Shown: positions 1-64,000 of the stretch, piece after piece | Layout: each line of letters opens with the position of its first letter | Numbering within the stretch: position 1 is the stretch's first letter | Made by a program: the position numbers and the translations under genes | Notes under the pieces: model-generated | Told to the model about the DNA's origin: nothing | The model's input: the letters and a program-made list of their open reading frames with translations, nothing else | Databases searched by the model: none | DNA from: Candidatus Woesearchaeota archaeon | Lineage (GTDB): Archaea > Nanobdellota > Nanobdellia > Woesearchaeales > JABGXB01 | Assembly: GCA_018675975.1 (NCBI GenBank) | Contig: JABGXB010000003.1 | Coordinates: forward strand, 267,821-331,820 | DNA length: 64,000 nt | Direction: 5' to 3'

Positions 1-117
1 AATTAAAAAAGAAATATTGACTTTAAAAATAATTATATTCTTAAAACTAAATTAATAGAATTATTTGATTTTTAAAATATAAAAAAAACTTATAAATTCC
101 ACACTAAATCAACAAAT

Positions 118-345
118 ATGATTACAATAGAAGAAATTAAAAATAAATTAGAAAACAGTATGCCTAATGCAATAATTGAAATAAGTAACCCACAAGAAGA
201 TGGAAGACATTTTTTTGCAAAAATAATATGGGATGAATTTGAAAACAAAACATTAGTTGAGCAACATCAATTTGTTTATGAAATTTTAAAAGAAGAAATG
301 AAAGAACAAATACACGCATTAGGATTGGACACTAAATCAAAATAA
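118..345 (+). CDS. bolA: BolA family protein
   Basis: 75 aa; DGRHF...QHQFVYEIL...IHALGLDT matches the BolA signature (HF..S..F.G...RH..VY..L...IHAL); immediately upstream of a CGFS glutaredoxin (classic BolA-Grx pairing). Confidence 0.8.
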   Translation: MITIEEIKNKLENSMPNAIIEISNPQEDGRHFFAKIIWDEFENKTLVEQHQFVYEILKEEMKEQIHALGLDTKSK

Positions 346-357
346 AAGGTTAAAAAA

Positions 358-666
358 ATGGATGAACAAGTTAAAACAAAAATTGAAGAATTAATTAAAT
401 CTAAAAAAGTATTTTTATTTATGAAAGGAACACCTGAAGAACCAGACTGTGGATTTTCAGCAAGAGTAATAGAAGTATTAAATCATTTTAATATAGAGTA
501 TTTAAGTTTTGATATATTAGAAAATGAAGAAATTAGACAAGGAATAAAAGAATATTCAAATTGGCCAACAATCCCACAATTATACATTGATGGAAAGTTT
601 GTAGGCGGTTGTGATATTATTGAAGAAATGGCAAGAAGTGGAGAATTATCTAAACTATTAAATTAA
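358..666 (+). CDS. grxD: monothiol glutaredoxin (CGFS type)
   Basis: 102 aa; active site CGFS in KGTPEEPDCGFSARV; C-terminal TIPQLYIDGKFVGGCDI glutaredoxin fold motif. Confidence 0.85.
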   Translation: MDEQVKTKIEELIKSKKVFLFMKGTPEEPDCGFSARVIEVLNHFNIEYLSFDILENEEIRQGIKEYSNWPTIPQLYIDGKFVGGCDIIEEMARSGELSKLLN

Positions 667-715
667 TATTTTAAAGTCAATAAATCTTTATAATTAAATT
701 ATGTCTTAATTTCAT

Positions 716-1189
716 ATGGATATTCTTTGGAAAAACTTATTTAAAAAAAGAAACAATAATTCAATTAGTACAATTATAAAAAATGTCGATTTATTTAATG
801 AATTATCAAAAAAACAAATAAAAGAAATAATTAATTTAGGTCATGTTAGAAACTATAAAGAAAATGAAATCATATTTAATAAAAATGAACAAAGTTTTGG
901 AATGTTTATCATATTAAAAGGTCAAGTTGAGATTTATATAAATAAAAATAATAAAAAACAAATAATTGACAATTATAAACAATCAGAATATTTTGGAGAA
1001 ATCTCATTAATTGATAAAAATATAAGAAAAGTAAATGCAATAGCAAAAAAAGAAACAAAATTGTTTTATGTTTTTGGAGAAGATTTTAAAGAACTATTAA
1101 ACAAAAATAAAGATATTTCAATATTATTCTATAAAAATCTTACAAAAAATTTAATTGAAAAATTAAATTATCTGGAAAAATTATTATGA
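716..1189 (+). CDS. cyclic-nucleotide-binding (CAP effector-like) domain protein
   Basis: 157 aa; FGMFIILKGQVEIY ... FGEISLIDKNIRKVNAIAKKETKL matches the cNMP-binding beta-roll/phosphate-binding cassette pattern; stop overlaps the start of the next gene by 4 nt. Confidence 0.6.
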   Translation: MDILWKNLFKKRNNNSISTIIKNVDLFNELSKKQIKEIINLGHVRNYKENEIIFNKNEQSFGMFIILKGQVEIYINKNNKKQIIDNYKQSEYFGEISLIDKNIRKVNAIAKKETKLFYVFGEDFKELLNKNKDISILFYKNLTKNLIEKLNYLEKLL

Positions 1190-2244
1190 ATCCTATAAAT
1201 TTAAATAAAAAAATATGGTTAAATTTATTTTTAATTTTAGTCTTTATAACAATATTAGGATATATTTTTTTTCAATTTATTTCAATATTTGGATATGTAT
1301 TAATAGGGGTAATATTAAGTTATATATTAAATCCAATTGTAAAAAAAGTTGAAGCATTAGGATTTTCTAAAAAACATGCATTTAGTATAATAATTACAAT
1401 AAGTTTAATATTCATAATTACTGCAATGACAATTGCAATTCCTTTAATAAATCAAGAAGTTAATTCTCTCTCTAATAAATGGCCAGAAATAAAATCCAAA
1501 ATTAATAATCAAATTCTAACTGAAAAAATAAATAATAAAAATGAATCTACATATTATTTTCCACTATTAAATATTGAAATTGCTAAAAGTAATATAGATG
1601 GATTTTTATTAGATTATTCTTCACAAATAAATATATTTGCAAAAAATTTAATTTCAGTAATATTTAAATTAATTTTAATAGTACCAATTGTAACATATTT
1701 TTTAATCATAAAAAGAAGAAAAATCAAAAAGAAAATATTTCAATTAATTCCAAATAAATATTTTGAAATTATTTTTGCAATGGTAAAAGAAATAAATAAA
1801 TCCATTGAAAATTATATTTCAGCAAAAATAATTCAAGCAGTTATAATTTCAGTTTCAGCTAGTATTGGTTTTATAATAATAAATTTAAATTTTCCAATAT
1901 TTTTAGGAATATTTGTAGGTCTTGCAAATATCATACCTTATATTGGACCATTAATTGGAGCTATACCAGCAATACTTATTGCATATTTATTTTTTGATAC
2001 AAAAATAATTATATTTGTCTTAATTTTATTATTAATCGTACAATTAATTGACAATTTTATAATTCAACCAATAATATTACCAAAATTAGTTAATGAACAT
2101 CCAATTGTAGTTATAGTTATTACATTAATTGGAGCAGAATTATTTGGCCCATTAGGGATGATTATGGCATTGCCAATTTTTATAATAATTAAAATAATAT
2201 TATTAAAAAGTTATATTGCTCTAGACTTCTTATATTCTAAATAA
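1186..2244 (+). CDS. AI-2E family (PerM/UPF0118) membrane transporter
   Basis: 352 aa, polytopic; conserved GLANIIPYIGPLIGAIPAILIA motif typical of the AI-2E family. Confidence 0.7.
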   Translation: MNPINLNKKIWLNLFLILVFITILGYIFFQFISIFGYVLIGVILSYILNPIVKKVEALGFSKKHAFSIIITISLIFIITAMTIAIPLINQEVNSLSNKWPEIKSKINNQILTEKINNKNESTYYFPLLNIEIAKSNIDGFLLDYSSQINIFAKNLISVIFKLILIVPIVTYFLIIKRRKIKKKIFQLIPNKYFEIIFAMVKEINKSIENYISAKIIQAVIISVSASIGFIIINLNFPIFLGIFVGLANIIPYIGPLIGAIPAILIAYLFFDTKIIIFVLILLLIVQLIDNFIIQPIILPKLVNEHPIVVIVITLIGAELFGPLGMIMALPIFIIIKIILLKSYIALDFLYSK

Positions 2245-2303
2245 TAAATTAAAAGTACTTGATTAAATAAAAACTTATAAATAATTTAACAATTAATTTT
2301 TAT

Positions 2304-2582
2304 ATGGGAGATAAATGGTATAATTCAGGCATTTCAAATTATATAAGTCAAGGCGTAGCATATTCTTTAATATTTGGAACTCTAATATTAGGAGGCGGTT
2401 CTTGTTACAGACAAAATGTAATTGCAGAAGCCGAGGCTGAAAGAATTAAAAGTGGAAGTTATATTATCCGTCAGGGTGACTTTAATAAAAACGGTAAAAG
2501 AGAAGAATTTATTGAAATAAGAAATAAAAAGTTTTTCTCAATGATTGATGGAATAGATTTAGAATCAAAATTAAAAGAATAA
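2304..2582 (+). CDS. hypothetical small protein (N-terminal TM helix), encoded inside an insert flanked by duplicated gene-end sequence
   Basis: 92 aa ORF; locally higher GC than surroundings; flanked by 2171..2244 and its copy at 2598..2672. Confidence 0.4.
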   Translation: MGDKWYNSGISNYISQGVAYSLIFGTLILGGGSCYRQNVIAEAEAERIKSGSYIIRQGDFNKNGKREEFIEIRNKKFFSMIDGIDLESKLKE

Positions 2583-2597
2583 AACTTTTAATTTTAC

Positions 2598-2672
2598 TGC
2601 CAATTTTTATAATAATTAAAATCATACTATTAAAAAGTTATATCGCCCTAGACTTCTTATATTCTAAATAAA
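2598..2672 (+). repeat. about 74-bp direct repeat copying the 3' end (last 24 codons plus stop) of the AI-2E gene at 2171..2244
   Basis: Aligned by eye: 4 mismatches in about 74 bp, all four synonymous with respect to the original reading frame. Confidence 0.8.
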
Positions 2673-2744
2673 AAAATATTATTTTTTAATTGCTTCAAAA
2701 CTAATATCACATGGTTGTTCAAATCTATTAATTAAATAGGGATA

Positions 2745-3734
2745 CTATTCATCTAATGATTCAACATCAGAAATACGTTCAGTTTCTAAAAAAATACTAT
2801 GCTTATCTTTACCATATTTACCATAAAAACCTTTAGTATTTTTTATGAGTTCAAATGACATTGGGTCTGCATCATTTACTTTATTTTCCTTAAAAAACAC
2901 ATTTTTTTTATCTTTAGCAAAAAAACCACCCACAACTTGAAATGTTTCACTATCTGCTTCCGAAATTAAATTCGAATAACTATAAACATGATTTTTATCT
3001 TTTGCATACCCATATTCTAAAACTTCAAAAGTTTTTATATCTGCATTTGACAATATGTTATCATAATGATAAATTCCAAAATATTTTTTATTAAACCCTT
3101 CTGAAAGTTCAATACCAAAACTAAAATTTATATTTAAAAAATATATCACTATAAATAAAATAGTTAATCCAAAAATTATTTTTTTAATATTTTTTTCTTT
3201 AATTAAGATTTCACCTAGATTTTTGATAAAAAAAGATGATATTGCATTTGCAATTATAAATATAAGTAAAATAAAAATAGGTCCAAGAACAAGTATTATA
3301 GGTCCAAGAACAAACATTAAAGCACCAAGATTAATTAATGAAAGTTTAATTAATCTTTCAATTATCGTATTTTGAAAATAAATAGATAATATCATGGCCA
3401 TAATCATTATAAATAAAAAAAATATCATTACCCTAGAAAAAAATAATTTCAAAGATGTTTTGATTTTTTTTTTTTCATCAAAAGGAACATCTTGTAATCT
3501 ATATGCTTGGTATATACTAACAAAGATAATAATAAAAAATGCAATTCCAACAACTAAATTATGTAAACCCGCTTCATAAGGAGTTCCAAAAAAAGTCCCA
3601 TATAATAAATCAAAAAAAACAATAATAACTACAATTATTAATCCAACAATTAATCCTTGTGAAAAAATATTTAAATTTTTAAAATATATCAAATTAGAAT
3701 TTTTTTGTAATTTAGAATTATTAACTTGATCCAT
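2745..3734 (-). CDS. membrane protein with C-terminal DKNYY-like repeats
   Basis: 329 aa; several TM helices followed by repeated YAKDKNHVYY / FAKDKKNVFF / YGKDKHSIF units resembling the DKNYY repeat family. Confidence 0.5.
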   Translation of the reverse strand: MDQVNNSKLQKNSNLIYFKNLNIFSQGLIVGLIIVVIIVFFDLLYGTFFGTPYEAGLHNLVVGIAFFIIIFVSIYQAYRLQDVPFDEKKKIKTSLKLFFSRVMIFFLFIMIMAMILSIYFQNTIIERLIKLSLINLGALMFVLGPIILVLGPIFILLIFIIANAISSFFIKNLGEILIKEKNIKKIIFGLTILFIVIYFLNINFSFGIELSEGFNKKYFGIYHYDNILSNADIKTFEVLEYGYAKDKNHVYSYSNLISEADSETFQVVGGFFAKDKKNVFFKENKVNDADPMSFELIKNTKGFYGKYGKDKHSIFLETERISDVESLDE

Positions 3735-3923
3735 AATATTAAAAACTAAATTAGATTATATAAAGCTAATCAAAAAAAATAGAGTATCACCCACAATAAT
3801 TAATAAATGGTTATTTTTTTTATGAATTCTTTTTAATTTTTTATTATTAAATAAATTACTATAAAAAGAAATATTGTTGATAAAATAAACCCACAATTAA
3901 ATAATCTGTTTTACAAATATTAA

Positions 3924-4442
3924 TTATAAATTATTAATTGGAACCTCTAATATGATGAGTTCTAATTTTTTATTCTCCGGTTGAGAATTTTTTCTATTAA
4001 AATGTACTAGAGTTTTCTTATTCGTAGTTTCTCGAAATCCCATTTTTTTAAAATAATTTAATGAAACTTCATTCCTAGAAGAAATTTGCTCATATATAGC
4101 CTTTAAATTTGAATATTTATTTTTTAAGTCATTAACAATTAAATCAATTACTTTTTTAGAAATACCTTTGTTTTGGTGTTCTGGTAATAAGCCATGAAAT
4201 CTAATCCCTGCGTTTTCAGTATCATCGATTTTAAACAAATAGTAACCCGTTATACCTATTACCTCGTGATTGTCTCTAATAAAATAATTCATACCATTTT
4301 TTTCTTTTATCCAAGTATCAAAAGATGCCTCAATATCTACATAATATTCTGGCTCAAAAATTTGTTTTGCTACATCCATATATTTATGTCTATTGCCAGA
4401 ATTAATCTCCTCGATATTAATTTTCATAATCTTATAATTCAA
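3924..4442 (-). CDS. GNAT family N-acetyltransferase
   Basis: 172 aa; acetyl-CoA-binding-like motif HQNKGISKKVIDLIV..., typical GNAT length and layout. Confidence 0.6.
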   Translation of the reverse strand: MNYKIMKINIEEINSGNRHKYMDVAKQIFEPEYYVDIEASFDTWIKEKNGMNYFIRDNHEVIGITGYYLFKIDDTENAGIRFHGLLPEHQNKGISKKVIDLIVNDLKNKYSNLKAIYEQISSRNEVSLNYFKKMGFRETTNKKTLVHFNRKNSQPENKKLELIILEVPINNL

Positions 4443-4588
4443 TATATTCTTATAAACATTAGCATAAATAAATAGACCTTCATTTATTGCTTTTTCTCCT
4501 TTTTAGAATTTAAATTTATCTATTATCTAAAACGAAAAATAAATAATTCTTGAAAAGCCTTATAAATAATAAGTAAACTATAGTTAAC

Positions 4589-4969
4589 ATGGAGCTATTA
4601 TTACCACAAGAAGTAGAAGTACATTATATTATTCCAACTATTAGAAAATATTTTGCACATTATTTAAATCAAAATGGAATGAACCAAACTGAAATTTCTA
4701 AAATTTTTGGAATTACAAAATCTGCAGTATCACAATATTTTAGTAAAAAACGTGGAAATAAAATTACATTTCAAAAAGATTTTGTAAAAGAAATAGAAAT
4801 TGCAACAAAACAAATCACAGATAAATATACTTTTATGTATCAAATGCAAAAATTATTATTAAAATTGAAAAATGATTATTCAATTTGTACAATTCATGAA
4901 CAAATTAATCCAAATTTAAATAATTGTAATCCAGAATTGGTTGGATGCCACTTTAGAAAAACAAAATGA
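4589..4969 (+). CDS. HTH transcriptional regulator with Cys/His cluster, leading the suf operon
   Basis: 126 aa; helix-turn-helix TEISKIFGITKSAVSQYF; C-terminal C..H....C....C.H cluster; stop overlaps the sufB start by 4 nt. Confidence 0.5.
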   Translation: MELLLPQEVEVHYIIPTIRKYFAHYLNQNGMNQTEISKIFGITKSAVSQYFSKKRGNKITFQKDFVKEIEIATKQITDKYTFMYQMQKLLLKLKNDYSICTIHEQINPNLNNCNPELVGCHFRKTK

Positions 4970-6360
4970 GTAAATTAGATTTTGAACCGAATAGAGAAGT
5001 TTATGATAAAAAAGTAAATTTCAAAAAGAATATTGAAACTTCACCTGGACTAAGTGAAGATATTGTTAGATTAATCTCTAAACAAAAAGAAGAACCTGAA
5101 TGGATGTTAAAAAAAAGATTAGAAGCATTAGAATTATTTGAAAAAACAGAATTACCAAAATGGGGACCGAGTTTAGATATTCTAGATTTTGATCAAATTA
5201 AATTTTATGTTGATCCTAATACAAAAGAAACAAATTCTTGGGATGAAGTACCAGATGAAATAAAAGAAACATTTGAAAGATTAGGAATACCAGAAGCAGA
5301 AAGAAAAGGTTTAGCTGGAGTTGGTGCACAATTTGATAGTTCAATGGTTTATCATAATTTAGAAAAAGCATTAAAAGATAAAGGTGTGATTTTTGAAAAT
5401 ATGGATGTTGCAGTAAAAAAATATCCTGAATTAGTAAAAAAATATTTTATGAAACAATGTATTCCAATAAATGATCATAAGTTTATTATGTTACATGCAG
5501 CAGTATGGTCTGGTGGAACTTTTATTTATGTTCCAGAAAATACAAAAGTGGAATTACCATTACAAGCATATTTTAGAATGAATGAAATTATGGGTGGACA
5601 ATTTGAACATACTTTAATTATTTTAGAAAAAAATGCAGAATTACATTATATTGAAGGATGTAGTTCACCAAAATATTCAAAACAATCATTACATGCAGGT
5701 TGTGTTGAAATAATTGTAAATGAAGGAGCAAAGATGCGTTATTCATCAATAGAGAATTGGTCAAAAAATGTATACAACCTAAACACAAAAAGAGCAATTG
5801 TACATAAAAATGCAAAAATTAATTGGGTTAATGGAAATATGGGAAGTTGTAAAACAATGTTATACCCATGTAGTATATTAATTGGAGAAGGGGCAAGTTC
5901 AGATAATTTAGGAATTGCTTTCGCTGGTAAAAATCAAGATCAAGATACGGGAAGCAAAGTTATTCATGCTGCTAAAAATACAAGTTCTACAATAAAAGCA
6001 AAAAGTATTAGTAATTTTGGAGGAATTTCAAGTTATAGAGGACTAGTTGAAGTTAATAAAAATGCAATTAATACTAAAAGTAGTGTAGAGTGTGATGCGT
6101 TAATTATAGATGATAAATCAAGTTCAAACACATACCCGTTTATGAAAATTAATAATAATAAAATAAATATTTCTCACGAAGCAAGTGTTGGTAAAATAGG
6201 CGATGAACAAATTTATTATTTAATGTCAAGAGGATTATCTAAAGAACAAGCAATTCAATTAATTGTTGGTGGATTTATTGAACCGATTAGTAAACAATTA
6301 CCATTAGAATATGCAATTGAATTAAATAAATTAATTGAATTAGAAATTGAAGGTATGTAA
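4966..6360 (+). CDS. sufB: Fe-S cluster assembly protein SufB
   Basis: 464 aa; HYIEGCSSPKYS and the conserved C-terminal beta-helix region (GDEQIYYLMSRGL) typical of SufB. Confidence 0.9.
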   Translation: MSKLDFEPNREVYDKKVNFKKNIETSPGLSEDIVRLISKQKEEPEWMLKKRLEALELFEKTELPKWGPSLDILDFDQIKFYVDPNTKETNSWDEVPDEIKETFERLGIPEAERKGLAGVGAQFDSSMVYHNLEKALKDKGVIFENMDVAVKKYPELVKKYFMKQCIPINDHKFIMLHAAVWSGGTFIYVPENTKVELPLQAYFRMNEIMGGQFEHTLIILEKNAELHYIEGCSSPKYSKQSLHAGCVEIIVNEGAKMRYSSIENWSKNVYNLNTKRAIVHKNAKINWVNGNMGSCKTMLYPCSILIGEGASSDNLGIAFAGKNQDQDTGSKVIHAAKNTSSTIKAKSISNFGGISSYRGLVEVNKNAINTKSSVECDALIIDDKSSSNTYPFMKINNNKINISHEASVGKIGDEQIYYLMSRGLSKEQAIQLIVGGFIEPISKQLPLEYAIELNKLIELEIEGM

Positions 6361-7473
6361 ATGAAAGTAGATCAAATTAAATTAAATGCAGAAAATTATT
6401 ATAATAGCACTAAATTTGAAACTATAAAATATGGAATAGGAATTAATGTAAATTTAAATAAATTAAATATTGATAAATTAAAATTCAATAATAGTAAAAA
6501 TAAAATAGATATAATTGCAAATAAAAGTGTTAAAATAATAGATTTTTCTAAATTAAAAACAGAAATAAATTATATTAATAAATTAATAAAAGAAGATGAA
6601 AATAAAATAATCTCATTACATTTTTCTAGGTTTAATAGTGGAAAATTAATAATCATACCAAAAGACACAATCATAACTGAACCAATTATAATAAATTCTG
6701 ATTCACAAGATGAAACTGATTTATATAATATAATAATTATAGCCGAAGAATCTTCAAAAGCAAATATAATTGAAATATCAAAATCTAATAATAAAACTAA
6801 ATTAAAAAGTAATATAATACAAATATTTGCAAATAAAAATAGTAATATCAAATATAATTATATTAATTTAAATGATAAAAAAACTAATTGTTTTAATATA
6901 AAAAGATCAGAAATAAAAAAAGATGCAAATATTGATTTCTTAGACGTTAATTTAGGATCAAATTTTAATCAAAATAGTAATAAAACATATTTAAAAGAAA
7001 GTGGAGCAAATACAAATAATTATGCAATTTATTTTACAAATGAAAAACAAAATTATGATATTGATATAGAAAATATACATGATGGTTCAAATACTAATAG
7101 TAATATAATATCAAAAGCAATATTAGATGACGAATCCAAAATAATTTATAGAAGTAATATTAATGTAAATAAAAATTGTAAAAGATGTAATGGACATCAA
7201 AAAGAAAATACATTATTGATAAGTAAAGATTCAAAAATTGATGCAGTTCCTATGTTAGAAATAAATAATGAAGATGTTAATATTAGTCACGGTGTAACAA
7301 TTTCTGATATTGAAGAAGAAAAATTATATTATTTAAAATCTAGAGGATTAGATGAAGAACAATCTAAAGAAATAATTATTAGAGGATTTATTAATGAATT
7401 AATTGACAAAATTGAAGATAAAAACATTTTACAATTAGTTGAAAAAGAAATAAATAAAAAATTAAAAAAATGA
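6361..7473 (+). CDS. sufD: Fe-S cluster assembly protein SufD (highly divergent, N/K-rich)
   Basis: 370 aa; position between sufB and sufS; C-terminal LYYLKSRGLDEEQSKEIIIRGF matches the SufB/SufD family C-terminal motif. Confidence 0.6.
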   Translation: MKVDQIKLNAENYYNSTKFETIKYGIGINVNLNKLNIDKLKFNNSKNKIDIIANKSVKIIDFSKLKTEINYINKLIKEDENKIISLHFSRFNSGKLIIIPKDTIITEPIIINSDSQDETDLYNIIIIAEESSKANIIEISKSNNKTKLKSNIIQIFANKNSNIKYNYINLNDKKTNCFNIKRSEIKKDANIDFLDVNLGSNFNQNSNKTYLKESGANTNNYAIYFTNEKQNYDIDIENIHDGSNTNSNIISKAILDDESKIIYRSNINVNKNCKRCNGHQKENTLLISKDSKIDAVPMLEINNEDVNISHGVTISDIEEEKLYYLKSRGLDEEQSKEIIIRGFINELIDKIEDKNILQLVEKEINKKLKK

Positions 7474-8663
7474 ATGAAAAAGATTTTCCAATATTAAAAA
7501 GAAAAATAAATGGACATAATTTGGTTTATTTAGATAATGCTGCAACTACACAAAAACCAAATCAAGTAATCGATAGTCAAATTGATTATTATAAAAATTA
7601 TAATTCAAATGTACATAGAGGAATACATCAGTTAAGTGAAGAATCAAGTAAAATGTATCATGATGCAAGACAGACAACGGCAGATTTTATTAATGCTAAA
7701 TTTAATGAAGTAGTTTTTACTGCTGGAACAACTGATGGAATAAATATGATTGCTAATAGTTTAAAATCACAATTAAAAAAAGGTGATGAAATCATTTTGA
7801 GCGAAATGGAACATCATTCCAATATTGCTCCTTGGATTAAAATTGCAAAAAAAAAAAAATTAATATTAAAATATATTCCATTAAAAGATTTTGAACTAGA
7901 TTATAAAAAAGCTAAAGATCTAATAAGCGAAAAAACAAAAATAATTGCAATTTCACATATATCAAATGTATTAGGTACTATAAACGATATATCAAAAATA
8001 AAAACAATGATAAAAAATAAAAATATTATTTTTATTTTAGATGCAGCACAAAGTGTTCCACATATAAAAATTGATGTGAAAAAATTAGATATAGATTTTT
8101 TGGTATTTTCTTCACATAAAATGTGCGGACCTACAGGTATTGGAGTTCTTTATGGAAAAGAAGAATTATTAGATAAATTAGAACCAAATCAATATGGTGG
8201 TGGTGCAGTTGAAATAGTAAATAAAGATAATTTTACTTTAACAGAATCACCATTTAAATTTGAAGCTGGAACTCCAAAAATTGCACAAGCCATTGGATTT
8301 GCAAGTGCTATTAAATATTTAAATCACATTGGAATGGATAAAATTGAAAAATATGAACATGAATTATATGAATATGCACATAAGAAAATAAAAGAAATTA
8401 AAAATATTACATTATATGCACCTAAAAAAAATAGAAGTTGTTTAATTTCATTCTCAATTAAAAACATTCACCCTCATGATATTAGTGAAATATTAAATCA
8501 AAAAGGTATTGCAGTTAGAAGTGGTAATCATTGTGCACAGCCATTAACACAAGCAATCAATGTTAATAATACAACAAGAGCATCATTTTATTTTTATAAT
8601 AATAAAAATGATGTAGACAAATTAATTGAAGGAATTAATTATGCAATAAAAATATTGAGTTAA
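7470..8663 (+). CDS. sufS: cysteine desulfurase SufS (class V PLP aminotransferase)
   Basis: 397 aa; PLP-lysine region FSSHKMCGPTGIGVLYG and active-site Cys loop RSGNHCAQPL. Confidence 0.85.
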   Translation: MNEKDFPILKRKINGHNLVYLDNAATTQKPNQVIDSQIDYYKNYNSNVHRGIHQLSEESSKMYHDARQTTADFINAKFNEVVFTAGTTDGINMIANSLKSQLKKGDEIILSEMEHHSNIAPWIKIAKKKKLILKYIPLKDFELDYKKAKDLISEKTKIIAISHISNVLGTINDISKIKTMIKNKNIIFILDAAQSVPHIKIDVKKLDIDFLVFSSHKMCGPTGIGVLYGKEELLDKLEPNQYGGGAVEIVNKDNFTLTESPFKFEAGTPKIAQAIGFASAIKYLNHIGMDKIEKYEHELYEYAHKKIKEIKNITLYAPKKNRSCLISFSIKNIHPHDISEILNQKGIAVRSGNHCAQPLTQAINVNNTTRASFYFYNNKNDVDKLIEGINYAIKILS

Positions 8664-8664
8664 A

Positions 8665-9414
8665 ATGGATTTAGAAATTAAAAATTTATGTGTAGAAGTA
8701 GAAGGAAAAGAAGTATTAAAAAATATTAATATGAAGTTTGAAAAAGGTAAAACTTATGCTATCATGGGACCTAATGGAAGTGGTAAAAGTAGTTTAGCAA
8801 ATACTATTTGTGCAAACCCAAAATACAAAATTACTAAAGGGAAAATTATTTTAAATGGAAAAGACATTACAAAAACAACCCCGGATAAAAGAGCAAGATT
8901 AGGTTTATTTTTATCTTTTCAATATCCTGAAGAAATACCTGGAGCAAGCCTTACAAATTTTTTAAGAATGGCATATAATAATTTACATGAAGAAAAATTA
9001 AATCCAATGAAATTTTTAAAATTATTAAAAGAAAAAATGGCTGAATTAAAAATGGCAGATACATTTAGAAGAAGGTATTTAAATCAAGGTTTTAGTGGGG
9101 GAGAAAAAAAAAGATGTGAAATTTTACAATTAAGTATATTAGAACCAAAATTTGCAATTTTAGATGAAATTGATAGTGGATTAGATGTAGATGCTCTAAA
9201 AATAGTTTGTGATATGATAAATAAAATTAGAAATAACAAAAAAGAAATGACAACTACTCTTATTACACATTATAATAAAATATTACAATATATACATCCA
9301 GATAAAATTTATATTTTATATAATGGAAAAATAATAAAGGAAGGTCAAAAAGAATTAGCCATTGAAATTGAAAATAATGGTTTTGAAAATATAATAAAAG
9401 AAAATGATAAGTAA
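8665..9414 (+). CDS. sufC: Fe-S assembly ATPase SufC
   Basis: 249 aa; Walker A GPNGSGKSS, ABC signature FSGGEKKR, Walker B ILDEIDSGLD. Confidence 0.9.
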   Translation: MDLEIKNLCVEVEGKEVLKNINMKFEKGKTYAIMGPNGSGKSSLANTICANPKYKITKGKIILNGKDITKTTPDKRARLGLFLSFQYPEEIPGASLTNFLRMAYNNLHEEKLNPMKFLKLLKEKMAELKMADTFRRRYLNQGFSGGEKKRCEILQLSILEPKFAILDEIDSGLDVDALKIVCDMINKIRNNKKEMTTTLITHYNKILQYIHPDKIYILYNGKIIKEGQKELAIEIENNGFENIIKENDK

Positions 9415-9694
9415 AAAAGAATTAATTGAAATTTTTGAAGATGTAATTGATCCAGAAATAAATATTGATATATGGACTATGGGATTAATTTATGATTATA
9501 AAATAGAAAAAGATAGAGTATGGATTAAAATGACCTTTACTACACCAACGTGTCCATTTGGTCCAGAATTAATTGAAGAAATTAAATCTAAAGTATTAAA
9601 CAAAGGATTAGAATTTTGTGATATTGATATAACTTTTGAACCACCTTGGAAACCAAGTGAAGATTTAAAAGAAATGTTAGGTATTGTAGATTAG
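9404..9694 (+). CDS. sufT: SufT-like / DUF59 (MIP18 family) Fe-S assembly protein
   Basis: 96 aa; VIDPEINIDIWTMGLIYD...MTFTTPTCPFGPELIE matches the DUF59 pattern (DP...D...LGL......T.T...CP). Confidence 0.7.
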   Translation: MISKKELIEIFEDVIDPEINIDIWTMGLIYDYKIEKDRVWIKMTFTTPTCPFGPELIEEIKSKVLNKGLEFCDIDITFEPPWKPSEDLKEMLGIVD

Positions 9695-9696
9695 AC

Positions 9697-9775
9697 AAAT
9701 GTAGTGGTTAAATTTCAAATTTATGTTTAATTATTTAAACTGTCGTTGGTTAAATCAATAAATGTAGTGGTTAAA
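9697..9775. repeat. direct repeats aaatgtagtggttaaa (9697..9712 and 9760..9775) plus a degenerate third copy cgttggttaaa (about 9743..9753)
   Basis: 16-bp exact direct repeat read in the sufT / tRNA-Met intergenic region; relatively GC-rich for this genome. Confidence 0.6.
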
Positions 9776-9873
9776 AATAAAATATATTTTTTATTAATGT
9801 AATTATCGTTAAATAAAGAAGTAAATATAGAAATTAAAAGAATATTTGAATCATCATAAATTTATATAATAAA

Positions 9874-9948
9874 TAGCGGAGGAAGGATTTGAACCTTCGA
9901 CCTTCGGGTTATGAGCCCGATGAGCACTCCAGACTGCTCCACCCCGCT
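9874..9948 (-). tRNA. tRNA-Met (CAT), archaeal initiator-like (A1:U72, AGCGGGG acceptor)
   Basis: Reverse complement folds as a cloverleaf: acceptor agcgggg/ctccgct, anticodon loop ctCATaa, T-arm gaagg ttcaaat ccttc; no encoded CCA. Confidence 0.8.
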
Positions 9949-10148
9949 ATAATTCTCAGACTTATTAACTATTTATAAAGATTTCTTTGATATTATTTTT
10001 TTTCTATTAAATAATATTCATTCATATTAAAAGATTAAACTCCACACATAAAAAGATTTCAATAAAACAAAATAGAATTGAAAAGTTTTCAATTACATTG
10101 AAATGTTTTTTAACAAGTTTATTTTAAACTAAATGTGTATATGAATTT

Positions 10149-11102
10149 ATGAAAACAAAAAAAACTTTAACTAATTTAGTTTTATCAAGTTTAATTTCAC
10201 TAACGGCTTTTTCTTATAACCCAATGGATACTGGCTATATAGATAATTATAATTTTTATACAAAAAGTGATGCCAGAGAATATATTGTAAAAGAAGAAGC
10301 TGCACTATTAAAACATAGAGCTAAAACAACTAAGAATGAAAATTATAATTTAATTGCAGAAAAATTATTAGACAATATTGAATTAATGAGTAAACAAGCA
10401 TTTCGAGATTTTGAAAAAATACAATTACCTGGGGTACAAATAATTTTAAGTAGTAAAAATTTTGAATCTAGAGTTCAAAATGCATATTTAAAACTAAATG
10501 AAAATTTCCAATTAGATCCGGAATTAAATCAAGCAATAAATAATTTTAATACTTATGAAATAAAAAAATATATTGAAAATCAAAATTTATCAAAAAGAAA
10601 AGATTTAAATTCAGCACAATTAGAATTATTAAATAAATATTCAAAAACAATTAATTCATTTTTATCAGAAAATTATGAAACATTTTCACAAAAATCTTTA
10701 AGTTTACTTTCAAATTATGATTTTAATACACTTGAATTTAAACAATTTAATGATATTCAATATAATACAGTTGATTTAATGTATAAAAAATCAATTGGTG
10801 CATATAATGATACAATAGATAAATTATCTCAAAGCCCATTTGAATCAAAAATATTTAATCAAGTAATTGGTTTAAGTAATAGCATGTTCGGTTTTTTTAA
10901 TAAATTAGATAAAAAATATGGAGTAACAGATAATTTTAAATTTATAATAAATAAAATTGAAACTTATGTAAATGATCAAAATAAAAAAAGAAAAGAAAAA
11001 ATCCAATTAGAATTTATAGATGAAAAAGCACAGTATAATGGAGGAGATTTAAAATATAAATTTCATATCGATAGAGACTCTATATTTCAAAAAATGTTTT
11101 AG
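10149..11102 (+). CDS. hypothetical secreted protein
   Basis: 317 aa; N-terminal signal peptide MKTKKTLTNLVLSSLISLTAFS; N/K/Q-rich. Confidence 0.5.
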   Translation: MKTKKTLTNLVLSSLISLTAFSYNPMDTGYIDNYNFYTKSDAREYIVKEEAALLKHRAKTTKNENYNLIAEKLLDNIELMSKQAFRDFEKIQLPGVQIILSSKNFESRVQNAYLKLNENFQLDPELNQAINNFNTYEIKKYIENQNLSKRKDLNSAQLELLNKYSKTINSFLSENYETFSQKSLSLLSNYDFNTLEFKQFNDIQYNTVDLMYKKSIGAYNDTIDKLSQSPFESKIFNQVIGLSNSMFGFFNKLDKKYGVTDNFKFIINKIETYVNDQNKKRKEKIQLEFIDEKAQYNGGDLKYKFHIDRDSIFQKMF

Positions 11103-11149
11103 CCATTAAATTTATAAAAGATTTGCCTACCTTAGTTGTATAAGTCTAA

Positions 11150-11232
11150 GCTGAGGTCGCATAGTCTGGTATTGCGCCGGATTGCTAATCCGGTTCCTTC
11201 GGGAAGCGTGGGTTCAAATCCCGCTCTCAGCG
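11150..11232 (+). tRNA. tRNA-Ser (GCT)
   Basis: Acceptor gctgagg/tctcagc, anticodon loop ttGCTaa, long variable arm ttccttcgggaa, T-arm gtggg ttcaaat cccgc; followed by a T6 run. Confidence 0.85.
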
Positions 11233-11356
11233 TTTTTTATTTATTTTATTATAGTCATCTATACTAAAAAAATCCAAATATATATTATGGATTTGAACTA
11301 AAAGTTCACTTTCAAATGCTCTGCATTTGAAAGGTCGAAAATAAATATTTTCAGAC

Positions 11357-11374
11357 AATCCCGCTCTCAGCGTT
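11357..11374 (+). repeat. exact 18-bp copy of the 3' end of tRNA-Ser(GCT) (aatcccgctctcagcgtt; original at 11217..11234), also followed by a poly-T run
   Basis: Read directly; 140 bp downstream of the original; a perfect 11-bp hairpin (11309..11333) lies between the two copies. Confidence 0.85.
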
Positions 11375-11422
11375 CTTTTTTTAATAATAATATTTTATAA
11401 ATTAACAAATCATAAAAATAAT

Positions 11423-11695
11423 ATGAGAACTTCTTTATATAAAAATGCAATTGAATGTTCAAATGCTCTTGATGAAAAATTAAAAGAATTTGAATTAAAA
11501 TTAATAAATCCTAAAGATCATTTTGGAAGAGATTTAACTTCTTTTGAAAAAGGAAAATTAGCATATATAAGTCACCTTCCTAATCAAGAATTAAATATAT
11601 TAAATATGGGTCCTCCAAAAAAATTTTATGAAAGATTCAAATATAATTTAGGACAATTATTTGCATCTTTTGTAGATTCATATAATATAGATTAA
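11423..11695 (+). CDS. hypothetical small protein
   Basis: 90 aa ORF with normal composition; no recognised motif. Confidence 0.35.
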   Translation: MRTSLYKNAIECSNALDEKLKEFELKLINPKDHFGRDLTSFEKGKLAYISHLPNQELNILNMGPPKKFYERFKYNLGQLFASFVDSYNID

Positions 11696-11711
11696 AATTC
11701 TACAATATTTT

Positions 11712-13850
11712 TTAAAGATTTTTTTTATTATTATATTCTTTAATTTTACGAGACTGTTCTAAAAGAGTTTCTTCTTTTTCTTTTAATTTAAAATCAACAA
11801 AAGCAGATTTAAAATCCCTAACTAAATATTTATCATCTTTTGAATCAATATTATATTTAGAAATAATCATTTGTGATTGAGGCAAACCAATTTTATATGC
11901 TCTAGATAATTGTTGTTGAGTTAAATATGTTTCTTGAGAATTTATTTCTTTTATTCTTTCAATAATTTTATCTCTTTGTTCCCAATATTTATCTATAAAT
12001 TTTGCAGGATTAAAAAGAGGATCTGACATACCATTTAAAGGAATTAATGCACCCTCATAAGTAACTGCTTTTTTTGCTTTTTCTTCCTTTTTTTTACCAT
12101 GAACATCAATTACGGAATAAAATTCCTTTTCAGTTAAAATTGTATTTAATTCATCTTGATTATCTAAAATAAATTGTCCATATTCAGTAAGTGCATTTTT
12201 AATAGATTCTTGAGTTCCACCAGTAAATTTTGTTAATACAAGACCCGTATATCTTTGACCTTGTCTATATTTTTTTTGTCCTTCTAAAACCGTAAAAAAA
12301 CTAGACCAATTTAATGTTCCAAAATAAGTTTGAAGTACTAATAAATGTGTTTTCGAATGTGGCTCTTTTAAAAAATCCAAATAATCTTTATCAGTCAATA
12401 CATATTCATTACTATTAATTTCTTTATTTTCAGATTCAATTTCTTTTTGAGTAGCACCATCAAGAACAATTGCAGCTAAATCTTTGATTCCATTTTCAAT
12501 ATTATTATCTACAACTTCATCTGAAATAATAGAAACTAAACCTTTCTTTTTATTTTCTGATTCTACTTTATCTTTTAAAAATTGTTTTTGTCCATCTAAA
12601 ATTTTATCTCTATCATACCAAAAATAATCCATAAAATCTTTCAATACGTATTGTTCATTTTCATCAGGTTTAATATCAATACTTTCAAATATTCTATGAA
12701 ATTCTTTTCTTGTAATAGTGCTTTTCATCAGTAATATTGTTTTTAAATCTTCTTTTAAATAAGAATTATTTAATTGATCGTTATTTGTTTCATAAAAATT
12801 ATCTCTATTTTCTATGGAACTTAAAATTGCTTTTTCCTTTCCAACTAAATCAAAACATTCTCGTAAAGAAACACCAAAGTAATTTCCATCTTTTTTAAAT
12901 AAATTATCTAAATCAAAAGATTTAGTAAATTGTAATCTATCTTTATCTAAAATTTGATTATAAATTGCAAATAAAGTATACTTATTATGAGTTTGCTTAT
13001 AAAATTCATCTAATTTTTCAGATTCAAAAGTATTCTTTTCTAATGATTCAATAATAGCATGTCTTTTATCCCAATGATAATCAATAAAACCATGTAATGT
13101 AAAAACTCTTTGTTCGTATTCATCTTTAAAAATTTCTGACGAAATACTTTGAAAATGACTTTTAAAATTTCTTTCTGTAATATTAATTGCATCCATTACT
13201 ATTTTTCGAACATATCTTCGAGTTAATTTTTTACTTAAAACAGTTTCATATTCTTTTAAAAAAGTGTCTCTTCTTTCAATTGCTGCTTCAACATCTTTTT
13301 TCTTACCAGTTAAATCTCTATGTTTAAACAATAAACTTCCTAAATAATCACCCTCTTTATTTTTTTTCCCAAATCTAATTAATGGAGTAAAACTTGAAAT
13401 AGGTTTATCTGTAACTTCATTAAAAATTGCATATAATTCGTGTTTTGGATGATAAGTATTAAAAAATGTTTTTTCTTCTTCTTTTGGACTCTCTTTAACA
13501 ACTTCAGATTTTACATCCTTACTTTCGACTAAAGTCTCTAAAGCAATAGGAGCTTCAACAATAGGAATTTGAACAACAGGCTTAGATTTAATTTTTCTTT
13601 TCTCTTTTTTAACTTTGTCTTCAGTTTCAATATCTTTTTTTACATCATCTATATTTCTACTACTTGCCCTTAATAAAAAAGTCTCTAATGAAATTTTTGA
13701 TTGAGTTTCAACACTATCTTTTTCAACTGGTGTTTCTTTTCCCATTGTTTTATTTACAAAAAGAGTAAACGGACTGATTTCATTAGACTCGATCATTACT
13801 ATTGAGTTAAAAATAACAATTATAAACATTATACCAAATAAAAGATACAT
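11712..13850 (-). CDS. hypothetical membrane-anchored lysine-rich protein with three internal repeats
   Basis: 712 aa; N-terminal TM helix, K/E-rich linker, then three repeats each ending DYHWDKRHAII / DYFWYDRDKIL / DKYWEQRDKII; last gene of the gatD-gatE string. Confidence 0.5.
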   Translation of the reverse strand: MYLLFGIMFIIVIFNSIVMIESNEISPFTLFVNKTMGKETPVEKDSVETQSKISLETFLLRASSRNIDDVKKDIETEDKVKKEKRKIKSKPVVQIPIVEAPIALETLVESKDVKSEVVKESPKEEEKTFFNTYHPKHELYAIFNEVTDKPISSFTPLIRFGKKNKEGDYLGSLLFKHRDLTGKKKDVEAAIERRDTFLKEYETVLSKKLTRRYVRKIVMDAINITERNFKSHFQSISSEIFKDEYEQRVFTLHGFIDYHWDKRHAIIESLEKNTFESEKLDEFYKQTHNKYTLFAIYNQILDKDRLQFTKSFDLDNLFKKDGNYFGVSLRECFDLVGKEKAILSSIENRDNFYETNNDQLNNSYLKEDLKTILLMKSTITRKEFHRIFESIDIKPDENEQYVLKDFMDYFWYDRDKILDGQKQFLKDKVESENKKKGLVSIISDEVVDNNIENGIKDLAAIVLDGATQKEIESENKEINSNEYVLTDKDYLDFLKEPHSKTHLLVLQTYFGTLNWSSFFTVLEGQKKYRQGQRYTGLVLTKFTGGTQESIKNALTEYGQFILDNQDELNTILTEKEFYSVIDVHGKKKEEKAKKAVTYEGALIPLNGMSDPLFNPAKFIDKYWEQRDKIIERIKEINSQETYLTQQQLSRAYKIGLPQSQMIISKYNIDSKDDKYLVRDFKSAFVDFKLKEKEETLLEQSRKIKEYNNKKNL

Positions 13851-13873
13851 ATTAAAAAATACACATTAAAAAA

Positions 13874-15754
13874 TTAATTAAATATTTTAGAAACTTCTTT
13901 TGAAACAATAGTTGGATTAACTTTACCTTTTAATTTGCCCATTAAAATACCCATTAATTTTCCACGATTAATATTAGAATCAGATTTCATTTCAAAATCA
14001 ATAATTTCTTTTATTTTTTTAATTGCTTCACCATCATCTAATAATTTATATTTTTTAGAAATAATTTCAATAGTAGAATTAGTATTTAAAAATTCTAAAA
14101 TAATATCATAAATACAAGCGTGATCAATTTTATTTTCATTCCACAACTCAAAAATAAATCTAGCCATATCTAAATCCCAATTAAACTCTAAATTATCTTT
14201 ACGTCTTAATTCTTTTGGAATGGATAAAAACTTTTCTGCAATACTTGATGATTTTAAATTTTTATTATCTTTAATTAATTCTTCAAAAATATTATTAGAA
14301 TAATCTTTAGAAATATCACGCGCAAGATCTTCACCTAAACCTAAAGATTTATATCGGTTAATTTTATCATCAATTAATTCAGGTAATTCTATATTACTAA
14401 TATCAGGAATAATACTTTTAACATCAGTTTCAGGATACATTCGAGAAGATCCTGGAATCGGTCTCATATAAACACTTGTAAACGTTTTCACTACAGCTCT
14501 AACTTCATCAATTACCCCAATTTTAATTGCCATTCTTGCACGTCTATATGCAGCAAATAAAGCTAAAATAACTTTTTCTTTTTTATCTGCACAAATTATG
14601 AATGCATCTTTTTCTTTACAATTTAATTCATCAATAATATGATTAACTTGAAAATTTTCAATTCCGTATTTTGGCAATTCATCACTATGAAAAATACCAC
14701 CAACACCAGATTCAACTTTTGCATAATCAGATAATTCAGAACCCAATCTACGATTATCTTGAATTTCACATCCTAAAAAACCTTTAAAACAATTTAATTT
14801 AATACCATAAACAACTCCATTATTATCTAAAGCAGAATTAATTACCTTGCTATCAGAGTTCTTAAAAATATCAGATAAATCAAAAATTTCTACATCTTCA
14901 AAATCATTTATATTATCATATTCAACTAATTCTTGATGACCATTAAACATTTTACTTAATTCATGTTTAATTTTATTAAGATTTATTTGTCTTAGAATTT
15001 CACTATCTATAATAATTTGTAAATTTTTTAAATCTTGAGCACCCTTTAACTCAACACGATTTCCACCATGAATTGAAATATTTAAATCTTGTCTAATTGT
15101 ACCAAGACCTCTTTTAACTTTATTCGTACTTCTAAGTAGCATTCCAATTTGGCTTGCAATTTGTTTTGCATGTTCAGGTGTTTTAATAGAAGCATCAGTT
15201 GAAATTTCAATTAAAGGAATACCTTGTCTATCTAATCTATAATCAATAGAATTATTATTTTTTGCTATATCCTTACAAGCATCTTCTTCTAATAAAATTG
15301 AATCAATATTTACATTTCCTATTTCATTTTTTAAAATACCATCACTTGCAATTAAACTAGTTCTTTGAAAACCACTAGTAACTGAACCATTAGCAATTAT
15401 TTTTCTCATTACTTCAATTCGTTTTACAATTTTTGCATTAACAAGTTTTGAAAAAACTAAAACAACATTTAATGCATCTTTATTTAAATCATGAGGAGGC
15501 TCCTCATCTAATTCCACAGAACAAGTTGTATCATAATAACCCTGATAATTATAAATTAAATTTTTTTGCATTTCAACTTTAGCTGCCACATCCATATCCC
15601 CTGACTCACCAGAACTAGCATGCATTTTTCTAGTTATTATAAAATCAGGCTCATCATCTCGCAATATAGAAGGACAATTACAAAACAATTTATTAGTATT
15701 TAATTGCTGATGAATTTCAATACCAATTTTTAAATTTAATTTATTATAATCCAT
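13874..15754 (-). CDS. gatE: Glu-tRNA(Gln) amidotransferase subunit E
   Basis: 626 aa; N-terminal LKIGIEIHQQLNTNKLFCNCPS characteristic of archaeal GatE; follows gatD. Confidence 0.85.
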   Translation of the reverse strand: MDYNKLNLKIGIEIHQQLNTNKLFCNCPSILRDDEPDFIITRKMHASSGESGDMDVAAKVEMQKNLIYNYQGYYDTTCSVELDEEPPHDLNKDALNVVLVFSKLVNAKIVKRIEVMRKIIANGSVTSGFQRTSLIASDGILKNEIGNVNIDSILLEEDACKDIAKNNNSIDYRLDRQGIPLIEISTDASIKTPEHAKQIASQIGMLLRSTNKVKRGLGTIRQDLNISIHGGNRVELKGAQDLKNLQIIIDSEILRQINLNKIKHELSKMFNGHQELVEYDNINDFEDVEIFDLSDIFKNSDSKVINSALDNNGVVYGIKLNCFKGFLGCEIQDNRRLGSELSDYAKVESGVGGIFHSDELPKYGIENFQVNHIIDELNCKEKDAFIICADKKEKVILALFAAYRRARMAIKIGVIDEVRAVVKTFTSVYMRPIPGSSRMYPETDVKSIIPDISNIELPELIDDKINRYKSLGLGEDLARDISKDYSNNIFEELIKDNKNLKSSSIAEKFLSIPKELRRKDNLEFNWDLDMARFIFELWNENKIDHACIYDIILEFLNTNSTIEIISKKYKLLDDGEAIKKIKEIIDFEMKSDSNINRGKLMGILMGKLKGKVNPTIVSKEVSKIFN

Positions 15755-15759
15755 TTTAA

Positions 15760-17058
15760 TTATCTTAAAAAAGAATCCTTATTTATATGATTATCAATTT
15801 CACCCTTTAAATTTTTATTATATAATTCAAGAATTTGACTCAAATCTATATTTTTACTCAATAAATAAGCAATTTTACAAAAAGCAGTTTCTATAGTTGT
15901 ATCCATTAAATGTCCAGCAATATTTAATTCGCTTAATTTTCTACCAGTAGAATAAACATTTTGATTAATTCTTCCATAAATAGTTTGTGCTGTAAAAATA
16001 ATTGGAATTTTTTGACTCATATTTTTTATCCAATCATAAAATTTATTATGATTTATTGTAAAGTTATCAATTTCATTAATTGGCATATTCCCAATACCAA
16101 CAGAACATATAATTAATGCATCAAAATTATTATACATTTCAAATTCATCTATATGCATATTGGGATGAATATATAAGATTCCAATTTTTAAATTAGAATT
16201 TAATTTAATTAATTTATTTTCAATTTTCTTATAATAATTATATTTTTCAAATTCATATGTTTTTGAAATTTTATCTTCAATCACATTTACACTTGCAAGT
16301 TCAATAGAATTAATTTGTCGAAACGCACCTCTAAAAGTTGTATGCATTTTTCTTACATTAACACCTTTTAAAATGTGACAAATATTATCTGATTCATTTT
16401 TATGCATACAAATAAAGATTCCTGATTTATCATATGTAGATAAAAATTTACTTGCTGCAGCCATATTAATATAAGCATCACTACTTCCCCTATCACTACT
16501 TCTTTGAGCACCAACAATTACAACTGGAATAGTTAAATCCTCAAACATAAAAGAAAGTGCCGCACTAGTATAATGTAAAGTATCCGTACCATGAGTAATT
16601 ATAACACCATCATAATGATTTTCAACTGCTAACTTTATTTCTTCTGCAATTAAATTATAATGATCAAATCTCATATCTTCAGACCACATTGCAGCTAATA
16701 ATTTAGTATCAAAATTACAATATTTATGCATTAAGCTAAACATATTTAATAATTCTTCAGGAGTTATTTTACTAATTACACCACCTGTTGCATAATCAAC
16801 CTTTGAAGCAATCGTTCCACCAGTATGTAATATTAAAATATTTTTCTTATCAGACGAATGAGAAAATAAATTTTCAATTTCTTTTGAATTATTTTGACTA
16901 TTTTTTTTTATAATTTCAAGTTTAGAACTTGCAGGTAAAGAAATATTATAACCTGAAGATAATTTTAAAACAATAAAATCTCCATCTTGTTTAATAAAAA
17001 TACCTTCATATAATTTACCATCATTTTCAATTTGTATAAAATCTTTAAATTCTGCCAT
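15760..17058 (-). CDS. gatD: Glu-tRNA(Gln) amidotransferase subunit D (asparaginase-like)
   Basis: 432 aa; asparaginase signatures ILHTGGTIAS and ITHGTDTL; N-terminal GatD-specific extension. Confidence 0.85.
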   Translation of the reverse strand: MAEFKDFIQIENDGKLYEGIFIKQDGDFIVLKLSSGYNISLPASSKLEIIKKNSQNNSKEIENLFSHSSDKKNILILHTGGTIASKVDYATGGVISKITPEELLNMFSLMHKYCNFDTKLLAAMWSEDMRFDHYNLIAEEIKLAVENHYDGVIITHGTDTLHYTSAALSFMFEDLTIPVVIVGAQRSSDRGSSDAYINMAAASKFLSTYDKSGIFICMHKNESDNICHILKGVNVRKMHTTFRGAFRQINSIELASVNVIEDKISKTYEFEKYNYYKKIENKLIKLNSNLKIGILYIHPNMHIDEFEMYNNFDALIICSVGIGNMPINEIDNFTINHNKFYDWIKNMSQKIPIIFTAQTIYGRINQNVYSTGRKLSELNIAGHLMDTTIETAFCKIAYLLSKNIDLSQILELYNKNLKGEIDNHINKDSFLR

Positions 17059-17105
17059 AGAAATAGTTTTATTTAATGATTTTTAAATATTGTGACTATT
17101 AATAT

Positions 17106-18089
17106 TTAATTAAGCAATAAAGAAGTATCATATCCTGATAATTTATCCAAATCTAATAAATAATTATAAAAATCTTCAAAAGCAAGTCTTTGTGTAATAT
17201 CATCAGATTCAGCATATTTCTTACACCTATCAATCATATTTTTTAATCTATGATCTAAAAAATCCGTATTGGCACCAAAATCATTTTTATATAATACAGA
17301 ATGAATATCATACTTGGTATTCATCATACTGTAAAAACAACCAACAGCAAAATAAAATGTTCCATGTTCACTTAAATTATTATCTTCATAAAAATCCATT
17401 ATTAAATCAAATGTATCAGCATTAATCAATTCCATATTTGAATGACCAATCATTAAAGATCTAAAAGTGTGTTCCATTTTTGAAACAAGACAAGTGCCAT
17501 AATTTTCAGAATTATTATCTTGAATAAAATCATCAATATAATTTTTATCTGAAAATAAACCACCTTCAAATTTTTTTGTTAACTCAAATATAAATTTAGC
17601 ATGTTCAAAATTAATCCTAGAATCCTCTTTGTAAATCTGAGAGGCTTTTTCATAAAAATCATTACTTTCTCTTAAATGATTTGGAAACATATTTCCATCC
17701 AATTCCAAATAAGCCTTTCCTAAAGATAATAAAATATTTTTTTCTAATTCAGAATTTTTTTGGCCATGAAATATATAAGAAAGATGTAAATGTTTAATTT
17801 CACTCAATGGATCTTCATCATTAGAACATGATTTTGACCGTCTGTATAAATATAAAGCTTGTTCACCTCTTTGAAAAATAGGATATGTATATATTAAATC
17901 ATTAATTTCATTTTCTATATTAAATTTTAAATTCGTATGATAATCTTCACCATTAATTAATTCATGTTCAAGTACTTTGTAAAATGCACGAGAATAACAT
18001 TTTAATGAATCCTCAAAGTAACATTCAATCATAAATTCTCTGGCATGATTTAAAGTTGTAATTATTTGCTGTTTAATTCCTACTTCCAC
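17106..18089 (-). CDS. hypothetical protein
   Basis: 327 aa ORF; no recognised motif. Confidence 0.4.
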   Translation of the reverse strand: MEVGIKQQIITTLNHAREFMIECYFEDSLKCYSRAFYKVLEHELINGEDYHTNLKFNIENEINDLIYTYPIFQRGEQALYLYRRSKSCSNDEDPLSEIKHLHLSYIFHGQKNSELEKNILLSLGKAYLELDGNMFPNHLRESNDFYEKASQIYKEDSRINFEHAKFIFELTKKFEGGLFSDKNYIDDFIQDNNSENYGTCLVSKMEHTFRSLMIGHSNMELINADTFDLIMDFYEDNNLSEHGTFYFAVGCFYSMMNTKYDIHSVLYKNDFGANTDFLDHRLKNMIDRCKKYAESDDITQRLAFEDFYNYLLDLDKLSGYDTSLLLN

Positions 18090-18111
18090 AACTCATACCA
18101 AAATCATGTAT

Positions 18112-18678
18112 TTATAAAGGTTTAGAAAATAATTTATTTTTAAATTCAGTCAATTTTTTATCATAATGTAATTTTAAAATATATTGTGATAAGTAATGAA
18201 ATCTAAATTTAAAATCAGTAACATATTTTAAAAATTCATTCCAATTACACTCAATTACTTTTATTTTTTCTCCATTATCTAATGATTGATCATATTTTTT
18301 AATACAATTTTTTGCAATATAAAAATGACAATTCCATTTAATTTTCCCATCTTTATTAAACACTTTAAACAATTTCCAATCATTTGAAACAAAACCACTC
18401 TCTTCTTTTAATTCTCTTTTTGCTGCTTGTAATGGAGTTTCTCCATTATCAATTCTACCACCAAAACAACCATGAACCCAATTATTCATACTAGGTTGAG
18501 TTTCATAAGGAATACATATTTTATTATCTTTTATTGCCAAAATTTGAACACCATCTGCTGTAACTGCAGTTTCAAAATATCCAACTTTACCATCATACAT
18601 TTTTTCTTTCCAAGAATAAATATCAATAAATTTACCAGAATATTTTTTTTTCAAATTATTTTTTTTATTAAAACTCAT
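18112..18678 (-). CDS. Nudix hydrolase
   Basis: 188 aa; Nudix box GGRIDNGETPLQAAKRELKEESGF (GX5EX7REUXEEXGU). Confidence 0.8.
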   Translation of the reverse strand: MSFNKKNNLKKKYSGKFIDIYSWKEKMYDGKVGYFETAVTADGVQILAIKDNKICIPYETQPSMNNWVHGCFGGRIDNGETPLQAAKRELKEESGFVSNDWKLFKVFNKDGKIKWNCHFYIAKNCIKKYDQSLDNGEKIKVIECNWNEFLKYVTDFKFRFHYLSQYILKLHYDKKLTEFKNKLFSKPL

Positions 18679-18711
18679 AAAATAAATTAGACTTTTGCAA
18701 TTATAAAATTA

Positions 18712-19335
18712 TTATTTTTTAAAATCTTTTAAAACCATTTCTAATAAATCAGAATTACAATTAAATTTTTTTATTAATTCATGCTCAATATGTCTATTCC
18801 ATTTATAATTTTTCAAATAAACAGGTATTCCTTCATTTGCACATTCTAATGCATACCTTTCTGAATCTTCAACTATAAAAAGTCCATTATTTATTTTAAT
18901 TAATTCTGGTTTAGTAGGTCCATATCCATGATAATATTTTGTTGCAAAAAGTACTTTTTCAACTGAAGGAAAATGTAAACGGATATAATTTTCAGTATCT
19001 CCATATGTATCCATTAATCGACTAGTTAAACATTGAATTCTAAAATATTCAGACAAATCATTAATACAATTTTGTGCATGTGCAATTGGTATTAAATTTG
19101 TATAAGCACCATTTTTGATATATTTCTGAAAAATACTTATTACATATTTAGAATCATGATTAGTGTGAGTAGTAATATCAGCAGATTTTAAATTTTCAAA
19201 TAAAAGTCTATCATTACCAACTAAACCATGATATTCATTCCAAAAATTACAAAAATCAGGTAATAAATGCACTAAAACTTCATCAATATCAAAAAAAATT
19301 AATTTTTTAGAATTATCATTTAAATCAAATTTCAT
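18712..19335 (-). CDS. HAD-superfamily 5'(3')-deoxyribonucleotidase-like (NT5C/YorS-like) protein
   Basis: 207 aa; N-terminal LIFFDIDEVLVHLLPDF resembles the DMD(G/E)VLADF motif of the NT5C family. Confidence 0.45.
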   Translation of the reverse strand: MKFDLNDNSKKLIFFDIDEVLVHLLPDFCNFWNEYHGLVGNDRLLFENLKSADITTHTNHDSKYVISIFQKYIKNGAYTNLIPIAHAQNCINDLSEYFRIQCLTSRLMDTYGDTENYIRLHFPSVEKVLFATKYYHGYGPTKPELIKINNGLFIVEDSERYALECANEGIPVYLKNYKWNRHIEHELIKKFNCNSDLLEMVLKDFKK

Positions 19336-19402
19336 ATTTCAAAATAAAATAAGTTTTTTATAAAATTATGTTATTACTAATTAAATAATTAATATAAATT
19401 GA

Positions 19403-21691
19403 TTATCCAAAATAACTTTTAATATTATTTTTTATTTCTCTTGCATTAGAAAATTTAAATTTATCTTTAATTTCCTCATATGCTTTTTCAATTTCATCAT
19501 TACTACTAGGTCCAACCCTTTTTAATGCATCATTAAAATCATCCATTGTTACAGATTCCGAATCCATATTTTTTCTCAATGCACTAATTCCAGACTCCCT
19601 ACATAAACTTTGTAAATCTGCACCAACATAATATTCTGTTTCTGTTGCTATAAATTCTAAATCTACATCTTCAGATAATTTCATATTTTTTGTATGAACT
19701 TTTAAAATATTTAATCTTGCTTCATAATCAGGCGTCCCAACTAAAATAATTCTATCAAATCTTCCTGGACGTAATAAACCATTATCAATTATATCTGGTC
19801 TATTAGTTGCAGCAATAATCACAACATCATGTAATTCTTCTAAACCATCCATTTCAGTAAGTAAAGTATTTACAATTCTTTCTGTAACTTTTGAATCTGT
19901 TGTATTTGTTCTTTTTGGTGCAATTGCATCAATTTCATCAAAAAATAAAATACTCGGACTTGTTTCACGTGCCTTATTAAATAATTTTTTAATAGTTTTT
20001 TCAGACTCACCAACCCATTTACTAATTACATCACTACCTTTAACTAAAATAAAATTAGCTTTTGATTCATTAGCAACTGCTTTAGCAAGTAATGTTTTTC
20101 CAGTACCTGGAGATCCATAAAGTAAAATACCTCTTGGTGGATTAATTCCAATTCGTGAAAAACTTTTTGGATGTTTTAATGGCCATTCAACTGCTTCTTT
20201 CAAATCGTTTTTAACATCATTTAAACCACCAATATTTTCCCAACTAACTTTTGGAACTTCAATAAATATTTCTCTAAGTGCACTAGGTCTAACAACTTTT
20301 AATGCATCTTTTAAATCATCTTCACTAACAACTAATTTTTTTAATACACTTTCAGAAATTGGTTCATCTTCATTTAATTTAATTTCAGGAAGTAAACGCC
20401 TCAAAACAATCATTGCTGATTCTTTTACTAAACTACTCAAATCAGCACCAGTAAAACCATAAGTTTGATCTGCAATTGTTTTTAATATATCAGGATTTGT
20501 AAGTGGCATATTTCTTGTATGAATTTTTAAAATATGTAATCTACTATTTGCATTTGGTGCACCTATATGAATTTCACGATCAAATCTTCCAGGCCGTCTC
20601 AATGCAGGATCTAAAGAATTAACTAAATTACTTGCAGCAACTACAATAACTTTGCCTCTTTTATTTAATCCATCCATTAATGTTAATAATTGAGCTACTA
20701 CTCTTCTTTCAACTTCACCTTTACTTTCTTCTCTTTTAGTTGCAATTGCATCAATTTCATCAATAAAAATAATACTTGGGGCATTTTTTTCTGCTTCTTC
20801 AAAAATCCCTCTTAGATTTTTTTCACTTTCCCCATAAAACTTTGACATTATTTCTGGACCATTAATTAAATAAAAACTAGCATTTGTTTCAGCTGCAACA
20901 GCTCTTGCAAGTAATGTTTTACCAGTTCCAGGAGGACCATGTAATAAAACTGCTTTTGGTGCTTCAATACCTAAATGATCAAATAATTCAGGATGTTTTA
21001 GAGGAACTTCAACCATTTCTCTAATTTTTTTAACTTCATCTTCTAAGCCACCAATATCTTCATAACTAATATCATGAATATGTGAACTATCTTCAACTTC
21101 ATCAACACCTTGTGATTGAAATTCTATTATAGTATCATTTGTAATTATAACTGGCTTATTATTAGGTTTTGTAGATATAATAAAATATTTCATATCTGAA
21201 TGAAATAAAAATTTATTTTGCATATCATCAATCAATCTATAAATTTCATTATAATGTGGACTACCTGATAATGTTTTTCTTCTTCTTTTACTCCCACCAA
21301 TACTTACAACATCACCTTTGTAAATTGGTCTACCCAAAAGACCTTGTTTAAATAAATTTGCGGGAGCATCAATAATAATATTTTTTCTTGCAGGGGCAAT
21401 TACAACTTTTTCAGCAGATTTAACATCAGCCTTTCTAACTTTTACACTTTCACCTAAACTAGTTCTTGCATTACGCCTTACAATACCATCAATTCTAATT
21501 ACAGGCCTACCTATGTCCCCAGGATATGCCCTATCAACAATAGCAACTGTTTTTCTCGTACCCTCAATTTCAACAATATCGCCAACTTCAATATCAATTT
21601 GTTTCATTAAATTATAATCTATTCTAACTATACCCTTATTAACATCATCTTCAATTGATGCAATTACATCCAACTGTATTTCTTTTGACAT
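19403..21691 (-). CDS. CDC48/VCP-like AAA+ ATPase (two AAA domains)
   Basis: 762 aa; N-domain plus two Walker A sites GPPGTGKT / GSPGTGKT, Walker B DEIDA, second-region-of-homology motifs. Confidence 0.9.
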
Positions 21692-21848
21692 TTTATTATT
21701 TTTTTAATTTATTTTGTTTCACTTCTTATTTATTTTAATAAATTATATATTAATATTAATTATTATACTATTAAAAAAAGAAATTAAATTATAATATATA
21801 TTAAATTGAAATGTGTATATTTCAAAACACACATTTAATTACCTAATA

Positions 21849-22304
21849 TTATTTTTTTGTTGATTTTGGACTCTCACTTGCCTTATCATCACTTTCTTCT
21901 GGTTTATTAAATTTTAACTTCGGCATATTGATAGGCGATGGTAATCCAACTTGTTCACTTAAAAAAATTGATTTAACTAAACTTTTACTATTAATTAAAT
22001 TATAATATTGTTCTCTTAATTCAAGAGGCATTTCTTTATTTTTTTTATATTCATCCGCAACTTCTTTTGAATTATCTATAATATCAATAAAATTTCCTTC
22101 TAATCTTATTTTCCCAATGGAAGGCTTATAAGAAATTGTATAAGAAAATTCCACTAATAAACCATTATTAGTTTGACCATGACCTTGAACATTTGCATAT
22201 TTTAAATCTTCAATTTTAATATCATGATTAATTGTAATTTTTCCTTTCGGACTACTAAGTCTTGTTGCATCAAATTTTGTAAAAGCGAATCCCATAAGTG
22301 CCAT
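21849..22304 (-). CDS. hypothetical protein
   Basis: 151 aa; C-terminal acidic/K-rich tail; no recognised motif. Confidence 0.4.
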   Translation of the reverse strand: MALMGFAFTKFDATRLSSPKGKITINHDIKIEDLKYANVQGHGQTNNGLLVEFSYTISYKPSIGKIRLEGNFIDIIDNSKEVADEYKKNKEMPLELREQYYNLINSKSLVKSIFLSEQVGLPSPINMPKLKFNKPEESDDKASESPKSTKK

Positions 22305-22531
22305 TTTTATTACCTATTTTTATTTTTTTGTTTTTTTAATATATATTTTTATAATTTTTTATTATAATTTTTTTCTATATATCATTTATTTTTAATTATA
22401 TATCATTATAATTATTTAATTCAATTTGGAAAGATTTAACCGACTTTAAAAATATTATGTATAATAAAAAATATAGATAATTTTCCTTAAAACTTATAAA
22501 AGATTCATTTTCACTCAAATTAGGTGTAAAA

Positions 22532-23188
22532 GTGAAATTAAATGAAGGAGATTTTGTAAAATTAAATTATACGGGTTATTTAAAATCTAATAATTTTTGT
22601 ATTGATACAACTATAGAAGAAATTGCAAAAAAGCAAAATATTTTTTCAAAGGAATTTAAATATGGACCAGTTACAGTATGTATTGGAAAAAATAATATTC
22701 TGAATGGAATTGATAAAAATTTAAGTGATAAAGATGAAAAAGAATCTTTTGAATTAGAATTGGAACCAAAAGAGGCTTTTGGAGAAAAAAATAATAATTT
22801 GGCATCAGTTCCATTTAATCAATTTAAGGCAAATAAAGTTAATGTACAAATTGGAGATCAAATTATGTATAATGAAAAACCTGCATTTGTTAAATTTGTA
22901 AATAATAGAATTGTTATGTTAGATTTTAACCATCCTTATGCTGGTGAAATTATAAATTATAAAATAGAATTATTAGGAAAAGTGGAAGATAAAAAAAATC
23001 AATTTATTGCCTTGGTTATTAATAGATTAAATTTTAATGAAGAAATGTTTAGTGTGGAATTAAATGATAATATTATTAATTTTACAATAAATGAAAAAGA
23101 ACTTCCAAAACAATTTCAAGATGAATTTGAAAAATACGTAAAAGAATCCATTGAAATTGAAAAAATAAATTATAGTTTTAAAAAATAA
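22532..23188 (+). CDS. FKBP-type peptidyl-prolyl cis-trans isomerase (archaeal SlyD/FkpA-like with IF insert)
   Basis: 218 aa; GDFVKLNYTGYL ... LDFNHPYAGEIINYKIELL matches archaeal FKBP motifs. Confidence 0.8.
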   Translation: MKLNEGDFVKLNYTGYLKSNNFCIDTTIEEIAKKQNIFSKEFKYGPVTVCIGKNNILNGIDKNLSDKDEKESFELELEPKEAFGEKNNNLASVPFNQFKANKVNVQIGDQIMYNEKPAFVKFVNNRIVMLDFNHPYAGEIINYKIELLGKVEDKKNQFIALVINRLNFNEEMFSVELNDNIINFTINEKELPKQFQDEFEKYVKESIEIEKINYSFKK

Positions 23189-23277
23189 TTATTTTTTAAC
23201 TATTTTTATTTTATTTATATTGTACACTTACAAAATATTTATTAATATGATAAAAACAAAATCTGTATTAAAAGAGG

Positions 23278-24441
23278 ATGGTAATGGATAGTTTTATTTC
23301 GTCGGCAAAAGCCCAGATTGAACAACAAGTAGAAGAAGATCAAAATCAGACTGAATTATTAAATAAATCAATTCAGACTGAACCTAAATATGATACTTCA
23401 ATTGATGATGAATTAGCTACAATTCTAAAAAGACAACAAGCTAAAATTAAAGTTGTTGGAATAGGTGGTGGTGGAAATAATACTATTAATAGAATTAGTG
23501 AAGTTGGTATTTATGGAATTCAAACTATTGCAATAAATACTGATGCTCAAGATTTATTATATACTACTGCAGAAAAAAAGATTTTAATTGGTAAAGAAAT
23601 TGCACGTGGTCTTGGTGCGGGTTCAGTTCCAAAAGTTGGTGAAGAAGCTGCACGTGAATCTGAAAACGAATTAAAAGAAATTACATCCGGATCAGATATG
23701 ATTTTTATTACATGTGGTATGGGTGGTGGTACTGGTACTGGTGCGGCACCTGTTATTGCAGAATTTGCTAAAAAAGCAGGAGCATTAACTGTTGGTGTTG
23801 TAACTGTTCCTTTTTTAATGGAAGGTTCAAGACGTCATGAAAATGCTATAATGGGCCTTGAAAAAATGGAACATTATGTTGATACTTTAATTGTTATTCC
23901 AAATAATAAATTATTAGAATTAGCTCCTGATTTACCTTTACAAACAGCATTTAAAGTTGCTGATGAAATTCTAACAAACTCAGTTAAAGGAATTGCTGAA
24001 TTAGTAACAAAAGCTGGTTTAGTTAATTTAGATTTTGCAGATATTCGAACAGTTATGGGTAATGGTGGTATTGCACTTATTGGTGTTGGAGAAAGTGATA
24101 ATGAAAACAGAGCTCAAGAAGCAGTAGATAAAGCAATAAATAATCCACTTTTAGATGTTGATATTAGTGGAGCAAGTGGTGCTTTAATTAATGTTAGCGG
24201 CGGTCCAGATATGACTTTAGATGAAGCTAGAAAAGTTGTTGAAACAATTTCACAAAAACTAGATGAAGATGCAAGAATTATTTGGGGAGCACAAATTAGT
24301 AAAGATTTAGAAAGTACATTAAGAGTAATGTTAATTGTAGTTGGTGTAAATAGTAGTCAAATATTTGGAAATAAAGTAAGAAAGTCAACAACTAAAAAAC
24401 ACGATATGGAAAAAGAATTAGGTATTGACTTTATTGAATAA
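23278..24441 (+). CDS. ftsZ: cell division GTPase FtsZ
   Basis: 387 aa; tubulin signature [17 protein letters not shown]7 loop region; roughly 50-aa N-terminal extension. Confidence 0.9.
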
Positions 24442-24455
24442 AATTTATTTTTTTA

Positions 24456-25112
24456 TTAAATATTATTTTTAGAATTATTATAAATATATTTTGCAGCATC
24501 CAAAAAATCTTTTGCAATAAAAATATCTCCTTTTAATTGTTCAACTTTTTGTCTATCTCCTAGTTCTCTTGTTTTATAACTTTCAACTAAAATTCCAGTT
24601 CCTCCAATATTTAAACCCATTTGAACGTCAGAAAAACGATCCCCAATCATATAAATTTTACAATCTTCTTTTTTTACATTTAAATCAGTTAATGCTTTTT
24701 CAATCATACCAATATTTGGTTTTAAATCAAGACAGTTTTCTCTAATATATTTTTGATCTACTCTTCTTCCTTTTTCTAGTGCTTTTTTTACATAATTAGA
24801 ATCAACAAATGGACATGCATAATAATGATCAACTAAAGCTTCTTCATCTCTTAATTTATCTAAAATATATCTATTTACTTCATGCATTCTCTCAAAGGTT
24901 AAATTATCAAAATTTCCTCCTTCAAGTGCAACTCCAGATTGATTAGTTAAAATAAAAAACCGTGAATTTGGAATCTGATTAATTAATTTAATTCCATCCA
25001 CAACACCATCTAAAAAACTAACTTGTTCACGCCAATTAGAACTACTACCTAAATAAAAATTTTTATCTAAATTTATAGTCCCATCCCTATCAGAAAAAAC
25101 TAAAGTATACAT
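24456..25112 (-). CDS. HAD-IIIA phosphatase, GmhB (D,D-heptose-1,7-bisphosphate phosphatase) / histidinol-phosphatase-like
   Basis: 218 aa; motif I FSDRDGTIN, motif II ILTNQSGVA, motif III KPNIGM, motif IV GDRFSDVQMGLNIG. Confidence 0.7.
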   Translation of the reverse strand: MYTLVFSDRDGTINLDKNFYLGSSSNWREQVSFLDGVVDGIKLINQIPNSRFFILTNQSGVALEGGNFDNLTFERMHEVNRYILDKLRDEEALVDHYYACPFVDSNYVKKALEKGRRVDQKYIRENCLDLKPNIGMIEKALTDLNVKKEDCKIYMIGDRFSDVQMGLNIGGTGILVESYKTRELGDRQKVEQLKGDIFIAKDFLDAAKYIYNNSKNNI

Positions 25113-25181
25113 AATTTCAAAAAAATTATTATATTTATAAAATTAATTAGAAAATAAAAATTTAAATAAAAAAAATAAAAA

Positions 25182-25856
25182 TTAATCTCGTCTTATTACA
25201 TTAATATCTTCTATTCTACGAGTCATTGGAATTGGAACTGCTGCATCCAGCAATTCAATTACAACTTCTTCTTTAAATAAATCTACTCTTGTAATTTTTG
25301 CTCTTTCCTTTTTGAAAGGACCAGCTATAATTTCTACTATATCTCCTTTTCTAATGTCAACTTCTTTTTTCTCAGTAGATATTAAATGTAAAACTTCTTT
25401 TTCAGAAATTGGTGTTGGCAATACATTTCTTGCATATGGTATTCTAAATGCAGCCTTATCAACTTCATATTTGTCAGAAGCTTCAATAAAAATAAAACTT
25501 TTAATTCCGTGTGGAATAATAATTGAAAAAATATTTAATTCTTTTCTCTTTGCATTTGCTGTTAAAAAATCAGCCACAGTTTCTTCTCTATTGGCAGTAC
25601 ATTTTAATGCAAAAATAGGATTATTAATTACATTTTCAACTTCTTTTGAATTGTTTTCATTATTTTGATTATTTGAATTATCTTTAGGTTCTTGATATAC
25701 TTCTTTACCTGCAAGTGGACCTTGAGGTTCACTTTTTTTTTCATTATTATTTTTAATTACTATAGTAGAAGACTTACCGTCACTATCTGCTTTATCTAAT
25801 TCATTAGATAAATCATCTACACTGAAATTTTCAAACTCATCATCATATCCTGACAT
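25182..25856 (-). CDS. spt5: transcription elongation factor Spt5 (NusG family) with acidic N-terminal extension
   Basis: 224 aa; NGN domain IFALKCTANREETVADFL and KOW motif GDIVEIIAGPFKKERAKITRVD; first about 75 residues are low-complexity acidic/N-rich. Confidence 0.75.
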   Translation of the reverse strand: MSGYDDEFENFSVDDLSNELDKADSDGKSSTIVIKNNNEKKSEPQGPLAGKEVYQEPKDNSNNQNNENNSKEVENVINNPIFALKCTANREETVADFLTANAKRKELNIFSIIIPHGIKSFIFIEASDKYEVDKAAFRIPYARNVLPTPISEKEVLHLISTEKKEVDIRKGDIVEIIAGPFKKERAKITRVDLFKEEVVIELLDAAVPIPMTRRIEDINVIRRD

Positions 25857-25933
25857 TTTAAATCCTCTTAAGTCTAGTTTAAAGATTACCTAACTAGAAA
25901 TATAATAATAGGTATAGCTCATTCTTTATAAAT

Positions 25934-26161
25934 TTAATTCTTACTTACTTTTATTATATTAACTGGACATGATAATTCAGCATTTTTTGCTGATTCATAT
26001 TCATCTTCAGTTTCAACCTTATTAAAAAAATCTTTATTTTGTTTAGAATCAATTAAATTGCTTTTCCCATCCTTTTCATCAATAATAAACAAATTAGGAG
26101 CTTCTTCAACACATGCATTACAACCTATGCATTTTCGTCTTAAATGATTTATATTAATCAA
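25934..26161 (-). CDS. small 4Fe-4S ferredoxin
   Basis: 75 aa; CIGCNAC ... CP cluster-binding pattern; overlaps the stop of the upstream U32 gene by 8 nt. Confidence 0.65.
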   Translation of the reverse strand: MININHLRRKCIGCNACVEEAPNLFIIDEKDGKSNLIDSKQNKDFFNKVETEDEYESAKNAELSCPVNIIKVSKN

Positions 26162-27395
26162 TATTTATCACCTTGAATAATTTATCATTTGGTCTAATTA
26201 TTTCATTTATATGTGTAGTAAAAACATCTCCTTTATTTACAATATCAACAAATTTTTCATTTAACATTAATTCATTAACTTTATTTTCAATAACGCCAGT
26301 GGTCTGACCAGTTATCATAATATTATCATCTTTACTAATTGAATCAGAATGAATTTTAAATTCAGCTATATTGGTTTTTTTAAAATAATTTGTACAGATA
26401 CCGATTAATATTTTTTTTTTTGTCGCAATACTGCCTCTTTGATTATGCCATTGACCTAAATGACGTCCAAGATAATAACCATCCCAAAATCCTCTATTAT
26501 AAACACCAGATAATCTTTTTTTCCAATTATCTATTTTTTCTATATTAAATGTCCCATCCAATATAGAATTTAAAGCTTCTTTATAACATTCAGTTGTAAC
26601 TTTTACATAGTCTGCTGATTTTCCCCTGCCCTCTATTTTTAAAACAGTTACACCAGCATTAATTATTTTATCTAAAAAATCAATTGTACACAAATCTTTT
26701 GGAGACATTATATATTCATTATCAATTTTTAATTCATTTCCTTCTTCATCTTTAACAGTATATGTACGACGACAATTTTGTTTACAAGCACCACGATTAG
26801 CAGAAGAATTTGCAGTATGTAGACTTAAATAACATTTACCACTAACTGCCATACATAATGCACCATGAACAAAAATTTCAATTCCAACTAAATTTCCATT
26901 TGGCCCACATATATTTTCTTTTTTTATTAAATCACATATTTCTTTTACTTGTTTTATAGTACATTCTCTTGAAAGTACAATTACATCAGCAAATTTTGAA
27001 AAAAATTTAACTGTTTCAAAATTAGTAACATTTGCTTGAGTAGAAATATGTACAGATAATCCAATTTCATTTGCATAATTGATTACAGCTAAATCTGAAG
27101 CAATAACAGAATCAATCCCACTATTTTTTGCACAACTTACAATTTCTTTCATTAAAACTATATCGTGACTATATACTATTGTATTTAGAGTTAAATAGGT
27201 TTTTACATTTTTTATTTTACATTGTTGAGCAATTTTTTTTAAATCTTCAATAGTAAAATTAATTGAACTTCTAGCTCTCATATTTAACTGTTCAATTCCA
27301 AAATAAATTGAATCAGCACCTGCATTTAATGCAGCATTTAAATTCTCCCAACTCCCAACTGGAGCCATAATTTCATATTTCATATTATATTGCAA
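26154..27395 (-). CDS. peptidase U32 family protein (RlhA/TrhP/UbiU-like)
   Basis: 413 aa; U32 signature EIFVHGALCMAVSGKCYLS; N-terminal TIM-barrel region GADSIYFGIEQ. Confidence 0.75.
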   Translation of the reverse strand: MQYNMKYEIMAPVGSWENLNAALNAGADSIYFGIEQLNMRARSSINFTIEDLKKIAQQCKIKNVKTYLTLNTIVYSHDIVLMKEIVSCAKNSGIDSVIASDLAVINYANEIGLSVHISTQANVTNFETVKFFSKFADVIVLSRECTIKQVKEICDLIKKENICGPNGNLVGIEIFVHGALCMAVSGKCYLSLHTANSSANRGACKQNCRRTYTVKDEEGNELKIDNEYIMSPKDLCTIDFLDKIINAGVTVLKIEGRGKSADYVKVTTECYKEALNSILDGTFNIEKIDNWKKRLSGVYNRGFWDGYYLGRHLGQWHNQRGSIATKKKILIGICTNYFKKTNIAEFKIHSDSISKDDNIMITGQTTGVIENKVNELMLNEKFVDIVNKGDVFTTHINEIIRPNDKLFKVINID

Positions 27396-27425
27396 AAATA
27401 GTTTATTATAAAATTAGTGTTTTAA

Positions 27426-27707
27426 TTAATTTTGTCCAAGACCAAAATTCTCTAAAAAACTTAAAACAACTTTATATTCAGTTAAATATTTATATCCCTT
27501 ATCTGTTAAAATATAGTTTTTACCACGTTTTTGAAATTCTTCTGATATAAATCCCTTAGACATTAATTCATTCAAATATTCTTTCATCATCGTATGACTT
27601 AAATTACTTTTATACATTAAATGAGTAGGCTTAATTTTTCCACCCTTATCCATGATGGATTTTAATATATCAAAGATTACTTGTAACTTTTCTCTCTTCT
27701 TACTCAT
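27426..27707 (-). CDS. winged-helix DNA-binding protein
   Basis: 93 aa; archaeal-type wHTH topology (HLMYKSNLSHTMMKEYLNELMSKGFI...ILTDKGYKYL). Confidence 0.5.
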   Translation of the reverse strand: MSKKREKLQVIFDILKSIMDKGGKIKPTHLMYKSNLSHTMMKEYLNELMSKGFISEEFQKRGKNYILTDKGYKYLTEYKVVLSFLENFGLGQN

Positions 27708-27870
27708 ATTTTAACACGTTTTTCTTTCTTTTTAAATATTTATATTATAATTTTATACAATAGTGGCAAAATATTAAATATAATCTCTGATATTACCCAA
27801 ATTCTTAATCATTTCTAATAAAAAATAAAAGAAAAAAAAAGAAAGAGAGAAAAGGGTTTTTTTTGGAGGC

Positions 27871-27899
27871 TTAAGATATTTAAAATCTTAATATTAAGT
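27871..27899. promoter_or_regulatory. inverted repeat ttaagat-N7-atcttaa (+ tattaag) in a divergent promoter region
   Basis: Read directly, next to a polypurine tract (27833..27858), between the divergent wHTH gene and a membrane-protein gene. Confidence 0.3.
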
Positions 27900-28001
27900 A
27901 ATATATTATAATTTATAAAAGCTATAAAGAAAACATAGTTAATAAAAAACTAGACAAATATTGCATAAAGCTTAAAAATAAAAATCGAAAAATCAGTATA
28001 A

Positions 28002-28658
28002 ATGGTATATACTAGTTTAGGTCCTGCTTGGTTTGAAACATATGGAATTATATTTGAAATCATATTTATTCTAATTACAGGTTTAATTGCTTTAAGATCA
28101 TATCGAGCATATAAATTAATTAAAAAGAAAGAATTATTAACATTTACATTATCATTTGGACTTTTTTGTTTAGCATTTTTTACACAATTTATAATTAATT
28201 TATTAATTGTATTAAATAAACAATCAAAAGATCATTTACTTTCTCCATTAAATACTTTAAATACAGTAATTACATCGAATTTTCAATTAAGTAGCATGTG
28301 TTATTTTTTCTTTTCATTATTTACAATATGTGGTTTATTATTATTCATATATTTAACATTTGAAATTAGAAATAGAAGATTATTATTACTATTATTTGTA
28401 TTAGTAGTATTAGCACAAATAACTGCAATAAATAAAATTGTTTTATTTTATGTATTCTCCACAATTTTTTATGGATTTATAGTTGAATTTTATTATAGAA
28501 AAAAAATAAAAGTTGCATTTTTAGGTTTTGTATTTTTATTAATTAGCAATATATCATTTTTATTTATACCACTTAGTGAATTTGCATTTGTAATTGGAAA
28601 TTTTTTAACACTAGTTGGTTATTTAATTCTAGCAAAATTATTGAAAAAAAATAATTAA
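28002..28658 (+). CDS. hypothetical polytopic membrane protein
   Basis: 218 aa; about 6 hydrophobic helices; no motif. Confidence 0.5.
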   Translation: MVYTSLGPAWFETYGIIFEIIFILITGLIALRSYRAYKLIKKKELLTFTLSFGLFCLAFFTQFIINLLIVLNKQSKDHLLSPLNTLNTVITSNFQLSSMCYFFFSLFTICGLLLFIYLTFEIRNRRLLLLLFVLVVLAQITAINKIVLFYVFSTIFYGFIVEFYYRKKIKVAFLGFVFLLISNISFLFIPLSEFAFVIGNFLTLVGYLILAKLLKKNN

Positions 28659-28736
28659 TAATTATAGTATATGATTTTATCTATATAATTTATTACATAA
28701 AATAACTTTATATAATAATTAACCAAAATAAATAGT

Positions 28737-29189
28737 ATGGATGAAAATATAATTAAACAAAGAATAATTCAACATACCTTATCACACGCTGATGAATATA
28801 GAGGTTATTTAACTCATTCAGGATTATTTCATTTAACAAATAATTTAGAATTAATTGGAAAATATCCTAGTGGAAGATTATTTCAAGGATTTTTAGTTGA
28901 TATTCTTGCTAATGAAATTAAACCTATATCTAATACAAACAAATCTCCTTTTTTGTCTTATCAAGTTAAAAAATTAAAACCAAATAATTTTGAATCTTTA
29001 ATTCTATCAGGAAAATATACTTTATCATATGACCCTGAAAAAAAAATGGTTTATTTAAAATCTAGAGAAATTGAAAAAGTAGAAAATATGAATGCATTAA
29101 GAAATGAAGAATTTTATAGATTATCTGCAGGAATGATGGGTTATAAAAATGACATTAATCCAATGATTAAAATATTATTTGAAGAATAA
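28737..29189 (+). CDS. hypothetical protein
   Basis: 150 aa ORF preceding the three-gene cassette; no motif. Confidence 0.45.
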   Translation: MDENIIKQRIIQHTLSHADEYRGYLTHSGLFHLTNNLELIGKYPSGRLFQGFLVDILANEIKPISNTNKSPFLSYQVKKLKPNNFESLILSGKYTLSYDPEKKMVYLKSREIEKVENMNALRNEEFYRLSAGMMGYKNDINPMIKILFEE

Positions 29190-29273
29190 AAAATTAAATT
29201 TAAAATATAGATTTTAAAATTACAAAATACTTATAATAAATTTGAACTCATTTAAAATAAAAAAGGTGTATAT

Positions 29274-31034
29274 ATGAATTATCAAATGAAGAATTTTTCC
29301 ACTGAGCAAACTGAATTATTAAGATCATTTCTTTTTACAGCTCCACATAGTAATGTAAGTTTAATTTATCCACAACAATTAGTTGCAGGTGAAGAACTAG
29401 CCCCATTAATTTCAGCATATTCAAGAAGCAATCAACCACTTCAAGAAAGAGTATTAGAATTTGTTGATAAACAAAAAAATACAGAAGCTAAAGCACTATT
29501 ACCACATTTACCAGAATTAATGAAAACATTTAGAAATGAAGATGGTTCATTAAAAATTAGTAAAAAAACAAGAAACTTTTCTAAAAAATGGGTTCTTGCG
29601 CACGGTCACAGTTCAATAAAAGAAATGAATTCTATTTTTGGATGTGTTGAAGGAATTTCAGACATTTGTGGAAAATTAATTACTGGACATCCTTTAGCCC
29701 ACCCTCAAGTTAAGTCATCAAGATATATTTCTTTTGAAGATACATTAGATATGGCATTAGTAGATCCAGACATTCAAAACTTATCTTGTTCAAATGAAAT
29801 TATAGAACATTTAAAAGAATTAAATACAGAATATCTTAATGCAACTAAATATTTAGCAAATGCAGTATTTAAATCTGAAGAAACTGATCAAATAAGAGAA
29901 TTTTTAACTCGAGACTCAGTATTAGATATGCATGGTGAAAAATTATTTAATCGTGCTAAAAAAAAAGATCCAGAATTAGTAAAAACTGACACATTAATAG
30001 AAGAATTAAAATCACAGGCTTATGAAAATATAAATAGTGATGAGTATGTAATGGGACAACTTGAAAAATTTGTTCTTGATAGAAGTAGAGTATATTTACC
30101 TGGTTCAACTAGAACAAGTTTAGGTTTTATGATTGATGGTAGAACATGTGAAGAAATCATTACAACATTATTAACTAGTCCTTTAATAGAAGCCCAAAGT
30201 TTTGGTAATCAAATTTGGACTGAAACAAAAAAAATCTCACCTGTTTTATTAGGAGATCAATCCCATATTAAAAAAGATGAATGGAAATATGAGTTAGATA
30301 CGGACTTTAGAAAAGAATTAGCTACACGATTAGATTATATTGTCATGCACTCTGAACAAAAATTTGGAAGAGTTTATTCACCAAGCTTTGTACATTCAAG
30401 AGGAGAAGATACAAGATCTGCAGTTATGGCTGCATATAAATATAGTGATTTTTCTTTTGATGATTTAATAGAACAATTAAAAGAAAAAGATGTTAAATGG
30501 ATTTTAGATAGAACTCACGAACATAGAAATAAATTTGATCAATTACATGAAAGTGGTGGTCATGGTGGTATGCTTACTGAAATGACTATGCCATATCATG
30601 GTTATAGAGATATGTTTAGACATAGAAAAGGAGCAAGATCTAATCAATTATATACAACAGTTCACGGTTTTGAAAATGTTGAAATTTTTAATCATTTTGA
30701 TATAAATTCAAGATATGAATTATTAATGAATAAAAATAATGAATTATTTAGAAAAGCAGCAAAAGAAAATCCCCATGCTGCACAAAAAGTTGTTGCCTTT
30801 GGTCAATTATGTAGAGCAGCACACAGTTGGTCATTAGAACAAATTGGATATATTGCAAGAATAAGAGCGAATATTGAAACCGGAAATATTAGTTATGTAA
30901 AAACTGTTCATCAAATTGTAGATGGTGTAAAAAGATTATCACCACAATTAGCATCAAAAATAAATTATAATCAAGAAATGTTTCCAGAACATATTTGGAA
31001 AGAAGGTTATGATTTATTTAGAAGTAAAAAATAA
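29274..31034 (+). CDS. large hypothetical protein, His-rich C-terminal region (first gene of candidate novel cassette)
   Basis: 586 aa; no family recognised; His-rich stretch HEHRNKFDQLHESGGHGGMLTEMTMPYHGYRDMFRHRKGARS; 33-nt gap to the next gene. Confidence 0.6.
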   Translation: MNYQMKNFSTEQTELLRSFLFTAPHSNVSLIYPQQLVAGEELAPLISAYSRSNQPLQERVLEFVDKQKNTEAKALLPHLPELMKTFRNEDGSLKISKKTRNFSKKWVLAHGHSSIKEMNSIFGCVEGISDICGKLITGHPLAHPQVKSSRYISFEDTLDMALVDPDIQNLSCSNEIIEHLKELNTEYLNATKYLANAVFKSEETDQIREFLTRDSVLDMHGEKLFNRAKKKDPELVKTDTLIEELKSQAYENINSDEYVMGQLEKFVLDRSRVYLPGSTRTSLGFMIDGRTCEEIITTLLTSPLIEAQSFGNQIWTETKKISPVLLGDQSHIKKDEWKYELDTDFRKELATRLDYIVMHSEQKFGRVYSPSFVHSRGEDTRSAVMAAYKYSDFSFDDLIEQLKEKDVKWILDRTHEHRNKFDQLHESGGHGGMLTEMTMPYHGYRDMFRHRKGARSNQLYTTVHGFENVEIFNHFDINSRYELLMNKNNELFRKAAKENPHAAQKVVAFGQLCRAAHSWSLEQIGYIARIRANIETGNISYVKTVHQIVDGVKRLSPQLASKINYNQEMFPEHIWKEGYDLFRSKK

Positions 31035-31066
31035 AAAAAAAAGAATAATAAAAAAGAGGTTAGTAA

Positions 31067-31696
31067 ATGAATTTAAGTATATATAGTGAGATTCCAATGC
31101 ATCAAGTTATTGAAGAAGTTAGAAAATCCCCTATGTTAAAATCTGATACTCAATTTCCTTACAAAAATGCAAATATTAGTTTACGTAATGTCGGTATGGG
31201 TGAAATTAATCCAACAAGTTTATATGCATTAAAAGCTAATTTGGATTTTCAAAAAAACTTAAGAGAATATATATTAAATAGATTTGGTTTTGATACATTA
31301 AGATTAAGTTCTGGTCTTATATTAGAAAATAAAGATGGGGAGCGTCAAACATTAATACCTCCTATAGTTGAAGTATCAGAAAGAGAAGTTAAGTTCATTC
31401 CACAAAAAGATGAATTATCATATGAAAATTCATATAAAATAAAAATACCGTGTTTACTTGATGGTATTCATCGCGCACTATGTGCAAAAGAATTAGGTAT
31501 AGATTTAAATGTAATTTTTATTTATGATTCAGATACCAATTATCCTGTTTATGCACATCCAAATGAATGGGATTTAGTTAAAATTTGTGATAGTATACCA
31601 AAAGAAAAAAGTCAAAAAAAAATGTATTTAAGAGATGATCATTCTAGTTTGTATAAATCATTTGCACACTTAGGTTCAAGTGGTCTTAGAAAATGA
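31067..31696 (+). CDS. ParB/Srx-fold (ParB-like nuclease domain, DGxHR motif) protein
   Basis: 209 aa; IPCLLDGIHRALCAKELGIDLNVIFI matches the ParB/sulfiredoxin/DndB-type DGxHR..A...G core; stop overlaps the next start by 4 nt. Confidence 0.6.
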   Translation: MNLSIYSEIPMHQVIEEVRKSPMLKSDTQFPYKNANISLRNVGMGEINPTSLYALKANLDFQKNLREYILNRFGFDTLRLSSGLILENKDGERQTLIPPIVEVSEREVKFIPQKDELSYENSYKIKIPCLLDGIHRALCAKELGIDLNVIFIYDSDTNYPVYAHPNEWDLVKICDSIPKEKSQKKMYLRDDHSSLYKSFAHLGSSGLRK

Positions 31697-32850
31697 GTAA
31701 TTTAGTTTTAGTTGAAGGAATAAGTGGAGCTGGTAAAAGTACAGCAATTAATTTTATTCAATCTTATCTTTCAACATTCAATATTCAAAGTCACACATTT
31801 AATGAACCCGGTCATATGCGAGATGAAATTAAAAAATATCATAATAGAGAAGACAGAGATCTTCAATTAGAATTTGATCATTATGTTTTATCCAGAAAAG
31901 TTGATTTACATCATAAAGTAATGCCAACTATAAAAAATCACCCAAAGGATACTATCCTCATTGATCGAAGTTGGATTTCTACAATGGTTTATCAACAAAC
32001 AGAACAATGTCCAATGATAAATATTCGTGATTATCATTCCTTTTATCCCAAACACAATTTAGCATTACTCTTAATTTGTGATCCTGAAACTGCATATCAA
32101 AGAATTTTAAAAAGAAAAGAAACTCAAGGAATAGAATTAAGTACATCTGAAAATCCAAAAAGAATTGCTGAACTTAGAAAAAGTTATATTGAAGCATTTG
32201 ATTTAGTAGATTATTCTGTAATTATTAATACTGATGGAAGTGAAAATGCAGTTAATTGTATTTTAAAATCTTATATGAATAAATTATTAGGAATTAAAGA
32301 AAAAAAAATTGTTTTTTTAGATAAAGATGGTACTTTAGTTGACAATTCTAAATATCCAGAAGTAATTCCAACGGATGAAATTCTTTTTGCAGATACATTA
32401 GAAGGATTATATAAATTAAAAAGTGCAGGATATGAATTTCATATGATTTCTTCTCAACCATGGGTTGCTAAAGGTCAATTAAGTTTAGATCAAACAAATG
32501 AAATTTTTGAAAGTGTTATAGAACAATATAAAAAATATGGAATTGAATTTACTGGATATGGTTTTTGTGAACATCATAGAAGTGATAATTGTCCAGATAA
32601 AAAACCAAATACAGGTTTATTAGAACAAATAGCAACTCAACAAAATATTGATATTTCTCAAAGCTTTTTTATAGGAGATATGGAATCGGATATTGAATGC
32701 GGTTATAATTTTGGATTACAAACTGGATTAGTAACTAAATATTCAAATGCAAAAACAATAGATAATTTATCTCAACAAAGATTTAAAAGAACTCCAAATT
32801 ATACTGCAATTAATTTGAATGAAATTGCAAATCAAATAATTGAAAATTAA
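31693..32850 (+). CDS. fusion protein: thymidylate-kinase-like P-loop kinase (N) + GmhB/PNKP-type HAD-IIIA phosphatase (C)
   Basis: 385 aa; P-loop LVEGISGAGKST and DRSWISTMVYQQ (compare Tmk EGxDGAGKTT / DRYxxSSxAYQ); C-terminal HAD motifs VFLDKDGTLV, MISSQPWVAKG, DKKPNTGLL, IGDMESDIECGYNFG with a Cys/His cluster CEHHRSDNCPDKKP. Confidence 0.7.
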   Translation: MSNLVLVEGISGAGKSTAINFIQSYLSTFNIQSHTFNEPGHMRDEIKKYHNREDRDLQLEFDHYVLSRKVDLHHKVMPTIKNHPKDTILIDRSWISTMVYQQTEQCPMINIRDYHSFYPKHNLALLLICDPETAYQRILKRKETQGIELSTSENPKRIAELRKSYIEAFDLVDYSVIINTDGSENAVNCILKSYMNKLLGIKEKKIVFLDKDGTLVDNSKYPEVIPTDEILFADTLEGLYKLKSAGYEFHMISSQPWVAKGQLSLDQTNEIFESVIEQYKKYGIEFTGYGFCEHHRSDNCPDKKPNTGLLEQIATQQNIDISQSFFIGDMESDIECGYNFGLQTGLVTKYSNAKTIDNLSQQRFKRTPNYTAINLNEIANQIIEN

Positions 32851-33025
32851 TATTTGTTAATTATATTAATTAAAAAAACTAAATTGTTTTTTTTTTGTAA
32901 AAAGAGTTCGAACGTTAATTCCTTACATTTGAATTTAATGAATATATAAAAACAAAAAAACAATATAATTCACTAAGCAGATAAAACAAAACATTATAAA
33001 GCAAATGTATCTATAAAAATAATAC

Positions 33026-33073
33026 ACACTAGGAATAGTGTCACAGCAAATATTAATAACACAATATACGGGG
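33026..33073. promoter_or_regulatory. two putative NrdR boxes upstream of nrdR-nrdJ
   Basis: Box 1 acactaggaatagtgt (33026..33041) is a 16-bp palindrome with acac...gtgt ends like the NrdR-box consensus; box 2 acacaatatacgg (about 33059..33071) is a half-palindrome; the starts are 33 bp apart. Confidence 0.5.
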
Positions 33074-33154
33074 AGTTAATAAATTTTTAAACCAGAAAAA
33101 AATACTAAATTAGCTTTAGCTCTGTAAAATAAAAAACAAATAAAAAATAAAAAA

Positions 33155-33604
33155 ATGAAATGCCCACATTGTAATTCAGATGATTTGAAAGTAAATGAAA
33201 CAAGAGAAACAGAATCAAATAGTTTTAGAAGAAGAAGAGAATGCAATAATTGTGAAGAAAGATTTACTACATATGAAAAAATTCAAGAATTATTAATTAG
33301 TGTAAAAAAAGAAAGTGGAAAATTAGAAAATTATACTAAAGAAAAATTAGAAAAAAGTTTTTTGATTGCTTGTAATAAAAGACCAATAACAAGAATTCAA
33401 ATATTAAAAATTATTGAAAACATTGAAAATAAAATAAGAAATAATTTTAAAAATGAAATTTCATCTAAGACATTAGGTGAATATGTAATGGAAGAATTAA
33501 AAATTTTAGATCCAATATCATATATTAGATATGCTTCAGTATACAAAGATTTTGATGATTTAGATAAATTTAATCAAGAATTAATATTATTAAAGGTGAA
33601 TTGA
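33155..33604 (+). CDS. nrdR: transcriptional repressor NrdR (zinc ribbon + ATP-cone)
   Basis: 149 aa; MKCPHCNSDDLKVNETRE...RRRRECNNCEERFTTYE is the NrdR zinc-ribbon signature; directly abuts nrdJ. Confidence 0.85.
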   Translation: MKCPHCNSDDLKVNETRETESNSFRRRRECNNCEERFTTYEKIQELLISVKKESGKLENYTKEKLEKSFLIACNKRPITRIQILKIIENIENKIRNNFKNEISSKTLGEYVMEELKILDPISYIRYASVYKDFDDLDKFNQELILLKVN

Positions 33605-36600
33605 ATGGAACAAAGTATTGAAACAAAACGAACTGGTATAAAAGTTAAAAAAGTTTTTTGTAGTGATAATATAAGCCCATTTGAAACTGTTGAATTTGAA
33701 AACAGATCAAGTGTGATAAAAAATAGAGATGGTTCTATATTATTTGAAATAAATAATATTCATGCTCCAAAAAAATGGTCGCAAGTTGCCGTAGATATAA
33801 TGGCACAAAAATATTTTAGAAAAAGTGGAGTTCCACAATATGATGAAAATCAAAATGAAATTAAAGATGAATTTTCAAATATAATTACAGGTTCAGAAAC
33901 AGATATTACTCAACCAATAAAAAGATTAACTGGATGTTGGAGACATTGGGGAGAAAAATATAATTATTTTGATACGCAACAAGATGCAATTAATTTTGAA
34001 CAAGAAATACAATATATGTTATTACATCAAATCGCTGCACCAAATAGTCCACAATGGTTTAATACGGGACTTAAATGGGCATATAATATTTCTGGAAGTG
34101 CACAAGGACATTATTATGCTGAACATGAAACAGGTGAAATTAAATTATCTGAGGATGCATATTCAAGACCTCAACCGCATGCATGTGCGGATTATTATAC
34201 ACAAGTGTATACTGATAAGGGTACAATGTATATTGGAGATATAGTTGAAAATAATTTAACTAATATAAAAGTATTTGATGGAGAAAAATATGTAAAAGTT
34301 CTTGCAATCAAAAACAATGGAAAAAAAGAAGTGTTTAAAATTCAATTAAAAAATGGAAATTATATTAAATTAACTCAAGATCATTTAGTGCTATCATCAC
34401 AAAAAAGAAAAAAAAATGGTGGAAATTATAACTGGAATTATGTAAAAGATGTAAAATTAGGTCACAAATTACAACAACCATTAATTCTAGATATTAAAGA
34501 AAAAAATGTATTTAGTGATGATTTAGCAAAAGCAAGATTAGCCGGTTGGATAGTTGGAGACGGATCAGTTGGAATTTATGAAAATGTAATGAGATTGGAA
34601 ATTATTTCTATTAAAGAAGAAGAATTTGAATCAATAATAAATGATATTCAAGAAGTATTTGGACAAGAAGTTAATTTTTGGATTAGTAAATTTAAAACAA
34701 AAAACGAAAATTTAGATGGTAAAAGAATTCATTTAGCAGGTAAAAAAATACATAAATTAATTGAAGACTATGATTTACTAAAATCTTCATTTAATGCAGA
34801 AGTACCTCAAAAAATAATTAATGGGTCACCACAAGAAAAAAGAGAATTTTTAAAAGCCTTATTTCAAGCAGATGGTTGTGTCAGAATTAGAAAAGATGAA
34901 AATAGAAATTCAGGAGATGTGTGTTTAACTACAATTTCAGAAAATCTTTCATTTGGAGTTTTACAATTATTAAATTCATTAGGTATTTATTGTAGAATTA
35001 ATAAATATAGTGATAAAAGAGAAAATCGAAAAGATGTTAATCAAGTTATAGTATCTTATGGTAGTGCAAGAGAACAATTTCAAGAACAAATTTCTTTTAT
35101 ATGTTCTCAAAAAACCGAAAAATTAGAATTATTAAATAAAATTATAACAAAATCAAAAACACTTCCATTAATAAGAGAAGAAACAATTATTTCAATTGAA
35201 TCTGAAGGCATTAAAGATGTTTATGATATTCAAACAGAATCTTCAAAATTTCTTGGAAATGGAATTGTAATACATAATTGTTTTATTCAATCAGTTAAAG
35301 ATGATTTAGTTAATCAAGGTGGAATATTTGACCTTTGTACAAGAGAGGCAAGAATATTTAAATATGGTTCTGGAACTGGTTCAAATTTTTCACAATTAAG
35401 AGGTCAGTCTGAAAAATTATCAGGTGGTGGAAGATCTTCAGGTATGATGTCATTTTTAAAAATATTTGATGTGGCAGCTGGAGCAATTAAATCAGGTGGT
35501 ACAACAAGACGTGCAGCAAAAATGGTTTGTCTTGATTTGGATCATCCAGAAATTATTGAATTTATTGATTGGAAAGCAAATGAAGAAAAAAAAGTTGCTA
35601 ATTTAATTACTGGTTCAAAAAATTCAAAATATCATTTACAAAAAATATTAAAAGAAGCAAGTTCAAATTCAAATATAGAAAAAAATCCAAAATTAAAATC
35701 AGCAATTAAAGAAGCTATTGAACAAAATATTTCTTTAAATTATATTGATAGAGTTTTAAAACTTGCAAATCAAGGAATAACTGAATTTGAAACTCCCGAG
35801 TTTGATAATCATTTTGAAGGTGAAGCATATTCTACAGTTAGTGGACAAAATTCAAATAATTCAATAAGAATACCAAATTCATTTTATGAAGCTGTTCATA
35901 AAGACTTAGATTGGAATTTAAAAAATAGAACTGATGGAAAAATTTCAAAAACTGTAAGAGCAAAATGGCTTTATGATAAAATTGGACAAGCTGCTTGGGC
36001 TTGTGCAGATCCTGGTGTTCAATTTGATACGACAATTAATGAATGGCATACATGTCCAAAAGATGGAAGAATTAATGCAAGTAATCCTTGTTCTGAATAT
36101 ATGTTTTTAGATGATACTGCATGTAATTTAGCTAGTATTAATTTAATTCATTTTATTAATGATAGTGGACATTTTAATGAAGAAAAATTTGCTCATGCAT
36201 GTGAACTTATGACAATTGTTTTGGAAATTTCAGTTACTATGGCTCAATTTCCAAGTGATGAAATTGCAAAAAGAAGTTGGGAATATAGAACATTAGGTTT
36301 AGGTTTTGCAAATTTAGGGACATTACTCATGGTTAAAGGAATTTCTTATGATAGTGATGAAGCTAGAAGTATAGCTGGAGGAATTAGTGCCATAATGTGT
36401 GGAACTGCTTATGAAACATCTGCTAAACTCGCAAAACATCTAGGACCTTTTAACAGATATGAACATAATAAAGATGACATGTTAAGAGTTATTAGAAATC
36501 ATAGACGTGCTGCATATAATGTTTCAAATGAAGAGTATGAAAAATTAGAAATTACTCCAGTTGGCATTGATGAAAATTTATGTCCAAATAATATTTTACA

Positions 36601-38146
36601 AAAAGCTAGAAATTCATGGGATAATGCACTTGAACTTGGACAAGAATATGGATTTAGAAATGCACAAGTAACTGTTATTGCACCAACCGGAACTATTGGA
36701 CTTTTAATGGATTGTGATACTACAGGAGTTGAGCCAGACTTTGCAATTGTTAAATATAAAAAACTTGCAGGCGGTGGTTATTTTAAAATTGTAAATCATT
36801 CAGTTATTAAAGCATTGAGAACTTTAGGTTATGAAAAAGATCAAATTATTGATATTAAAAAATATTGTATAGGTCATCAAACATTAGTGGGTTGTCCAAC
36901 CATAAATCATAAAATTTTAAAAGATAAAGGATTTGATGAAGAAAAATTAGAACTTATTGAAAAACAATTAGAAACTGCATTTGATTTGAGTTTTGTTATG
37001 AATAAAAATATTTTAAGTGAAGAATTTTTAAAAAAATTAGGATTTAGTGATGAACAATTAAATTCTGAAATGTTTGATTTACTAGAAGAATTAAAATTTA
37101 CAAAAGAACAAGTTGATATTGCAAATGAATATGTTTTTGGAACAATGACAGTTGAAGATGCTCCATACTTATTAGAAGAACATTATTCAGTTTTTGATTG
37201 TGCAAATAAATGTGGAAAAAAAGGTAATAGATATATTGACACTTATGGACATATTAATATGATGGCAGCAGTTCAACCTTTTATTTCTGGTGCAATTAGT
37301 AAAACAATTAATATGGATTCAGAAGTTAGTGTTAAAGATATTTTAGATGCTTATGAAGCTAGTTGGAAATTAATGCTTAAAGCAAATGCATTATATAGAG
37401 ATGGATGTAAATTAAGTCAACCATTAAATACTGCTGTTTTTGAAAGTGAATACAATTTAAATTTATCTGAAGAAGATATTGATGAAACAGTTGATTCAGC
37501 AGCAATTCAACAACAAATTCAAACAATGAAAGCAAATCAGTTGCCGAGAAAAAGAGGTGGTTTTGTTCAAGAAGCAACTGTTGCAGGTCACAAAATATAT
37601 TTAAGAACTGGTGAATATAATGACGGAAAATTAGGTGAAATTTTTATTGACATGTATAAGGAAGGTGCTGCCTTTAAAGCACTAATAAATTGTTTTGCAG
37701 TTGCAATAAGTAAATCTCTACAATTTGGTGTTCCTTTAGAAGAATTTGTTGAACAGTTTACATTTACTAGATTTGAACCGGCAGGTTTAGTAACTGGACA
37801 TGAATATATTAAAAATTCTACGTCAATATTAGATTATGTATTTCGTGTTCTAGGCTATGAATATTTAGGTAGAGATGATTTAATTCATGTAAAACCTAAA
37901 AGAAAACCACTAGACATTATAGAACATGAAGATGATCCAAGAGATAAACATAAAACACTAGATAGTTTTTCTAATAGAAAAAATGTAGAAGAGACTAGAA
38001 ACGAAATGCTTTTTAAAAAAATTAATACTGCCAAATCAAGAGGATATACTGGAGAAGCATGTGGTTCTTGTGGTAGTATGAGAGTAAAAAGAAATGGAAG
38101 TTGTACACTTTGTGAAGATTGTGGTTCTACTAGTGGTTGCAGTTAG
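33605..38146 (+). CDS. nrdJ: ribonucleotide reductase, class II-like (adenosylcobalamin-dependent NrdJ type), containing one intein
   Basis: 1513-aa precursor; N-terminal [21 protein letters not shown] (class II WSQ..A.DI...KYF motif), active-site [22 protein letters not shown]-terminal Cys-rich zinc-ribbon tail; no nrdB nearby. Confidence 0.85.
34184..35278 (+). mobile_element. intein (365 aa) with LAGLIDADG homing endonuclease domain inserted in nrdJ
   Basis: Starts with Cys (PQPHA|CADYYTQVY), ends IVIHN followed by the +1 Cys (|CFIQSV); two LAGLIDADG blocks [11 protein letters not shown] and [11 protein letters not shown]; extein junction restores a contiguous PHACFIQS. Confidence 0.8.
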
Positions 38147-38248
38147 AAATTAATTTTTTTATTAAAATTTTATATTTAATTAATTATTAATTTTTTTATA
38201 TATTTTATAATATAAAAATTTATAAAAAAAAAATGATACGATAAATAT

Positions 38249-38572
38249 ATGTCAAAATACTTATCTATAGAAATGATATTTGATTCAATAAATAAAACAT
38301 ATAAAATGCGTTCTGAAGTAAAAGATGAAATGATAGAAGAATTCATTTCAGATTTCATGAGATCTGGTATAGTTGAATCTACACCTAACGGAGATGTAAT
38401 TGAAAGAAACGAATACAAAGTAATTTTACAATTACATTTTGGACCTGTTGACGACTATAGAATTCAAACAAATACAAATAATAGAGATTTAACTATGGGA
38501 ATAATATGTGGTGCATTAGGATACTTAAAGAGTAACCCAAAAATTGATACTAAATTATATAAGTTAAATTAA
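38249..38572 (+). CDS. hypothetical small protein
   Basis: 107 aa ORF with protein-like composition. Confidence 0.4.
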   Translation: MSKYLSIEMIFDSINKTYKMRSEVKDEMIEEFISDFMRSGIVESTPNGDVIERNEYKVILQLHFGPVDDYRIQTNTNNRDLTMGIICGALGYLKSNPKIDTKLYKLN

Positions 38573-38590
38573 TAAAATAATATCAAAAAA

Positions 38591-39103
38591 TTAATTCAAT
38601 TTATTACATAAATAATTAAATTCAGTACAGAAAAGTTCCAATCTTTCAATTATTTGATCATTAATAATTTCACTACCACTAATATCATTATATGTTGAAT
38701 AAACAAATCTTGGTAAAATAATACATCTAAAATCTAACATTAAGCTATTTACAAATGATAATGGTGCCATATAAGAACTTGAACCACCTGCAGAACATAA
38801 AATGCCAATTAATTTTTCACTTAAAGATTTTCCTGCAAGTTCAATTACATTTTTTGCTGAGCTATTAATATTATAATTATAAATTGGAAGTGCAAAAATC
38901 ACCCCATCTGCATTTTCAATTTGTTTTTTTAATTCAATTACATTAGTAAATTCATAACATTTCCCTGCATCACACATTGGCAAATCAAAATGAAATAAAT
39001 CGATAAATTCAATATCACAATCTAATCGAGATTTAACATATTTTGCAAGAATTCTACTTTTACTATCTTTATTTAAGCTTGTAGATATAATTAAAACTTT
39101 CAT
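38591..39103 (-). CDS. flavodoxin-like NAD(P)H-dependent FMN reductase family protein
   Basis: 170 aa; MKVLIISTSLNKDSKSRILAKYV ... GVIFALPIYNYNINSSAKNVIELAG typical of NADPH-dependent FMN reductase/ArsH-like flavoproteins. Confidence 0.6.
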   Translation of the reverse strand: MKVLIISTSLNKDSKSRILAKYVKSRLDCDIEFIDLFHFDLPMCDAGKCYEFTNVIELKKQIENADGVIFALPIYNYNINSSAKNVIELAGKSLSEKLIGILCSAGGSSSYMAPLSFVNSLMLDFRCIILPRFVYSTYNDISGSEIINDQIIERLELFCTEFNYLCNKLN

Positions 39104-39132
39104 AAAATTAGGATATAAATGAAATTTAAAAA

Positions 39133-39915
39133 TTATTTGTTTTTGTAAATTAATTCTTTCATTACTTTTTGAAATTCAATAGCATTTGCTTTGATATTTT
39201 CATAATCATGCCCTGAAATATTATCAATTTCGCCTTTTTCTAATTTCTTTGTAATATCATATAAATGAGAAAAAAAATGTACATGTTTTCCATCAAGTTT
39301 ATTCAAATTTACAAATCTGACTTGTAATAAATCAGGAATTAATTGTGGAAGTCCTGGCATTTCACCAATTTTCATTAAAGCTGCCTGAGATGAATCATAA
39401 CAAGCCCAATATAAATCTACAACTGCATTTATAATTTTTATTGAACTATTATGCATTGCTGCACAACTTTTTTTATAAAATTCGTTTATCATTTCTTCAG
39501 TTCCTTTTATTTTACCATCTTCTAAAAGATATTGTAAAGTCTCAAACATACCTAAATCATAAACTGGATAACCTGTTCTTAATATATTTACTAAAATTGG
39601 ATGACCTTTTTTTGCATAATCCCAAAAATTTGATAATTTTAAGGTTTGTAAATGAATTTTAAAATTAAGTTTTCTCAATATATTTGCAACTACAACCCTA
39701 TATGTTTGTATAAATTCCGCAGTTAATGCATATTTAACATCATCAACAACAATTAAAATATCTATATCACTTTGAGAATCATGATTAATACTCCAATTAT
39801 TTTCAGATATTTTTTTAACATCATATTTTGAATAAGATCCAAAAACTACAATTGTTTTAATAAAATTCTCAAGTTCAGGCAATATTTCTTTAGAAAACGA
39901 AATAGCATAATCCAC
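39133..39915 (-). CDS. Pol-beta superfamily nucleotidyltransferase with C-terminal helical (HEPN-like) domain
   Basis: 260 aa; minimal NTase motif VVFGSYSKYDV...SDIDILIVVDD followed by an alpha-helical C-terminal half. Confidence 0.5.
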   Translation of the reverse strand: MDYAISFSKEILPELENFIKTIVVFGSYSKYDVKKISENNWSINHDSQSDIDILIVVDDVKYALTAEFIQTYRVVVANILRKLNFKIHLQTLKLSNFWDYAKKGHPILVNILRTGYPVYDLGMFETLQYLLEDGKIKGTEEMINEFYKKSCAAMHNSSIKIINAVVDLYWACYDSSQAALMKIGEMPGLPQLIPDLLQVRFVNLNKLDGKHVHFFSHLYDITKKLEKGEIDNISGHDYENIKANAIEFQKVMKELIYKNK

Positions 39916-40023
39916 TTGCTTATCCGCATAAAATTTTTTATTAGGATGAGAATTTATATCGTATTTGAACTTAATTGGTACACCTCTGATTAAAAAATAG
40001 AATTGTGATTTATAAAATTAAGC

Positions 40024-41961
40024 TTAATTGTTATATTTATTAAAAATAAAAATACCAGAACCTAAAATAAATATACTAAAAAAGATAAAAATATACCAAA
40101 TTATATTAACCATTTTACTATTTGTACTATTTTGAATTTCATTTACAATAATATTGCTATTTAATGAATCTTCATTTGAATTGATATTAATATTATTTAA
40201 TTCTAAATTTAAATTTAATAATTTTTTTTCCATTTCATTTCTTTTTGATTCCATTTCTAAATTAATTTTATCAATCTTATTTTTTAATTCATTATTCATA
40301 TTATTAACATCCTTTGAATTATCAACAATATTTGAATTATCATTTAAGCATTTAATTACATTAATTGAAATTGATTTTTTCAATAATTCATTATTATTTT
40401 TATTAAATGCTTGTAAAATAATATCACGTTCCCCTAATTTATTATTAATATTATAATTAAAACTAAAAGATTGATCATCTCCTTCATCTAAACTAAATTC
40501 TTTATTTAATTCAATATCATCATCAGTTAATTGTAAAGTTAAGTCTTCAATATCTCTACTACCAACATTTACTAAATCTCCATTTATTTTTATACCATTA
40601 AATGAACATAAATCTATTTCTTTTGTATAAAATAAATTATCAATAATTAATTCTTCTCTATCTTTTTTTATTTTTACTCTGATAGTAAAATTTGCTTCAT
40701 GAAAATAACTCTCATTATCCAATACACTAGCATATAAATTGAAATTTGATCTTTCTTCTTTATTATCAAATGGTATTATTGATTCATCAAAATCAATATC
40801 AATAGTTTCACAATCATTTTTTACAATATCTAATTCTTCTTCATCAATATCAATTCTAAACATTTCACCATATAATCTTATATTTTCTAAATCTGTATTT
40901 TTTACATTACAAATTTTAACTTCAGCTGATATTTGATCCCCTACTTTAAAATCATCATCATAGGCTCTACCTGAATTATCAAAACGTTCTTTTTTATCAT
41001 TTCTATGTAATTTTACAAATTCAAATTCAAGTGGATTTTTAGGATTTACATTAATTTTTCCATCAATTGTAATTACTTCATTTAAAACATTTGTTAATTC
41101 TAATTGAAAACTATTTTCACCATAATTTAATTGAGGATTAAAAATAATATCATTAACTTCCAGTCCATTAAATTTCCATTTATAATTTACAATAAAATTA
41201 CTATTTGTTAAATCTAAAAATTGTTCATATAAGTTAAATGAACTTAAATCCTCTTCATTTAAATTAATAGTAATATTATTATTTAATGATAAAAAATCAC
41301 TATGTGTTTTATTTGTTACAATAGTATATATTTTCCCATTAGGAATATTATTACTATCATTTTTTTGAAATAAAACATGCAAATAAAGATTCTTATTTTG
41401 ATAATTAATTAAATCACCATCATTTAAAATAATTGTAAGTTTTTTATCACCGCCTTGATAAAAAGGATAAACATTCCAATCATCTTTATTTAAACCAAAT
41501 TTTTCATAAGTAAAATCATCATTTGAATTTAAAATTAAAGCATTCCATAAAAAATTCATTCCACTATTAATATATCTACTAATCAATTCTGAATATATTA
41601 TTTCATTTGAATCATTAGGTCTATCAATTACATTTATAGTTTCTTGTTTAATTTTATATTGACCTAAACTATTTTTTAAAATAAATGTAATATTATGAAT
41701 TCCACTATTATGATATACATGATTTATATTATTTAAATTATAATGTTTTAATTCATTTGTACCAAAATCAACTATTGAATAATCTAAATTAAAACCGCTT
41801 TGAGTTAAAGTATTTAATGTAAAATTAAAAGGCTCATTTACATAAATAGTTGTAGGTAATTCCACAGTATAATCCATACCATTTTCAAATACACCATTTA
41901 CAGAAATTAAACTAATTGATATAAAAAATATTAAAACTAATAATTTATTTATTATTTTCAT
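40024..41961 (-). CDS. large secreted surface (glyco)protein, C-terminal coiled coil + TM anchor; paralog of the upstream gene
   Basis: 645 aa; signal peptide, many N-x-S/T sequons, region homologous to 41973..44039 (DNSGRAYDDDFKVGDQISAEVKICN... vs RNSGERYSKDIKPGQDFSVEIKVCN...), C-terminal TM IIWYIFIFFSIFILGSGIFIF. Confidence 0.6.
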   Translation of the reverse strand: MKIINKLLVLIFFISISLISVNGVFENGMDYTVELPTTIYVNEPFNFTLNTLTQSGFNLDYSIVDFGTNELKHYNLNNINHVYHNSGIHNITFILKNSLGQYKIKQETINVIDRPNDSNEIIYSELISRYINSGMNFLWNALILNSNDDFTYEKFGLNKDDWNVYPFYQGGDKKLTIILNDGDLINYQNKNLYLHVLFQKNDSNNIPNGKIYTIVTNKTHSDFLSLNNNITINLNEEDLSSFNLYEQFLDLTNSNFIVNYKWKFNGLEVNDIIFNPQLNYGENSFQLELTNVLNEVITIDGKINVNPKNPLEFEFVKLHRNDKKERFDNSGRAYDDDFKVGDQISAEVKICNVKNTDLENIRLYGEMFRIDIDEEELDIVKNDCETIDIDFDESIIPFDNKEERSNFNLYASVLDNESYFHEANFTIRVKIKKDREELIIDNLFYTKEIDLCSFNGIKINGDLVNVGSRDIEDLTLQLTDDDIELNKEFSLDEGDDQSFSFNYNINNKLGERDIILQAFNKNNNELLKKSISINVIKCLNDNSNIVDNSKDVNNMNNELKNKIDKINLEMESKRNEMEKKLLNLNLELNNININSNEDSLNSNIIVNEIQNSTNSKMVNIIWYIFIFFSIFILGSGIFIFNKYNN

Positions 41962-41972
41962 TGTACCTCAAT

Positions 41973-44039
41973 TTAAATATAAACTAATAAAATAAGTCCA
42001 AATATTAACATCAATACAACACCAATTGCTATAATTAATAATATTGTTTGTTTTTTTTGTTCTGATTTATTTAAATTATCTTGTAAATCATTATCTAAAT
42101 TTATGTTTTGATTTTCTAATAATAATTTTTTATATTCACTAATAAAATCATCATTATTATTTTCAACACCATTTAATTCATTTAATAATTTTAAATTCTT
42201 TTCATATAAATCTTGATCAGTTTGAATATTATTTGAACAATCATTTAATGAAATATCTAATTCTTTATAGTCAACTATATAATTATCCCTATATACTTCT
42301 GCAAAAAATTTATACTGTCCAATGGATGCAGAATTTGGAAAATTAAAATTTGTGAAAGCACTAAATTCATTATCATTTTTATAATCAATATCGAAATCTT
42401 TTATTGATTCAAAATTGAATTGCTCTGAATAAAATCTAACATGCCCATTTTCATCATTATCACCAATATTAAATATTAATGCAGATAATGAAATTGCTTT
42501 ATTATCAAAACAATTTTGTACTACAGTTGGAGTTACTAAAAATTTTTTGAATAATAAATCATGATTTTTTCTATCTACTTTTAATTTAACTGTAAAATTA
42601 TCTTCTTGAAAATAATCTAAATCATCTCTACCTTCAATATTAATAAACATATTAAATGTTTTATCTTCAGCATCATAAGGAATGTGATCTTTATCAAATT
42701 TAACTGAACGTACTTCACACTCATCTTCTGATAATGTAAAATCTGATTTCTCATCATCATCTAAATCACTACCATCATCAATATCTTTTATTATAGCACT
42801 AATTGCAATATCTTCAATATTAATATCTGAATTACTATCATAATCATTACATACTTTAATTTCTACACTAAAATCTTGACCTGGCTTAATATCTTTTGAA
42901 TATCTTTCTCCACTATTTCTAATTCTATCTGATTTGTCATTAACAATTACTTTTACTCTATCAATTCTTAACATTTTTCTTTGAATCGGTTTAATATCTG
43001 CTTCAATCACTTTACCATTAAAAGATAATTTAATTTCACCCAATAAATCAATATCTATTGGACGACTTGAACTTGCATGAATATTAAATGTTTTATTTTC
43101 TAATTCATTTAATGCAAAATTAGTTTCAAAATTACTATATTCAATAAATGAATCAAAAGAACTAATATCTAAACCAATATTTTCTAAATTTGATTCACCA
43201 GTATTTTTAACAGTGAAATTAAAATCAAATTCAGATTCTAATCCACTAATATTAATTTGAATTTCATTAGGTATAATTGTTAATTCCTGTATTTTTTCTC
43301 TTACTTCAATATTTGAAATTTGATAATTTTTATTAAAATTAAATTCTGACTGATCTACATTTAAATCGTATTTATACAAACCGCTAACTAAATCATTACT
43401 AATAAAAACTTCAAAACTTAAATTTTTCACTTCAGATTTATTTAATAAAATTATTTTCTTTTCAACATCTAAAGGAAAAAAACTTGATGTTTTTAATAAA
43501 TTATTAAAATTAATTTCAACTTGAGTATCATAATTTGATTGACTAATAAATTCAAATTCAATAGTATTTGTTTTACCCTTTACTATTTTTTTTGTTATTG
43601 CCTTTACATCAAATTGTGTATTTCTAGAAATATCTAAACTAATTGGCAATAATGTTTGTTCAGATTTACTATCTGTTGCAATTATTGTCCCATTATATTT
43701 ACCATAAGTAGGATTATTTGATAAATCAATAAAAAAATCAACTGATTTTTGTCCATTAGCATCAAAATTTCCTAATTGTGCATTTACACCATTTAATTCA
43801 ATAGCTAAAAATTCACCATTAGCATTTGATAAAACAAGTCCACTAAGTGCAATATTTACATTTGTTGAATCTAAATTTGTAATTTTAAACTGACTATTAA
43901 CTTTAGATGTTCTAAGTCCATTACTTAAATCACTTAATTCTATACTTTCTTTGTCAAAATTAGGTACTGCATTACTAAATGCTGAAACTAATGTTGCAAA
44001 TATAATCAAAAATGCAAATAAATGCGTTAATTTTTTCAT
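41973..44039 (-). CDS. large secreted surface (glyco)protein, C-terminal TM anchor; paralog of the downstream gene
   Basis: 688 aa; signal peptide MKKLTHLFAFLIIFATLVSAFS, sequon-rich, homologous C-terminal domain, C-terminal TM ILLIIAIGVVLMLIFGLILLVYI. Confidence 0.6.
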   Translation of the reverse strand: MKKLTHLFAFLIIFATLVSAFSNAVPNFDKESIELSDLSNGLRTSKVNSQFKITNLDSTNVNIALSGLVLSNANGEFLAIELNGVNAQLGNFDANGQKSVDFFIDLSNNPTYGKYNGTIIATDSKSEQTLLPISLDISRNTQFDVKAITKKIVKGKTNTIEFEFISQSNYDTQVEINFNNLLKTSSFFPLDVEKKIILLNKSEVKNLSFEVFISNDLVSGLYKYDLNVDQSEFNFNKNYQISNIEVREKIQELTIIPNEIQINISGLESEFDFNFTVKNTGESNLENIGLDISSFDSFIEYSNFETNFALNELENKTFNIHASSSRPIDIDLLGEIKLSFNGKVIEADIKPIQRKMLRIDRVKVIVNDKSDRIRNSGERYSKDIKPGQDFSVEIKVCNDYDSNSDINIEDIAISAIIKDIDDGSDLDDDEKSDFTLSEDECEVRSVKFDKDHIPYDAEDKTFNMFINIEGRDDLDYFQEDNFTVKLKVDRKNHDLLFKKFLVTPTVVQNCFDNKAISLSALIFNIGDNDENGHVRFYSEQFNFESIKDFDIDYKNDNEFSAFTNFNFPNSASIGQYKFFAEVYRDNYIVDYKELDISLNDCSNNIQTDQDLYEKNLKLLNELNGVENNNDDFISEYKKLLLENQNINLDNDLQDNLNKSEQKKQTILLIIAIGVVLMLIFGLILLVYI

Positions 44040-44191
44040 TCATATCCTCTTATATACATATTTTAAATAATATTACCACAAAGCGGTGACATTTTATAAA
44101 TGTTATCAATTTTAACAAACATTGTTTATAAATGTCAAAAAAGATAAAAAAAGACTAAATTGTTTATAAATAAAATTAAAATAAATTATAT

Positions 44192-44701
44192 TTATTGGGG
44201 CAATTGGTTTAGTTTTTCCATAATAGATGAAAGTTCAGGCTTTTTTTCATAAAATGTATAATTTGCCATTTTCATAAAACTTCTAAAAACATCTAAATTT
44301 TCTATATTTGGACTTCCTAAACTAAAATTATAAATATAATCACTATCCAGTTTTGCGGGTGTTATTACACTTTTGTCATCAATAGAAACTAAATCCAAAT
44401 CATAAGCTCTTGCAACCCCCTGCATATCTCCAATATATTGTTTTAAATCCTCAAAAAAACTATTAACAGAAACTACATTATCAAAAGAATCTAATCTAAC
44501 TTTCGCTGATAAATTCAATCGTAAATTCAATTGATTTCCAAAAAATAATTTATATGCTAATCCACCATTAAACCCAACAAATATCCTTTCAGAAAAATCT
44601 TTGCACTCTTCTTCATCTGCAAATGACGTTTGGTTTAATGCTTGTACAAAATAACCATTTAATATTTCACGTTTATTAAAATCTAATTTTAATTTTTTCA
44701 T
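44192..44701 (-). CDS. hypothetical protein (first gene of the surface-protein operon)
   Basis: 169 aa ORF; no motif. Confidence 0.4.
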   Translation of the reverse strand: MKKLKLDFNKREILNGYFVQALNQTSFADEEECKDFSERIFVGFNGGLAYKLFFGNQLNLRLNLSAKVRLDSFDNVVSVNSFFEDLKQYIGDMQGVARAYDLDLVSIDDKSVITPAKLDSDYIYNFSLGSPNIENLDVFRSFMKMANYTFYEKKPELSSIMEKLNQLPQ

Positions 44702-44763
44702 TTTAAAAAAAGATTCAATAATTAACTTAAAAATATTGTTCTATATTTGATATACATATTTAA

Positions 44764-45111
44764 TTACATCAAACTAAGTCCTTTTATTACCCTATCAATA
44801 TTTTCTTCAGTATCTGGGCCAAGCCCCATACAAGTCACCGTTCCAGGTTCAACTACAGTTCTTCCTGCATCTGTTATAATTGCAGTTTTAATACCATATT
44901 CATCTGCTGTTGCTTTTAATCGATACAAATCTTTTTCATCATTTACTTTTACAACTACTTTTTTCATACCACTTTGTCTCCATGGTTTTACAATTTTATC
45001 ATTAGATCTCAAAACTGCTTCAACTGCACCATGAGCTACTTGGGCTGCTAATTTACCTTTAGGTAATTTCAAACTTGATATCACTATAATTGCTTGTTTA
45101 TATTCAGTCAT
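44764..45111 (-). CDS. pth2: peptidyl-tRNA hydrolase, archaeal/eukaryotic type (Pth2)
   Basis: 115 aa; KLAAQVAHGAVEA ... MKKVVVKV ... ITDAGRTVVEPGTVTCMGLGP are Pth2 hallmarks. Confidence 0.85.
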   Translation of the reverse strand: MTEYKQAIIVISSLKLPKGKLAAQVAHGAVEAVLRSNDKIVKPWRQSGMKKVVVKVNDEKDLYRLKATADEYGIKTAIITDAGRTVVEPGTVTCMGLGPDTEENIDRVIKGLSLM

Positions 45112-45154
45112 AATAGAAATAATAATTATCTTAATATAAATTTAACCAATTATT

Positions 45155-46825
45155 TTAATGAATTTTAACTACTTCACCAGTTAAAGATCTTAATTGATGT
45201 TTTGTAATTTTCACATCCACTTTTTTATTTAATGGAATTCTTCCTTTAATTCCAACAATTAATGGATACGTACCTAAATGTCTTGCAAAAGTTATATTTC
45301 CATCATAAATTTCAGTAATTAAATTTTTTAAAATTAAACCCTCTGGAGCAATTCGTTTTAACATAGGATTATCAATATTTTGACGAATATCATTTCTCCA
45401 TTTCCAATAATATTTTTGATTACGCTTTGTTTTTGACATTTCTTTTTTCATTTCACTTAATTTTGTCCCACCATAATCTACTACGCGTCTAATATTAATT
45501 CTTCTCAACATTAAACCATCATCATATATTTTTTTTAAACATTTCATATTAATTTCATGTGTTTTTTTAGTTTCACCAGGAAGACCAAATAAAAGATTAA
45601 GTCCAGGCAATAATTTTGGCATACCATTTGGACCTCTTTCAGACCCATATTCATTCACAATTTCAATAGCTTTCATTGTAATTTTTTGTTCACTATTTAA
45701 ATTATTTATTTCAATTATTTTTGGATCAAATGTTTCTGCACCAAATGCTGTTATATTACCCTCTGTAAAATATTTAACTGCAAGTTTTGTAATATCACGA
45801 CCCCATTTATGTTTTACAATAGTCCTTGGACTTACATTATCAATATGAAAATTTTCAATATCAGGACATGCACTCCAAATATCTTTTAATAATGATTCAA
45901 TTTCATCTTTATTTCCACCTTGATACATAAAAAAATCACTTTGTTTTCCTAAACGAAAACTTCTAATACCTAATTTATAAAATTCAACAACTTCATCATA
46001 AATATCTTTTTTTACCCTATGTTCAGTTCTATTTTTTAATGGTTCAGTACAAAAACTACATTTACCTGTTGAACAACCTTTTCCAGTTTCAATTTCAACT
46101 ATAACACGTTTAGGAAAAAGAGGATGTTGTTCTACTATTTTCGAACCTAATAAGCTAACTTCTCTATAATCATCAAAATTATATCTTTGTAAAAATTGAT
46201 CTCCATTATTTATATCTCCATTCGATTCAATTTTTTTAATTAATTCAATTAAATATGGTTCTTTATTTACATGTAAAACAAAATCAAATGAATCAATAAA
46301 ATCATATATTTTTTTATCAATTTTTTTTCCACCCTCGAGTTGAGTACCATGTTCACTTGCAGCAGGACCTGCAAAAATTTTAAAACAATTAAAATAAGAA
46401 GCTAATCTTTCAACTTCATGAATATTTCCAGGTATTGCACTTAAATATTTTCCAGGTACATGAATTCCACAAATAATAATTAATACCTTAGTATTTTTTA
46501 TTATTTTTTCAATTTCATCCAAACTTCTTGTTCTATTATAAATTGAAATATCAGTTTTATGATTTTTTTTTTCCTCACTAATTTCTTTTTTTAATTCAAT
46601 AGTTTTTTTATAATATCTTAAATCATCAACAGTTAAATAATTAGGATTAATTTTATTTTTTATAATTGCACCAGCAATATATCTAGGATAAGTGCCTAAA
46701 AAAGGAGGAACTCCTAAACCCGCCGGTTCATCGGTGTAAAAATCTAATATCGTATACATAAAAGAGTGAAAAATTAAAAGTTTATAAAAATACTCAATAC
46801 CATTTTTTAATATCTTTACATGCAA
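45155..46825 (-). CDS. radical SAM-like protein with N-terminal B12-binding-like domain; atypical CX4CX2C cluster motif
   Basis: 556 aa; IETGKGCSTGKCSFCTEP (Cys spacing 4/2 instead of the canonical 3/2); glycine-rich SAM-binding-like GGN and GETKKT motifs. Confidence 0.45.
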   Translation of the reverse strand: MHVKILKNGIEYFYKLLIFHSFMYTILDFYTDEPAGLGVPPFLGTYPRYIAGAIIKNKINPNYLTVDDLRYYKKTIELKKEISEEKKNHKTDISIYNRTRSLDEIEKIIKNTKVLIIICGIHVPGKYLSAIPGNIHEVERLASYFNCFKIFAGPAASEHGTQLEGGKKIDKKIYDFIDSFDFVLHVNKEPYLIELIKKIESNGDINNGDQFLQRYNFDDYREVSLLGSKIVEQHPLFPKRVIVEIETGKGCSTGKCSFCTEPLKNRTEHRVKKDIYDEVVEFYKLGIRSFRLGKQSDFFMYQGGNKDEIESLLKDIWSACPDIENFHIDNVSPRTIVKHKWGRDITKLAVKYFTEGNITAFGAETFDPKIIEINNLNSEQKITMKAIEIVNEYGSERGPNGMPKLLPGLNLLFGLPGETKKTHEINMKCLKKIYDDGLMLRRINIRRVVDYGGTKLSEMKKEMSKTKRNQKYYWKWRNDIRQNIDNPMLKRIAPEGLILKNLITEIYDGNITFARHLGTYPLIVGIKGRIPLNKKVDVKITKHQLRSLTGEVVKIH

Positions 46826-47051
46826 AAGTCCTATCTGCTTGCTTATTTAAATCATATGCCAGAATACACCATTGTTCTTCTTTATGCCATTCATTAGATA
46901 TAAAAACTATTTTTTTTGGTATTATATTTCTAATCGAAGTTTCACCTCTATAATTAGTATATAATAATTTAACTTTTTTATTTAAATCTATATCTTCCAT
47001 CATAAAAAATAATCCTTTATAATTTATAAAGTTAAAATACTCAAAAAACAT
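46794..47051 (-). CDS. hypothetical small protein
   Basis: 85 aa; overlaps the downstream radical SAM gene start by 32 nt. Confidence 0.4.
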   Translation of the reverse strand: MFFEYFNFINYKGLFFMMEDIDLNKKVKLLYTNYRGETSIRNIIPKKIVFISNEWHKEEQWCILAYDLNKQADRTFACKDIKKWY

Positions 47052-47651
47052 ATGACATATATTGATAATATGATAAGAATTACAAATGAAATCACATTAG
47101 AATTTGAAAAAAATATAATCAAAAAAAAAATCAATTATAATAATATTAATACTGAAAAATTATTAATTTTGTCAAATGAAATGATTCATGATTCAAGTAT
47201 ATATCAAAAAAATATAATTTTAAAATTTTCTACACTAATATATTGTATTGCAAAAATGATTAAAGAACAAAAAAATAAAAAATCAAATAATTTAGAAACC
47301 ATATTTTGTAAATATTATAATAATTTAAAATTAATGTACACTTATTTAAAAAAAAATAATATCAATAAATTTGAAAATAAAATAGTTGAAATTTTTAATT
47401 TAATTTTAAAAAATAATAATAAATTTAATATTTATATTCAAGACATAATTAATTCAACGACAATAAAAAAAGGCTCTAAATTAGTTGATCATGGAATAAG
47501 TATTGAAACAGTTAGTAAAATGACTGGTTTAAATCAATGGGAATTATATAATTATTTAGGTAAAACTAATTTTGAAATAGTATTAGATGAAAAAATACAA
47601 AAAACTCAAAAAAGGCTAGATCATGCTAAAAAAATATTTAATATAAAATGA
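47052..47651 (+). CDS. hypothetical protein with C-terminal HTH
   Basis: 199 aa; C-terminal GISIETVSKMTGLNQWELYNYLGKT helix-turn-helix; stop overlaps the next start by 4 nt. Confidence 0.4.
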   Translation: MTYIDNMIRITNEITLEFEKNIIKKKINYNNINTEKLLILSNEMIHDSSIYQKNIILKFSTLIYCIAKMIKEQKNKKSNNLETIFCKYYNNLKLMYTYLKKNNINKFENKIVEIFNLILKNNNKFNIYIQDIINSTTIKKGSKLVDHGISIETVSKMTGLNQWELYNYLGKTNFEIVLDEKIQKTQKRLDHAKKIFNIK

Positions 47652-48346
47652 AACAATTAATATTTGATGCAGGTATAATTATTAATTTATCATTAAATAA
47701 TTTACTTTGGATTTTACCAAAATTAAAAAAACAATTTAATGGAGAATTTATTATACCAAATGCAGTTGAATATGAAATAATAACAAAACCATTACAAATA
47801 AAAAGATTTAAATTAGAGGCAATACAAGTTTTTAATCAAGTACAAAATAAAACTTTAACTATTTCAAATGATAAAAATATAAAACAAATTTATGATCAAA
47901 TAGATCAATTAGCAAATACATCTTTTTCTTGTAATGGACAAATAATTAAAATTATACATAGTGGTGAAATTAGTGTTATTGCCCATGCAATTAATCAAAA
48001 TGCTACTGCAGCAATTGATGAAAGAGCTATGAGAGAATTATTAGAAAATCCAAATGGTTTCTTAAAACATCTTAAAAAAAAATTAAAAAGAAATATACAA
48101 ATGGATAAAGAAAAAATTAAAAAATTAAAATCTTTAACTAAAAATATACAAATAATAAGAAGCAGTGAAATTGTTACAATTGCATATGATTTAGGATTAT
48201 TTAATTTTTATATTGAAAAAGGAATTGAAAAAATATTAAAACAACCAAAAAAACAATTATTAGACTCTTTATTATGGGGAACTAAATTAAGAGGATGTAG
48301 TATAACTGATAAAGAAATAGAATATATTGAAAAAAAAGAAGTATAA
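47648..48346 (+). CDS. PIN-domain-like protein (putative nuclease)
   Basis: 232 aa; N-terminal LIFDAGIIINL (first acidic residue), IIPNAVEYEI and SGEISVIAHAINQNATAAIDERAM resemble the PIN catalytic motifs. Confidence 0.3.
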   Translation: MKQLIFDAGIIINLSLNNLLWILPKLKKQFNGEFIIPNAVEYEIITKPLQIKRFKLEAIQVFNQVQNKTLTISNDKNIKQIYDQIDQLANTSFSCNGQIIKIIHSGEISVIAHAINQNATAAIDERAMRELLENPNGFLKHLKKKLKRNIQMDKEKIKKLKSLTKNIQIIRSSEIVTIAYDLGLFNFYIEKGIEKILKQPKKQLLDSLLWGTKLRGCSITDKEIEYIEKKEV

Positions 48347-48347
48347 A

Positions 48348-49298
48348 TTAAATATCAGGTCTATCGAATTTCTTAGTTTTTGGTTTTTTTTCATTAAATT
48401 GAAATCTCTCAATTATATTTTCACCATCATTAGTATTCTTCATAACACCCCAGCCCGGAAATTTATTATCTTGATTGGCAGTATACATTTCTTTAATTTT
48501 AGGAATACCAAAACTCGGTGAATCCCCTTCAGCATTATCATATATATTTTTTAATTTATTTGCACTATACATAAAACTATTTTCTTGGCTTGAATTGTAA
48601 AAACCTTTTTTTAAATCTATTGAACCCGAAGATTCATATTCAGATTTTGAAACAAAATTATTAACTAAATTTTTATCTATTCCAGAATCAGTTAATTTTT
48701 TTATAATATCACTACGTAAATGTATATCCTCACCCACTTCATTAACTTGAACAACTTCATCAATATTAGGTTTAAAACCATCCATATCAATTTTAATTAG
48801 TTTAATAGGAGCATCTACTTCAATATTTTTTTGTTTAATTTCCTCATGTTCTATACTTTCTTCTTTTAAAATTTCAATACTATCTATATTTTTATTTTTT
48901 TCAAAATTTTTATTTTTATTTTCAACTATTTCATTATCCTTATATTTTTTTTTGAAAATAAACCTTTTTGCCTTTTCAATTAAATTAAATTTTTTATTAT
49001 AATCAATATAATTAGATTTATGTTCATTTTCACTTTGAGTTTTAAAATCAAACTCATAGTTAGGTTGATTTTGATTATTTGAATTAGAATTACTTGAAAA
49101 TATATTTAATAAATCCATTAAATTACCTATTTTTAATAATTTTTTAGGTTTATTTTCTTTAATATTGGAATTTTCATTTACTAAATCATCATTAAATTCA
49201 TTTTTACTATTTTTAATTAATTTTTTACTTTCTTTTACATTTTTTGTATTATTTTTTAATACTTTTTTTGATTTTTTTTTAATTAACATTTTTTCCAA
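48348..49298 (-). CDS. hypothetical low-complexity K/N-rich protein
   Basis: 316 aa ORF, strongly biased composition. Confidence 0.35.
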   Translation of the reverse strand: MEKMLIKKKSKKVLKNNTKNVKESKKLIKNSKNEFNDDLVNENSNIKENKPKKLLKIGNLMDLLNIFSSNSNSNNQNQPNYEFDFKTQSENEHKSNYIDYNKKFNLIEKAKRFIFKKKYKDNEIVENKNKNFEKNKNIDSIEILKEESIEHEEIKQKNIEVDAPIKLIKIDMDGFKPNIDEVVQVNEVGEDIHLRSDIIKKLTDSGIDKNLVNNFVSKSEYESSGSIDLKKGFYNSSQENSFMYSANKLKNIYDNAEGDSPSFGIPKIKEMYTANQDNKFPGWGVMKNTNDGENIIERFQFNEKKPKTKKFDRPDI

Positions 49299-49346
49299 AA
49301 TATAATAAAACCATTATTATTTAAATAATTAAGCATACGTTTATAA

Positions 49347-52064
49347 ATGAAAAATCTAATTTTATTAATATTGACAGGCCAAAAAAACATAATTAAAGTA
49401 GTGATAATACTAGCATTTTTGATGAGTATAGTGATTTTTTTAAATTACAGTCCATCATTAACAGGAAATTTAGTATATGACTCTAAAGCTTTGTTTAATG
49501 AATTTTTAGATGTTGAAATTTTAATTGGAGATAAAATAAATAAATTAACAGATCATATTGAAATAATTTTTGATGATGATATAGTGTTTAAAGGCAGTGT
49601 TCAAAATTTATTTGATGTTAAAGTAATTGTTGGAAGTAATAATTTATCAAGTTTTGAAGAAATAAAAGATTATACATTTAAAAATAATTTAAAAGGAAAT
49701 ATTTTAATTAAACCAGACTTAATAATTACATTAAATATCACAGGAAACAAAACTACAGCTCTTGATCAAAACAATTTAACTCTAACAAACATTACTTATT
49801 TTTTAAATTATAATGGAAGTCAATTAAATTTAGAGGAAAATGAATTTCAAATCATTGAAAATTATAAAAATCTTAATTCAAATTTAACTATTAATGAATA
49901 TTTAAATCAAACGAATAATACATTAAACGAACAAATATTAAATATAGTAAATCAAAATGAATTTAGTTTATCTAATCAAAGTAATTCTTTTAATATTATA
50001 GTACCAGCATCAATTATACAACAAAAATATAATAATATAATAAATATAAGTGAAAATAGTAATTTAAACAATTTAGTAAATGTAAGTATTGATGAATATG
50101 ATTGGAATATAACAAAATTATCGCATACAATTGAATCTAATAATGATAATATTATTTTAGGTAACTTAAAAATACAAGAAATTTATTTTGATTCAGTAAA
50201 TCCATCAATTGTATTTAATAATAATACAATCAATATAAATGAAAATAAAATTAGTGCAGAGTTTATACTAACTTTAGATGACGTTCAATTAAAATTTGCA
50301 AATTTAAAAAATATTGAAAATACAGTGAATTATTCTAATGATATAATAAGTAATTTATTAGAAAACAATTTGAACTGGTATGAAATTAGTCAAATTAATG
50401 GTGAATTTATTTCAGAGGATACAAATTTAGATTATGAAGTTCAAAAAATAAATGATTTTGATTATATAATTAATGGAACTAAAGACACATTATTTTTTGA
50501 TTTTTCAAATTTAAGTATTAATACAAGAGAATTTGACTATAAAAGTAATTCAGACACATTAGGTAAAAAGAATTTCACATTAAAAGTTACTATTGATAAA
50601 AATACTAAACAATATGATTATACAATTGACTTAGCCACATCATGTCAAGAAAATTGGGTTTGCAAACCAGGAACTTGTTTAGCTGACAATACACAAAAGA
50701 ATAATTGTATTGACGAGAATGGATGCGGTACACAATTTTTAAAACCAGTTGAAACCAAAGCCTGTGTTTATAGTTGTACTCAAAATTGGAATTGTACTGA
50801 ATTTAGTCAATGTAATGAATTAAATTTTCAATTTAGAGTTTGTACTGATAAAAATAATTGTCAAAAATATAATAATACTGCAACTAAACTAATTGAAAAA
50901 GAAAAATTAAGTGAAATTCAAAGTTGTAAAGATAATTGTAATGAAGACTGGAGATGTACATCTTGGTCTTCCTGTTCTAAAGATCAAATATATAGAAGTT
51001 GTACTGATAAAAATACATGTGGAAGTGAAATATTAAAACCCAAAGTCGAAGCAAGTTGTAATGAAATAGTCGATGATCAATATTTAAAAATTTATGAAAA
51101 ATTCTTAGAATCTGAAAATTATGTTAATTTATTAAATCCAAAAAAAAATGAAAAAACAGCAAAAAATACATTGATTGAAAAAAAAGAAGAAAAAAAAGAA
51201 ACGAAAACAGAAAATAGATTAGTTGGTTTTTCAATAAAAGAAGAAGATAATTCAACATCTAGCGGAAAAATTATTATTTTTGTATTAATTGCAATGGGAG
51301 TATTATCATTTACATTTAATGAAAGGGGAAATATAAAACAATTTGTTGGTGAAAGTAATAAAAAAGAATATTTTAAAAATTATTTGAATATTAAAAAACA
51401 AAAAGTTTTACAATTATTTAATAGAAATAATGATGAAAATAATCAAAACAATCAAGAGAATAATCAATTTAATAATTTAAGTTATAATTATTCAAACAAT
51501 ATACAAAGTTCTAATATGGATAATAATGTTAATAATAATGATACAAATAACAATTCAGACAATCAAAATAATTTTAATCAAAATATAAAAATTAATAATT
51601 ATAATCCGAATAATCAATCTCAACAATTAAATTCATACTTAAATTATTATCAAAAATTAGGATATAATGATTATCAAATTAAAAGTTTTTTAATGCAAAA
51701 AGGATACAATTTAAGTCAAATAAATGGTTCATTTAATAGTCAATTAGGTCAAAATAATAATGAGAATAATAATATAAAAAAAGAATTTCATTTTGCAACA
51801 GCCGAGAGTAATAAAAAAACTCATCAAATTACAGTTAATAAAAATATATTTAATAATGCATTAGGGCTATTAAAAAATGATTTTGGAATTGCAAAAGCAC
51901 CAACATCTTTAGTTGCAAAAAGAAATTTTTCATTTACTATATCTCTTATTGAAAAAAATGTAGATGAAAATACTATAATTGAAATATTAAAAAAAAAAGA
52001 CATTAGTGAATCAAATGCATTAGAATTAATTGATAGAGCTAAAGAAAAATTAAATAAATTCTAA
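49347..52064 (+). CDS. large membrane-anchored surface protein: sequon-rich ectodomain, three Cys-rich repeats, TM helix, N/Q-rich tail
   Basis: 905 aa; N-terminal TM/signal anchor; three repeats of about 45 aa of the pattern C..NW.C......C......R.C.D.N.CG....KP.....C; TM IIIFVLIAMGVLSFTF; then a prion-like N/Q-rich region. Confidence 0.6.
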   Translation: MKNLILLILTGQKNIIKVVIILAFLMSIVIFLNYSPSLTGNLVYDSKALFNEFLDVEILIGDKINKLTDHIEIIFDDDIVFKGSVQNLFDVKVIVGSNNLSSFEEIKDYTFKNNLKGNILIKPDLIITLNITGNKTTALDQNNLTLTNITYFLNYNGSQLNLEENEFQIIENYKNLNSNLTINEYLNQTNNTLNEQILNIVNQNEFSLSNQSNSFNIIVPASIIQQKYNNIINISENSNLNNLVNVSIDEYDWNITKLSHTIESNNDNIILGNLKIQEIYFDSVNPSIVFNNNTININENKISAEFILTLDDVQLKFANLKNIENTVNYSNDIISNLLENNLNWYEISQINGEFISEDTNLDYEVQKINDFDYIINGTKDTLFFDFSNLSINTREFDYKSNSDTLGKKNFTLKVTIDKNTKQYDYTIDLATSCQENWVCKPGTCLADNTQKNNCIDENGCGTQFLKPVETKACVYSCTQNWNCTEFSQCNELNFQFRVCTDKNNCQKYNNTATKLIEKEKLSEIQSCKDNCNEDWRCTSWSSCSKDQIYRSCTDKNTCGSEILKPKVEASCNEIVDDQYLKIYEKFLESENYVNLLNPKKNEKTAKNTLIEKKEEKKETKTENRLVGFSIKEEDNSTSSGKIIIFVLIAMGVLSFTFNERGNIKQFVGESNKKEYFKNYLNIKKQKVLQLFNRNNDENNQNNQENNQFNNLSYNYSNNIQSSNMDNNVNNNDTNNNSDNQNNFNQNIKINNYNPNNQSQQLNSYLNYYQKLGYNDYQIKSFLMQKGYNLSQINGSFNSQLGQNNNENNNIKKEFHFATAESNKKTHQITVNKNIFNNALGLLKNDFGIAKAPTSLVAKRNFSFTISLIEKNVDENTIIEILKKKDISESNALELIDRAKEKLNKF

Positions 52065-52777
52065 TTCCATATTGCAATCAAACAAACATTTTTATTAAGA
52101 AATATTTTTTTACTATTTTTAAATTGCTTTAAATTATTAACTTCAATTTCAAAATCAAACATTGATAATTTTTTGGAATTTAAAATATATATCAAACCTC
52201 TATATCCTGGATTTGTAACAATAGAATTTTTTAATTGATCATGTAATTCTTCACCTTCATGAATATGTCCAGAAAATGATATTTCAATATTATTATTTGA
52301 TATAAAATTTGAAAAATCTTTATTACCAACATAATTTGTAATTTTAATATCAAGTAATGTACCAAATGGAGGTCCATGTATCATTAATACTTCATATAAT
52401 TTTTTTTTATTTTTTTTTATTTCTAAATTCGCAAATTTTAAAAATTCAGCATCTTTTTGTGCAAACCCACCACCACCATAACCAATAATAAACAAATCTT
52501 TGAATATTACTGATTTTTTATGAATAAAAATTAAATTTTTAAAATCTTTAATATCATTTTTAGCAGTATTTAACATTTCATGATTACCATGAATAATATA
52601 AGTTTTAACACTATAATCATTTAAAATTTTTAATGATTCTTTGCTTCCTTGACCAAACCAAGAATAGTCCCCACAACATAAACAAACTTCAGCACCATAT
52701 TTTTTAATTAATTTCCCTGCCGTTTTCATTGCATCAATTTCTACATGCATATCAGTTATTGCATAAATAATTCTCAT
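52061..52777 (-). CDS. calcineurin-like metallophosphoesterase
   Basis: 238 aa; GDYSW (GD motif), IIHGNHE (GNHE motif), SGHIHEG (GH motif). Confidence 0.7.
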   Translation of the reverse strand: MRIIYAITDMHVEIDAMKTAGKLIKKYGAEVCLCCGDYSWFGQGSKESLKILNDYSVKTYIIHGNHEMLNTAKNDIKDFKNLIFIHKKSVIFKDLFIIGYGGGGFAQKDAEFLKFANLEIKKNKKKLYEVLMIHGPPFGTLLDIKITNYVGNKDFSNFISNNNIEISFSGHIHEGEELHDQLKNSIVTNPGYRGLIYILNSKKLSMFDFEIEVNNLKQFKNSKKIFLNKNVCLIAIWN

Positions 52778-52795
52778 ATCACTATTATAATAAAA

Positions 52796-53125
52796 TTATT
52801 TATAAGGTTTATCCGAATAATAAGAAAAATCATTATTCGTACTATTTTTACTTTTCACATTTGAATAATGATCCAATATTTCATTTAATGATTTATTTAA
52901 ATCACTATTATTACTTTCTTGATTTAATTTTTTAGATTCAATTAAATCATTAATACTAATATCATTTTTTTTATATTCTATAATTTCTTTTATTGAGTAA
53001 ACAATAGTTTTTTCTACTAGTTTATATATAAAATCCTCAATTAAATAATTAAAAGTTAGATGAGTAAAAATAGATGCTGATATTAAACCAGTAACTATTT
53101 TTACCTTTTTACCATTTAACTTCAT
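52796..53125 (-). CDS. hypothetical small membrane protein
   Basis: 109 aa; one N-terminal TM helix. Confidence 0.35.
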   Translation of the reverse strand: MKLNGKKVKIVTGLISASIFTHLTFNYLIEDFIYKLVEKTIVYSIKEIIEYKKNDISINDLIESKKLNQESNNSDLNKSLNEILDHYSNVKSKNSTNNDFSYYSDKPYK

Positions 53126-53600
53126 TTTCTATCAATAATCCAGATATTAAATCAGGATTTGAAAAAAAATCTTCCTTTTTTATATCACCCATTAAATAAA
53201 ATACTTCTTTTTTTTTTATTTTTGTATTTAATTCTAATTTTTCTATAAAATCCTCTAATGCATTCATATCCTTACAAATAATTTCTAATGTAACATCATA
53301 TCCATTATTTATTCTAGATAAAGAATTTACAAAAATGCTTTTAGTCAAATAATTCAAACCTTCATTTTTATTTTCAGGCTTAAATTTAATTAATAGCATT
53401 GCCTTAATATTAAAGCCTATATAAGAGAAATCTACTATACAGGTATGTTTTAGTATAAATTTACTAAAATTATTACGTAAAGACTCAAAAATGGTTGATA
53501 CAGGCACATGAGTCTTCCTAGATAGATTAGTTAATTTCTCTCTATTGTTTTTCCTCAATAAAGCTAATAGTTTTAGTTTTTTTTGATCCATTGTTATCAC
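53109..53600 (-). CDS. Lrp/AsnC family transcriptional regulator
   Basis: 163 aa; N-terminal HTH_AsnC-type MDQKKLKLLALLRKNNREKLTNLSRKTHVPVSTIFESLRN followed by a RAM-like domain. Confidence 0.6.
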   Translation of the reverse strand: MITMDQKKLKLLALLRKNNREKLTNLSRKTHVPVSTIFESLRNNFSKFILKHTCIVDFSYIGFNIKAMLLIKFKPENKNEGLNYLTKSIFVNSLSRINNGYDVTLEIICKDMNALEDFIEKLELNTKIKKKEVFYLMGDIKKEDFFSNPDLISGLLIENEVKW

Positions 53601-53706
53601 AATATCCCTTAAGCAATACTTTGCTATATATTTAGGTAAATAAAGAATTCTTATAATAATTTAATCAGCTGAATTTATTTTCAGCAAAATATTTAAACTA
53701 GATTTA

Positions 53707-54375
53707 TTGACTAAAATTATGTTAGAAGAATTTAATGATCAAATACCGTTTTATAATTATTTAGATATAATAAAAGAATATTATGATAATGATTTTGAAA
53801 AAGAATTTGTAAATAAAAAATCTAAAGAATTAAATAAATTATATGGAACTAAAAAAATTGAATTACCTTTAAATTTAATTAAGCAAAATAAACTTTATAT
53901 TTTTCAAAATAGTAATTTAGAATTAATATTTTTAGAATTATTAAAAAATCATTTAAACAAAGTAAAAATTGTAGTTGAAATTAATAAACAAGAAATTGCA
54001 TATTTACAAGGATTTTTATCTAATTATTCTATTGAAAAAATATGTAAAATATTATCATTTGGAGATGAACTACAATATTCAAGAGTATTAGATTTAGCAA
54101 AATATGGACATTTCCCTCAAATTAATTTAGTTATTGATTTAGATTATTCAAAAGTAGTAGATTTTTTTAAAATAATAAATTTACTATATTTATTAGGTGC
54201 AAATACATCTTTTGGTTTTTACGAGGATAAAAAGAAAATTGCTATTATAGACTACTCTTATACATTAATATTTAATACAGATTTTTTTAATAAAAATATT
54301 TTAAATAAAGTAATTAATAATATAAAAAATAAAATACCAAAATTTCCAATAAATTTATTTGGACATGAAGAATAA
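53707..54375 (+). CDS. hypothetical protein
   Basis: 222 aa ORF; no motif. Confidence 0.4.
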   Translation: MTKIMLEEFNDQIPFYNYLDIIKEYYDNDFEKEFVNKKSKELNKLYGTKKIELPLNLIKQNKLYIFQNSNLELIFLELLKNHLNKVKIVVEINKQEIAYLQGFLSNYSIEKICKILSFGDELQYSRVLDLAKYGHFPQINLVIDLDYSKVVDFFKIINLLYLLGANTSFGFYEDKKKIAIIDYSYTLIFNTDFFNKNILNKVINNIKNKIPKFPINLFGHEE

Positions 54376-55006
54376 AATGAAAATCCATATTGGAAGTAAT
54401 AATAATAATTTAGCAAAAGATTTTATTGAAATAGATTCAACATTTGAAAGATTAAGCCCAATTAATTATTATAAAAAAATAATAAATTCCAATCCTAATA
54501 AAAAATTTATAATAAAAGCAAATAAAGAAATAACACATTTTAATTTTATAAAAAATTTATCATTTGTAGATTCTCAAGAAGAAATCATATTAGATAAAAA
54601 AGGACCAAGTTCAATATTATTACATAAATTTAAACAAATATGTGATTTATTTAATGACAAATTATTATTTATATTATTTAAATTCCCTTATGGTTTTAAA
54701 AACACATTTCAAAATAGAGAGTTTTTATTTAAATTAAATAAAATATTCAATACACCAATAGCATTTGAATTTGAAAATAAAGAATTTGAAAATTATTATA
54801 ATGAATTTAATCAACTCAATATAATAATAGTAAATAAAAATTCAAACATTTGTGGAAATTTTATTCAAAATTTAGATATCCATAATATGAATTATAAAAC
54901 TAATTTAAATAATCTATATTTGATGATAAATAGTCAAGAAGAATTAAATATTGCCACAAAAATAATTGAAAAATACAAAAATCAAAGCACTATTAGCAAT
55001 TTTTGA
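54359..55006 (+). CDS. hypothetical protein
   Basis: 215 aa ORF; overlaps the previous gene by 17 nt. Confidence 0.4.
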   Translation: MDMKNKMKIHIGSNNNNLAKDFIEIDSTFERLSPINYYKKIINSNPNKKFIIKANKEITHFNFIKNLSFVDSQEEIILDKKGPSSILLHKFKQICDLFNDKLLFILFKFPYGFKNTFQNREFLFKLNKIFNTPIAFEFENKEFENYYNEFNQLNIIIVNKNSNICGNFIQNLDIHNMNYKTNLNNLYLMINSQEELNIATKIIEKYKNQSTISNF

Positions 55007-55064
55007 TTTAAAAAAATAAAAATAATCAAAACACTTAAAAACCACATAATTTTTTGTCAATTAA

Positions 55065-55137
55065 AGTCCCGTAGTGTAGTGGCCTATCATCGTGCCCTTT
55101 GGAGGCGCGGACCCCGGTTCAAATCCGGGCGGGACTA
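55065..55137 (+). tRNA. tRNA-Gln (TTG)
   Basis: Acceptor agtcccg/cgggact, U8, anticodon stem gtgcc/ggcgc with loop ctTTGga, T-arm cccgg ttcaaat ccggg; no CCA. Confidence 0.75.
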
Positions 55138-55263
55138 CTTTTTATTCTCAAATAATTTTCCAGAAACATATTGGAAATACTTATAAATAAAAAATTATTT
55201 CAAATAGTGATATCACCACTAAATGGGTACGATATGATGGAAACAATAAACTTGAATTAAAAA

Positions 55264-56763
55264 ATGAATAAATTATACTCAGCAATATTTGCAGTGTCCA
55301 GATCTACAAATTTGGATACTATTTTAGATTCTACTAGAAGATGGATTGCAAACAGTCCACACAATAATATTACAATTGATAGATTAAAAGATTTAGGAAG
55401 AGACGACTTTTTTGTAGAAGATGAAATAGATGATAGAACAATAACTATAACATCACAAAATATTATGAGCGATCAAGAATATTACACTTCATCCAAGCAA
55501 AGAGTTGCAAATAGTGTTGGTACATATACATCAGAATTAACACTTAAAGAATCTTATGGATTAGACACTATTGTTTCTTTACAAATTTATTTTGAAGGAA
55601 ATGTTATAAAACCATTTTTCAAACCAAGTCTATTGCCTTATTTTATCCTTAAGGATTCAAAAAAAGCATTTGATGGTAAAATTCTTAATATTCAAGGTGA
55701 ATATCATTTGTCTAAAAAAGGAAGTGAAAAATTTTTAGCCGAAGTATTAAATAATGAAAGTGAAAATAAATTGCCAGTGATATATGTTAGTAAAAATGAT
55801 CAAAATGAATGGGAACTAAATCCAACTTATTTAGCAAAAACTTTATCTGGTTTAGCACATGTAATTTGTGAAGATGATAAAGACTCAAAATTTATTTTAA
55901 AAGAATTATGTGATGGAAATAATTGTTATGATGGTGCTGTTGGAGTTTATAATCCAAACGGTATGCGTTTATTTTTTTTAAAAGATAATGATTACAGTCA
56001 CATTCTTGGAGACGTAACAAAAGAATTAAATTTTGAAGATAAAATTATTCACTATATTAATTCATTATCCAAATATAAAACAACACCAACTAATTTAACA
56101 TATTCAGCAGTTAATAGAATACAACAAGCAGAAAGAATAAATTTTTTAAAAAATGAACTCGCCAATAGAAAAGGTAATGAAAAAAATGAAAATATATTTG
56201 AAGAATTGTGTGTTTTATTAGAAAAAGATAAAGAAGTTTTAATCAGAGATAATGATGCAACATTAGATGAACTTCAAGAAAGATTAGATGAATGTCAATC
56301 TTTAAGATCTAAAATTGAATTTCTATCACAACAACAAAATCAAAATGGAACTCCATCTGAATTTTTTGGTAATATGAGTGATATTCAAAGACTTCACCCT
56401 GAAGAATTTAATGACTATATAATTAGTTTAGTAAAAAAAGATTATGAAAGTATTAAAACTCAAGATGACACAAGAAAAATACAATTTACTAAAAGATTTT
56501 TAGAAGAAAACCCAAGATCTGGTAATACCCCATTAGAAGAAATAAGAAAAAGTTTATCTCAAATTAATGGTAAAACTATTGCTAAAAGTGATTTAAATTT
56601 TTTAAATCAATTTGGATTTATTGTTGGTCAAGGATCAAATCATTATAAAATAACCATCCCAGGTTATAGTGGTTTTTGGACAATGCCAAGTACTCCAAGT
56701 GATAAAAGATCATTAAAAAATAATTTATCTGGTTTTATTAATAAATTCTTTTTATCTAAATAA
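55264..56763 (+). CDS. hypothetical protein (unknown N- and C-terminal domains separated by a coiled coil), adjacent to tRNA-Gln
   Basis: 499 aa ORF; central predicted coiled coil (ERINFLKNELANRKG...LDELQERLDECQSLRSKIEFL); no recognised family. Confidence 0.5.
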   Translation: MNKLYSAIFAVSRSTNLDTILDSTRRWIANSPHNNITIDRLKDLGRDDFFVEDEIDDRTITITSQNIMSDQEYYTSSKQRVANSVGTYTSELTLKESYGLDTIVSLQIYFEGNVIKPFFKPSLLPYFILKDSKKAFDGKILNIQGEYHLSKKGSEKFLAEVLNNESENKLPVIYVSKNDQNEWELNPTYLAKTLSGLAHVICEDDKDSKFILKELCDGNNCYDGAVGVYNPNGMRLFFLKDNDYSHILGDVTKELNFEDKIIHYINSLSKYKTTPTNLTYSAVNRIQQAERINFLKNELANRKGNEKNENIFEELCVLLEKDKEVLIRDNDATLDELQERLDECQSLRSKIEFLSQQQNQNGTPSEFFGNMSDIQRLHPEEFNDYIISLVKKDYESIKTQDDTRKIQFTKRFLEENPRSGNTPLEEIRKSLSQINGKTIAKSDLNFLNQFGFIVGQGSNHYKITIPGYSGFWTMPSTPSDKRSLKNNLSGFINKFFLSK

Positions 56764-56783
56764 ACAAAAAAATAAATAAAAAA

Positions 56784-57479
56784 TTAATCATTGTTTTTTA
56801 TAATTTCAAAATCTCTCAAATTCTTATCATAAAAAATTGAAGATCCTTTAGCAAGTGCATGATAAGGAAAACTACACCCTCCTAAAAATGAAACCTCTAA
56901 ATCTCCTTCAGTTCCTTTTTCCATTATTTCGTTTAAACCAGAATTATTGCAAACACCAGTAAAAACAGGATTAACATCTTTACGCATATTTGATCTATAA
57001 GTATTTAATATTTCAATTGCAGCAGTACTTTTTTTAACACTTTTTGCTAAACTAAATAATAATTGACCACCTTCTGTAGAAACTAAATAAATATCACCCG
57101 GAGTGGATCTATATTTTAATGATCCTAATACAAAATGTTCATTTAAAATAGCAGAAGAATCCAAACCTGGAAAATTCATCATAAAAGAATCAATTTCTTG
57201 TTCTCCTAACAAGTCATCAAAATCTTTAACATTTTTAGTCTTCCCAACTAAAGAGTAAGAATTCAATCCATTATGTGAACTTAATAATTGTAAATTATTT
57301 CTTTCTAAAGTTTCATCAGTAATTCCTTTTATTACTAAATCTTTAGCTATTCTTGCACAAGGAGTTATGTATTTTTCAACACTTCCATCTAGTTTTGGCA
57401 CCATAACCAAGGAATCAACCATCATTCCTACTGTCTCATCCTCAAACCTATGACTATATAATATTAAATCTCTTTTCAT
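56784..57479 (-). CDS. hypothetical protein
   Basis: 231 aa ORF; Gly-rich motifs (STEGGQLLFSLAKS, FLGGCSFPYHALAKG); family not recognised. Confidence 0.45.
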   Translation of the reverse strand: MKRDLILYSHRFEDETVGMMVDSLVMVPKLDGSVEKYITPCARIAKDLVIKGITDETLERNNLQLLSSHNGLNSYSLVGKTKNVKDFDDLLGEQEIDSFMMNFPGLDSSAILNEHFVLGSLKYRSTPGDIYLVSTEGGQLLFSLAKSVKKSTAAIEILNTYRSNMRKDVNPVFTGVCNNSGLNEIMEKGTEGDLEVSFLGGCSFPYHALAKGSSIFYDKNLRDFEIIKNND

Positions 57480-57618
57480 TGTAAAAAAAATAAAGATATC
57501 TCATTGATAAAATAAATCGATTTTTTAATATAAATTAATTCAAAAATACCAATTAAAACTATAGTTTACAAAATATATTCATTTATAAAACAAAAAAATC
57601 ACTAAAAAGTGGTTACAA

Positions 57619-59049
57619 ATGATAAAAACTAATATTGGAATAAGCACATTTAATGATATGGATATTAGTCTTGAATCTAAAGAAACAAGAGAAAATAGTA
57701 ATTTAGAAGCAACCTTAGAACAAGTAGAAGTTAATGAACTTGATTCTCAAAAAGAAATTGAAGAATATAAACAAGAAATTACTAATTTTTTACCACAATT
57801 ATATGAAATTTTATTTGAAAATGGTAGAATTAAAGATAGTATGAAATCATTTAATGAAATAGAATTAAGTGATTTAGAAAATGAATTAAATTCACGTGAA
57901 ATTGATCCACAAAAAGAATCAAGAAGATCATTGACATTGAAACAATTAGTTAATTACACTAGGTCAAATTTAAAAGTTGATTATAAAGATGAATATAATC
58001 AAAAAAATGTTATTATTATTGACTATTTCGGAACTAAAATTGCATTAGATGATTCATTTTTAAAAATATTTCAAAAAAATAAAAGCAAATTAAAAATTAA
58101 AGATCTTAATCAAAAGAATATAGAAGACTTAAAAAAACAAATTAGTGAAATAGAAAAAAAATATGAACATCTTAAACCAGAAAGTAAAAAAAAAGAAAGT
58201 AAAATAAATTTTAAAAAATTGGCAACTATTGCAGCTACAACAGCAACAATATGTATGGGATCATATTTAACATTATATGGAATAATACATTATAATAGTA
58301 TAAATGAAGAACAAAGAATTATTAGTCAAAATGAATTATTCTTAAGCCCACGTAAAAACTTTCAAAGAAGTATAAAAAATAAAAAAACTAAAATTGATAA
58401 TTTTTTATTATATGAAACTACCGATTTTGGACAATTATCAAATTCTAAATTGCGTGAGTTAGATAATATAGATTTTAATCAAATGTTTTCAATTGATAAA
58501 AATAAATATCAAAATATACCTGAAAGATTATTAGAAAAAAAAATCAAAGAATTTTCACAATATGAAAATGAATTTGTTTTAGCTATAAAAAATATTTGTA
58601 AAAAAATTGCAAAGTCTATTGATGAATTTAATAATCAATATAAAAATAATACATTTAAAATAGAAAAACAATTAGCTCAAAAAATATCAGAAGATGTTAA
58701 ACAAAATAATAGATCATTACCAAGTATAATGTACACATTTTTAACAGAAAAAAATGTTTCTTTGTATATTAAAAATAGAGTTAAGAACAAAAATTCCGAA
58801 ATATTAAATTATAAAAGAGTAACCAACCCAAATAAATTACAAATTAATTATCTAATGGAAATGACTTTAAATTCTTATTTTACTAATGGAATTGAAACTG
58901 CAATAAAAACACAACTTGGAGTGGATTCATATTTGGATTATTTAGATAGTAAAAATCAAGATGAAATAAAATTAAAGGCACCAAAAACATTAACTCATTT
59001 AATTCAAAAAATAAATCAATTTATAATACATAAAAACAAAAATTTTTAA
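57619..59049 (+). CDS. hypothetical protein with coiled-coil regions and one internal TM helix
   Basis: 476 aa; TM LATIAATTATICMGSYLTLYGIIHY. Confidence 0.45.
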   Translation: MIKTNIGISTFNDMDISLESKETRENSNLEATLEQVEVNELDSQKEIEEYKQEITNFLPQLYEILFENGRIKDSMKSFNEIELSDLENELNSREIDPQKESRRSLTLKQLVNYTRSNLKVDYKDEYNQKNVIIIDYFGTKIALDDSFLKIFQKNKSKLKIKDLNQKNIEDLKKQISEIEKKYEHLKPESKKKESKINFKKLATIAATTATICMGSYLTLYGIIHYNSINEEQRIISQNELFLSPRKNFQRSIKNKKTKIDNFLLYETTDFGQLSNSKLRELDNIDFNQMFSIDKNKYQNIPERLLEKKIKEFSQYENEFVLAIKNICKKIAKSIDEFNNQYKNNTFKIEKQLAQKISEDVKQNNRSLPSIMYTFLTEKNVSLYIKNRVKNKNSEILNYKRVTNPNKLQINYLMEMTLNSYFTNGIETAIKTQLGVDSYLDYLDSKNQDEIKLKAPKTLTHLIQKINQFIIHKNKNF

Positions 59050-59071
59050 AAAAACTTAATTTTAAAATAAT

Positions 59072-60133
59072 ATGAAAATTTGTCCAAAATGTCAAAAAAA
59101 TGAAACAAATAATAAATTTTGTAATTTTTGTTATTCGAATCTATTAAATATAATATTAAAAGAAAAATATGATTTAGAAAAATGTAATGATTGTAAATCT
59201 ATTTTTATTACAAATAAACAATATAAACAAATAAATGAAAAAACTTTTATTGAATTATTATTGGGCCAAATTAGATTTAATAATCAATATAATTTAGATG
59301 TTGAAAATGTAGATGCGGCATATTATAATTATGATAGAAAAGATATTGAATTTGAAATAGAAAATATAAAATTTGTAATCTTAGATATTGATTTAATCAT
59401 AGACATAAAAGAATTTGAAAATATAGAACAAAAAATTAATTTGAAAAAGAAAATTGAATATAAAATAGTTAATAATAAATGTAAAGAATGTCAGAAATTT
59501 GATTCAGAATATTTTGAAGGAATATTACAAGTTAGATTTGATAAAAAAGAATTTAATAATGATTATCAAAATATTAAAGAAAAAATTAAAGAAATTATAA
59601 TTGACTATAGAGCTCAAATTAATAAAATGGTGGAATTAGAAAATGGAATCGATTTTTATGTCCTTAATAAAAAATTATTGCCAAATATGGGTAATTTAAT
59701 ATTAAATAAAATTGTTGGTGAAGAAAAAATTTCAGCAACTTTGTTTTCAAGAAATAATCAAACAAGTAAAGATATATATAGATTAAAATATTTGACAAAA
59801 TTAAAAAATTTATTTTTATTTGATTATATTGAATATAATGGTGAAGTTTATCAAATAATTAAAATTAAGAAAAAGAATTTAATTGCAAAAAATATTATTA
59901 ATAATCAAAATACAAATTTATATAATAATATAGCAGATATAAATAAAATAAATGAATTTTTAGAAGCAGAAGTAATTAGAATACAACCTAATATTCAAAT
60001 ACTCGATCCAATAGATTTTTCTGTTAAAAATATTATTAATGAATCTGAACAAATAAAACAAAAATTAAATTATGATAGTAAAGTAAATATCATTAGATTA
60101 GAAGATAAAATATATATAGTTGACCAAAATTAA
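59072..60133 (+). CDS. NMD3-like protein (possible ribosome biogenesis/export adaptor homologue)
   Basis: 353 aa; N-terminal tandem CxxC pairs (CPKC, CNFC, CNDC, later CKEC) and archaeal NMD3-like length. Confidence 0.35.
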   Translation: MKICPKCQKNETNNKFCNFCYSNLLNIILKEKYDLEKCNDCKSIFITNKQYKQINEKTFIELLLGQIRFNNQYNLDVENVDAAYYNYDRKDIEFEIENIKFVILDIDLIIDIKEFENIEQKINLKKKIEYKIVNNKCKECQKFDSEYFEGILQVRFDKKEFNNDYQNIKEKIKEIIIDYRAQINKMVELENGIDFYVLNKKLLPNMGNLILNKIVGEEKISATLFSRNNQTSKDIYRLKYLTKLKNLFLFDYIEYNGEVYQIIKIKKKNLIAKNIINNQNTNLYNNIADINKINEFLEAEVIRIQPNIQILDPIDFSVKNIINESEQIKQKLNYDSKVNIIRLEDKIYIVDQN

Positions 60134-60375
60134 CCAAAGTCAAAAGAGATAATTTTACAATCAATAGGAATTATATATATTGAATTGGAACAAAGTTTTA
60201 TATACATATTTAAAAAAATAAAAATATGGAAAAATATGGTATTTTTTATGATCAAATTAAAATTGATAGAATAAAAAATATGAAACAAGAAGAAAATCAT
60301 AATTTTAAAATTCCATTAAGTAAATATTTTATTTATATTTTAATATATATTATCCTAATAATATTAATAAATATT

Positions 60376-61878
60376 TTATTTAAATGAATAAGGATCAGCT
60401 AATTTTAAAAAATTATTAATTTGATTTAATTTAATGTTTGTATATGAATATACTCTAAATAGAATTTCATTTTTTTTAACTTTATCATTTTGTTTTTTTA
60501 ATAAATAAACACCACATCCTTTATGACTTGGAGCTCCAGCCATTTTTGCAATTTTACTTATAATTTTATTATCAATTTGTTTTACAATACCAGATTTATT
60601 TGATTTAACTTCATATATACATTTTGATAATTTATTTTTTAAATTATTAGTGCCATTTATTTTTTTCCCACCTTGTGCCACAATTATTTCATTAAATTTA
60701 TCAAATGCTTTATTAGAATATAAAATGTCACGAGCTACAATTTCACCTTGACCTTTTTTATATAAACCACCAAGCTCTAACATATTACCAGCTAATTTAA
60801 TACTTTTATCAATTAAATCTTTTAAATGATCATGTTGATTTTTTAATACATCATAAACATCGATTGCCTCTAAAACGGGACCCAAACCACAACCAATTGG
60901 ATTTTTTCCATCAGTTAAAACAGCATGAACATTTAGTCCAATTGAATGTCCTACTTTTTCAAAATCAGATTTTAATGAAAGTGCGTCTTTTTTTGAGCTT
61001 ATTTTAGAACCCATCCCATAAGGAATATCAATTAATACTTTATTACTACTAACACTTCTTTTTTTGGATAAAACTGAAGCTATTAATTGACCTCTTGGAT
61101 CTAAAGAAAGAGGATGTTCAACATTAATTATTATATCATCTGCAGGAGCTAAATCTAAAGCCCCACCCCATGTAATACATGCACCAGTTTTTTTTACAAC
61201 TTTTTTCATTTTAGAAATATCTAAATCTACATTAGTAAAAACTTCAAATGTATCTGCAGTACCAGCAGGAGATGTAATTGAACGTGAAGAAGTTTTAGGA
61301 ACTACATAACCTGCAACTGCTAATATTGGAACAACAATCATTGTAGTTCTATTTCCAGCAACACCACCTATACAATGCTTATCAATCACATTTTTAGAAC
61401 CAAATTTAATTATTTTACCAGTTTCAACCATGGATTTAGTTAATGCAATTGTTTCATCTAAATTTAAAGGATTACAATAACAAGCACTAACAAAATATGT
61501 AATTTCAACTTCAGTTAATATATTGTCTTTTATATCATTAATAATTTTTGTAAATTGATCTTTATTTAATCTTTCACCTTGTAATTTCTTTTTAATATAA
61601 TTTAATGTAATAGGTTCATTAATGTGAAATAATCTAACAATATCATTATGTTTTAAATTTAATTTTTCTCTTACTTCATCTAATACACCAACTTGGCCAT
61701 TTTTTAAAAAATCCGAATCAATTATATCAACCATAGCAATAAGTTCTTTTTTATTAAATCTAATACCCATTCTACTTTTTGGAGGAATATTTAATTTTGC
61801 ACAATCATATTTAGTTAAATATACTACTAAAGGACCACCAGTTTTAATTTTAATTTTTTTTATTTTAAAGTACATCAT
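60376..61878 (-). CDS. AMP phosphorylase (archaeal DeoA-like, thymidine phosphorylase family)
   Basis: 500 aa; pyrimidine-nucleoside phosphorylase core (HCIGGVAGNRTTMIVVPILAVAG ... TSSRSITSPAGTADTFEV) plus the roughly 80-aa N-terminal domain typical of archaeal AMP phosphorylase. Confidence 0.7.
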   Translation of the reverse strand: MMYFKIKKIKIKTGGPLVVYLTKYDCAKLNIPPKSRMGIRFNKKELIAMVDIIDSDFLKNGQVGVLDEVREKLNLKHNDIVRLFHINEPITLNYIKKKLQGERLNKDQFTKIINDIKDNILTEVEITYFVSACYCNPLNLDETIALTKSMVETGKIIKFGSKNVIDKHCIGGVAGNRTTMIVVPILAVAGYVVPKTSSRSITSPAGTADTFEVFTNVDLDISKMKKVVKKTGACITWGGALDLAPADDIIINVEHPLSLDPRGQLIASVLSKKRSVSSNKVLIDIPYGMGSKISSKKDALSLKSDFEKVGHSIGLNVHAVLTDGKNPIGCGLGPVLEAIDVYDVLKNQHDHLKDLIDKSIKLAGNMLELGGLYKKGQGEIVARDILYSNKAFDKFNEIIVAQGGKKINGTNNLKNKLSKCIYEVKSNKSGIVKQIDNKIISKIAKMAGAPSHKGCGVYLLKKQNDKVKKNEILFRVYSYTNIKLNQINNFLKLADPYSFK

Positions 61879-62942
61879 TTTCCATTTGCTTTATTCATTT
61901 TAAAATAAATTTTCATTAAGTTATAGGTAATAATTACAATAAACGGACCTATTATCAAACCACTTAGTCCAAAAATTGAAAGACCACCTAATACACCTAA
62001 AATAATAAAGTATACATCAATTAAAACTAAGTTTGCCATTACTTTTGGTTTTATTATATTATCAATAGAACCAACAATAACACCACCTATGAAAATAATG
62101 ATTGCATCTGAAAAATATGGAATTCCTGTTGACATACCAAATAAAACTTTAAAAATTAAAAGTGGCATCCAAATAAGACCCGTACCCAAAAAAGGAATTG
62201 ATCCTAAAAGACCAGTTAAAATACCAAACACTATGGGGTATTCTATATTTGCTAAATAATAAGCAAAACCTGCAATAATTGCCTGTATAAATGCAGTTAA
62301 TAAAAATCCAAATGTAAAACCTTTTAATAAATTATGAAATTCCTTAAACAAGTTTTTAGTATCTTTTGAATTTAATGGACTCAATTTACATATTGCCTTA
62401 TAAATTTCTAATTTTTTTGATAAAAAATACCACATTGATAAAAATGTTAAAAATAAAAATAACATTAAATCTGGAAGTAATAATATAAATTTTGAAAATA
62501 TATTAAATGAATTTTCTAAAAATCCTGAACCACTTTTATTTTTTGAATTAAATATATCAGACAAATACCTTTGTGCAGTAATATCATCTCTTAAAGCATC
62601 AAATTTAATAACAATATCACATAAAAAATCTCCTTCACAAGTTGTTATTTCCCCTCTAGCATATTTTTGAATTGTATTAATTGAATTATCAATTTTAAAA
62701 AAAAATGATTGTGTAATAAAATAAATTATTAATAATATAATAAAAATTGTTAAAAATGTAATAAATGCAGATCTATAATCTTTATCTTTAATGAAAGTAA
62801 ATCTATCTTGAAGTGGACTAAAAATAAAAGTTAAAAATGCACCAAAAACTATAGCAGCTAAAAAACTTGAAAATAGCCAAATTGAAAGAACTAAAAATAC
62901 AATCAAAAGTAAATTTACAGATTTTTTTCTATCGATATTCAC
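61875..62942 (-). CDS. AI-2E family (PerM/UPF0118) membrane transporter, second paralog
   Basis: 355 aa; GILTGLLGSIPFLGTGLIWMP family motif; its stop overlaps the AMP phosphorylase start by 4 nt. Confidence 0.65.
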   Translation of the reverse strand: MNIDRKKSVNLLLIVFLVLSIWLFSSFLAAIVFGAFLTFIFSPLQDRFTFIKDKDYRSAFITFLTIFIILLIIYFITQSFFFKIDNSINTIQKYARGEITTCEGDFLCDIVIKFDALRDDITAQRYLSDIFNSKNKSGSGFLENSFNIFSKFILLLPDLMLFLFLTFLSMWYFLSKKLEIYKAICKLSPLNSKDTKNLFKEFHNLLKGFTFGFLLTAFIQAIIAGFAYYLANIEYPIVFGILTGLLGSIPFLGTGLIWMPLLIFKVLFGMSTGIPYFSDAIIIFIGGVIVGSIDNIIKPKVMANLVLIDVYFIILGVLGGLSIFGLSGLIIGPFIVIITYNLMKIYFKMNKANGK

Positions 62943-62955
62943 ACCTCTTTCAACA

Positions 62956-63027
62956 TGGACCTAGCCGGGATCGAACCGGCGATCTTTACTAAGTCAAAGT
63001 AACGTCATACCACTAGACCATAGGTCC
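62956..63027 (-). tRNA. tRNA-Asp (GTC)
   Basis: Reverse complement: acceptor ggaccta/taggtcc, anticodon stem ttact/agtaa with loop ttGACtt, T-arm gccgg ttcgatc ccggc. Confidence 0.8.
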
Positions 63028-63077
63028 TTAATTATATTCTAATATATTTGTTTATAAGAATATCGAATAAAATAAAA

Positions 63078-63160
63078 ACGCCGAGACTGAGATTCGAACT
63101 CAGAATCCCTTACGGGACAAGCTTTCAAGGCTTGCGCAATACCAGATTATGCGATCTCGG
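63078..63160 (-). tRNA. tRNA-Ser (TGA)
   Basis: Reverse complement: acceptor gccgaga/tctcggc, anticodon stem caagc/gcttg with loop ctTGAaa, long variable arm tcccgtaagggat, T-arm ctgag ttcgaat ctcag. Confidence 0.8.
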
Positions 63161-63201
63161 CAACGTTTTTGACGAATCGCGACCATTAATGAAATTAATG
63201 A

Positions 63202-63216
63202 CATGCGATCTCGGCA
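63202..63216. repeat. exact 15-bp copy of the 5'-terminal segment of tRNA-Ser(TGA) (atgcgatctcggcaa; original 63148..63162), with a small tandem attaatga x2 beside it
   Basis: Read directly; 54 bp upstream (in the tRNA's sense) of the tRNA 5' end. Confidence 0.8.
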
Positions 63217-63255
63217 ATCTTAAATACATTCTCAAAAATTATTGTTTTTATAAAA

Positions 63256-64000
63256 TTAATGACTTTTTGCAATATAAACCACATGTTTTGCAGGTTTACC
63301 ACAAACAATACAATTACAAAATACTTCCTCATTTTTATTAAACCAAACACCTCTTACTTCAGCTTTTGTTTCTTTTTCAATTACTCCAGCACATTCCGCA
63401 CCATCCATATCAATTGAACAAAATGAAGTTCTTATCATTTTACCATCATCAATATTTTTTTTAATATCATTTTTATTTTGAACATCTATTACAGTTTTAT
63501 CAAATACTTCATCTGCTTGAGAAATCATATTTTGAGTAAAAGTTTCTTTAATTGAATTAATATGAGGAATTAAATCATTCATTGAAACAGTATTTTTTTC
63601 AGATATGTCTCTTCTAAAAATAATAATTTGATTATTTTCAACATCACGCGGACCAACTTCAATTCTTATAGGAACACCTTTTAATTCCCAATGATTATAT
63701 TTGTAACCCGGGCTAAATTCTTTTCTATCATCAATTTTAACAGAATAATTTAATTTTTCTAATTGATTTTTTATTAACTCCACTCTAGAATCTACAATAT
63801 CAAATTTATTTTTAAAATAAATTGGAATAATTATTATTTGTAATGGAGCTATATCCCAAGGTAATTTTAAACCAGTATCATCACCATGAAATGTTATTAA
63901 AGCACCATAATTTCTAGAATGACATGGACCATAACAAGTAATCCAACCTAATTTTTCACTTTCATCCTTATCTTTAAATTTAACATTAAATGCCTCACTA
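63256..64000 (-). CDS. proS: prolyl-tRNA synthetase, archaeal/eukaryotic type (C-terminal part; gene continues beyond the window end)
   Basis: Anticodon-binding domain SPGYKYNHWELKGVPIRIEVGPRD, C-terminal Zn-binding domain ending ...YIAKSH; the same frame stays open upstream of the listed Met to position 64000, encoding class II catalytic-core sequence (...CYGPCHSRNYGALITFHGDDTGLKLPWDIAPLQ...). Confidence 0.8.
   Translation of the reverse strand, partial: SEAFNVKFKDKDESEKLGWITCYGPCHSRNYGALITFHGDDTGLKLPWDIAPLQIIIIPIYFKNKFDIVDSRVELIKNQLEKLNYSVKIDDRKEFSPGYKYNHWELKGVPIRIEVGPRDVENNQIIIFRRDISEKNTVSMNDLIPHINSIKETFTQNMISQADEVFDKTVIDVQNKNDIKKNIDDGKMIRTSFCSIDMDGAECAGVIEKETKAEVRGVWFNKNEEVFCNCIVCGKPAKHVVYIAKSH

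Follow-up and report, generated by a model that had tools for sequence, protein, structure and literature searches.

In S. coelicolor, nrdR is the first and class II nrdJ the second gene of the nrdRJ operon, which is autoregulated (Borovok/Grinberg; PMC9110341). At its transcription start are two 16-bp, partly palindromic NrdR boxes, spaced by about three helical turns, and the repressor that binds them consists of a Zn-ribbon and an ATP-cone. The S. coelicolor NrdR system has been studied by cryo-EM (Rozman Grinberg et al., 2022; PMC9110341). When loaded with ATP, the S. coelicolor and E. coli proteins form oligomers that do not bind DNA, while a tetramer carrying dATP/ATP (or ADP) binds the boxes and kinks the DNA (PMC9110341).

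In archaea, NrdR has been reported in 22% of genomes (PMC13584703), although a 2025 preprint still states that it is absent from this domain. The nearest described archaeal parallels are the nrdR-nrdAB and nrdR-nrdBA operons of haloarchaea, in which a bacterial-type NrdR, ascribed to horizontal transfer from bacteria, is linked to an RNR operon of an archaeon (Lundin et al., 2010; PMC3019208). The NrdR passages of that paper describe no operators. An earlier sequence-only reading of the DNA analysed here called NrdR predominantly bacterial, a statement that holds only with the qualification that archaeal NrdRs are already documented, both in that 22% of genomes (PMC13584703) and, in the same passages, in Halobacteria (PMC3019208).

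The locus described below lies in a 64-kb stretch of archaeal DNA (the window) and shares with the S. coelicolor operon its gene order, its pair of boxes about three helical turns apart at the (here predicted) transcription start, and the two-domain build of its repressor. It differs in having an archaeal TATA/TFB-type instead of a sigma70 promoter, a linker of 17 instead of 15 bp, a GA centre in box 1, E15 in NrdR where S. coelicolor has D15, and an intein in NrdJ. From the haloarchaeal operons, which encode class I RNRs in Halobacteria (Lundin et al., 2010, in its passages on NrdR; PMC3019208), it is set apart by its class II enzyme and its DPANN host. It is considered probable, at roughly three in four, that nrdR, nrdJ and their operator constitute a self-contained, autoregulated operon of a Woesearchaeota-type (DPANN) archaeon, that is, a bacterial-like NrdR system placed on an archaeal promoter.

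Organisation of the locus

The host is an archaeon. The window has a GC content of about 23%, encodes GatD/GatE, a CDC48-type ATPase and an archaeal AMP phosphorylase, and has TATA-type, leaderless promoters. A partial NrdR at NCBI that is 100% identical to that of the window is labelled Candidatus Woesearchaeota, and a near-identical protein in public MAGs is already annotated as NrdR. The host is of the tiny-genome, genome-reduced kind (Woesearchaeota-type, DPANN).

The coordinates of the features are given in Table 1. As the sequence-only reading had reported, nrdR directly adjoins the class II RNR gene: read from the sequence, its stop codon and the nrdJ ATG follow each other without a gap. 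The AGGTGA motif within the 3′-end of nrdR argues for a bicistronic mRNA from which nrdJ would be translated as well. The intergenic region 5′ of nrdR-nrdJ comprises 304 bp and contains both boxes. Oligo-T runs act as archaeal terminators, and the ten-T run near the upstream end of this region is probably the terminator of the preceding cassette, which would make nrdR-nrdJ a separate transcription unit. In searches of PHROGs and PADLOC, the thymidylate-kinase half alone of that upstream cassette was matched.

Table 1. Features of the nrdR-nrdJ locus, in window coordinates.
Feature	Position	Strand	Remarks
Ten-T run	32887–32896	+	37 nt past the stop of the Tmk::HAD gene; putative terminator
Predicted TATA box ATTATAAA	32993–33000	+	contains TTATAW at 32994
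NrdR box 1 ACACTAGGAATAGTGT	33026–33041	+	keeps C4, A6, T11 and G13; central dinucleotide GA, not AT
Linker	33042–33058	+	17 bp between the boxes (counted)
NrdR box 2 ACACAATATACGGGGA	33059–33074	+	C4, A6, A8, T9 and G13; C for T11; GGGG-type right arm
Rest of predicted 5′ leader	33075–33154	+	no Shine-Dalgarno before nrdR
nrdR	33155–33604	+	149 aa; ATG at 33155, TGA stop at 33602–33604
AGGTGA, Shine-Dalgarno-like	33594–33599	+	within the 3′-end of nrdR; putative function for nrdJ
nrdJ	33605–38146	+	1513 aa; class II (B12-dependent) ribonucleotide reductase with LAGLIDADG intein
LAGLIDADG intein in nrdJ	34184–35272	+	aa 194–556, between RPQPHA and CFIQ; Intein_splicing, LAGLIDADG_3

The NrdR and NrdJ proteins

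By its equivalog score, its two domains and its full-length match to solved structures, the 149-aa protein is an NrdR, as the sequence-only reading had assigned it. It scores 149.2 bits against TIGR00244 (the NCBIfam NrdR equivalog; COG1327), for which the cut-off is 124.65, and contains a Zn-ribbon (PF22811, E = 6.4e-16) and an ATP-cone (PF03477, E = 5.1e-16). The CxxC pairs of the Zn-ribbon, C3-x2-C6 and C30-x2-C33, occupy columns that are invariant across the NrdR alignment. The protein aligns end to end with the solved structures of E. coli (E = 2e-30) and S. coelicolor NrdR (7P37, E = 1e-22). Nucleotide is contacted in the S. coelicolor protein by K50, E56, K62 and Y128 (PMC9110341), and the matching residues are kept; K52, E58, K64 and Y130 of the window protein align with E. 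coli K53, E59, K65 and the tyrosine of its SVY motif. Among the DNA-contact residues, RRRR 25–28, R17 and R36 (R37 in S. coelicolor numbering) are retained, while R12 is replaced by K12 and D15, which forms the specificity pair with R17 (S. coelicolor numbering), by E15. The same E15 occurs in 17 of the 120 best NrdR database hits besides the window, and those of the E15 hits that carry a source name come from Woesearchaeota or Nanoarchaeota.

NrdJ comprises the PF08471 N-domain (E = 1.9e-32), the PF02867 RNR barrel (E = 4e-127) and a TSCPD domain, and scores 564 bits against TIGR02504 (cut-off 400). Its best NCBIfam model is PRK07562 at 1720 bits, slightly below the cut-off of 1737 because the intein breaks the match. 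The C-extein is 60–65% identical to proteins of Woesearchaeota, Micrarchaeota and Diapherotrites, and 61–62% identical to those of Bacteroidota, Ignavibacteria and Chlorobi. Given these similar identities and PRK07562 as the best model, the reductase is not distinctively archaeal, and its earlier description as archaeal-looking is better replaced: on these comparisons, NrdJ is of a long form common to DPANN archaea and bacteria of the Bacteroidota/Ignavibacteria group.

NrdR identities are likewise about 45–52% to DPANN and to bacterial proteins alike (Peptoniphilus, Megamonas). A neighbour-joining tree of about 110 NrdR sequences was poorly resolved and grouped the window protein with two others (P0043 and P0079), the first of which is encoded on a contig (L149) that looks bacterial, with FtsA/FtsZ and nrdDG; a firm place for the window NrdR inside the group of its closest archaeal counterparts (the L021-type loci described below) was not obtained from this tree. 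The sequence-only reading had proposed that the module was either acquired laterally or conserved in the lineage. Both halves agree with the data, since the operon recurs in MAGs of Woesearchaeota and Nanoarchaeia and NrdR is equally near to bacterial and archaeal proteins. To judge from these sequences, the module resembles a bacterial-type unit, and it is widespread today among Woesearchaeota and Nanoarchaeia.

A tandem NrdR operator upstream of nrdR

Box 1 starts 129 bp 5′ of the nrdR ATG, and box 2, which opens with ACACAATATACGG, starts 33 bp past the start of box 1 and 96 bp 5′ of the ATG; all three distances agree with those reported earlier. Two descriptions given with them need correction. 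Box 1 had been called a 16-bp palindrome, whereas only its 6-bp arms (ACACTA/TAGTGT) form an inverted repeat and the GGAA between them is not palindromic. What had been taken for a half-site is in fact a full 16-bp box that keeps five of the six highly conserved NrdR-box positions. Box 1 is the only match with zero mismatches to the pattern ACACWANNNNTWGTGT in the 64-kb window.

Boxes were scored with a log-odds matrix derived from the published consensus, whose highly conserved positions are C4, A6, A8, T9, T11 and G13 (PMC13584703). Over both strands of the 64 kb, box 2 (12.5 bits) is the top single site and box 1 (11.8 bits) the third. Together they reach 24.3 bits, against 12.5 bits for the next independent pair, which lies inside an ORF. 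In 300 first-order Markov simulations of 64 kb, the best pair scored 14.05 bits on average (sd 2.25) and a score of 24.3 bits was reached anywhere in only one, a count taken before any demand that the pair precede an nrd gene. No further box pair with a spacer of 14–17 or 24–27 bp rose above simulation noise in the window; the best other pair scored 13.0 bits and all other pairs fell inside ORFs. The sequence-only reading had suggested looking for the operator at the upstream, thyX-like cassette as well, and no box was found there, nor upstream of the AMP phosphorylase gene or the other nucleotide-metabolism genes of the window. Its proposal of a tandem NrdR-box architecture is supported by the rank of the pair as the best in 64 kb and by a top-scoring pair at nrdR in 11 other archaeal loci (see below), and on these statistical and comparative grounds the pair behaves as a tandem NrdR operator.

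Each box departs from the published rules at a limited number of positions. C4 and G13 are critical in NrdR boxes, and A6/T11 “seem critical”, the mutants tested having been double or symmetric only (PMC13584703). Both boxes have C4, A6 and G13; box 1 has T11 with a G8-A9 centre, and box 2 has A8 and T9 but C11. A8/T9 can be lost provided that A/T makes up 63% or more of positions 5–12 (PMC13584703), and the proportion is 75% in both boxes. The strict published pattern C.[AT].A[AT].[AT].G (PMC12051234) is matched by neither. A GGGG-type right arm, as in box 2, is found in a bona fide site, box 1 of S. coelicolor nrdAB (ACACAACATCTGGGGG; PMC13584703), and also in the bacterial-looking locus L149 (GCACTATATATGGGGG). 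NrdR operators have spacers of 14–17 bp or of 24–27 bp. Spacers of 14–17 bp allow NrdR to bind in vitro and those of 15–17 bp to repress in vivo (PMC12051234); the 17-bp spacer of the window is inside both ranges, at the edge of the optimum. Measured against these rules, the operator is atypical at one position per box and has an edge spacer, yet would lie within the demonstrated tolerance.

Operators in archaeal relatives

A scan of a genome collection with NrdR as the query returned mostly bacterial sequences and three archaeal loci, and archaeal loci were then gathered protein by protein. The resulting comparison comprises 11 independent nrdR loci (L004, L013, L015, L021, L022, L023, L024 and L145–L148); a further locus, L150, was left out as it derives from the same organism as the window and has an identical upstream region. 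Seven loci (L021, L022, L023 and L145–L148) are nrdR-nrdJ operons from Woesearchaeota/Nanoarchaeia MAGs. In L013 (Woesearchaeota) and L015 (Nanoarchaeota), nrdR is followed by a long ORF taken as nrdJ, in L004, from a Methanobacteriota MAG, by ORFs of 703 and 226 aa, and in L024 it is convergent with trx-nrdJ. Enrichment of the boxes upstream of nrd genes in relatives had been set beforehand as a test that could refute the proposal, and it was found throughout: in 11 of 11 loci, the top box pair of the whole 5–12 kb locus is located immediately 5′ of nrdR, with a linker of 15–16 bp.

The seven nrdR-nrdJ loci have a box 1 of the same form as the window, ACACTA-N4-TAGTGT, at the equivalent place, and the box-1 centres of the relatives are G/C-rich 4-mers. 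A TATA-like octamer is found 17–21 nt 5′ of box 1 in all seven (TTTATAAA in six, TATATAAA in L147), and both the octamer and box 1 are retained while the flanks have diverged. With this spacing, the predicted transcription start of the seven falls in the left arm of box 1, at about position 4. Among relatives, box 2 and the ATG are separated by anything between 4 and 162 nt, while the spacing between TATA and box 1 is nearly fixed; the operator is therefore tied to the predicted promoter and not to the start codon. Like the window, these loci combine the operon, a G/C-rich box-1 centre, an upstream TATA-like octamer and E15; they differ in that protein identity to the window is about 50%, the TATA of the window lies about 6 nt farther away, its linker is 1–2 bp longer and its box 2 is of the GGGG type.

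A different arrangement is seen in L013 and L015, which share nrdR-nrdJ and tandem boxes with the window and have D15 in NrdR. Their boxes are 15 bp apart, the linker contains TTTATAAA, and box 2 adjoins the ATG; transcription is thus predicted to begin at the start codon itself and to give a leaderless mRNA. In L149, the linker contains a bacterial-type -10 element.

A scan of metagenomes with the DNA pattern of box 1 and the box 2 core returned at least 80 loci, mostly bacterial. Among the matches listed, about 40 of 80 are followed, in the same orientation, by an RNR-like gene, as detected with NrdR, NrdJ and the two untyped L004 ORFs as the only probes. The pattern thus marks RNR promoters and is a generic NrdR operator. 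G/C-rich box-1 centres also occur in bacteria among the matches listed, and the single further archaeal locus among them, L069, is identical to L021 in box pair, linker and flanks.

The departures of the window from its relatives could also be read as decay, the operator being a relic that was carried along with a laterally acquired nrdRJ and whose boxes, while recognisable, no longer exert meaningful regulation. The degenerate right arm of box 2, which has lost T11, would fit such a history, as would the 17-bp linker, compared with 15–16 bp in relatives, and the altered spacing between TATA and box 1. This is nevertheless improbable. The nrdR gene is intact and all its key residues are kept; C4 and G13 persist in both boxes in DNA of 23% GC, where neutral decay would remove G/C first; the boxes still rank as the first and third single sites in 64 kb; and a 17-bp spacer binds well in vitro and represses in vivo in bacteria (PMC12051234).

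Promoter and leader

In 14 of the 59 window ORFs, the first T of a TTATAW motif is located at -28/-29 from the start codon, compared with about 0.5 expected. Such an excess marks leaderless transcription driven by TATA boxes, and most window genes look leaderless. Within 200 nt upstream of nrdR there is one TTATAW only, at 32994, from which the TATA-to-start distance of the window ORFs predicts a transcription start at about 33022–33023. The predicted TATA box precedes box 1 by 25 nt, about 6 nt more than in the relatives (mostly 19–20 nt). The boxes thus lie in the nrdR-nrdJ promoter region, with the predicted start 3–4 nt before box 1, and the predicted leader extends for about 132 nt from that start to nrdR. 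A long leader without a Shine-Dalgarno sequence is unusual in a largely leaderless genome and speaks against the operon model proposed here, as do the longer TATA-to-box-1 distance, the linker at the edge of the optimum, the loss of T11 in box 2 and E15 in NrdR.

If the boxes are genuine, the active promoter might instead lie near the nrdR ATG and give a leaderless mRNA. NrdR bound at about -81 to -129 would then act indirectly, through bending or occlusion of an upstream element, or would repress a second, upstream promoter. The leaderless habit of most window genes would favour such a promoter, the lack of a Shine-Dalgarno sequence before nrdR fits leaderless translation, and the 20–35 nt before the ATG are very A/T-rich (GTAAAATAAAAA). 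The arrangement is unlikely, however, as there is no TTATAW at -28/-29 of nrdR, and the relatives keep their octamer 17–21 nt from box 1 while box 2 shifts between 4 and 162 nt from the ATG. NrdR operators studied so far, moreover, all overlap the core promoter or the transcription start (PMC9110341). A start just before box 1 is accordingly preferred, and would make it likely that NrdR represses its own operon in a dATP/ATP-dependent manner by covering the start site.

The predicted leader contains TAGCTTTAGCTCTGTAAAA (33111–33129), which in an alignment resembles an element of the L021 leader. A permissive Rfam search of 32840–33170 matched no family at E ≤ 1, neither a riboswitch, such as that for cobalamin, nor a leader RNA of known type. 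The predicted fold of 33020–33160, in which box 1 makes a small hairpin and the right arm of box 2 pairs weakly with 33110–33127, is weakly better than those of shuffled sequences (z = -2.07). A structured leader RNA was rejected on that z score and the lack of an Rfam match.

Box 1 could in principle be no protein operator at all, arising instead as a chance inverted repeat or as a hairpin of the leader RNA (6-bp stem, GGAA loop). Its small hairpin in the predicted fold and the leader z of -2.07 would be compatible with the hairpin, and the G/C-rich 4-mer centres of box 1 in relatives are readable as tetraloops. Chance is opposed by the pair statistics (24.3 against 12.5 bits, one in 300 simulations). 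As for the hairpin, box 2 has no hairpin potential, yet the NrdR-specific C4/A6/A8/T9/G13 pattern recurs 15–17 bp from box 1 in every locus; a predicted start before or inside box 1 would cut the stem short in relatives; Rfam gave no match; and the same DNA pattern finds bacterial sites before RNR genes. Both variants are therefore regarded as very improbable, and the boxes are treated in what follows as a protein operator.

Proposed mechanism and promoter geometries

By analogy with the biochemistry of bacterial NrdR, the window protein would use its ATP-cone to sense the dATP/ATP (or ADP) ratio, and would be converted to a tetramer when dATP builds up. Two pairs of Zn-ribbons could then engage box 1 and box 2 from one side of the DNA, which would be sharply kinked as a result. 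From the geometry of the promoter, bound NrdR would cover about +4 to +52 relative to the predicted transcript start. TBP and TFB might still bind, while recruitment of RNA polymerase or promoter escape would be blocked, and nrdR and nrdJ, the only visible reductase gene of the window, would be shut down together. The start used here is the one predicted from TATA spacing, and nucleotide-dependent binding and repression at this operator would follow the bacterial precedent.

The window and about seven relatives have TATA first, then a gap of 17–25 nt (mostly 19–20), box 1 at the start site, box 2 and a long leader without a Shine-Dalgarno sequence. In L013/L015, the linker contains TATA, and the leaderless start codon follows directly on box 2. 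It is tentatively suggested, at somewhat less than even odds, that these two geometries represent two re-fittings of a bacterial operator to archaeal TATA/TFB promoters in DPANN, one at the start site and one with TATA in the linker. The second looks like direct re-use of the bacterial layout with the -10 element in the linker. In L013/L015, NrdR would sandwich the TATA box, whereas in the window it would cover the start site and leader.

Significance

For genome annotation the locus is routine. The nrdRJ operon with an autoregulatory box pair, of which S. coelicolor is the prototype, archaeal NrdR and the annotation of the protein are all known already. In the literature searched, no mention was found of NrdR together with DPANN, and searches for NrdR together with “TATA box” returned, to judge by titles, unrelated subjects only. 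The placement of NrdR operators on archaeal promoters thus appears to be undescribed there, and the modest new element appears to be the operator on archaeal TATA promoters in two geometries.

To our knowledge, mechanistic work on NrdR has so far all been bacterial, and the protein is under study as a “strictly prokaryotic” regulator with master control of dNTP supply. The window and its relatives provide concrete archaeal operators, with predicted starts, for a Zn-ribbon/ATP-cone repressor acting on TBP, TFB and RNA polymerase. If the two geometries hold, NrdR would be a natural case of one repressor that blocks both bacterial and archaeal RNA polymerases. In that event, the G/C-rich box 1 centre, E15 and the conserved leader element at 33111–33129 might be signs that recognition has changed in this lineage, or that a further level of regulation exists. 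To judge from the sequence comparisons, genome-reduced DPANN archaea would retain transcriptional control, here predicted, over their only visible reductase.

Promoter architecture and operator geometry

Across the window, the motif TTATAW, with its first T at −28/−29 relative to the start codon, precedes 14 of the 59 ORF starts, against an expectation of approximately 0.5. A peak this sharp implies that the mRNAs are mostly leaderless. A GGTG-type Shine-Dalgarno sequence takes the place of this signature in genes inside operons and in a few others. A semi-conserved AYATATTCT motif is located 5′ of the predicted TATA box of the nrdR-nrdJ operon (window copy, caatataattcac). The motif recurs approximately 18 nt 5′ of the TATA element in five related loci that have ACACTA-N4-TAGTGT operators (L021, L022, L145, L147, and L148). 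Its sequence departs from the consensus of the NrdR box.

The Woesearchaeota locus L013 and the Nanoarchaeota locus L015 have an alternative archaeal operator geometry, in which box 1 is followed by TTTATAAA within the linker and then by box 2, which ends exactly at the ATG. With TTTATAAA in the linker and the end of box 2 at the ATG, transcription is predicted to begin at the start codon itself. A parallel arrangement is found in the bacterial-like locus L149, the linker of which contains TATAAT.

Positions 7–10 of box 1 are variable yet G/C-rich, with G or C at 24 of 32 bases (window, L021–L023, and L145–L148), in genomes with a GC content of 23–33%. Box 2 centres are A/T-rich. Among the matches listed, some bacterial sites also have G/C-rich box 1 centres, but on GC-richer contigs. 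Possible causes of the G/C-rich centre include the initially transcribed sequence, the tuning of DNA bending, or the E15 variant of NrdR.

The nrdR leader of the window contains an element, TAGCTTTAGCTCTGTAAAA, that is similar to TAGCGTTAGCTATGTAAAA in the leader of L021. By a rough hand estimate, the chance of a 17/20 match between two such A/T-rich leaders is approximately 0.01. ATTAGCTTTA is also found in the linker of the related locus L023. In the predicted RNA fold, weak base pairing joins the window element to the right arm of box 2.

Coordinates of features in the window and in related loci
Feature	Locus	Position	Remarks
AYATATTCT motif	window	32961-32973	5′ of predicted TATA box
nrdR leader element	window	33111-33129	
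Similar leader element	L021	~5875-5895	
Alternative operator geometry	L013	866-912	
Alternative operator geometry	L015	5954-6000	
Three-gene thyX-like cassette	window	29274-32850	immediately 5′ of nrdR
LAGLIDADG intein in NrdJ	window	34184-35272	363 aa; between RPQPHA and CFIQ
GatE + GatD	window	13874-17058 (−)	gene match
CDC48 ATPase	window	19403-21691 (−)	gene match
PACE-CTERM-type S-layer match protein	window	40024-41961 (−)	gene match
Archaeal AMP/thymidine phosphorylase	window	60376-61878 (−)	gene match

NrdJ intein

NrdJ is interrupted by an intein, and forms with (~1500 aa) and without (~1150 aa) the intein both exist among many close NrdJ homologues, which belong to DPANN archaea and Bacteroidota/Ignavibacteria. 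Contig L150 (ENA ERZ4200949 NODE_191, 50.7 kb) is from the same organism and shares 99.76% identity with window positions 32469-41146. Its nrdJ is called as two genes, split by a single 20-nt gap, probably an indel close to the intein-extein junction that stems from the assembly or from strain variation.

Genomic context

The context genes tabulated as gene matches are typical for DPANN archaea. The thyX-like cassette has its own promoter, with a TATA element and a Shine-Dalgarno sequence, and no NrdR boxes were found at it. Its ThyX-like protein (586 aa) matches Thy1 weakly and has an RHR-type motif that recurs near aa 450. The other two products are a ParB-CE domain protein and a fusion of a thymidylate kinase to a HAD-IIIA phosphatase. 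Searches of the cassette with PHROGs and PADLOC returned matches to the kinase part only. The cassette may represent an unusual thymidylate or modified-nucleotide pathway.

Follow-up and report, generated by a model that had tools for sequence, protein, structure and literature searches.

Gene content and layout of the locus

The window (the whole 64,000-nucleotide stretch of DNA analyzed here) carries three neighboring minus-strand open reading frames of 169, 688 and 645 aa, and an ORF check returned the coordinates and lengths that an earlier note on this DNA had given (Table 1; the 688- and 645-aa products are referred to hereafter as B and A). That note also took the organism to be an archaeon, and NCBI protein names agree, pointing to DPANN (Candidatus Woesearchaeota): the exact A and B proteins are entered there as "hypothetical protein" of Candidatus Woesearchaeota archaeon. 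Neither protein is "giant", as had been claimed; members of their family reach 2809 aa. The gap between B and A is 11 bp, a GAGG-type ribosome-binding site precedes each gene (GAGGT for A), and the two are plausibly co-transcribed.

Table 1. Coordinates of genes and protein segments at the A/B locus, numbered along the window
Feature	Position	Strand	Basis or remark
Nucleotidyltransferase, 260 aa	39133..39915	-	Pfam NTP_transf_2/Polbeta; syntenic marker of the orthologous locus
Gene A, 645 aa	40024..41961	-	ORF; highly diverged second family member
A signal peptide, aa 1–23	41893..41961	-	Hydropathy; probable cleavage VNG|VF, read from sequence
A N-terminal ectodomain, aa 24–287	41101..41892	-	No relatives detected
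A conserved module, aa 288–540	40342..41100	-	AF2; HHalign versus B
A polar linker, aa 541–614	40120..40341	-	Borderline heptad pattern
A C-terminal transmembrane helix, aa 620–640	40042..40104	-	Hydropathy; followed by NKYNN
Gene B, 688 aa	41973..44039	-	ORF; canonical family member
B signal peptide, aa 1–20	43980..44039	-	Hydropathy, AF2 helix 2–20, (-3,-1) rule read from sequence
B distal ectodomain D1–D3, aa 45–352	42984..43907	-	AF2: three Ig-like domains
B membrane-proximal module D4 + D5, aa 353–603	42231..42983	-	Profile search; conserved
B polar linker, aa 604–660	42060..42230	-	N/E/K/L/D/Q-rich; two short low-confidence helices
B C-terminal transmembrane helix, aa 661–687	41979..42059	-	Hydropathy and AF2; no basic tail
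Promoter-like region upstream of B	44070..44133	-	Two TTTATAAA TATA-like boxes; GAGG ribosome-binding site further downstream
169-aa ORFan	44192..44701	-	ORF; adjoins the locus, outside the conserved unit

The earlier note had placed both genes in an operon behind the small 169-aa gene, a grouping that did not hold. This gene returned only self-matches among 5.8 billion proteins and none in Pfam, NCBIfam or PHROG, its product has neither signal peptide nor transmembrane segment, and it is missing from a syntenic related contig (L001), on which the B ortholog stands alone between PTH2 and the nucleotidyltransferase. The 152-bp spacer separating it from B contains T-runs, which follow the ORFan stop codon, and TATA-like boxes. 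Despite different genes upstream, a promoter-like block is common to this spacer and to the one between PTH2 and B on L001, and a three-gene operon is unsupported because the boxes upstream of B are thus conserved in a contig that lacks the 169-aa gene. We infer that the conserved block is B's own promoter region, and the 169-aa gene is an unrelated ORFan rather than a conserved operon partner.

Architecture of the two encoded proteins

Both proteins open with a hydrophobic, signal-like segment and end in one C-terminal transmembrane helix, as the earlier note had proposed, a topology based on hydropathy and AF2 (which models helices at residues 2–20 and 661–687 of B). The N-terminal segment of B reads MKKLTHLFAFLIIFATLVSA|FS, with probable cleavage predicted by eye at VSA|FS, and that of A reads ...ISLISVNG|VF. 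Structure prediction recovered the Ig-like beta-sandwiches that had been suspected: full-length B is modeled as five such domains (pLDDT 84.2; D1 45–137, D2 143–247, D3 253–352, D4 357–488, D5 495–599) and the module common to both proteins as two (pLDDT 90.8 and pTM 0.80 for that of A). The view that A and B are secreted, membrane-anchored surface proteins built of Ig-like domains is supported. In a structure search the top fold matches were generic Ig-like domains, and solved S-layer proteins were absent from them.

Other attributes had been read too generously. The N-x-S/T sequons, described as dense, number 9 in A and 8 in B against 10.7 and 9.7 expected (shuffled sequences give 11.0 ± 3.1 and 9.6 ± 2.6, and the observed/expected ratio in other ORFs of the window is 1.05); they do not exceed what composition predicts, and the term "glycoprotein" loses its footing. 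A coiled coil is likewise not established: 5% of shuffles equal the heptad contrast of A and 11% that of B, a borderline signal in A and a non-significant one in B. The B linker is modeled with two helices of 11–15 residues at block-mean pLDDT of 37–74, and its STPAG content is 7% versus a family median of 44%. Both proteins are acidic (D+E 99 versus K+R 59 in A, 114 versus 69 in B).

A shared membrane-proximal module with divergent distal parts

The proposed homology of A and B is confirmed (BLASTP E=5e-17, 25% identity; HHalign probability 98.1%), but the common C-terminal region is ~250 aa long (A288–540/B329–603, 25–27% identity within the module) rather than the ~150 aa suggested. Cysteines are indeed paired within it, in two pairs and not one, with A351/384 and A452/538 aligned to B397/441 and B510/601. 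In B the first pair lies in D4, together with an acidic loop (IDDGSDLDDDE), and the second in D5; near-invariant module residues are P386, N398, D421, P454, C510, N524, G526, G574, Y576 and C601. The A module keeps all four cysteines but has neither the acidic DDGxD loop nor the Asp that is almost invariant there.

Ahead of the module, over the N-terminal ~290–330 aa, neither BLAST nor HHalign detects any similarity between A and B, and the same searches found none between the A ectodomain and the family; residues 33–101 of A give a sub-threshold Pfam PKD match (E=0.015, 15.7 bits versus a cutoff of 23.5). In BLAST and family comparison the sole relative found for the distal ectodomain of B is its ortholog on L001. 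The orthologs are 43.5% identical, whereas the genes on either side reach 79% and 69.5%, and identity by domain is 48% in D1, 25% in D2 and 36% in D3; D1–D3 are the fast-evolving part of B, with D2 and D3 the most divergent. B and its ortholog both stop right after the transmembrane helix, with zero basic residues beyond.

The two genes were earlier described as diverging tandem duplicates, and scores against the wider family tell a different story. B reaches 229.5 bits and A 134 bits against a 78-sequence profile of the family; the B module scores 100–115 bits with many other members and only 63–65 bits with A. Rather than a recent duplicate, A is a copy that is either old or evolving very fast. 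No homology search returned an ortholog of A, and the A–B pair is not conserved, since L001 has the B ortholog only. On the best reading, B is the canonical copy at an ancestral locus, where it adjoins the conserved nucleotidyltransferase and has a conserved promoter region of its own. A is a highly diverged, species-specific extra copy from which the acidic loop has been lost.

The module family

An exhaustive profile search recovered 1078 protein clusters carrying the module at E≤1e-3 (592 at E≤1e-10), a lower bound that puts family size at at least 1078 clusters. Nearly all relatives that carry a name are MAGs of Woesearchaeota or Nanoarchaeota. From module end to C-terminus the median is 75 aa, with N-terminal regions of 30–2500 aa ahead of the module, and of the best 150 members a signal-like N-terminus is seen in 121 and a C-terminal transmembrane helix in 139. 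Of 85 members, 83–84 have the D5 Cys pair and 6 the D4 pair, the latter always with both cysteines together. Adhesin-type N-terminal domains occur in the family (Cadherin_5, He_PIG, Big_9, PKD, MG2), and many members end in a tripartite C-terminus, in which a [ST]F[RK][DE]S..Y-like motif is followed by a transmembrane helix and a basic tail (median 2 K/R); A, B and the B ortholog have no such pre-transmembrane motif.

The NCBIfam model NF033506, "putative S-layer protein", is matched by 80 of 85 members (best E=1.8e-62), with the module mapping to model positions ~229–490 of 627 in the members checked. A matches at 37–42 bits (E=1e-9 to 5e-11), below the cutoff of 110 bits, B gives no match, and ten Woesearchaeota relatives checked singly score 45–95 bits or do not match; with all of these below the cutoff, the curated NF033506 is a narrower, full-length group. 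A literature search found no paper on PACE-CTERM and no experimental work on the NF033506 family. We take a large Woesearchaeota/Pacearchaeota family to be defined by this module; "putative S-layer protein" is the NCBI label for the core of that family, and the domains upstream of the module appear to be freely exchangeable.

Of 28 related loci, 8 hold same-strand tandem arrays of 2–3 module genes; in 8 of 28 Woesearchaeota loci an ortholog of the nucleotidyltransferase adjoins the array of module genes, as one adjoins the B ortholog on L001. Several paralogs per genome lie at separate loci (at least four in JACPIE01). The earlier suggestion of an S-layer-type role for the tandem surface paralogs fits these arrays and the S-layer label; its host-contact element is a separate matter, taken up below.

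Proposed envelope role and competing explanations

We consider B and A to be, with somewhat better than even likelihood, type-I membrane-anchored cell-envelope or S-layer-type surface proteins with a structural role, which accords with NF033506, the only existing label of the shared module. Each would be exported via Sec by a cleavable N-terminal signal peptide and tethered by its single C-terminal helix, so that a chain of Ig-like beta-sandwiches projects from the membrane. The two membrane-proximal domains would form the conserved ~250-aa unit, stabilized by probable disulfides between the paired cysteines, and the acidic DDGxDLDDE loop of the first module domain (in B and most of the family) probably binds divalent cations. 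The module may then make membrane-proximal lattice-like or stalk contacts in a presumably abundant surface coat (an S-layer or S-layer-associated layer), with the fast-evolving distal domains facing the environment or host. Solved archaeal S-layer proteins are Ig-like domain arrays with a transmembrane or lipid anchor (PMC8640222), and one metatranscriptome study places S-layer protein genes, of this or other families, in the top 10 of Woesearchaeota genes by expression (PMC11606122). The paralogs per genome and the wide range of N-terminal lengths are equally compatible with a general surface-display anchor and with a single S-layer subunit. Given a large family already labeled "putative S-layer protein", we regard this as a solid if rather unremarkable envelope locus.

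Host contact by A and B is possible, and the distal domains could recognize a host with the paralogs supplying or exchanging variants; we regard adhesins or antigenically varying proteins of this kind as unlikely overall. The divergence of the B distal domains (25–36% identity versus 70–79% for neighbor genes) and the unique, relative-less N-terminal region of A speak for such a role, as do the adhesin-type domains in the family, and all cultivated DPANN members are reported to require host cell contact (PMC11291902). The antigenic variation proposed earlier is, however, unsupported, because sequence identity among five independent assemblies is 100.000% throughout A, B and >18 kb of flanks (a sample biased to identical strains, the loci having been retrieved by exact match to the 169-aa protein) and there are no silent cassettes, DNA repeats or tandem repeats to drive gene conversion. 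Recorded variants of A are single-residue only, and A and B cannot exchange segments, since their distal parts share no similarity.

The structural role favored above could also be divided between the two proteins, as in the two-component S-layers of Sulfolobales, with one coiled-coil membrane stalk (SlaB) and one outer canopy (SlaA), an arrangement that we find improbable. A and B are adjacent and probably co-transcribed, SlaB is likewise encoded beside a second S-layer gene and runs from N-terminal beta-sandwiches through a helical stalk to a single C-terminal transmembrane helix (PMC10903991), and the A linker has its borderline heptads. SlaB, however, forms a trimeric coiled coil of 132 aa (PMC10903991), against short, low-confidence helices in A and B; its partner SlaA is unanchored, but A and B are paralogs built on one plan, both with an anchor and a module of their own, and neither resembles an unanchored canopy; and L001 carries the B ortholog alone.

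Quite improbable is a C-terminal helix acting as a cleaved archaeosortase-type or "PACE-CTERM" sorting signal that leaves the mature proteins lipid-anchored. The tripartite C-terminus of many members, and the very name of the NCBIfam model (PACE-CTERM-PROT), point to such a signal; yet neither A nor B nor the B ortholog has the pre-transmembrane motif, the chains of B and its ortholog stop at the helix without a basic residue, and no paper describing PACE-CTERM turned up in the literature. That A and B are chance ORFs or decaying pseudogenes is scarcely credible despite the divergence of A, its lost acidic loop and missing ortholog: stop codons are frequent at ~20% GC, so by simple arithmetic 645 and 688 open codons are not chance, and both genes keep ribosome-binding sites, signal peptide, four cysteines, near-invariant module residues and transmembrane helix, with confident AF2 models.

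Comparison with known systems

Neither protein has a Pfam match to CARDB (Pfam PF07705; PDB 3idu, the metal-ion-bound Pyrococcus PF1109). What A and B have in common with it is a generic Ig-like fold, for which scores at least as good come from HAP2 domain 3, RbmA and GH2 Ig domains. Haloferax volcanii csg resembles the pair in its signal peptide and Ig-like array (six domains versus five in B), its highly divergent distal domain and the spacer ahead of its membrane anchor, and in the lattice its penultimate domain makes contacts through acidic residues and bound divalent cations (PMC8640222). It differs in being lipid-anchored via PGF-CTERM and an archaeosortase behind an O-glycosylated Thr-rich spacer (PMC8640222), whereas A and B have a plain transmembrane helix, an N/E/K-rich linker and sequons that are not enriched, and show no sequence match or specific fold match to csg. 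The uncharacterized DPANN surface-protein family NF033506 differs in the pre-transmembrane motif and basic tail of many members, which A and B lack, and is like them in the ~250-aa two-domain module and in the layout common to A and B: signal peptide, variable Ig-like domains, module, linker and C-terminal helix.

A conserved membrane-proximal module shared by A and B

The adjoining genes A and B encode proteins that NCBI lists as 'hypothetical protein [Candidatus Woesearchaeota archaeon]', a naming of these exact proteins that bears out the earlier guess of a DPANN source. The two proteins are homologous over a conserved membrane-proximal region (hereafter the module; A288–540 versus B329–603; BLASTP E = 5e-17, 25% identity; HHalign probability 98.1%), with no detectable relationship between their N-terminal 290–330 residues. 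The earlier note had described a homologous C-terminal domain of ~150 residues carrying a single Cys pair; the homology and the Cys pairing both hold, but the shared stretch extends to ~250 residues and the alignment contains four aligned Cys, i.e., two pairs. Together with C169, the ORF upstream of B, these genes form three co-directional ORFs whose positions and lengths are exactly as first reported.

Features of the window at and around genes A and B
Feature	Position	Strand	Length	Remarks
Ribonucleotide reductase	33605-38146	plus	1513 aa	with intein and LAGLIDADG homing endonuclease (Pfam Intein_splicing, LAGLIDADG_3)
Nucleotidyltransferase	39133-39915	minus	260 aa	NTP_transf_2/Polbeta; adjoins A; orthologs at loci L017-L023, L031 and L001
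A	40024-41961	minus	645 aa	ORF
B	41973-44039	minus	688 aa	ORF
C169	44192-44701	minus	169 aa	ORF
Overlapping gene pair	47052-48346	plus	199 and 232 aa	199-aa protein without Pfam match, overlapping the start of a DUF3368 protein (232 aa)
Long ORF	49347-52064	plus	905 aa	no Pfam match; kept in all identical assemblies

The AF2 model of A's module (run on a 78-sequence alignment) comprises two beta-sandwiches (pLDDT 90.8, pTM 0.80), and that of full-length B (pLDDT 84.2) is laid out as a signal helix (residues 2–20), five beta-sandwich domains (D1–D5, N- to C-terminal, of which D4 and D5 constitute the module), a low-confidence linker and a transmembrane (TM) helix (661–687). The Ig-like/beta-sandwich array looked for as an S-layer feature thus amounts to five predicted domains in B and two in the module of A, and the structural check for Ig-like or CARDB-like repeats that had been proposed is positive at the level of fold class only. 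Resemblance to CARDB (PF07705) is confined to fold, with no Pfam match in A or B, and PKD (PF00801) stayed sub-threshold for A residues 33–101 (15.7 bits against a gathering threshold of 23.5).

Both N-termini present a charged stretch, a hydrophobic segment and a small-residue cleavage motif by hydropathy and sequence (predicted as VSA|FS for B, VNG|VF for A), and each C-terminus contains one strongly hydrophobic helix. Secretion signal and membrane anchoring, a further pair of S-layer features, are in this way supported by hydropathy and AF2 helices, a heuristic basis, in agreement with the signal peptide and C-terminal TM anchor assigned at first reading. Other attributes are less well supported. 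Sequons of the N-x-S/T type, described as dense in these glycoprotein candidates, are present but not enriched over composition (9 observed versus 10.7 expected in A, ratio 0.84; 8 versus 9.7 in B, ratio 0.83; both within one standard deviation of shuffles, with a ratio of 1.05 in the rest of the window). The putative coiled coil is weak: 5% of shuffles for A and 11% for B reach its heptad contrast, and the AF2 linker helices of B span only residues 608–622 and 632–642 (block-mean pLDDT 37–74), so that a long coiled coil before the TM helix, as in SlaB, was not found. The term 'giant' is also corrected by the sizes of the two proteins.

Around half of the relatives carry a pre-TM motif of the [ST]F.. 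type, absent from A, B and the ortholog of B; a basic tail is lacking in B and its ortholog, and A has a single K. The occurrence of motif and tail in many relatives suggests a sorting signal.

The module defines a large family

An exhaustive search of 1.84 billion representative proteins with a profile of both modules matched 1078 clusters with a threshold of E ≤ 1e-3, and 592 with the stricter E ≤ 1e-10. Among the best 150 of the 1078 clusters, the median distance from the end of the module to the C-terminus is 75 residues, a C-terminal TM helix is present in 139 and a signal-like N-terminus in 121, and the region N-terminal to the module spans ~30 to ~2500 residues. Some chains hold two or three module copies, so not just a C-terminal one (proteins P0005, P0014, P0037 and P0120; loci L017, L025, L029 and L032).

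Near-invariant family positions (B numbering) include P386, N398, D421, P454, C510, N524, G526, G574, Y576 and C601. The C510/C601 pair is kept in 83–84 of 85 members; C397/C441 occurs in only 6 of the 85, both Cys always together. Such retention and co-occurrence fit disulfides, and would in turn place the module outside the cytoplasm.

Named relatives and the 28 genome loci retrieved derive nearly all from Woesearchaeota or Nanoarchaeota MAGs. One module-family contig (L026) is labeled 'Desulfovibrionales bacterium', and nine others, listed together with it (L008, L010, L011, L014, L019, L023, L025, L032 and L033, from binchicken MAGs), 'uncultured Methanosarcinales archaeon'; these labels probably reflect mis-binning or placeholder taxonomy. 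Other searches returned little: a word-index homology search with A retrieved A itself only and one with a 22-sequence profile 11 proteins, the module profile had no match in PDB sequences at E ≤ 10, a scan of genome contigs with B and its ortholog found no match, and neither did two scans of metagenome contigs.

Pfam holds no model specific to the module. The nearest assignment is NF033506 (NCBIfam PACE-CTERM-PROT, 'putative S-layer protein'; curated cutoff 110 bits, whole protein), to which A scores below cutoff (37.4 bits for the full protein, 41.9 bits for the module alone), residues 324–512 aligning to model positions 229–442 within a core module of ~229–490. B gave no match at E ≤ 1 as a whole protein or at E ≤ 10 as two halves, and carries the core module by the 78-member family profile (229.5 bits; A, 134 bits). 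With E ≤ 1e-3 as the limit, 80 of 85 relatives match NF033506 (best 1.8e-62). Of the relatives, ten were checked individually and every one scores under its cutoff; the model is too narrow for most module-family members. A and B are additions to a known, uncharacterised kind of surface protein, and the gene pair is real and well defined.

A is a highly diverged copy

Because the A–B (25%) and B–ortholog comparisons both lie far past synonymous-site saturation, we used per-domain amino-acid identity in place of dN/dS. B is 43.5% identical to its only ortholog (on L001, a 4-kb contig), against 79% for the flanking peptidyl-tRNA hydrolase PTH2 and 69.5% for the nucleotidyltransferase, and by these identities B evolves faster than its neighbours, most rapidly in D2 (25%) and D3 (36%), with 50–55% in the module.

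The tandem paralogs had been read as diverging duplicates. We rejected a recent tandem duplication: the module of B scores 100–115 bits against other family members and 63–65 bits against A, so that A is a very diverged copy, lacking both the DDGxD loop and an Asp that nearly all of the family keeps. The nearest relative of A is still B, by a small margin, and the two have the rare D4 Cys pair (C397/C441 in B) in common.

Locus organization

The window has a G+C content of ~18–29%. Upstream of the three ORFs lie PTH2 and a radical-SAM gene, and downstream the nucleotidyltransferase and an FMN reductase; farther off, the 199-aa and DUF3368 genes may represent a small two-gene module. A and B, separated by 11 bp with a GAGGT ribosome-binding site of A's own, are plausibly co-transcribed. 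The proposed extension of this operon to C169 is not supported. C169 matched only itself among 5.8 billion proteins (word-index homology search), PHROGs gave no match, and hydropathy revealed neither a signal-like N-terminus nor a C-terminal TM helix. On L001 the gene order is PTH2, B ortholog and nucleotidyltransferase ortholog, with C169 and A both absent and a 137-bp PTH2–B spacer at the place that C169 takes in the window. C169 is a lineage-specific ORFan and no conserved operon member. The window and L001 share a conserved block of ~65 nt 5′ of B (44070–44133) that includes two TTTATAAA boxes, despite the differing upstream genes, and T-runs follow the stop codon of C169, so that B is most likely under a promoter of its own; a sigma-70 promoter/terminator scan was uninformative (62 sites versus 60.8 expected).

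Same-strand arrays of two or three module genes occur in 8 of 28 Woesearchaeota loci. In 8 of the 28, six of these being array loci, the last module gene is followed within ~2.6 kb by a nucleotidyltransferase ortholog (full-length, 30–35% identity), which is directly adjacent in half of the eight; its orientation is convergent in these loci and co-directional in the window and on L001. This linkage of nucleotidyltransferase and surface protein is conserved, and its recurrence beside arrays points to an ancestral locus with variable module-gene copy number. In a layout that recurs in L020–L023 (groundwater Woesearchaeota), a short protein of ~360 aa, made up of signal peptide, module and TM alone, is followed by one of 850–950 aa and sometimes a third of 530–620 aa; the short form is missing from the window.

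Antigenic variation, suggested for this pair by the earlier note, finds no support in what we observe. Five independent assemblies (L002–L006: one from ENA, the other four NCBI MAGs) show 100.000% nucleotide identity over A, B and their flanks (window ~33600–52100), a sample biased towards identical strains because the loci were retrieved by their exact matches to C169. Recorded variants of A show only one-residue differences, and, apart from AT-rich chance matches, A, B and the surrounding DNA are connected by neither direct nor inverted nor tandem repeats, leaving no recombination repeats or cassettes. The same genes are present on a 1.03-Mb JGI contig (3300072015). The source population seems to be clonal and to have been sampled widely, and its genome may be essentially closed.

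Interpretation and comparison with S-layer systems

Woesearchaeota are an abundant group of uncultured archaea that probably depend on hosts. In the literature searched we found nothing on their cell envelope; neither PACE-CTERM nor the structure of a Woesearchaeota S-layer was described there. The best-supported reading of A and B is as Sec-exported, C-terminally TM-anchored envelope proteins. Exported by Sec and held by the C-terminal helix, they would contribute the conserved two-domain module as the membrane-proximal part of a surface coat, from which the variable Ig-like domains would point outward. Since genomes carry several paralogs of the family with very diverse N-terminal parts, a role of the module as an all-purpose anchor, presenting adhesin-like domains within or upon the layer, is just as compatible with the data as one in an S-layer subunit. 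A more elaborate scheme, offered as a doubtful proposal, would make the module the lattice-forming or membrane-spacing unit of an uncharacterised Woesearchaeota/Pacearchaeota S-layer that displays any fused distal ectodomain; B, from the ancestral nucleotidyltransferase-linked locus, would be the main lattice subunit, and A, so read for its missing putative cation loop and orphan distal region, a protein particular to the lineage that recognises a host or substrate from within the same layer.

For the window, reading A and B as anchored envelope proteins mainly improves the annotation of two 'hypothetical proteins' and removes unsupported claims (glycoprotein status, coiled coil, three-gene operon, antigenic variation). 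The module, with its confident model, conserved Cys pairs, acidic loop, more than 1000 clusters and syntenic locus, offers a concrete target for envelope proteomics, for cryo-ET interpretation and for a proper domain definition, the last because Pfam lacks a specific model and that of NCBIfam is too narrow.

Woesearchaeota S-layer genes have been reported to be highly expressed (PMC11606122), which lends indirect support to the very high abundance that an S-layer role would entail. Among solved archaeal S-layer proteins, Haloferax csg has six Ig-like domains, the distal one divergent; its penultimate domain binds cations through acidic residues, and a spacer precedes its anchor (PMC8640222). 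SlaB consists of beta-sandwiches, a helix and a TM segment (PMC10903991). Neither has a sequence or specific fold relationship to A and B, which are without a PGF-type signal; the likeness is one of layout, looser for SlaB (beta-sandwiches, helix, TM) and in csg extending to the Ig-like array, the divergent distal domain and the spacer ahead of the anchor.

Follow-up and report, generated by a model that had tools for sequence, protein, structure and literature searches.

What does a long open reading frame, apparently encoding a membrane protein with three Cys-rich modules and an Asn- and Gln-rich tail, do for a Woesearchaeota archaeon, and is that tail prion-like, as an initial annotation of the locus had it? 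The gene lies in the window, the whole 64,000-nucleotide stretch of DNA that was analyzed, and its DNA is identical across three NCBI MAGs. Its product is present on nine contigs; the NCBI entry, under Candidatus Woesearchaeota, calls it a hypothetical protein. Another gene call begins instead at a TTG in codon 9 (49371), which gives 897 aa. With hydrophobic segments at aa ∼13–35 and ∼639–660 of the ATG-initiated frame, the original reading of a 905-aa membrane protein is borne out, and the frame is a real gene for a membrane-anchored surface protein. We found one orthologue only, a protein of 907 aa with 35% identity and conserved synteny, compared with 50–55% identity for the neighboring genes of the two loci; two scans of metagenomes added no others. 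Neither Pfam nor NCBIfam has a model that significantly matches the full protein, single modules, the head, the linker, or the tail domains. Searching PDB sequences with the full protein, the module profile, and each tail domain yielded nothing meaningful, and a Foldseek search based on the model of the whole protein (mean pLDDT 55) returned only noise. The window also carries GatD/GatE and CDC48. Neither an AglB-like WWDYG motif nor another open reading frame with the modules occurs there; a 14.9-bit partial module match on the antisense strand of an RNR gene was taken as chance.

Table 1. Features of the 905-aa protein and its gene, with positions in the window
Feature	Residues (aa)	Positions	Strand	Basis
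Whole gene		49347..52064	+	ATG start, 905 aa plus stop
N-terminal signal peptide or signal anchor	1–35	49347..49451	+	Hydropathy, model, charge
Extracellular head	36–430	49452..50636	+	N-rich, predicted mostly beta, sequon-enriched
Module 1	432–473	50640..50765	+	Degenerate 6-Cys repeat; 26.7 bits, pLDDT 85–93
Module 2	476–527	50772..50927	+	6-Cys repeat; 31.4 bits
Module 3	530–571	50934..51059	+	Near-canonical 6-Cys repeat (CNEDWRCTSWSSC...YRSCTDKNTCGSEILKP...C)
Helical segment and membrane-proximal linker	572–638	51060..51260	+	Model, orthologue alignment
Single transmembrane helix	639–660	51261..51326	+	Hydropathy, model
Basic juxtamembrane segment	661–689	51327..51413	+	Conserved NKK.YF..Y...KK, charge
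N/Q-rich disordered linker ("prion-like" stretch)	690–760	51414..51626	+	Composition, model
Cytoplasmic helical domain 1	761–805	51627..51761	+	pLDDT 83–86, conserved in orthologue
Second disordered N/K-rich linker	806–853	51762..51905	+	Not conserved; model, alignment
C-terminal three-helix domain	854–905	51906..52061	+	pLDDT 97–98

The evidence supports an archaeal, bitopic membrane protein, with its parts arranged in the order signal or anchor, sequon-rich head, three 6-Cys modules, helical segment and linker, transmembrane helix, and tail (Table 1). The N-terminal segment has a K-rich n-region, a hydrophobic core (aa 18–32) preceded by a charge of +3/0, and then SPSLTG, with a helix at aa 13–33 in the structure model. 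The head (∼395 aa) has one detectable homologue, belongs to no detectable family, and contains no significant internal repeats. Of the 30 N-x-S/T sequons in the protein, 18 fall in the head, where its composition would predict 9.9 (p = 0.003), and nine occupy identical alignment columns in the orthologue, which upholds the earlier description of a heavily sequon-decorated ectodomain; in both orthologues the enrichment is confined to this side of the membrane. Between modules and membrane, a conserved short helical segment (YL..Y.KF..S..Y) is followed by a disordered K/E/T-rich linker, ∼37 aa longer in the orthologue, that leads to a conserved GFSI motif. The single transmembrane helix expected after the modules is found by both hydropathy and model, and the stretch on its C-terminal side is basic (+8/−3), marking the cytoplasmic side. 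Together with the ectodomain-only sequon enrichment and the N-terminal hydrophobic segments seen in most homologous module-bearing proteins (119 of 149), this charge distribution places the Cys modules outside the cell and not in the cytoplasm, the location that would have undone the initial annotation. An archaeosortase-type anchor (PGF-CTERM and similar) was sought before the transmembrane helix and no PGF motif was found, the GFSI motif lying 12 aa upstream of the helix; moreover, 245 aa follow the helix instead of the short basic tail expected of archaeosortase substrates. Homologues show no clear enrichment of a loose xTGxxV motif that follows the signal segment.

All 18 Cys of the protein fall within aa 433–571, six to a module, spaced 6-5-10-6-13, 6-6-10-6-22, and 6-6-9-6-13 in modules 1 to 3. 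Pairwise alignments between modules score z = 5.2, 9.1, and 9.8 against composition-preserving shuffles, and none of 2000 shuffles reached the observed score. An HMM built from the modules of other proteins only gives the protein 91 bits, with 45.0 bits for the third domain. By these statistics the modules are genuine, diverged tandem repeats, placed head-to-tail with gaps of 2 aa, and the triplication first noted from the sequence stands. The single Cys pattern that accompanied it suits module 3, which has Trp11, Arg21, and Pro36, better than the other two: module 1 lacks the second Trp (Trp11) and Arg21, and module 2 has Phe at the second Trp (Phe11), keeps Arg21, replaces Pro36 with Leu, lacks the G/KP element, and carries a 10-aa insert between Cys5 and Cys6. 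The orthologue modules show the same deviations. The six Cys, Trp6, and Asp25 are present in all three modules, with Phe at Trp6 in module 2 of the orthologue.

These modules, not recognized in the initial annotation, belong by sequence to a family that is very large and that Pfam and NCBIfam leave uncovered. An exhaustive HMMER search, the only approach that recovered homologues of the modules, finds the 6-Cys repeat in at least 882 cluster representatives from DPANN archaea and Patescibacteria. Three to five copies usually follow one another head-to-tail, and most of the proteins concerned have an N-terminal signal. Across the module regions of ten homologues, neither Pfam nor NCBIfam matched significantly. 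Word-indexed searches with the Cys region and with a 72-module alignment found nothing, and a profile of the protein and its orthologue retrieved only the cluster to which the protein itself belongs. A chimeric probe joining the modules of the window with those of the homologue P0008 found only four loci in a search that demanded exact peptide patterns; in viral contigs, peptide patterns matched nowhere and a degenerate DNA pattern of the module core matched once. The module is not described in the literature that we searched for links between thrombospondin or Cys-rich repeats and DPANN, CPR, or Woesearchaeota. The family consensus is CxExWxCxxWSxCxxGxQTRxCxDxNxCGTxxxKPxxxQxC, with conserved Cys positions, invariant Trp6 and Asp25, and nearly invariant Trp11, Arg21, and Pro36. 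In 37 of 598 family modules Cys2 and Cys4 are lost together while the other four Cys are kept, from which we infer a Cys2–Cys4 disulfide, and the six Cys of each module would form three disulfides. That the modules are instead cytoplasmic, zinc-ribbon-like metal-binding units is extremely improbable, despite their high Cys density and isolated weak matches of single modules to zinc-finger models (E = 0.05–0.4), given that topology places them outside with extracellular partner domains, no His is conserved, the pairwise co-loss fits a disulfide, and the predicted fold matches disulfide-rich structures.

Those structures are thrombospondin type-1 repeats (TSRs), elongated three-stranded folds of ∼40–60 aa and apparently the nearest solved relatives of the small, elongated, three-stranded fold predicted for each module. 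Sequence comparison does not recover the likeness: Pfam TSP_1 (PF00090) matches neither the protein nor its modules nor 72 family modules even at E ≤ 10, a PDB profile search with the module profile returned no TSR, and hhalign gives a probability of 5.5%. The module is shorter (41–42 aa) and lacks the WxxWxxW and CSxTCG motifs of the TSR, a fold marked by stacked Trp–Arg layers, having W-x-C-x-x-W-S-x-C with an extra Cys before the first Trp and a single Q-x-R. Group-1 TSRs are bonded C1–C5, C2–C6, and C3–C4, a pattern from which the putative Cys2–Cys4 pair differs. The TSR adhesion fold is usually considered in a eukaryotic context, that of animals and apicomplexan parasites, its bearers (Pfam TSP_1) including thrombospondin-1, properdin, complement C6–C9, semaphorin-5A, and the apicomplexan adhesins TRAP, CSP, and MIC2, whereas the 6-Cys module is found in DPANN archaea and Patescibacteria. 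We regard it as doubtful that the module is truly homologous to the TSR, a prokaryotic counterpart that mediates attachment. Were it so, the TSR adhesion fold would be a common surface building block of ultrasmall, host-dependent prokaryotes, with a bearing on the origin of the TSR itself.

The cytoplasmic tail differs from the ∼250 aa of N/Q-rich low-complexity sequence originally proposed. The N/Q stretch is real, but it spans ∼70 aa which, with a second linker of ∼50 aa, flank two predicted helical domains. Helical domain 1 contains two G-[YFH]-x-x-x-Q-I half-repeats, and its sole similarity is a nonsignificant match (E = 0.61) to the N-terminal domain of ZC3H12A (2n5j), which we take to be UBA-like. 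The C-terminal domain (KRNF.FT...I.KNV.E..II..L.K...E.ALE.ID.AKE.L) is conserved more strongly than any other part of the tail, matching the orthologue with a domain E of 1.4e-9, has no Pfam or PDB sequence match, and shows no similarity to the first.

Could the N/Q segment act as a functional prion-like or condensate domain, clustering a receptor or switching heritably? The classical Q/N-rich criterion of Michelitsch and Weissman, from 2000, is reportedly 30 per 80 residues, and the best 80 residues of the protein hold 45 N+Q (56%), the strongest stretch in the window (next open reading frame 31%, median 16%); aa 690–760 combine at least 30 per 80 residues with predicted disorder (pLDDT 22–25), with Tyr and Phe interspersed. 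Candidate Q/N-rich prion domains occur in ∼0.1% of archaeal proteins, most densely in two Nanoarchaeota (DPANN) genomes, and some form amyloid in assays (bioRxiv 10.1101/2020.07.20.212902); within this window the stretch is an outlier. Against a prion role, in the orthologue the segment is largely an alignment gap and the best 80 residues hold only 19 N+Q; 30 of the 33 Asn codons in the segment itself are AAT, short and imperfect tandem repeats occur in its DNA, the genome has ∼22% GC, and the segment sits like a spacer between conserved folded elements. AAT-repeat slippage, rather than selected prion function, best accounts for this nonconserved N/Q richness. Prion function of the tail is unlikely, a clustering or heritable switch very much so, and "prion-like tail" overstates what is a disordered linker.

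For the protein as a whole we favor, as the probable reading, a lineage-specific, N-glycosylated, bitopic surface protein, an adhesin or envelope component with a TSR-like, disulfide-stapled stalk. The three modules would form a rigid rod adjoining the membrane that keeps the glycosylated head away from it and, like the TSRs of eukaryotic and apicomplexan adhesins, may themselves bind ligands. Inside the cell, disordered Asn-rich spacers link the two conserved helical domains, which are probable docking sites for cytoplasmic partners. In an ultrasmall cell that probably depends on a host, such a protein may serve surface attachment or envelope architecture.

Two other roles draw on much the same architecture. 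A mainly structural, S-layer-like envelope component, with the modules serving as a tether only, would be consistent with the heavily decorated head, with the position of the modules in homologues (ending a median of 37 aa before the membrane in 43 matches with a downstream transmembrane helix), and with two homologues, P0007 and P0010, that join a Methanosarcina-type S-layer domain (PF07752/TIGR01567) to C-terminal modules and a transmembrane anchor. We nevertheless consider this unlikely, as no S-layer model in Pfam or NCBIfam matches the 905-aa protein, its family is tiny and evolves faster than its neighbors, an unusual combination in a main lattice protein, and a 245-aa structured cytoplasmic tail is atypical of S-layer proteins. 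A transmembrane signaling receptor, passing ligand binding by the head to partners via the two helical domains, would account for the conservation of those domains and of the juxtamembrane segment while the linkers drift. It is the less probable of the two, for Pfam and NCBIfam recognize no signaling domain, there is a single transmembrane helix only, and no conserved signaling genes lie nearby.

The glycosylated, module-stalked surface protein that we favor bears on a wider problem, since DPANN archaea and Patescibacteria are thought to need cell contact and most of their surface proteins are unannotated. With its many clusters, confident predicted fold, inferred disulfide, and plausible analogy to adhesion modules, the repeat family offers a handle for annotating "hypothetical" surface proteins and for picking candidates for host attachment. 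The tail carries a different lesson, that even a striking Q/N tract, when the genome is very AT-rich, is not necessarily a conserved functional element.

Among known systems, the candidate prion domains of archaea (Zajkowski et al., bioRxiv 10.1101/2020.07.20.212902) have the same Q/N-rich, disordered composition as aa 690–760, which differ in being a nonconserved linker inside a membrane protein tail. The Methanosarcina-type S-layer proteins (PF07752/DUF1608, TIGR01567) come closer, in that P0007 and P0010 place the modules between S-layer domains and a C-terminal transmembrane helix, sharing with the 905-aa protein the order of head, modules, linker, and membrane helix; the latter is set apart by its long, structured cytoplasmic tail and by the absence of the S-layer domain. 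Large, Cys-rich extracellular proteins with a proposed role in attachment have been described in CPR bacteria (Peribacteria) by Anantharaman et al. (2016; PMC4736985), who give no motif and mention only weak similarity to Cys-rich repeats of Myxococcus. Those proteins and the one described here are alike in being signal-bearing, Cys-rich, unannotated surface proteins for which attachment is the proposed role.

The gene (49347..52064, forward strand) opens with an ATG and encodes a 905-aa surface protein. The NCBI records (MBT3408723.1 and others) call it hypothetical and assign it to Candidatus Woesearchaeota archaeon, a phylum within the kingdom Nanobdellati (DPANN). Other gene calls use a TTG at codon 9 (window 49347-49373), giving 897 aa (P0151). 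An identical protein is found on nine public contigs, three NCBI MAGs and one 1.03-Mb contig among them. The window has a mean GC content of ∼22%, with Asn making up 9% of its predicted proteome, and it also encodes GatD/GatE, CDC48, an intein-bearing class II ribonucleotide reductase and a protein combining three pyrimidine/AMP-phosphorylase-type domains, a complement that fits an archaeon. The surface-protein gene by itself is unremarkable, coding for a hypothetical protein in a DPANN MAG.

Among the other genes of the window, the ThyX ORF has an unusual length for a flavin-dependent thymidylate synthase, being too long. Two adjoining large ORFs, each with a stretch of moderate N/Q richness (31% and 28% over 80 aa), have no match in Pfam and perhaps encode additional orphan proteins of the lineage. 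DUF3368 proteins are PIN-like, and the pair directly upstream of the surface-protein gene looks toxin-antitoxin-like. The divergent 316-aa ORF has no match in Pfam and no detectable similarity to the ORF at the same position of the orthologous locus (175 aa), and might be either spurious or a gene that evolves fast.

Coordinates of features in the window (nucleotides), in the surface protein (aa) and at other loci
Feature	Location	Strand	Remarks
ThyX ORF, 586 aa	29274-31034	+	ThyX (Thy1) domain only at aa 96-324
Ribonucleotide reductase, 1513 aa	33605-38146	+	class II (B12-dependent); intein with LAGLIDADG homing-endonuclease domain
Adjoining ORFs, 645 and 688 aa	40024-41961, 41973-44039	both -	
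199-aa protein and overlapping 232-aa DUF3368 protein	47052-48346	+	directly upstream of surface-protein gene
316-aa ORF	48348-49298	-	K/N/E-rich, divergent orientation
Disordered segment 1	aa ∼690-760 (model aa 693-755)		pLDDT 22-25, full-length model
Helical domain	aa 755-805		pLDDT 83-86, full-length model
Disordered segment 2	aa 801-853		full-length model
C-terminal three-helix domain	aa 854-901		pLDDT 97-98, full-length model
493-aa protein, Candidatus Iainarchaeum MAG	L005 2437-3918	+	three canonical modules
Viral match to module-core DNA pattern	L009 4265-4323	-	IMGVR_UViG_3300035698_026311; very end of 4.3-kb contig

The initial annotation described a membrane protein with a triplicated Cys-rich module and a prion-like N/Q-rich tail, and this description is correct, subject to the corrections made here. 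All 18 Cys lie between aa 433 and 571 and fall into three sets of six, almost identically spaced (modules 1-3). Pairwise module alignments score 5.2, 9.1, and 9.8 SD above composition-preserving shuffles, none of 2000 reaching the observed score, so the modules are indeed detectable as repeats. The window copies are degenerate, with neither Trp11 nor Arg21 in module 1, and with Phe11 plus an insert of 10 residues in module 2.

Hydrophobic segments are found at aa ∼13-35 and ∼639-660, and the charges ahead of the first (+3/0) and after the TM helix (+8/-3) predict an N-in protein with the ectodomain outside and the tail inside. Sequon counts support this independently: N-x-S/T sequons are enriched beyond composition in the ectodomain only, both in the window protein (18 vs. 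9.9 expected, p = 0.003) and in its 907-aa orthologue P0001 (32 vs. 10.3 expected; 0/2000 shuffles reach 32); the tails have no such enrichment (8 vs. 6.2 and 3 vs. 2.7 expected, respectively). Together, the charge prediction and sequon distribution in both orthologues place the Cys modules outside the cell, where disulfides can form, rather than in the cytoplasm.

P0001 (35% identity) is the only full-length orthologue among 1.84 billion cluster representatives, and no further orthologues were found in the metagenome contigs scanned. Its locus has the same two upstream genes (L004 658-1972), the 199/202-aa protein and the DUF3368 protein, at 50-55% identity, indicating that the surface protein evolves faster than its neighbors. 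The P0001 modules share the deviations of modules 1 and 2 position by position, so the triplication is older than the split of the two lineages, and nine sequons fall in the same columns of the alignment. For the head (aa 36-430) there is no family match, no internal repeat of significance and no homologue other than P0001; apart from a beta segment at aa 360-430 it is modeled below pLDDT 50. Two motifs are kept in both orthologues, S-[LI]-T-G-x-[LVS]-[VI] (aa 36-44) directly after the N-terminal hydrophobic segment and [VT]-G-F-S-I (aa 626-630) ahead of the TM helix. Module 3 is followed by a short conserved helical segment and a disordered K/E/T-rich linker, ∼37 aa longer in the orthologue, which ends in the conserved GFSI motif. 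A few other module-bearing proteins (P0014, P0084, P0085) have a similar xITGxVV motif after the signal segment; with a loose pattern, no enrichment of such motifs among module-bearing proteins could be demonstrated.

Our analysis places the Cys module in a very large family named by no curated library. Pfam-A and NCBIfam recognized neither the whole protein nor its separate modules nor the module regions of ten homologues, and no paper describing the module was found in the literature on thrombospondin or Cys-rich repeats with DPANN, CPR, or Woesearchaeota. Searched exhaustively with HMMER, the whole protein matched 882 representatives at E≤1e-3 (163 at E≤1e-10), proteins of 211-2800 aa that nearly all match it through its aa 430-575. 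Scanning the 150 best of these with a module HMM gave 653 matches to the module, of which 598 are full-length, with a median of four and a maximum of 13 per protein; the copies follow one another head to tail, separated by a median of 2 aa; 119 of the 149 module-bearing proteins have an N-terminal hydrophobic segment. The consensus spans 41-42 aa (CxExWxCxxWSxCxxGxQTRxCxDxNxCGTxxxKPxxxQxC). The Candidatus Iainarchaeum protein, whose N-terminus resembles a lipobox (LLFGC) and whose gene adjoins aEF-1alpha and RtcB, is an example of the module in a probable archaeal lipoprotein. Catalogued viruses appear to lack the module almost entirely: in 2.9 million viral contigs, a degenerate DNA pattern for its core had a single match.

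The tail has a strong N/Q-rich stretch, as initially annotated, but its 245 aa are not uniformly low-complexity; two helical domains are predicted within it. In the full-length model, the TM helix follows the ectodomain and leads into a juxtamembrane stretch, basic and conserved, and then into the first disordered segment. This segment overlaps the best 80-residue stretch (aa ∼692-771), in which 45 residues (56%) are N or Q, against 31% for the next-highest ORF of the window and a median of 16%. What P0001 conserves is the juxtamembrane stretch and the two helical domains, the C-terminal one matching its counterpart at E = 1.4e-9. Neither domain is significantly matched in Pfam or PDB sequences; the first has a nonsignificant resemblance (E = 0.61), a lead only, to the N-terminal domain of ZC3H12A, which we take to be UBA-like. 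By the classical standard, the stretch is Q/N-rich. Candidate Q/N-rich prion domains are already on record for ∼0.1% of archaeal proteins, two Nanoarchaeota genomes having the highest density (bioRxiv 10.1101/2020.07.20.212902). A prion function is unlikely. In P0001 (contig 29% GC), whose tail has at most 19 N+Q per 80 residues, the stretch is largely a gap. The DNA of the stretch in the window contains imperfect tandem repeats with periods of 3, 9, 12, and 21, and 30 of its 33 Asn codons are AAT. Despite its composition, the stretch behaves as a drifting spacer.

A metal-binding role for the Cys modules is likewise unlikely. All six Cys are present in 559 of the 598 full-length modules, a single Cys is missing in two, and exactly Cys2 and Cys4 are missing in the remaining 37, a joint loss that points to a Cys2-Cys4 disulfide and speaks against a metal site, as judged from these family statistics. 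One such variant, in the matched protein P0003 (...NWQTGSW...QTRTVTD...), is a two-disulfide form of the repeat. The order of the domains, the repeat family, the evidence for topology and the conservation pattern of the tail are observed here. We suggest that the three disulfide-stapled modules would build a stiff, membrane-proximal rod on which a glycosylated, fast-evolving head is displayed. Some family members are built alike, carrying the modules between a membrane anchor and S-layer or beta-helix-like domains. The protein could thus serve an ultrasmall archaeon in attachment or in the architecture of its envelope, with the tail domains docking cytoplasmic partners; it may also be purely structural rather than adhesive, or function in signaling.

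The family now has a confident model, in which the fold of the module is predicted to be TSR (thrombospondin type-1 repeat)-like; the tail domains are likewise predictions. AlphaFold2 with a 72-module alignment gives module 3 as a small beta structure (mean pLDDT 95.3; strands at residues 6-8, 18-20, 23-25, and 39-41), and the whole Cys region has a pLDDT of 85-95 in the full-length model. At the sequence level, a link to TSRs is not established: the modules do not match the Pfam model TSP_1 even at E≤10, and when hhalign compared the module profile with seven real TSR sequences from PDB entries, the probability was 5.5% (P = 0.007). True homology to eukaryotic TSRs, with a role in host attachment, strikes us as improbable. 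Only W-S-x-C...G-x-Q-x-R-x-C of the module was aligned to the TSR core, and we call the module TSR-like in predicted fold without placing it in the TSR family.
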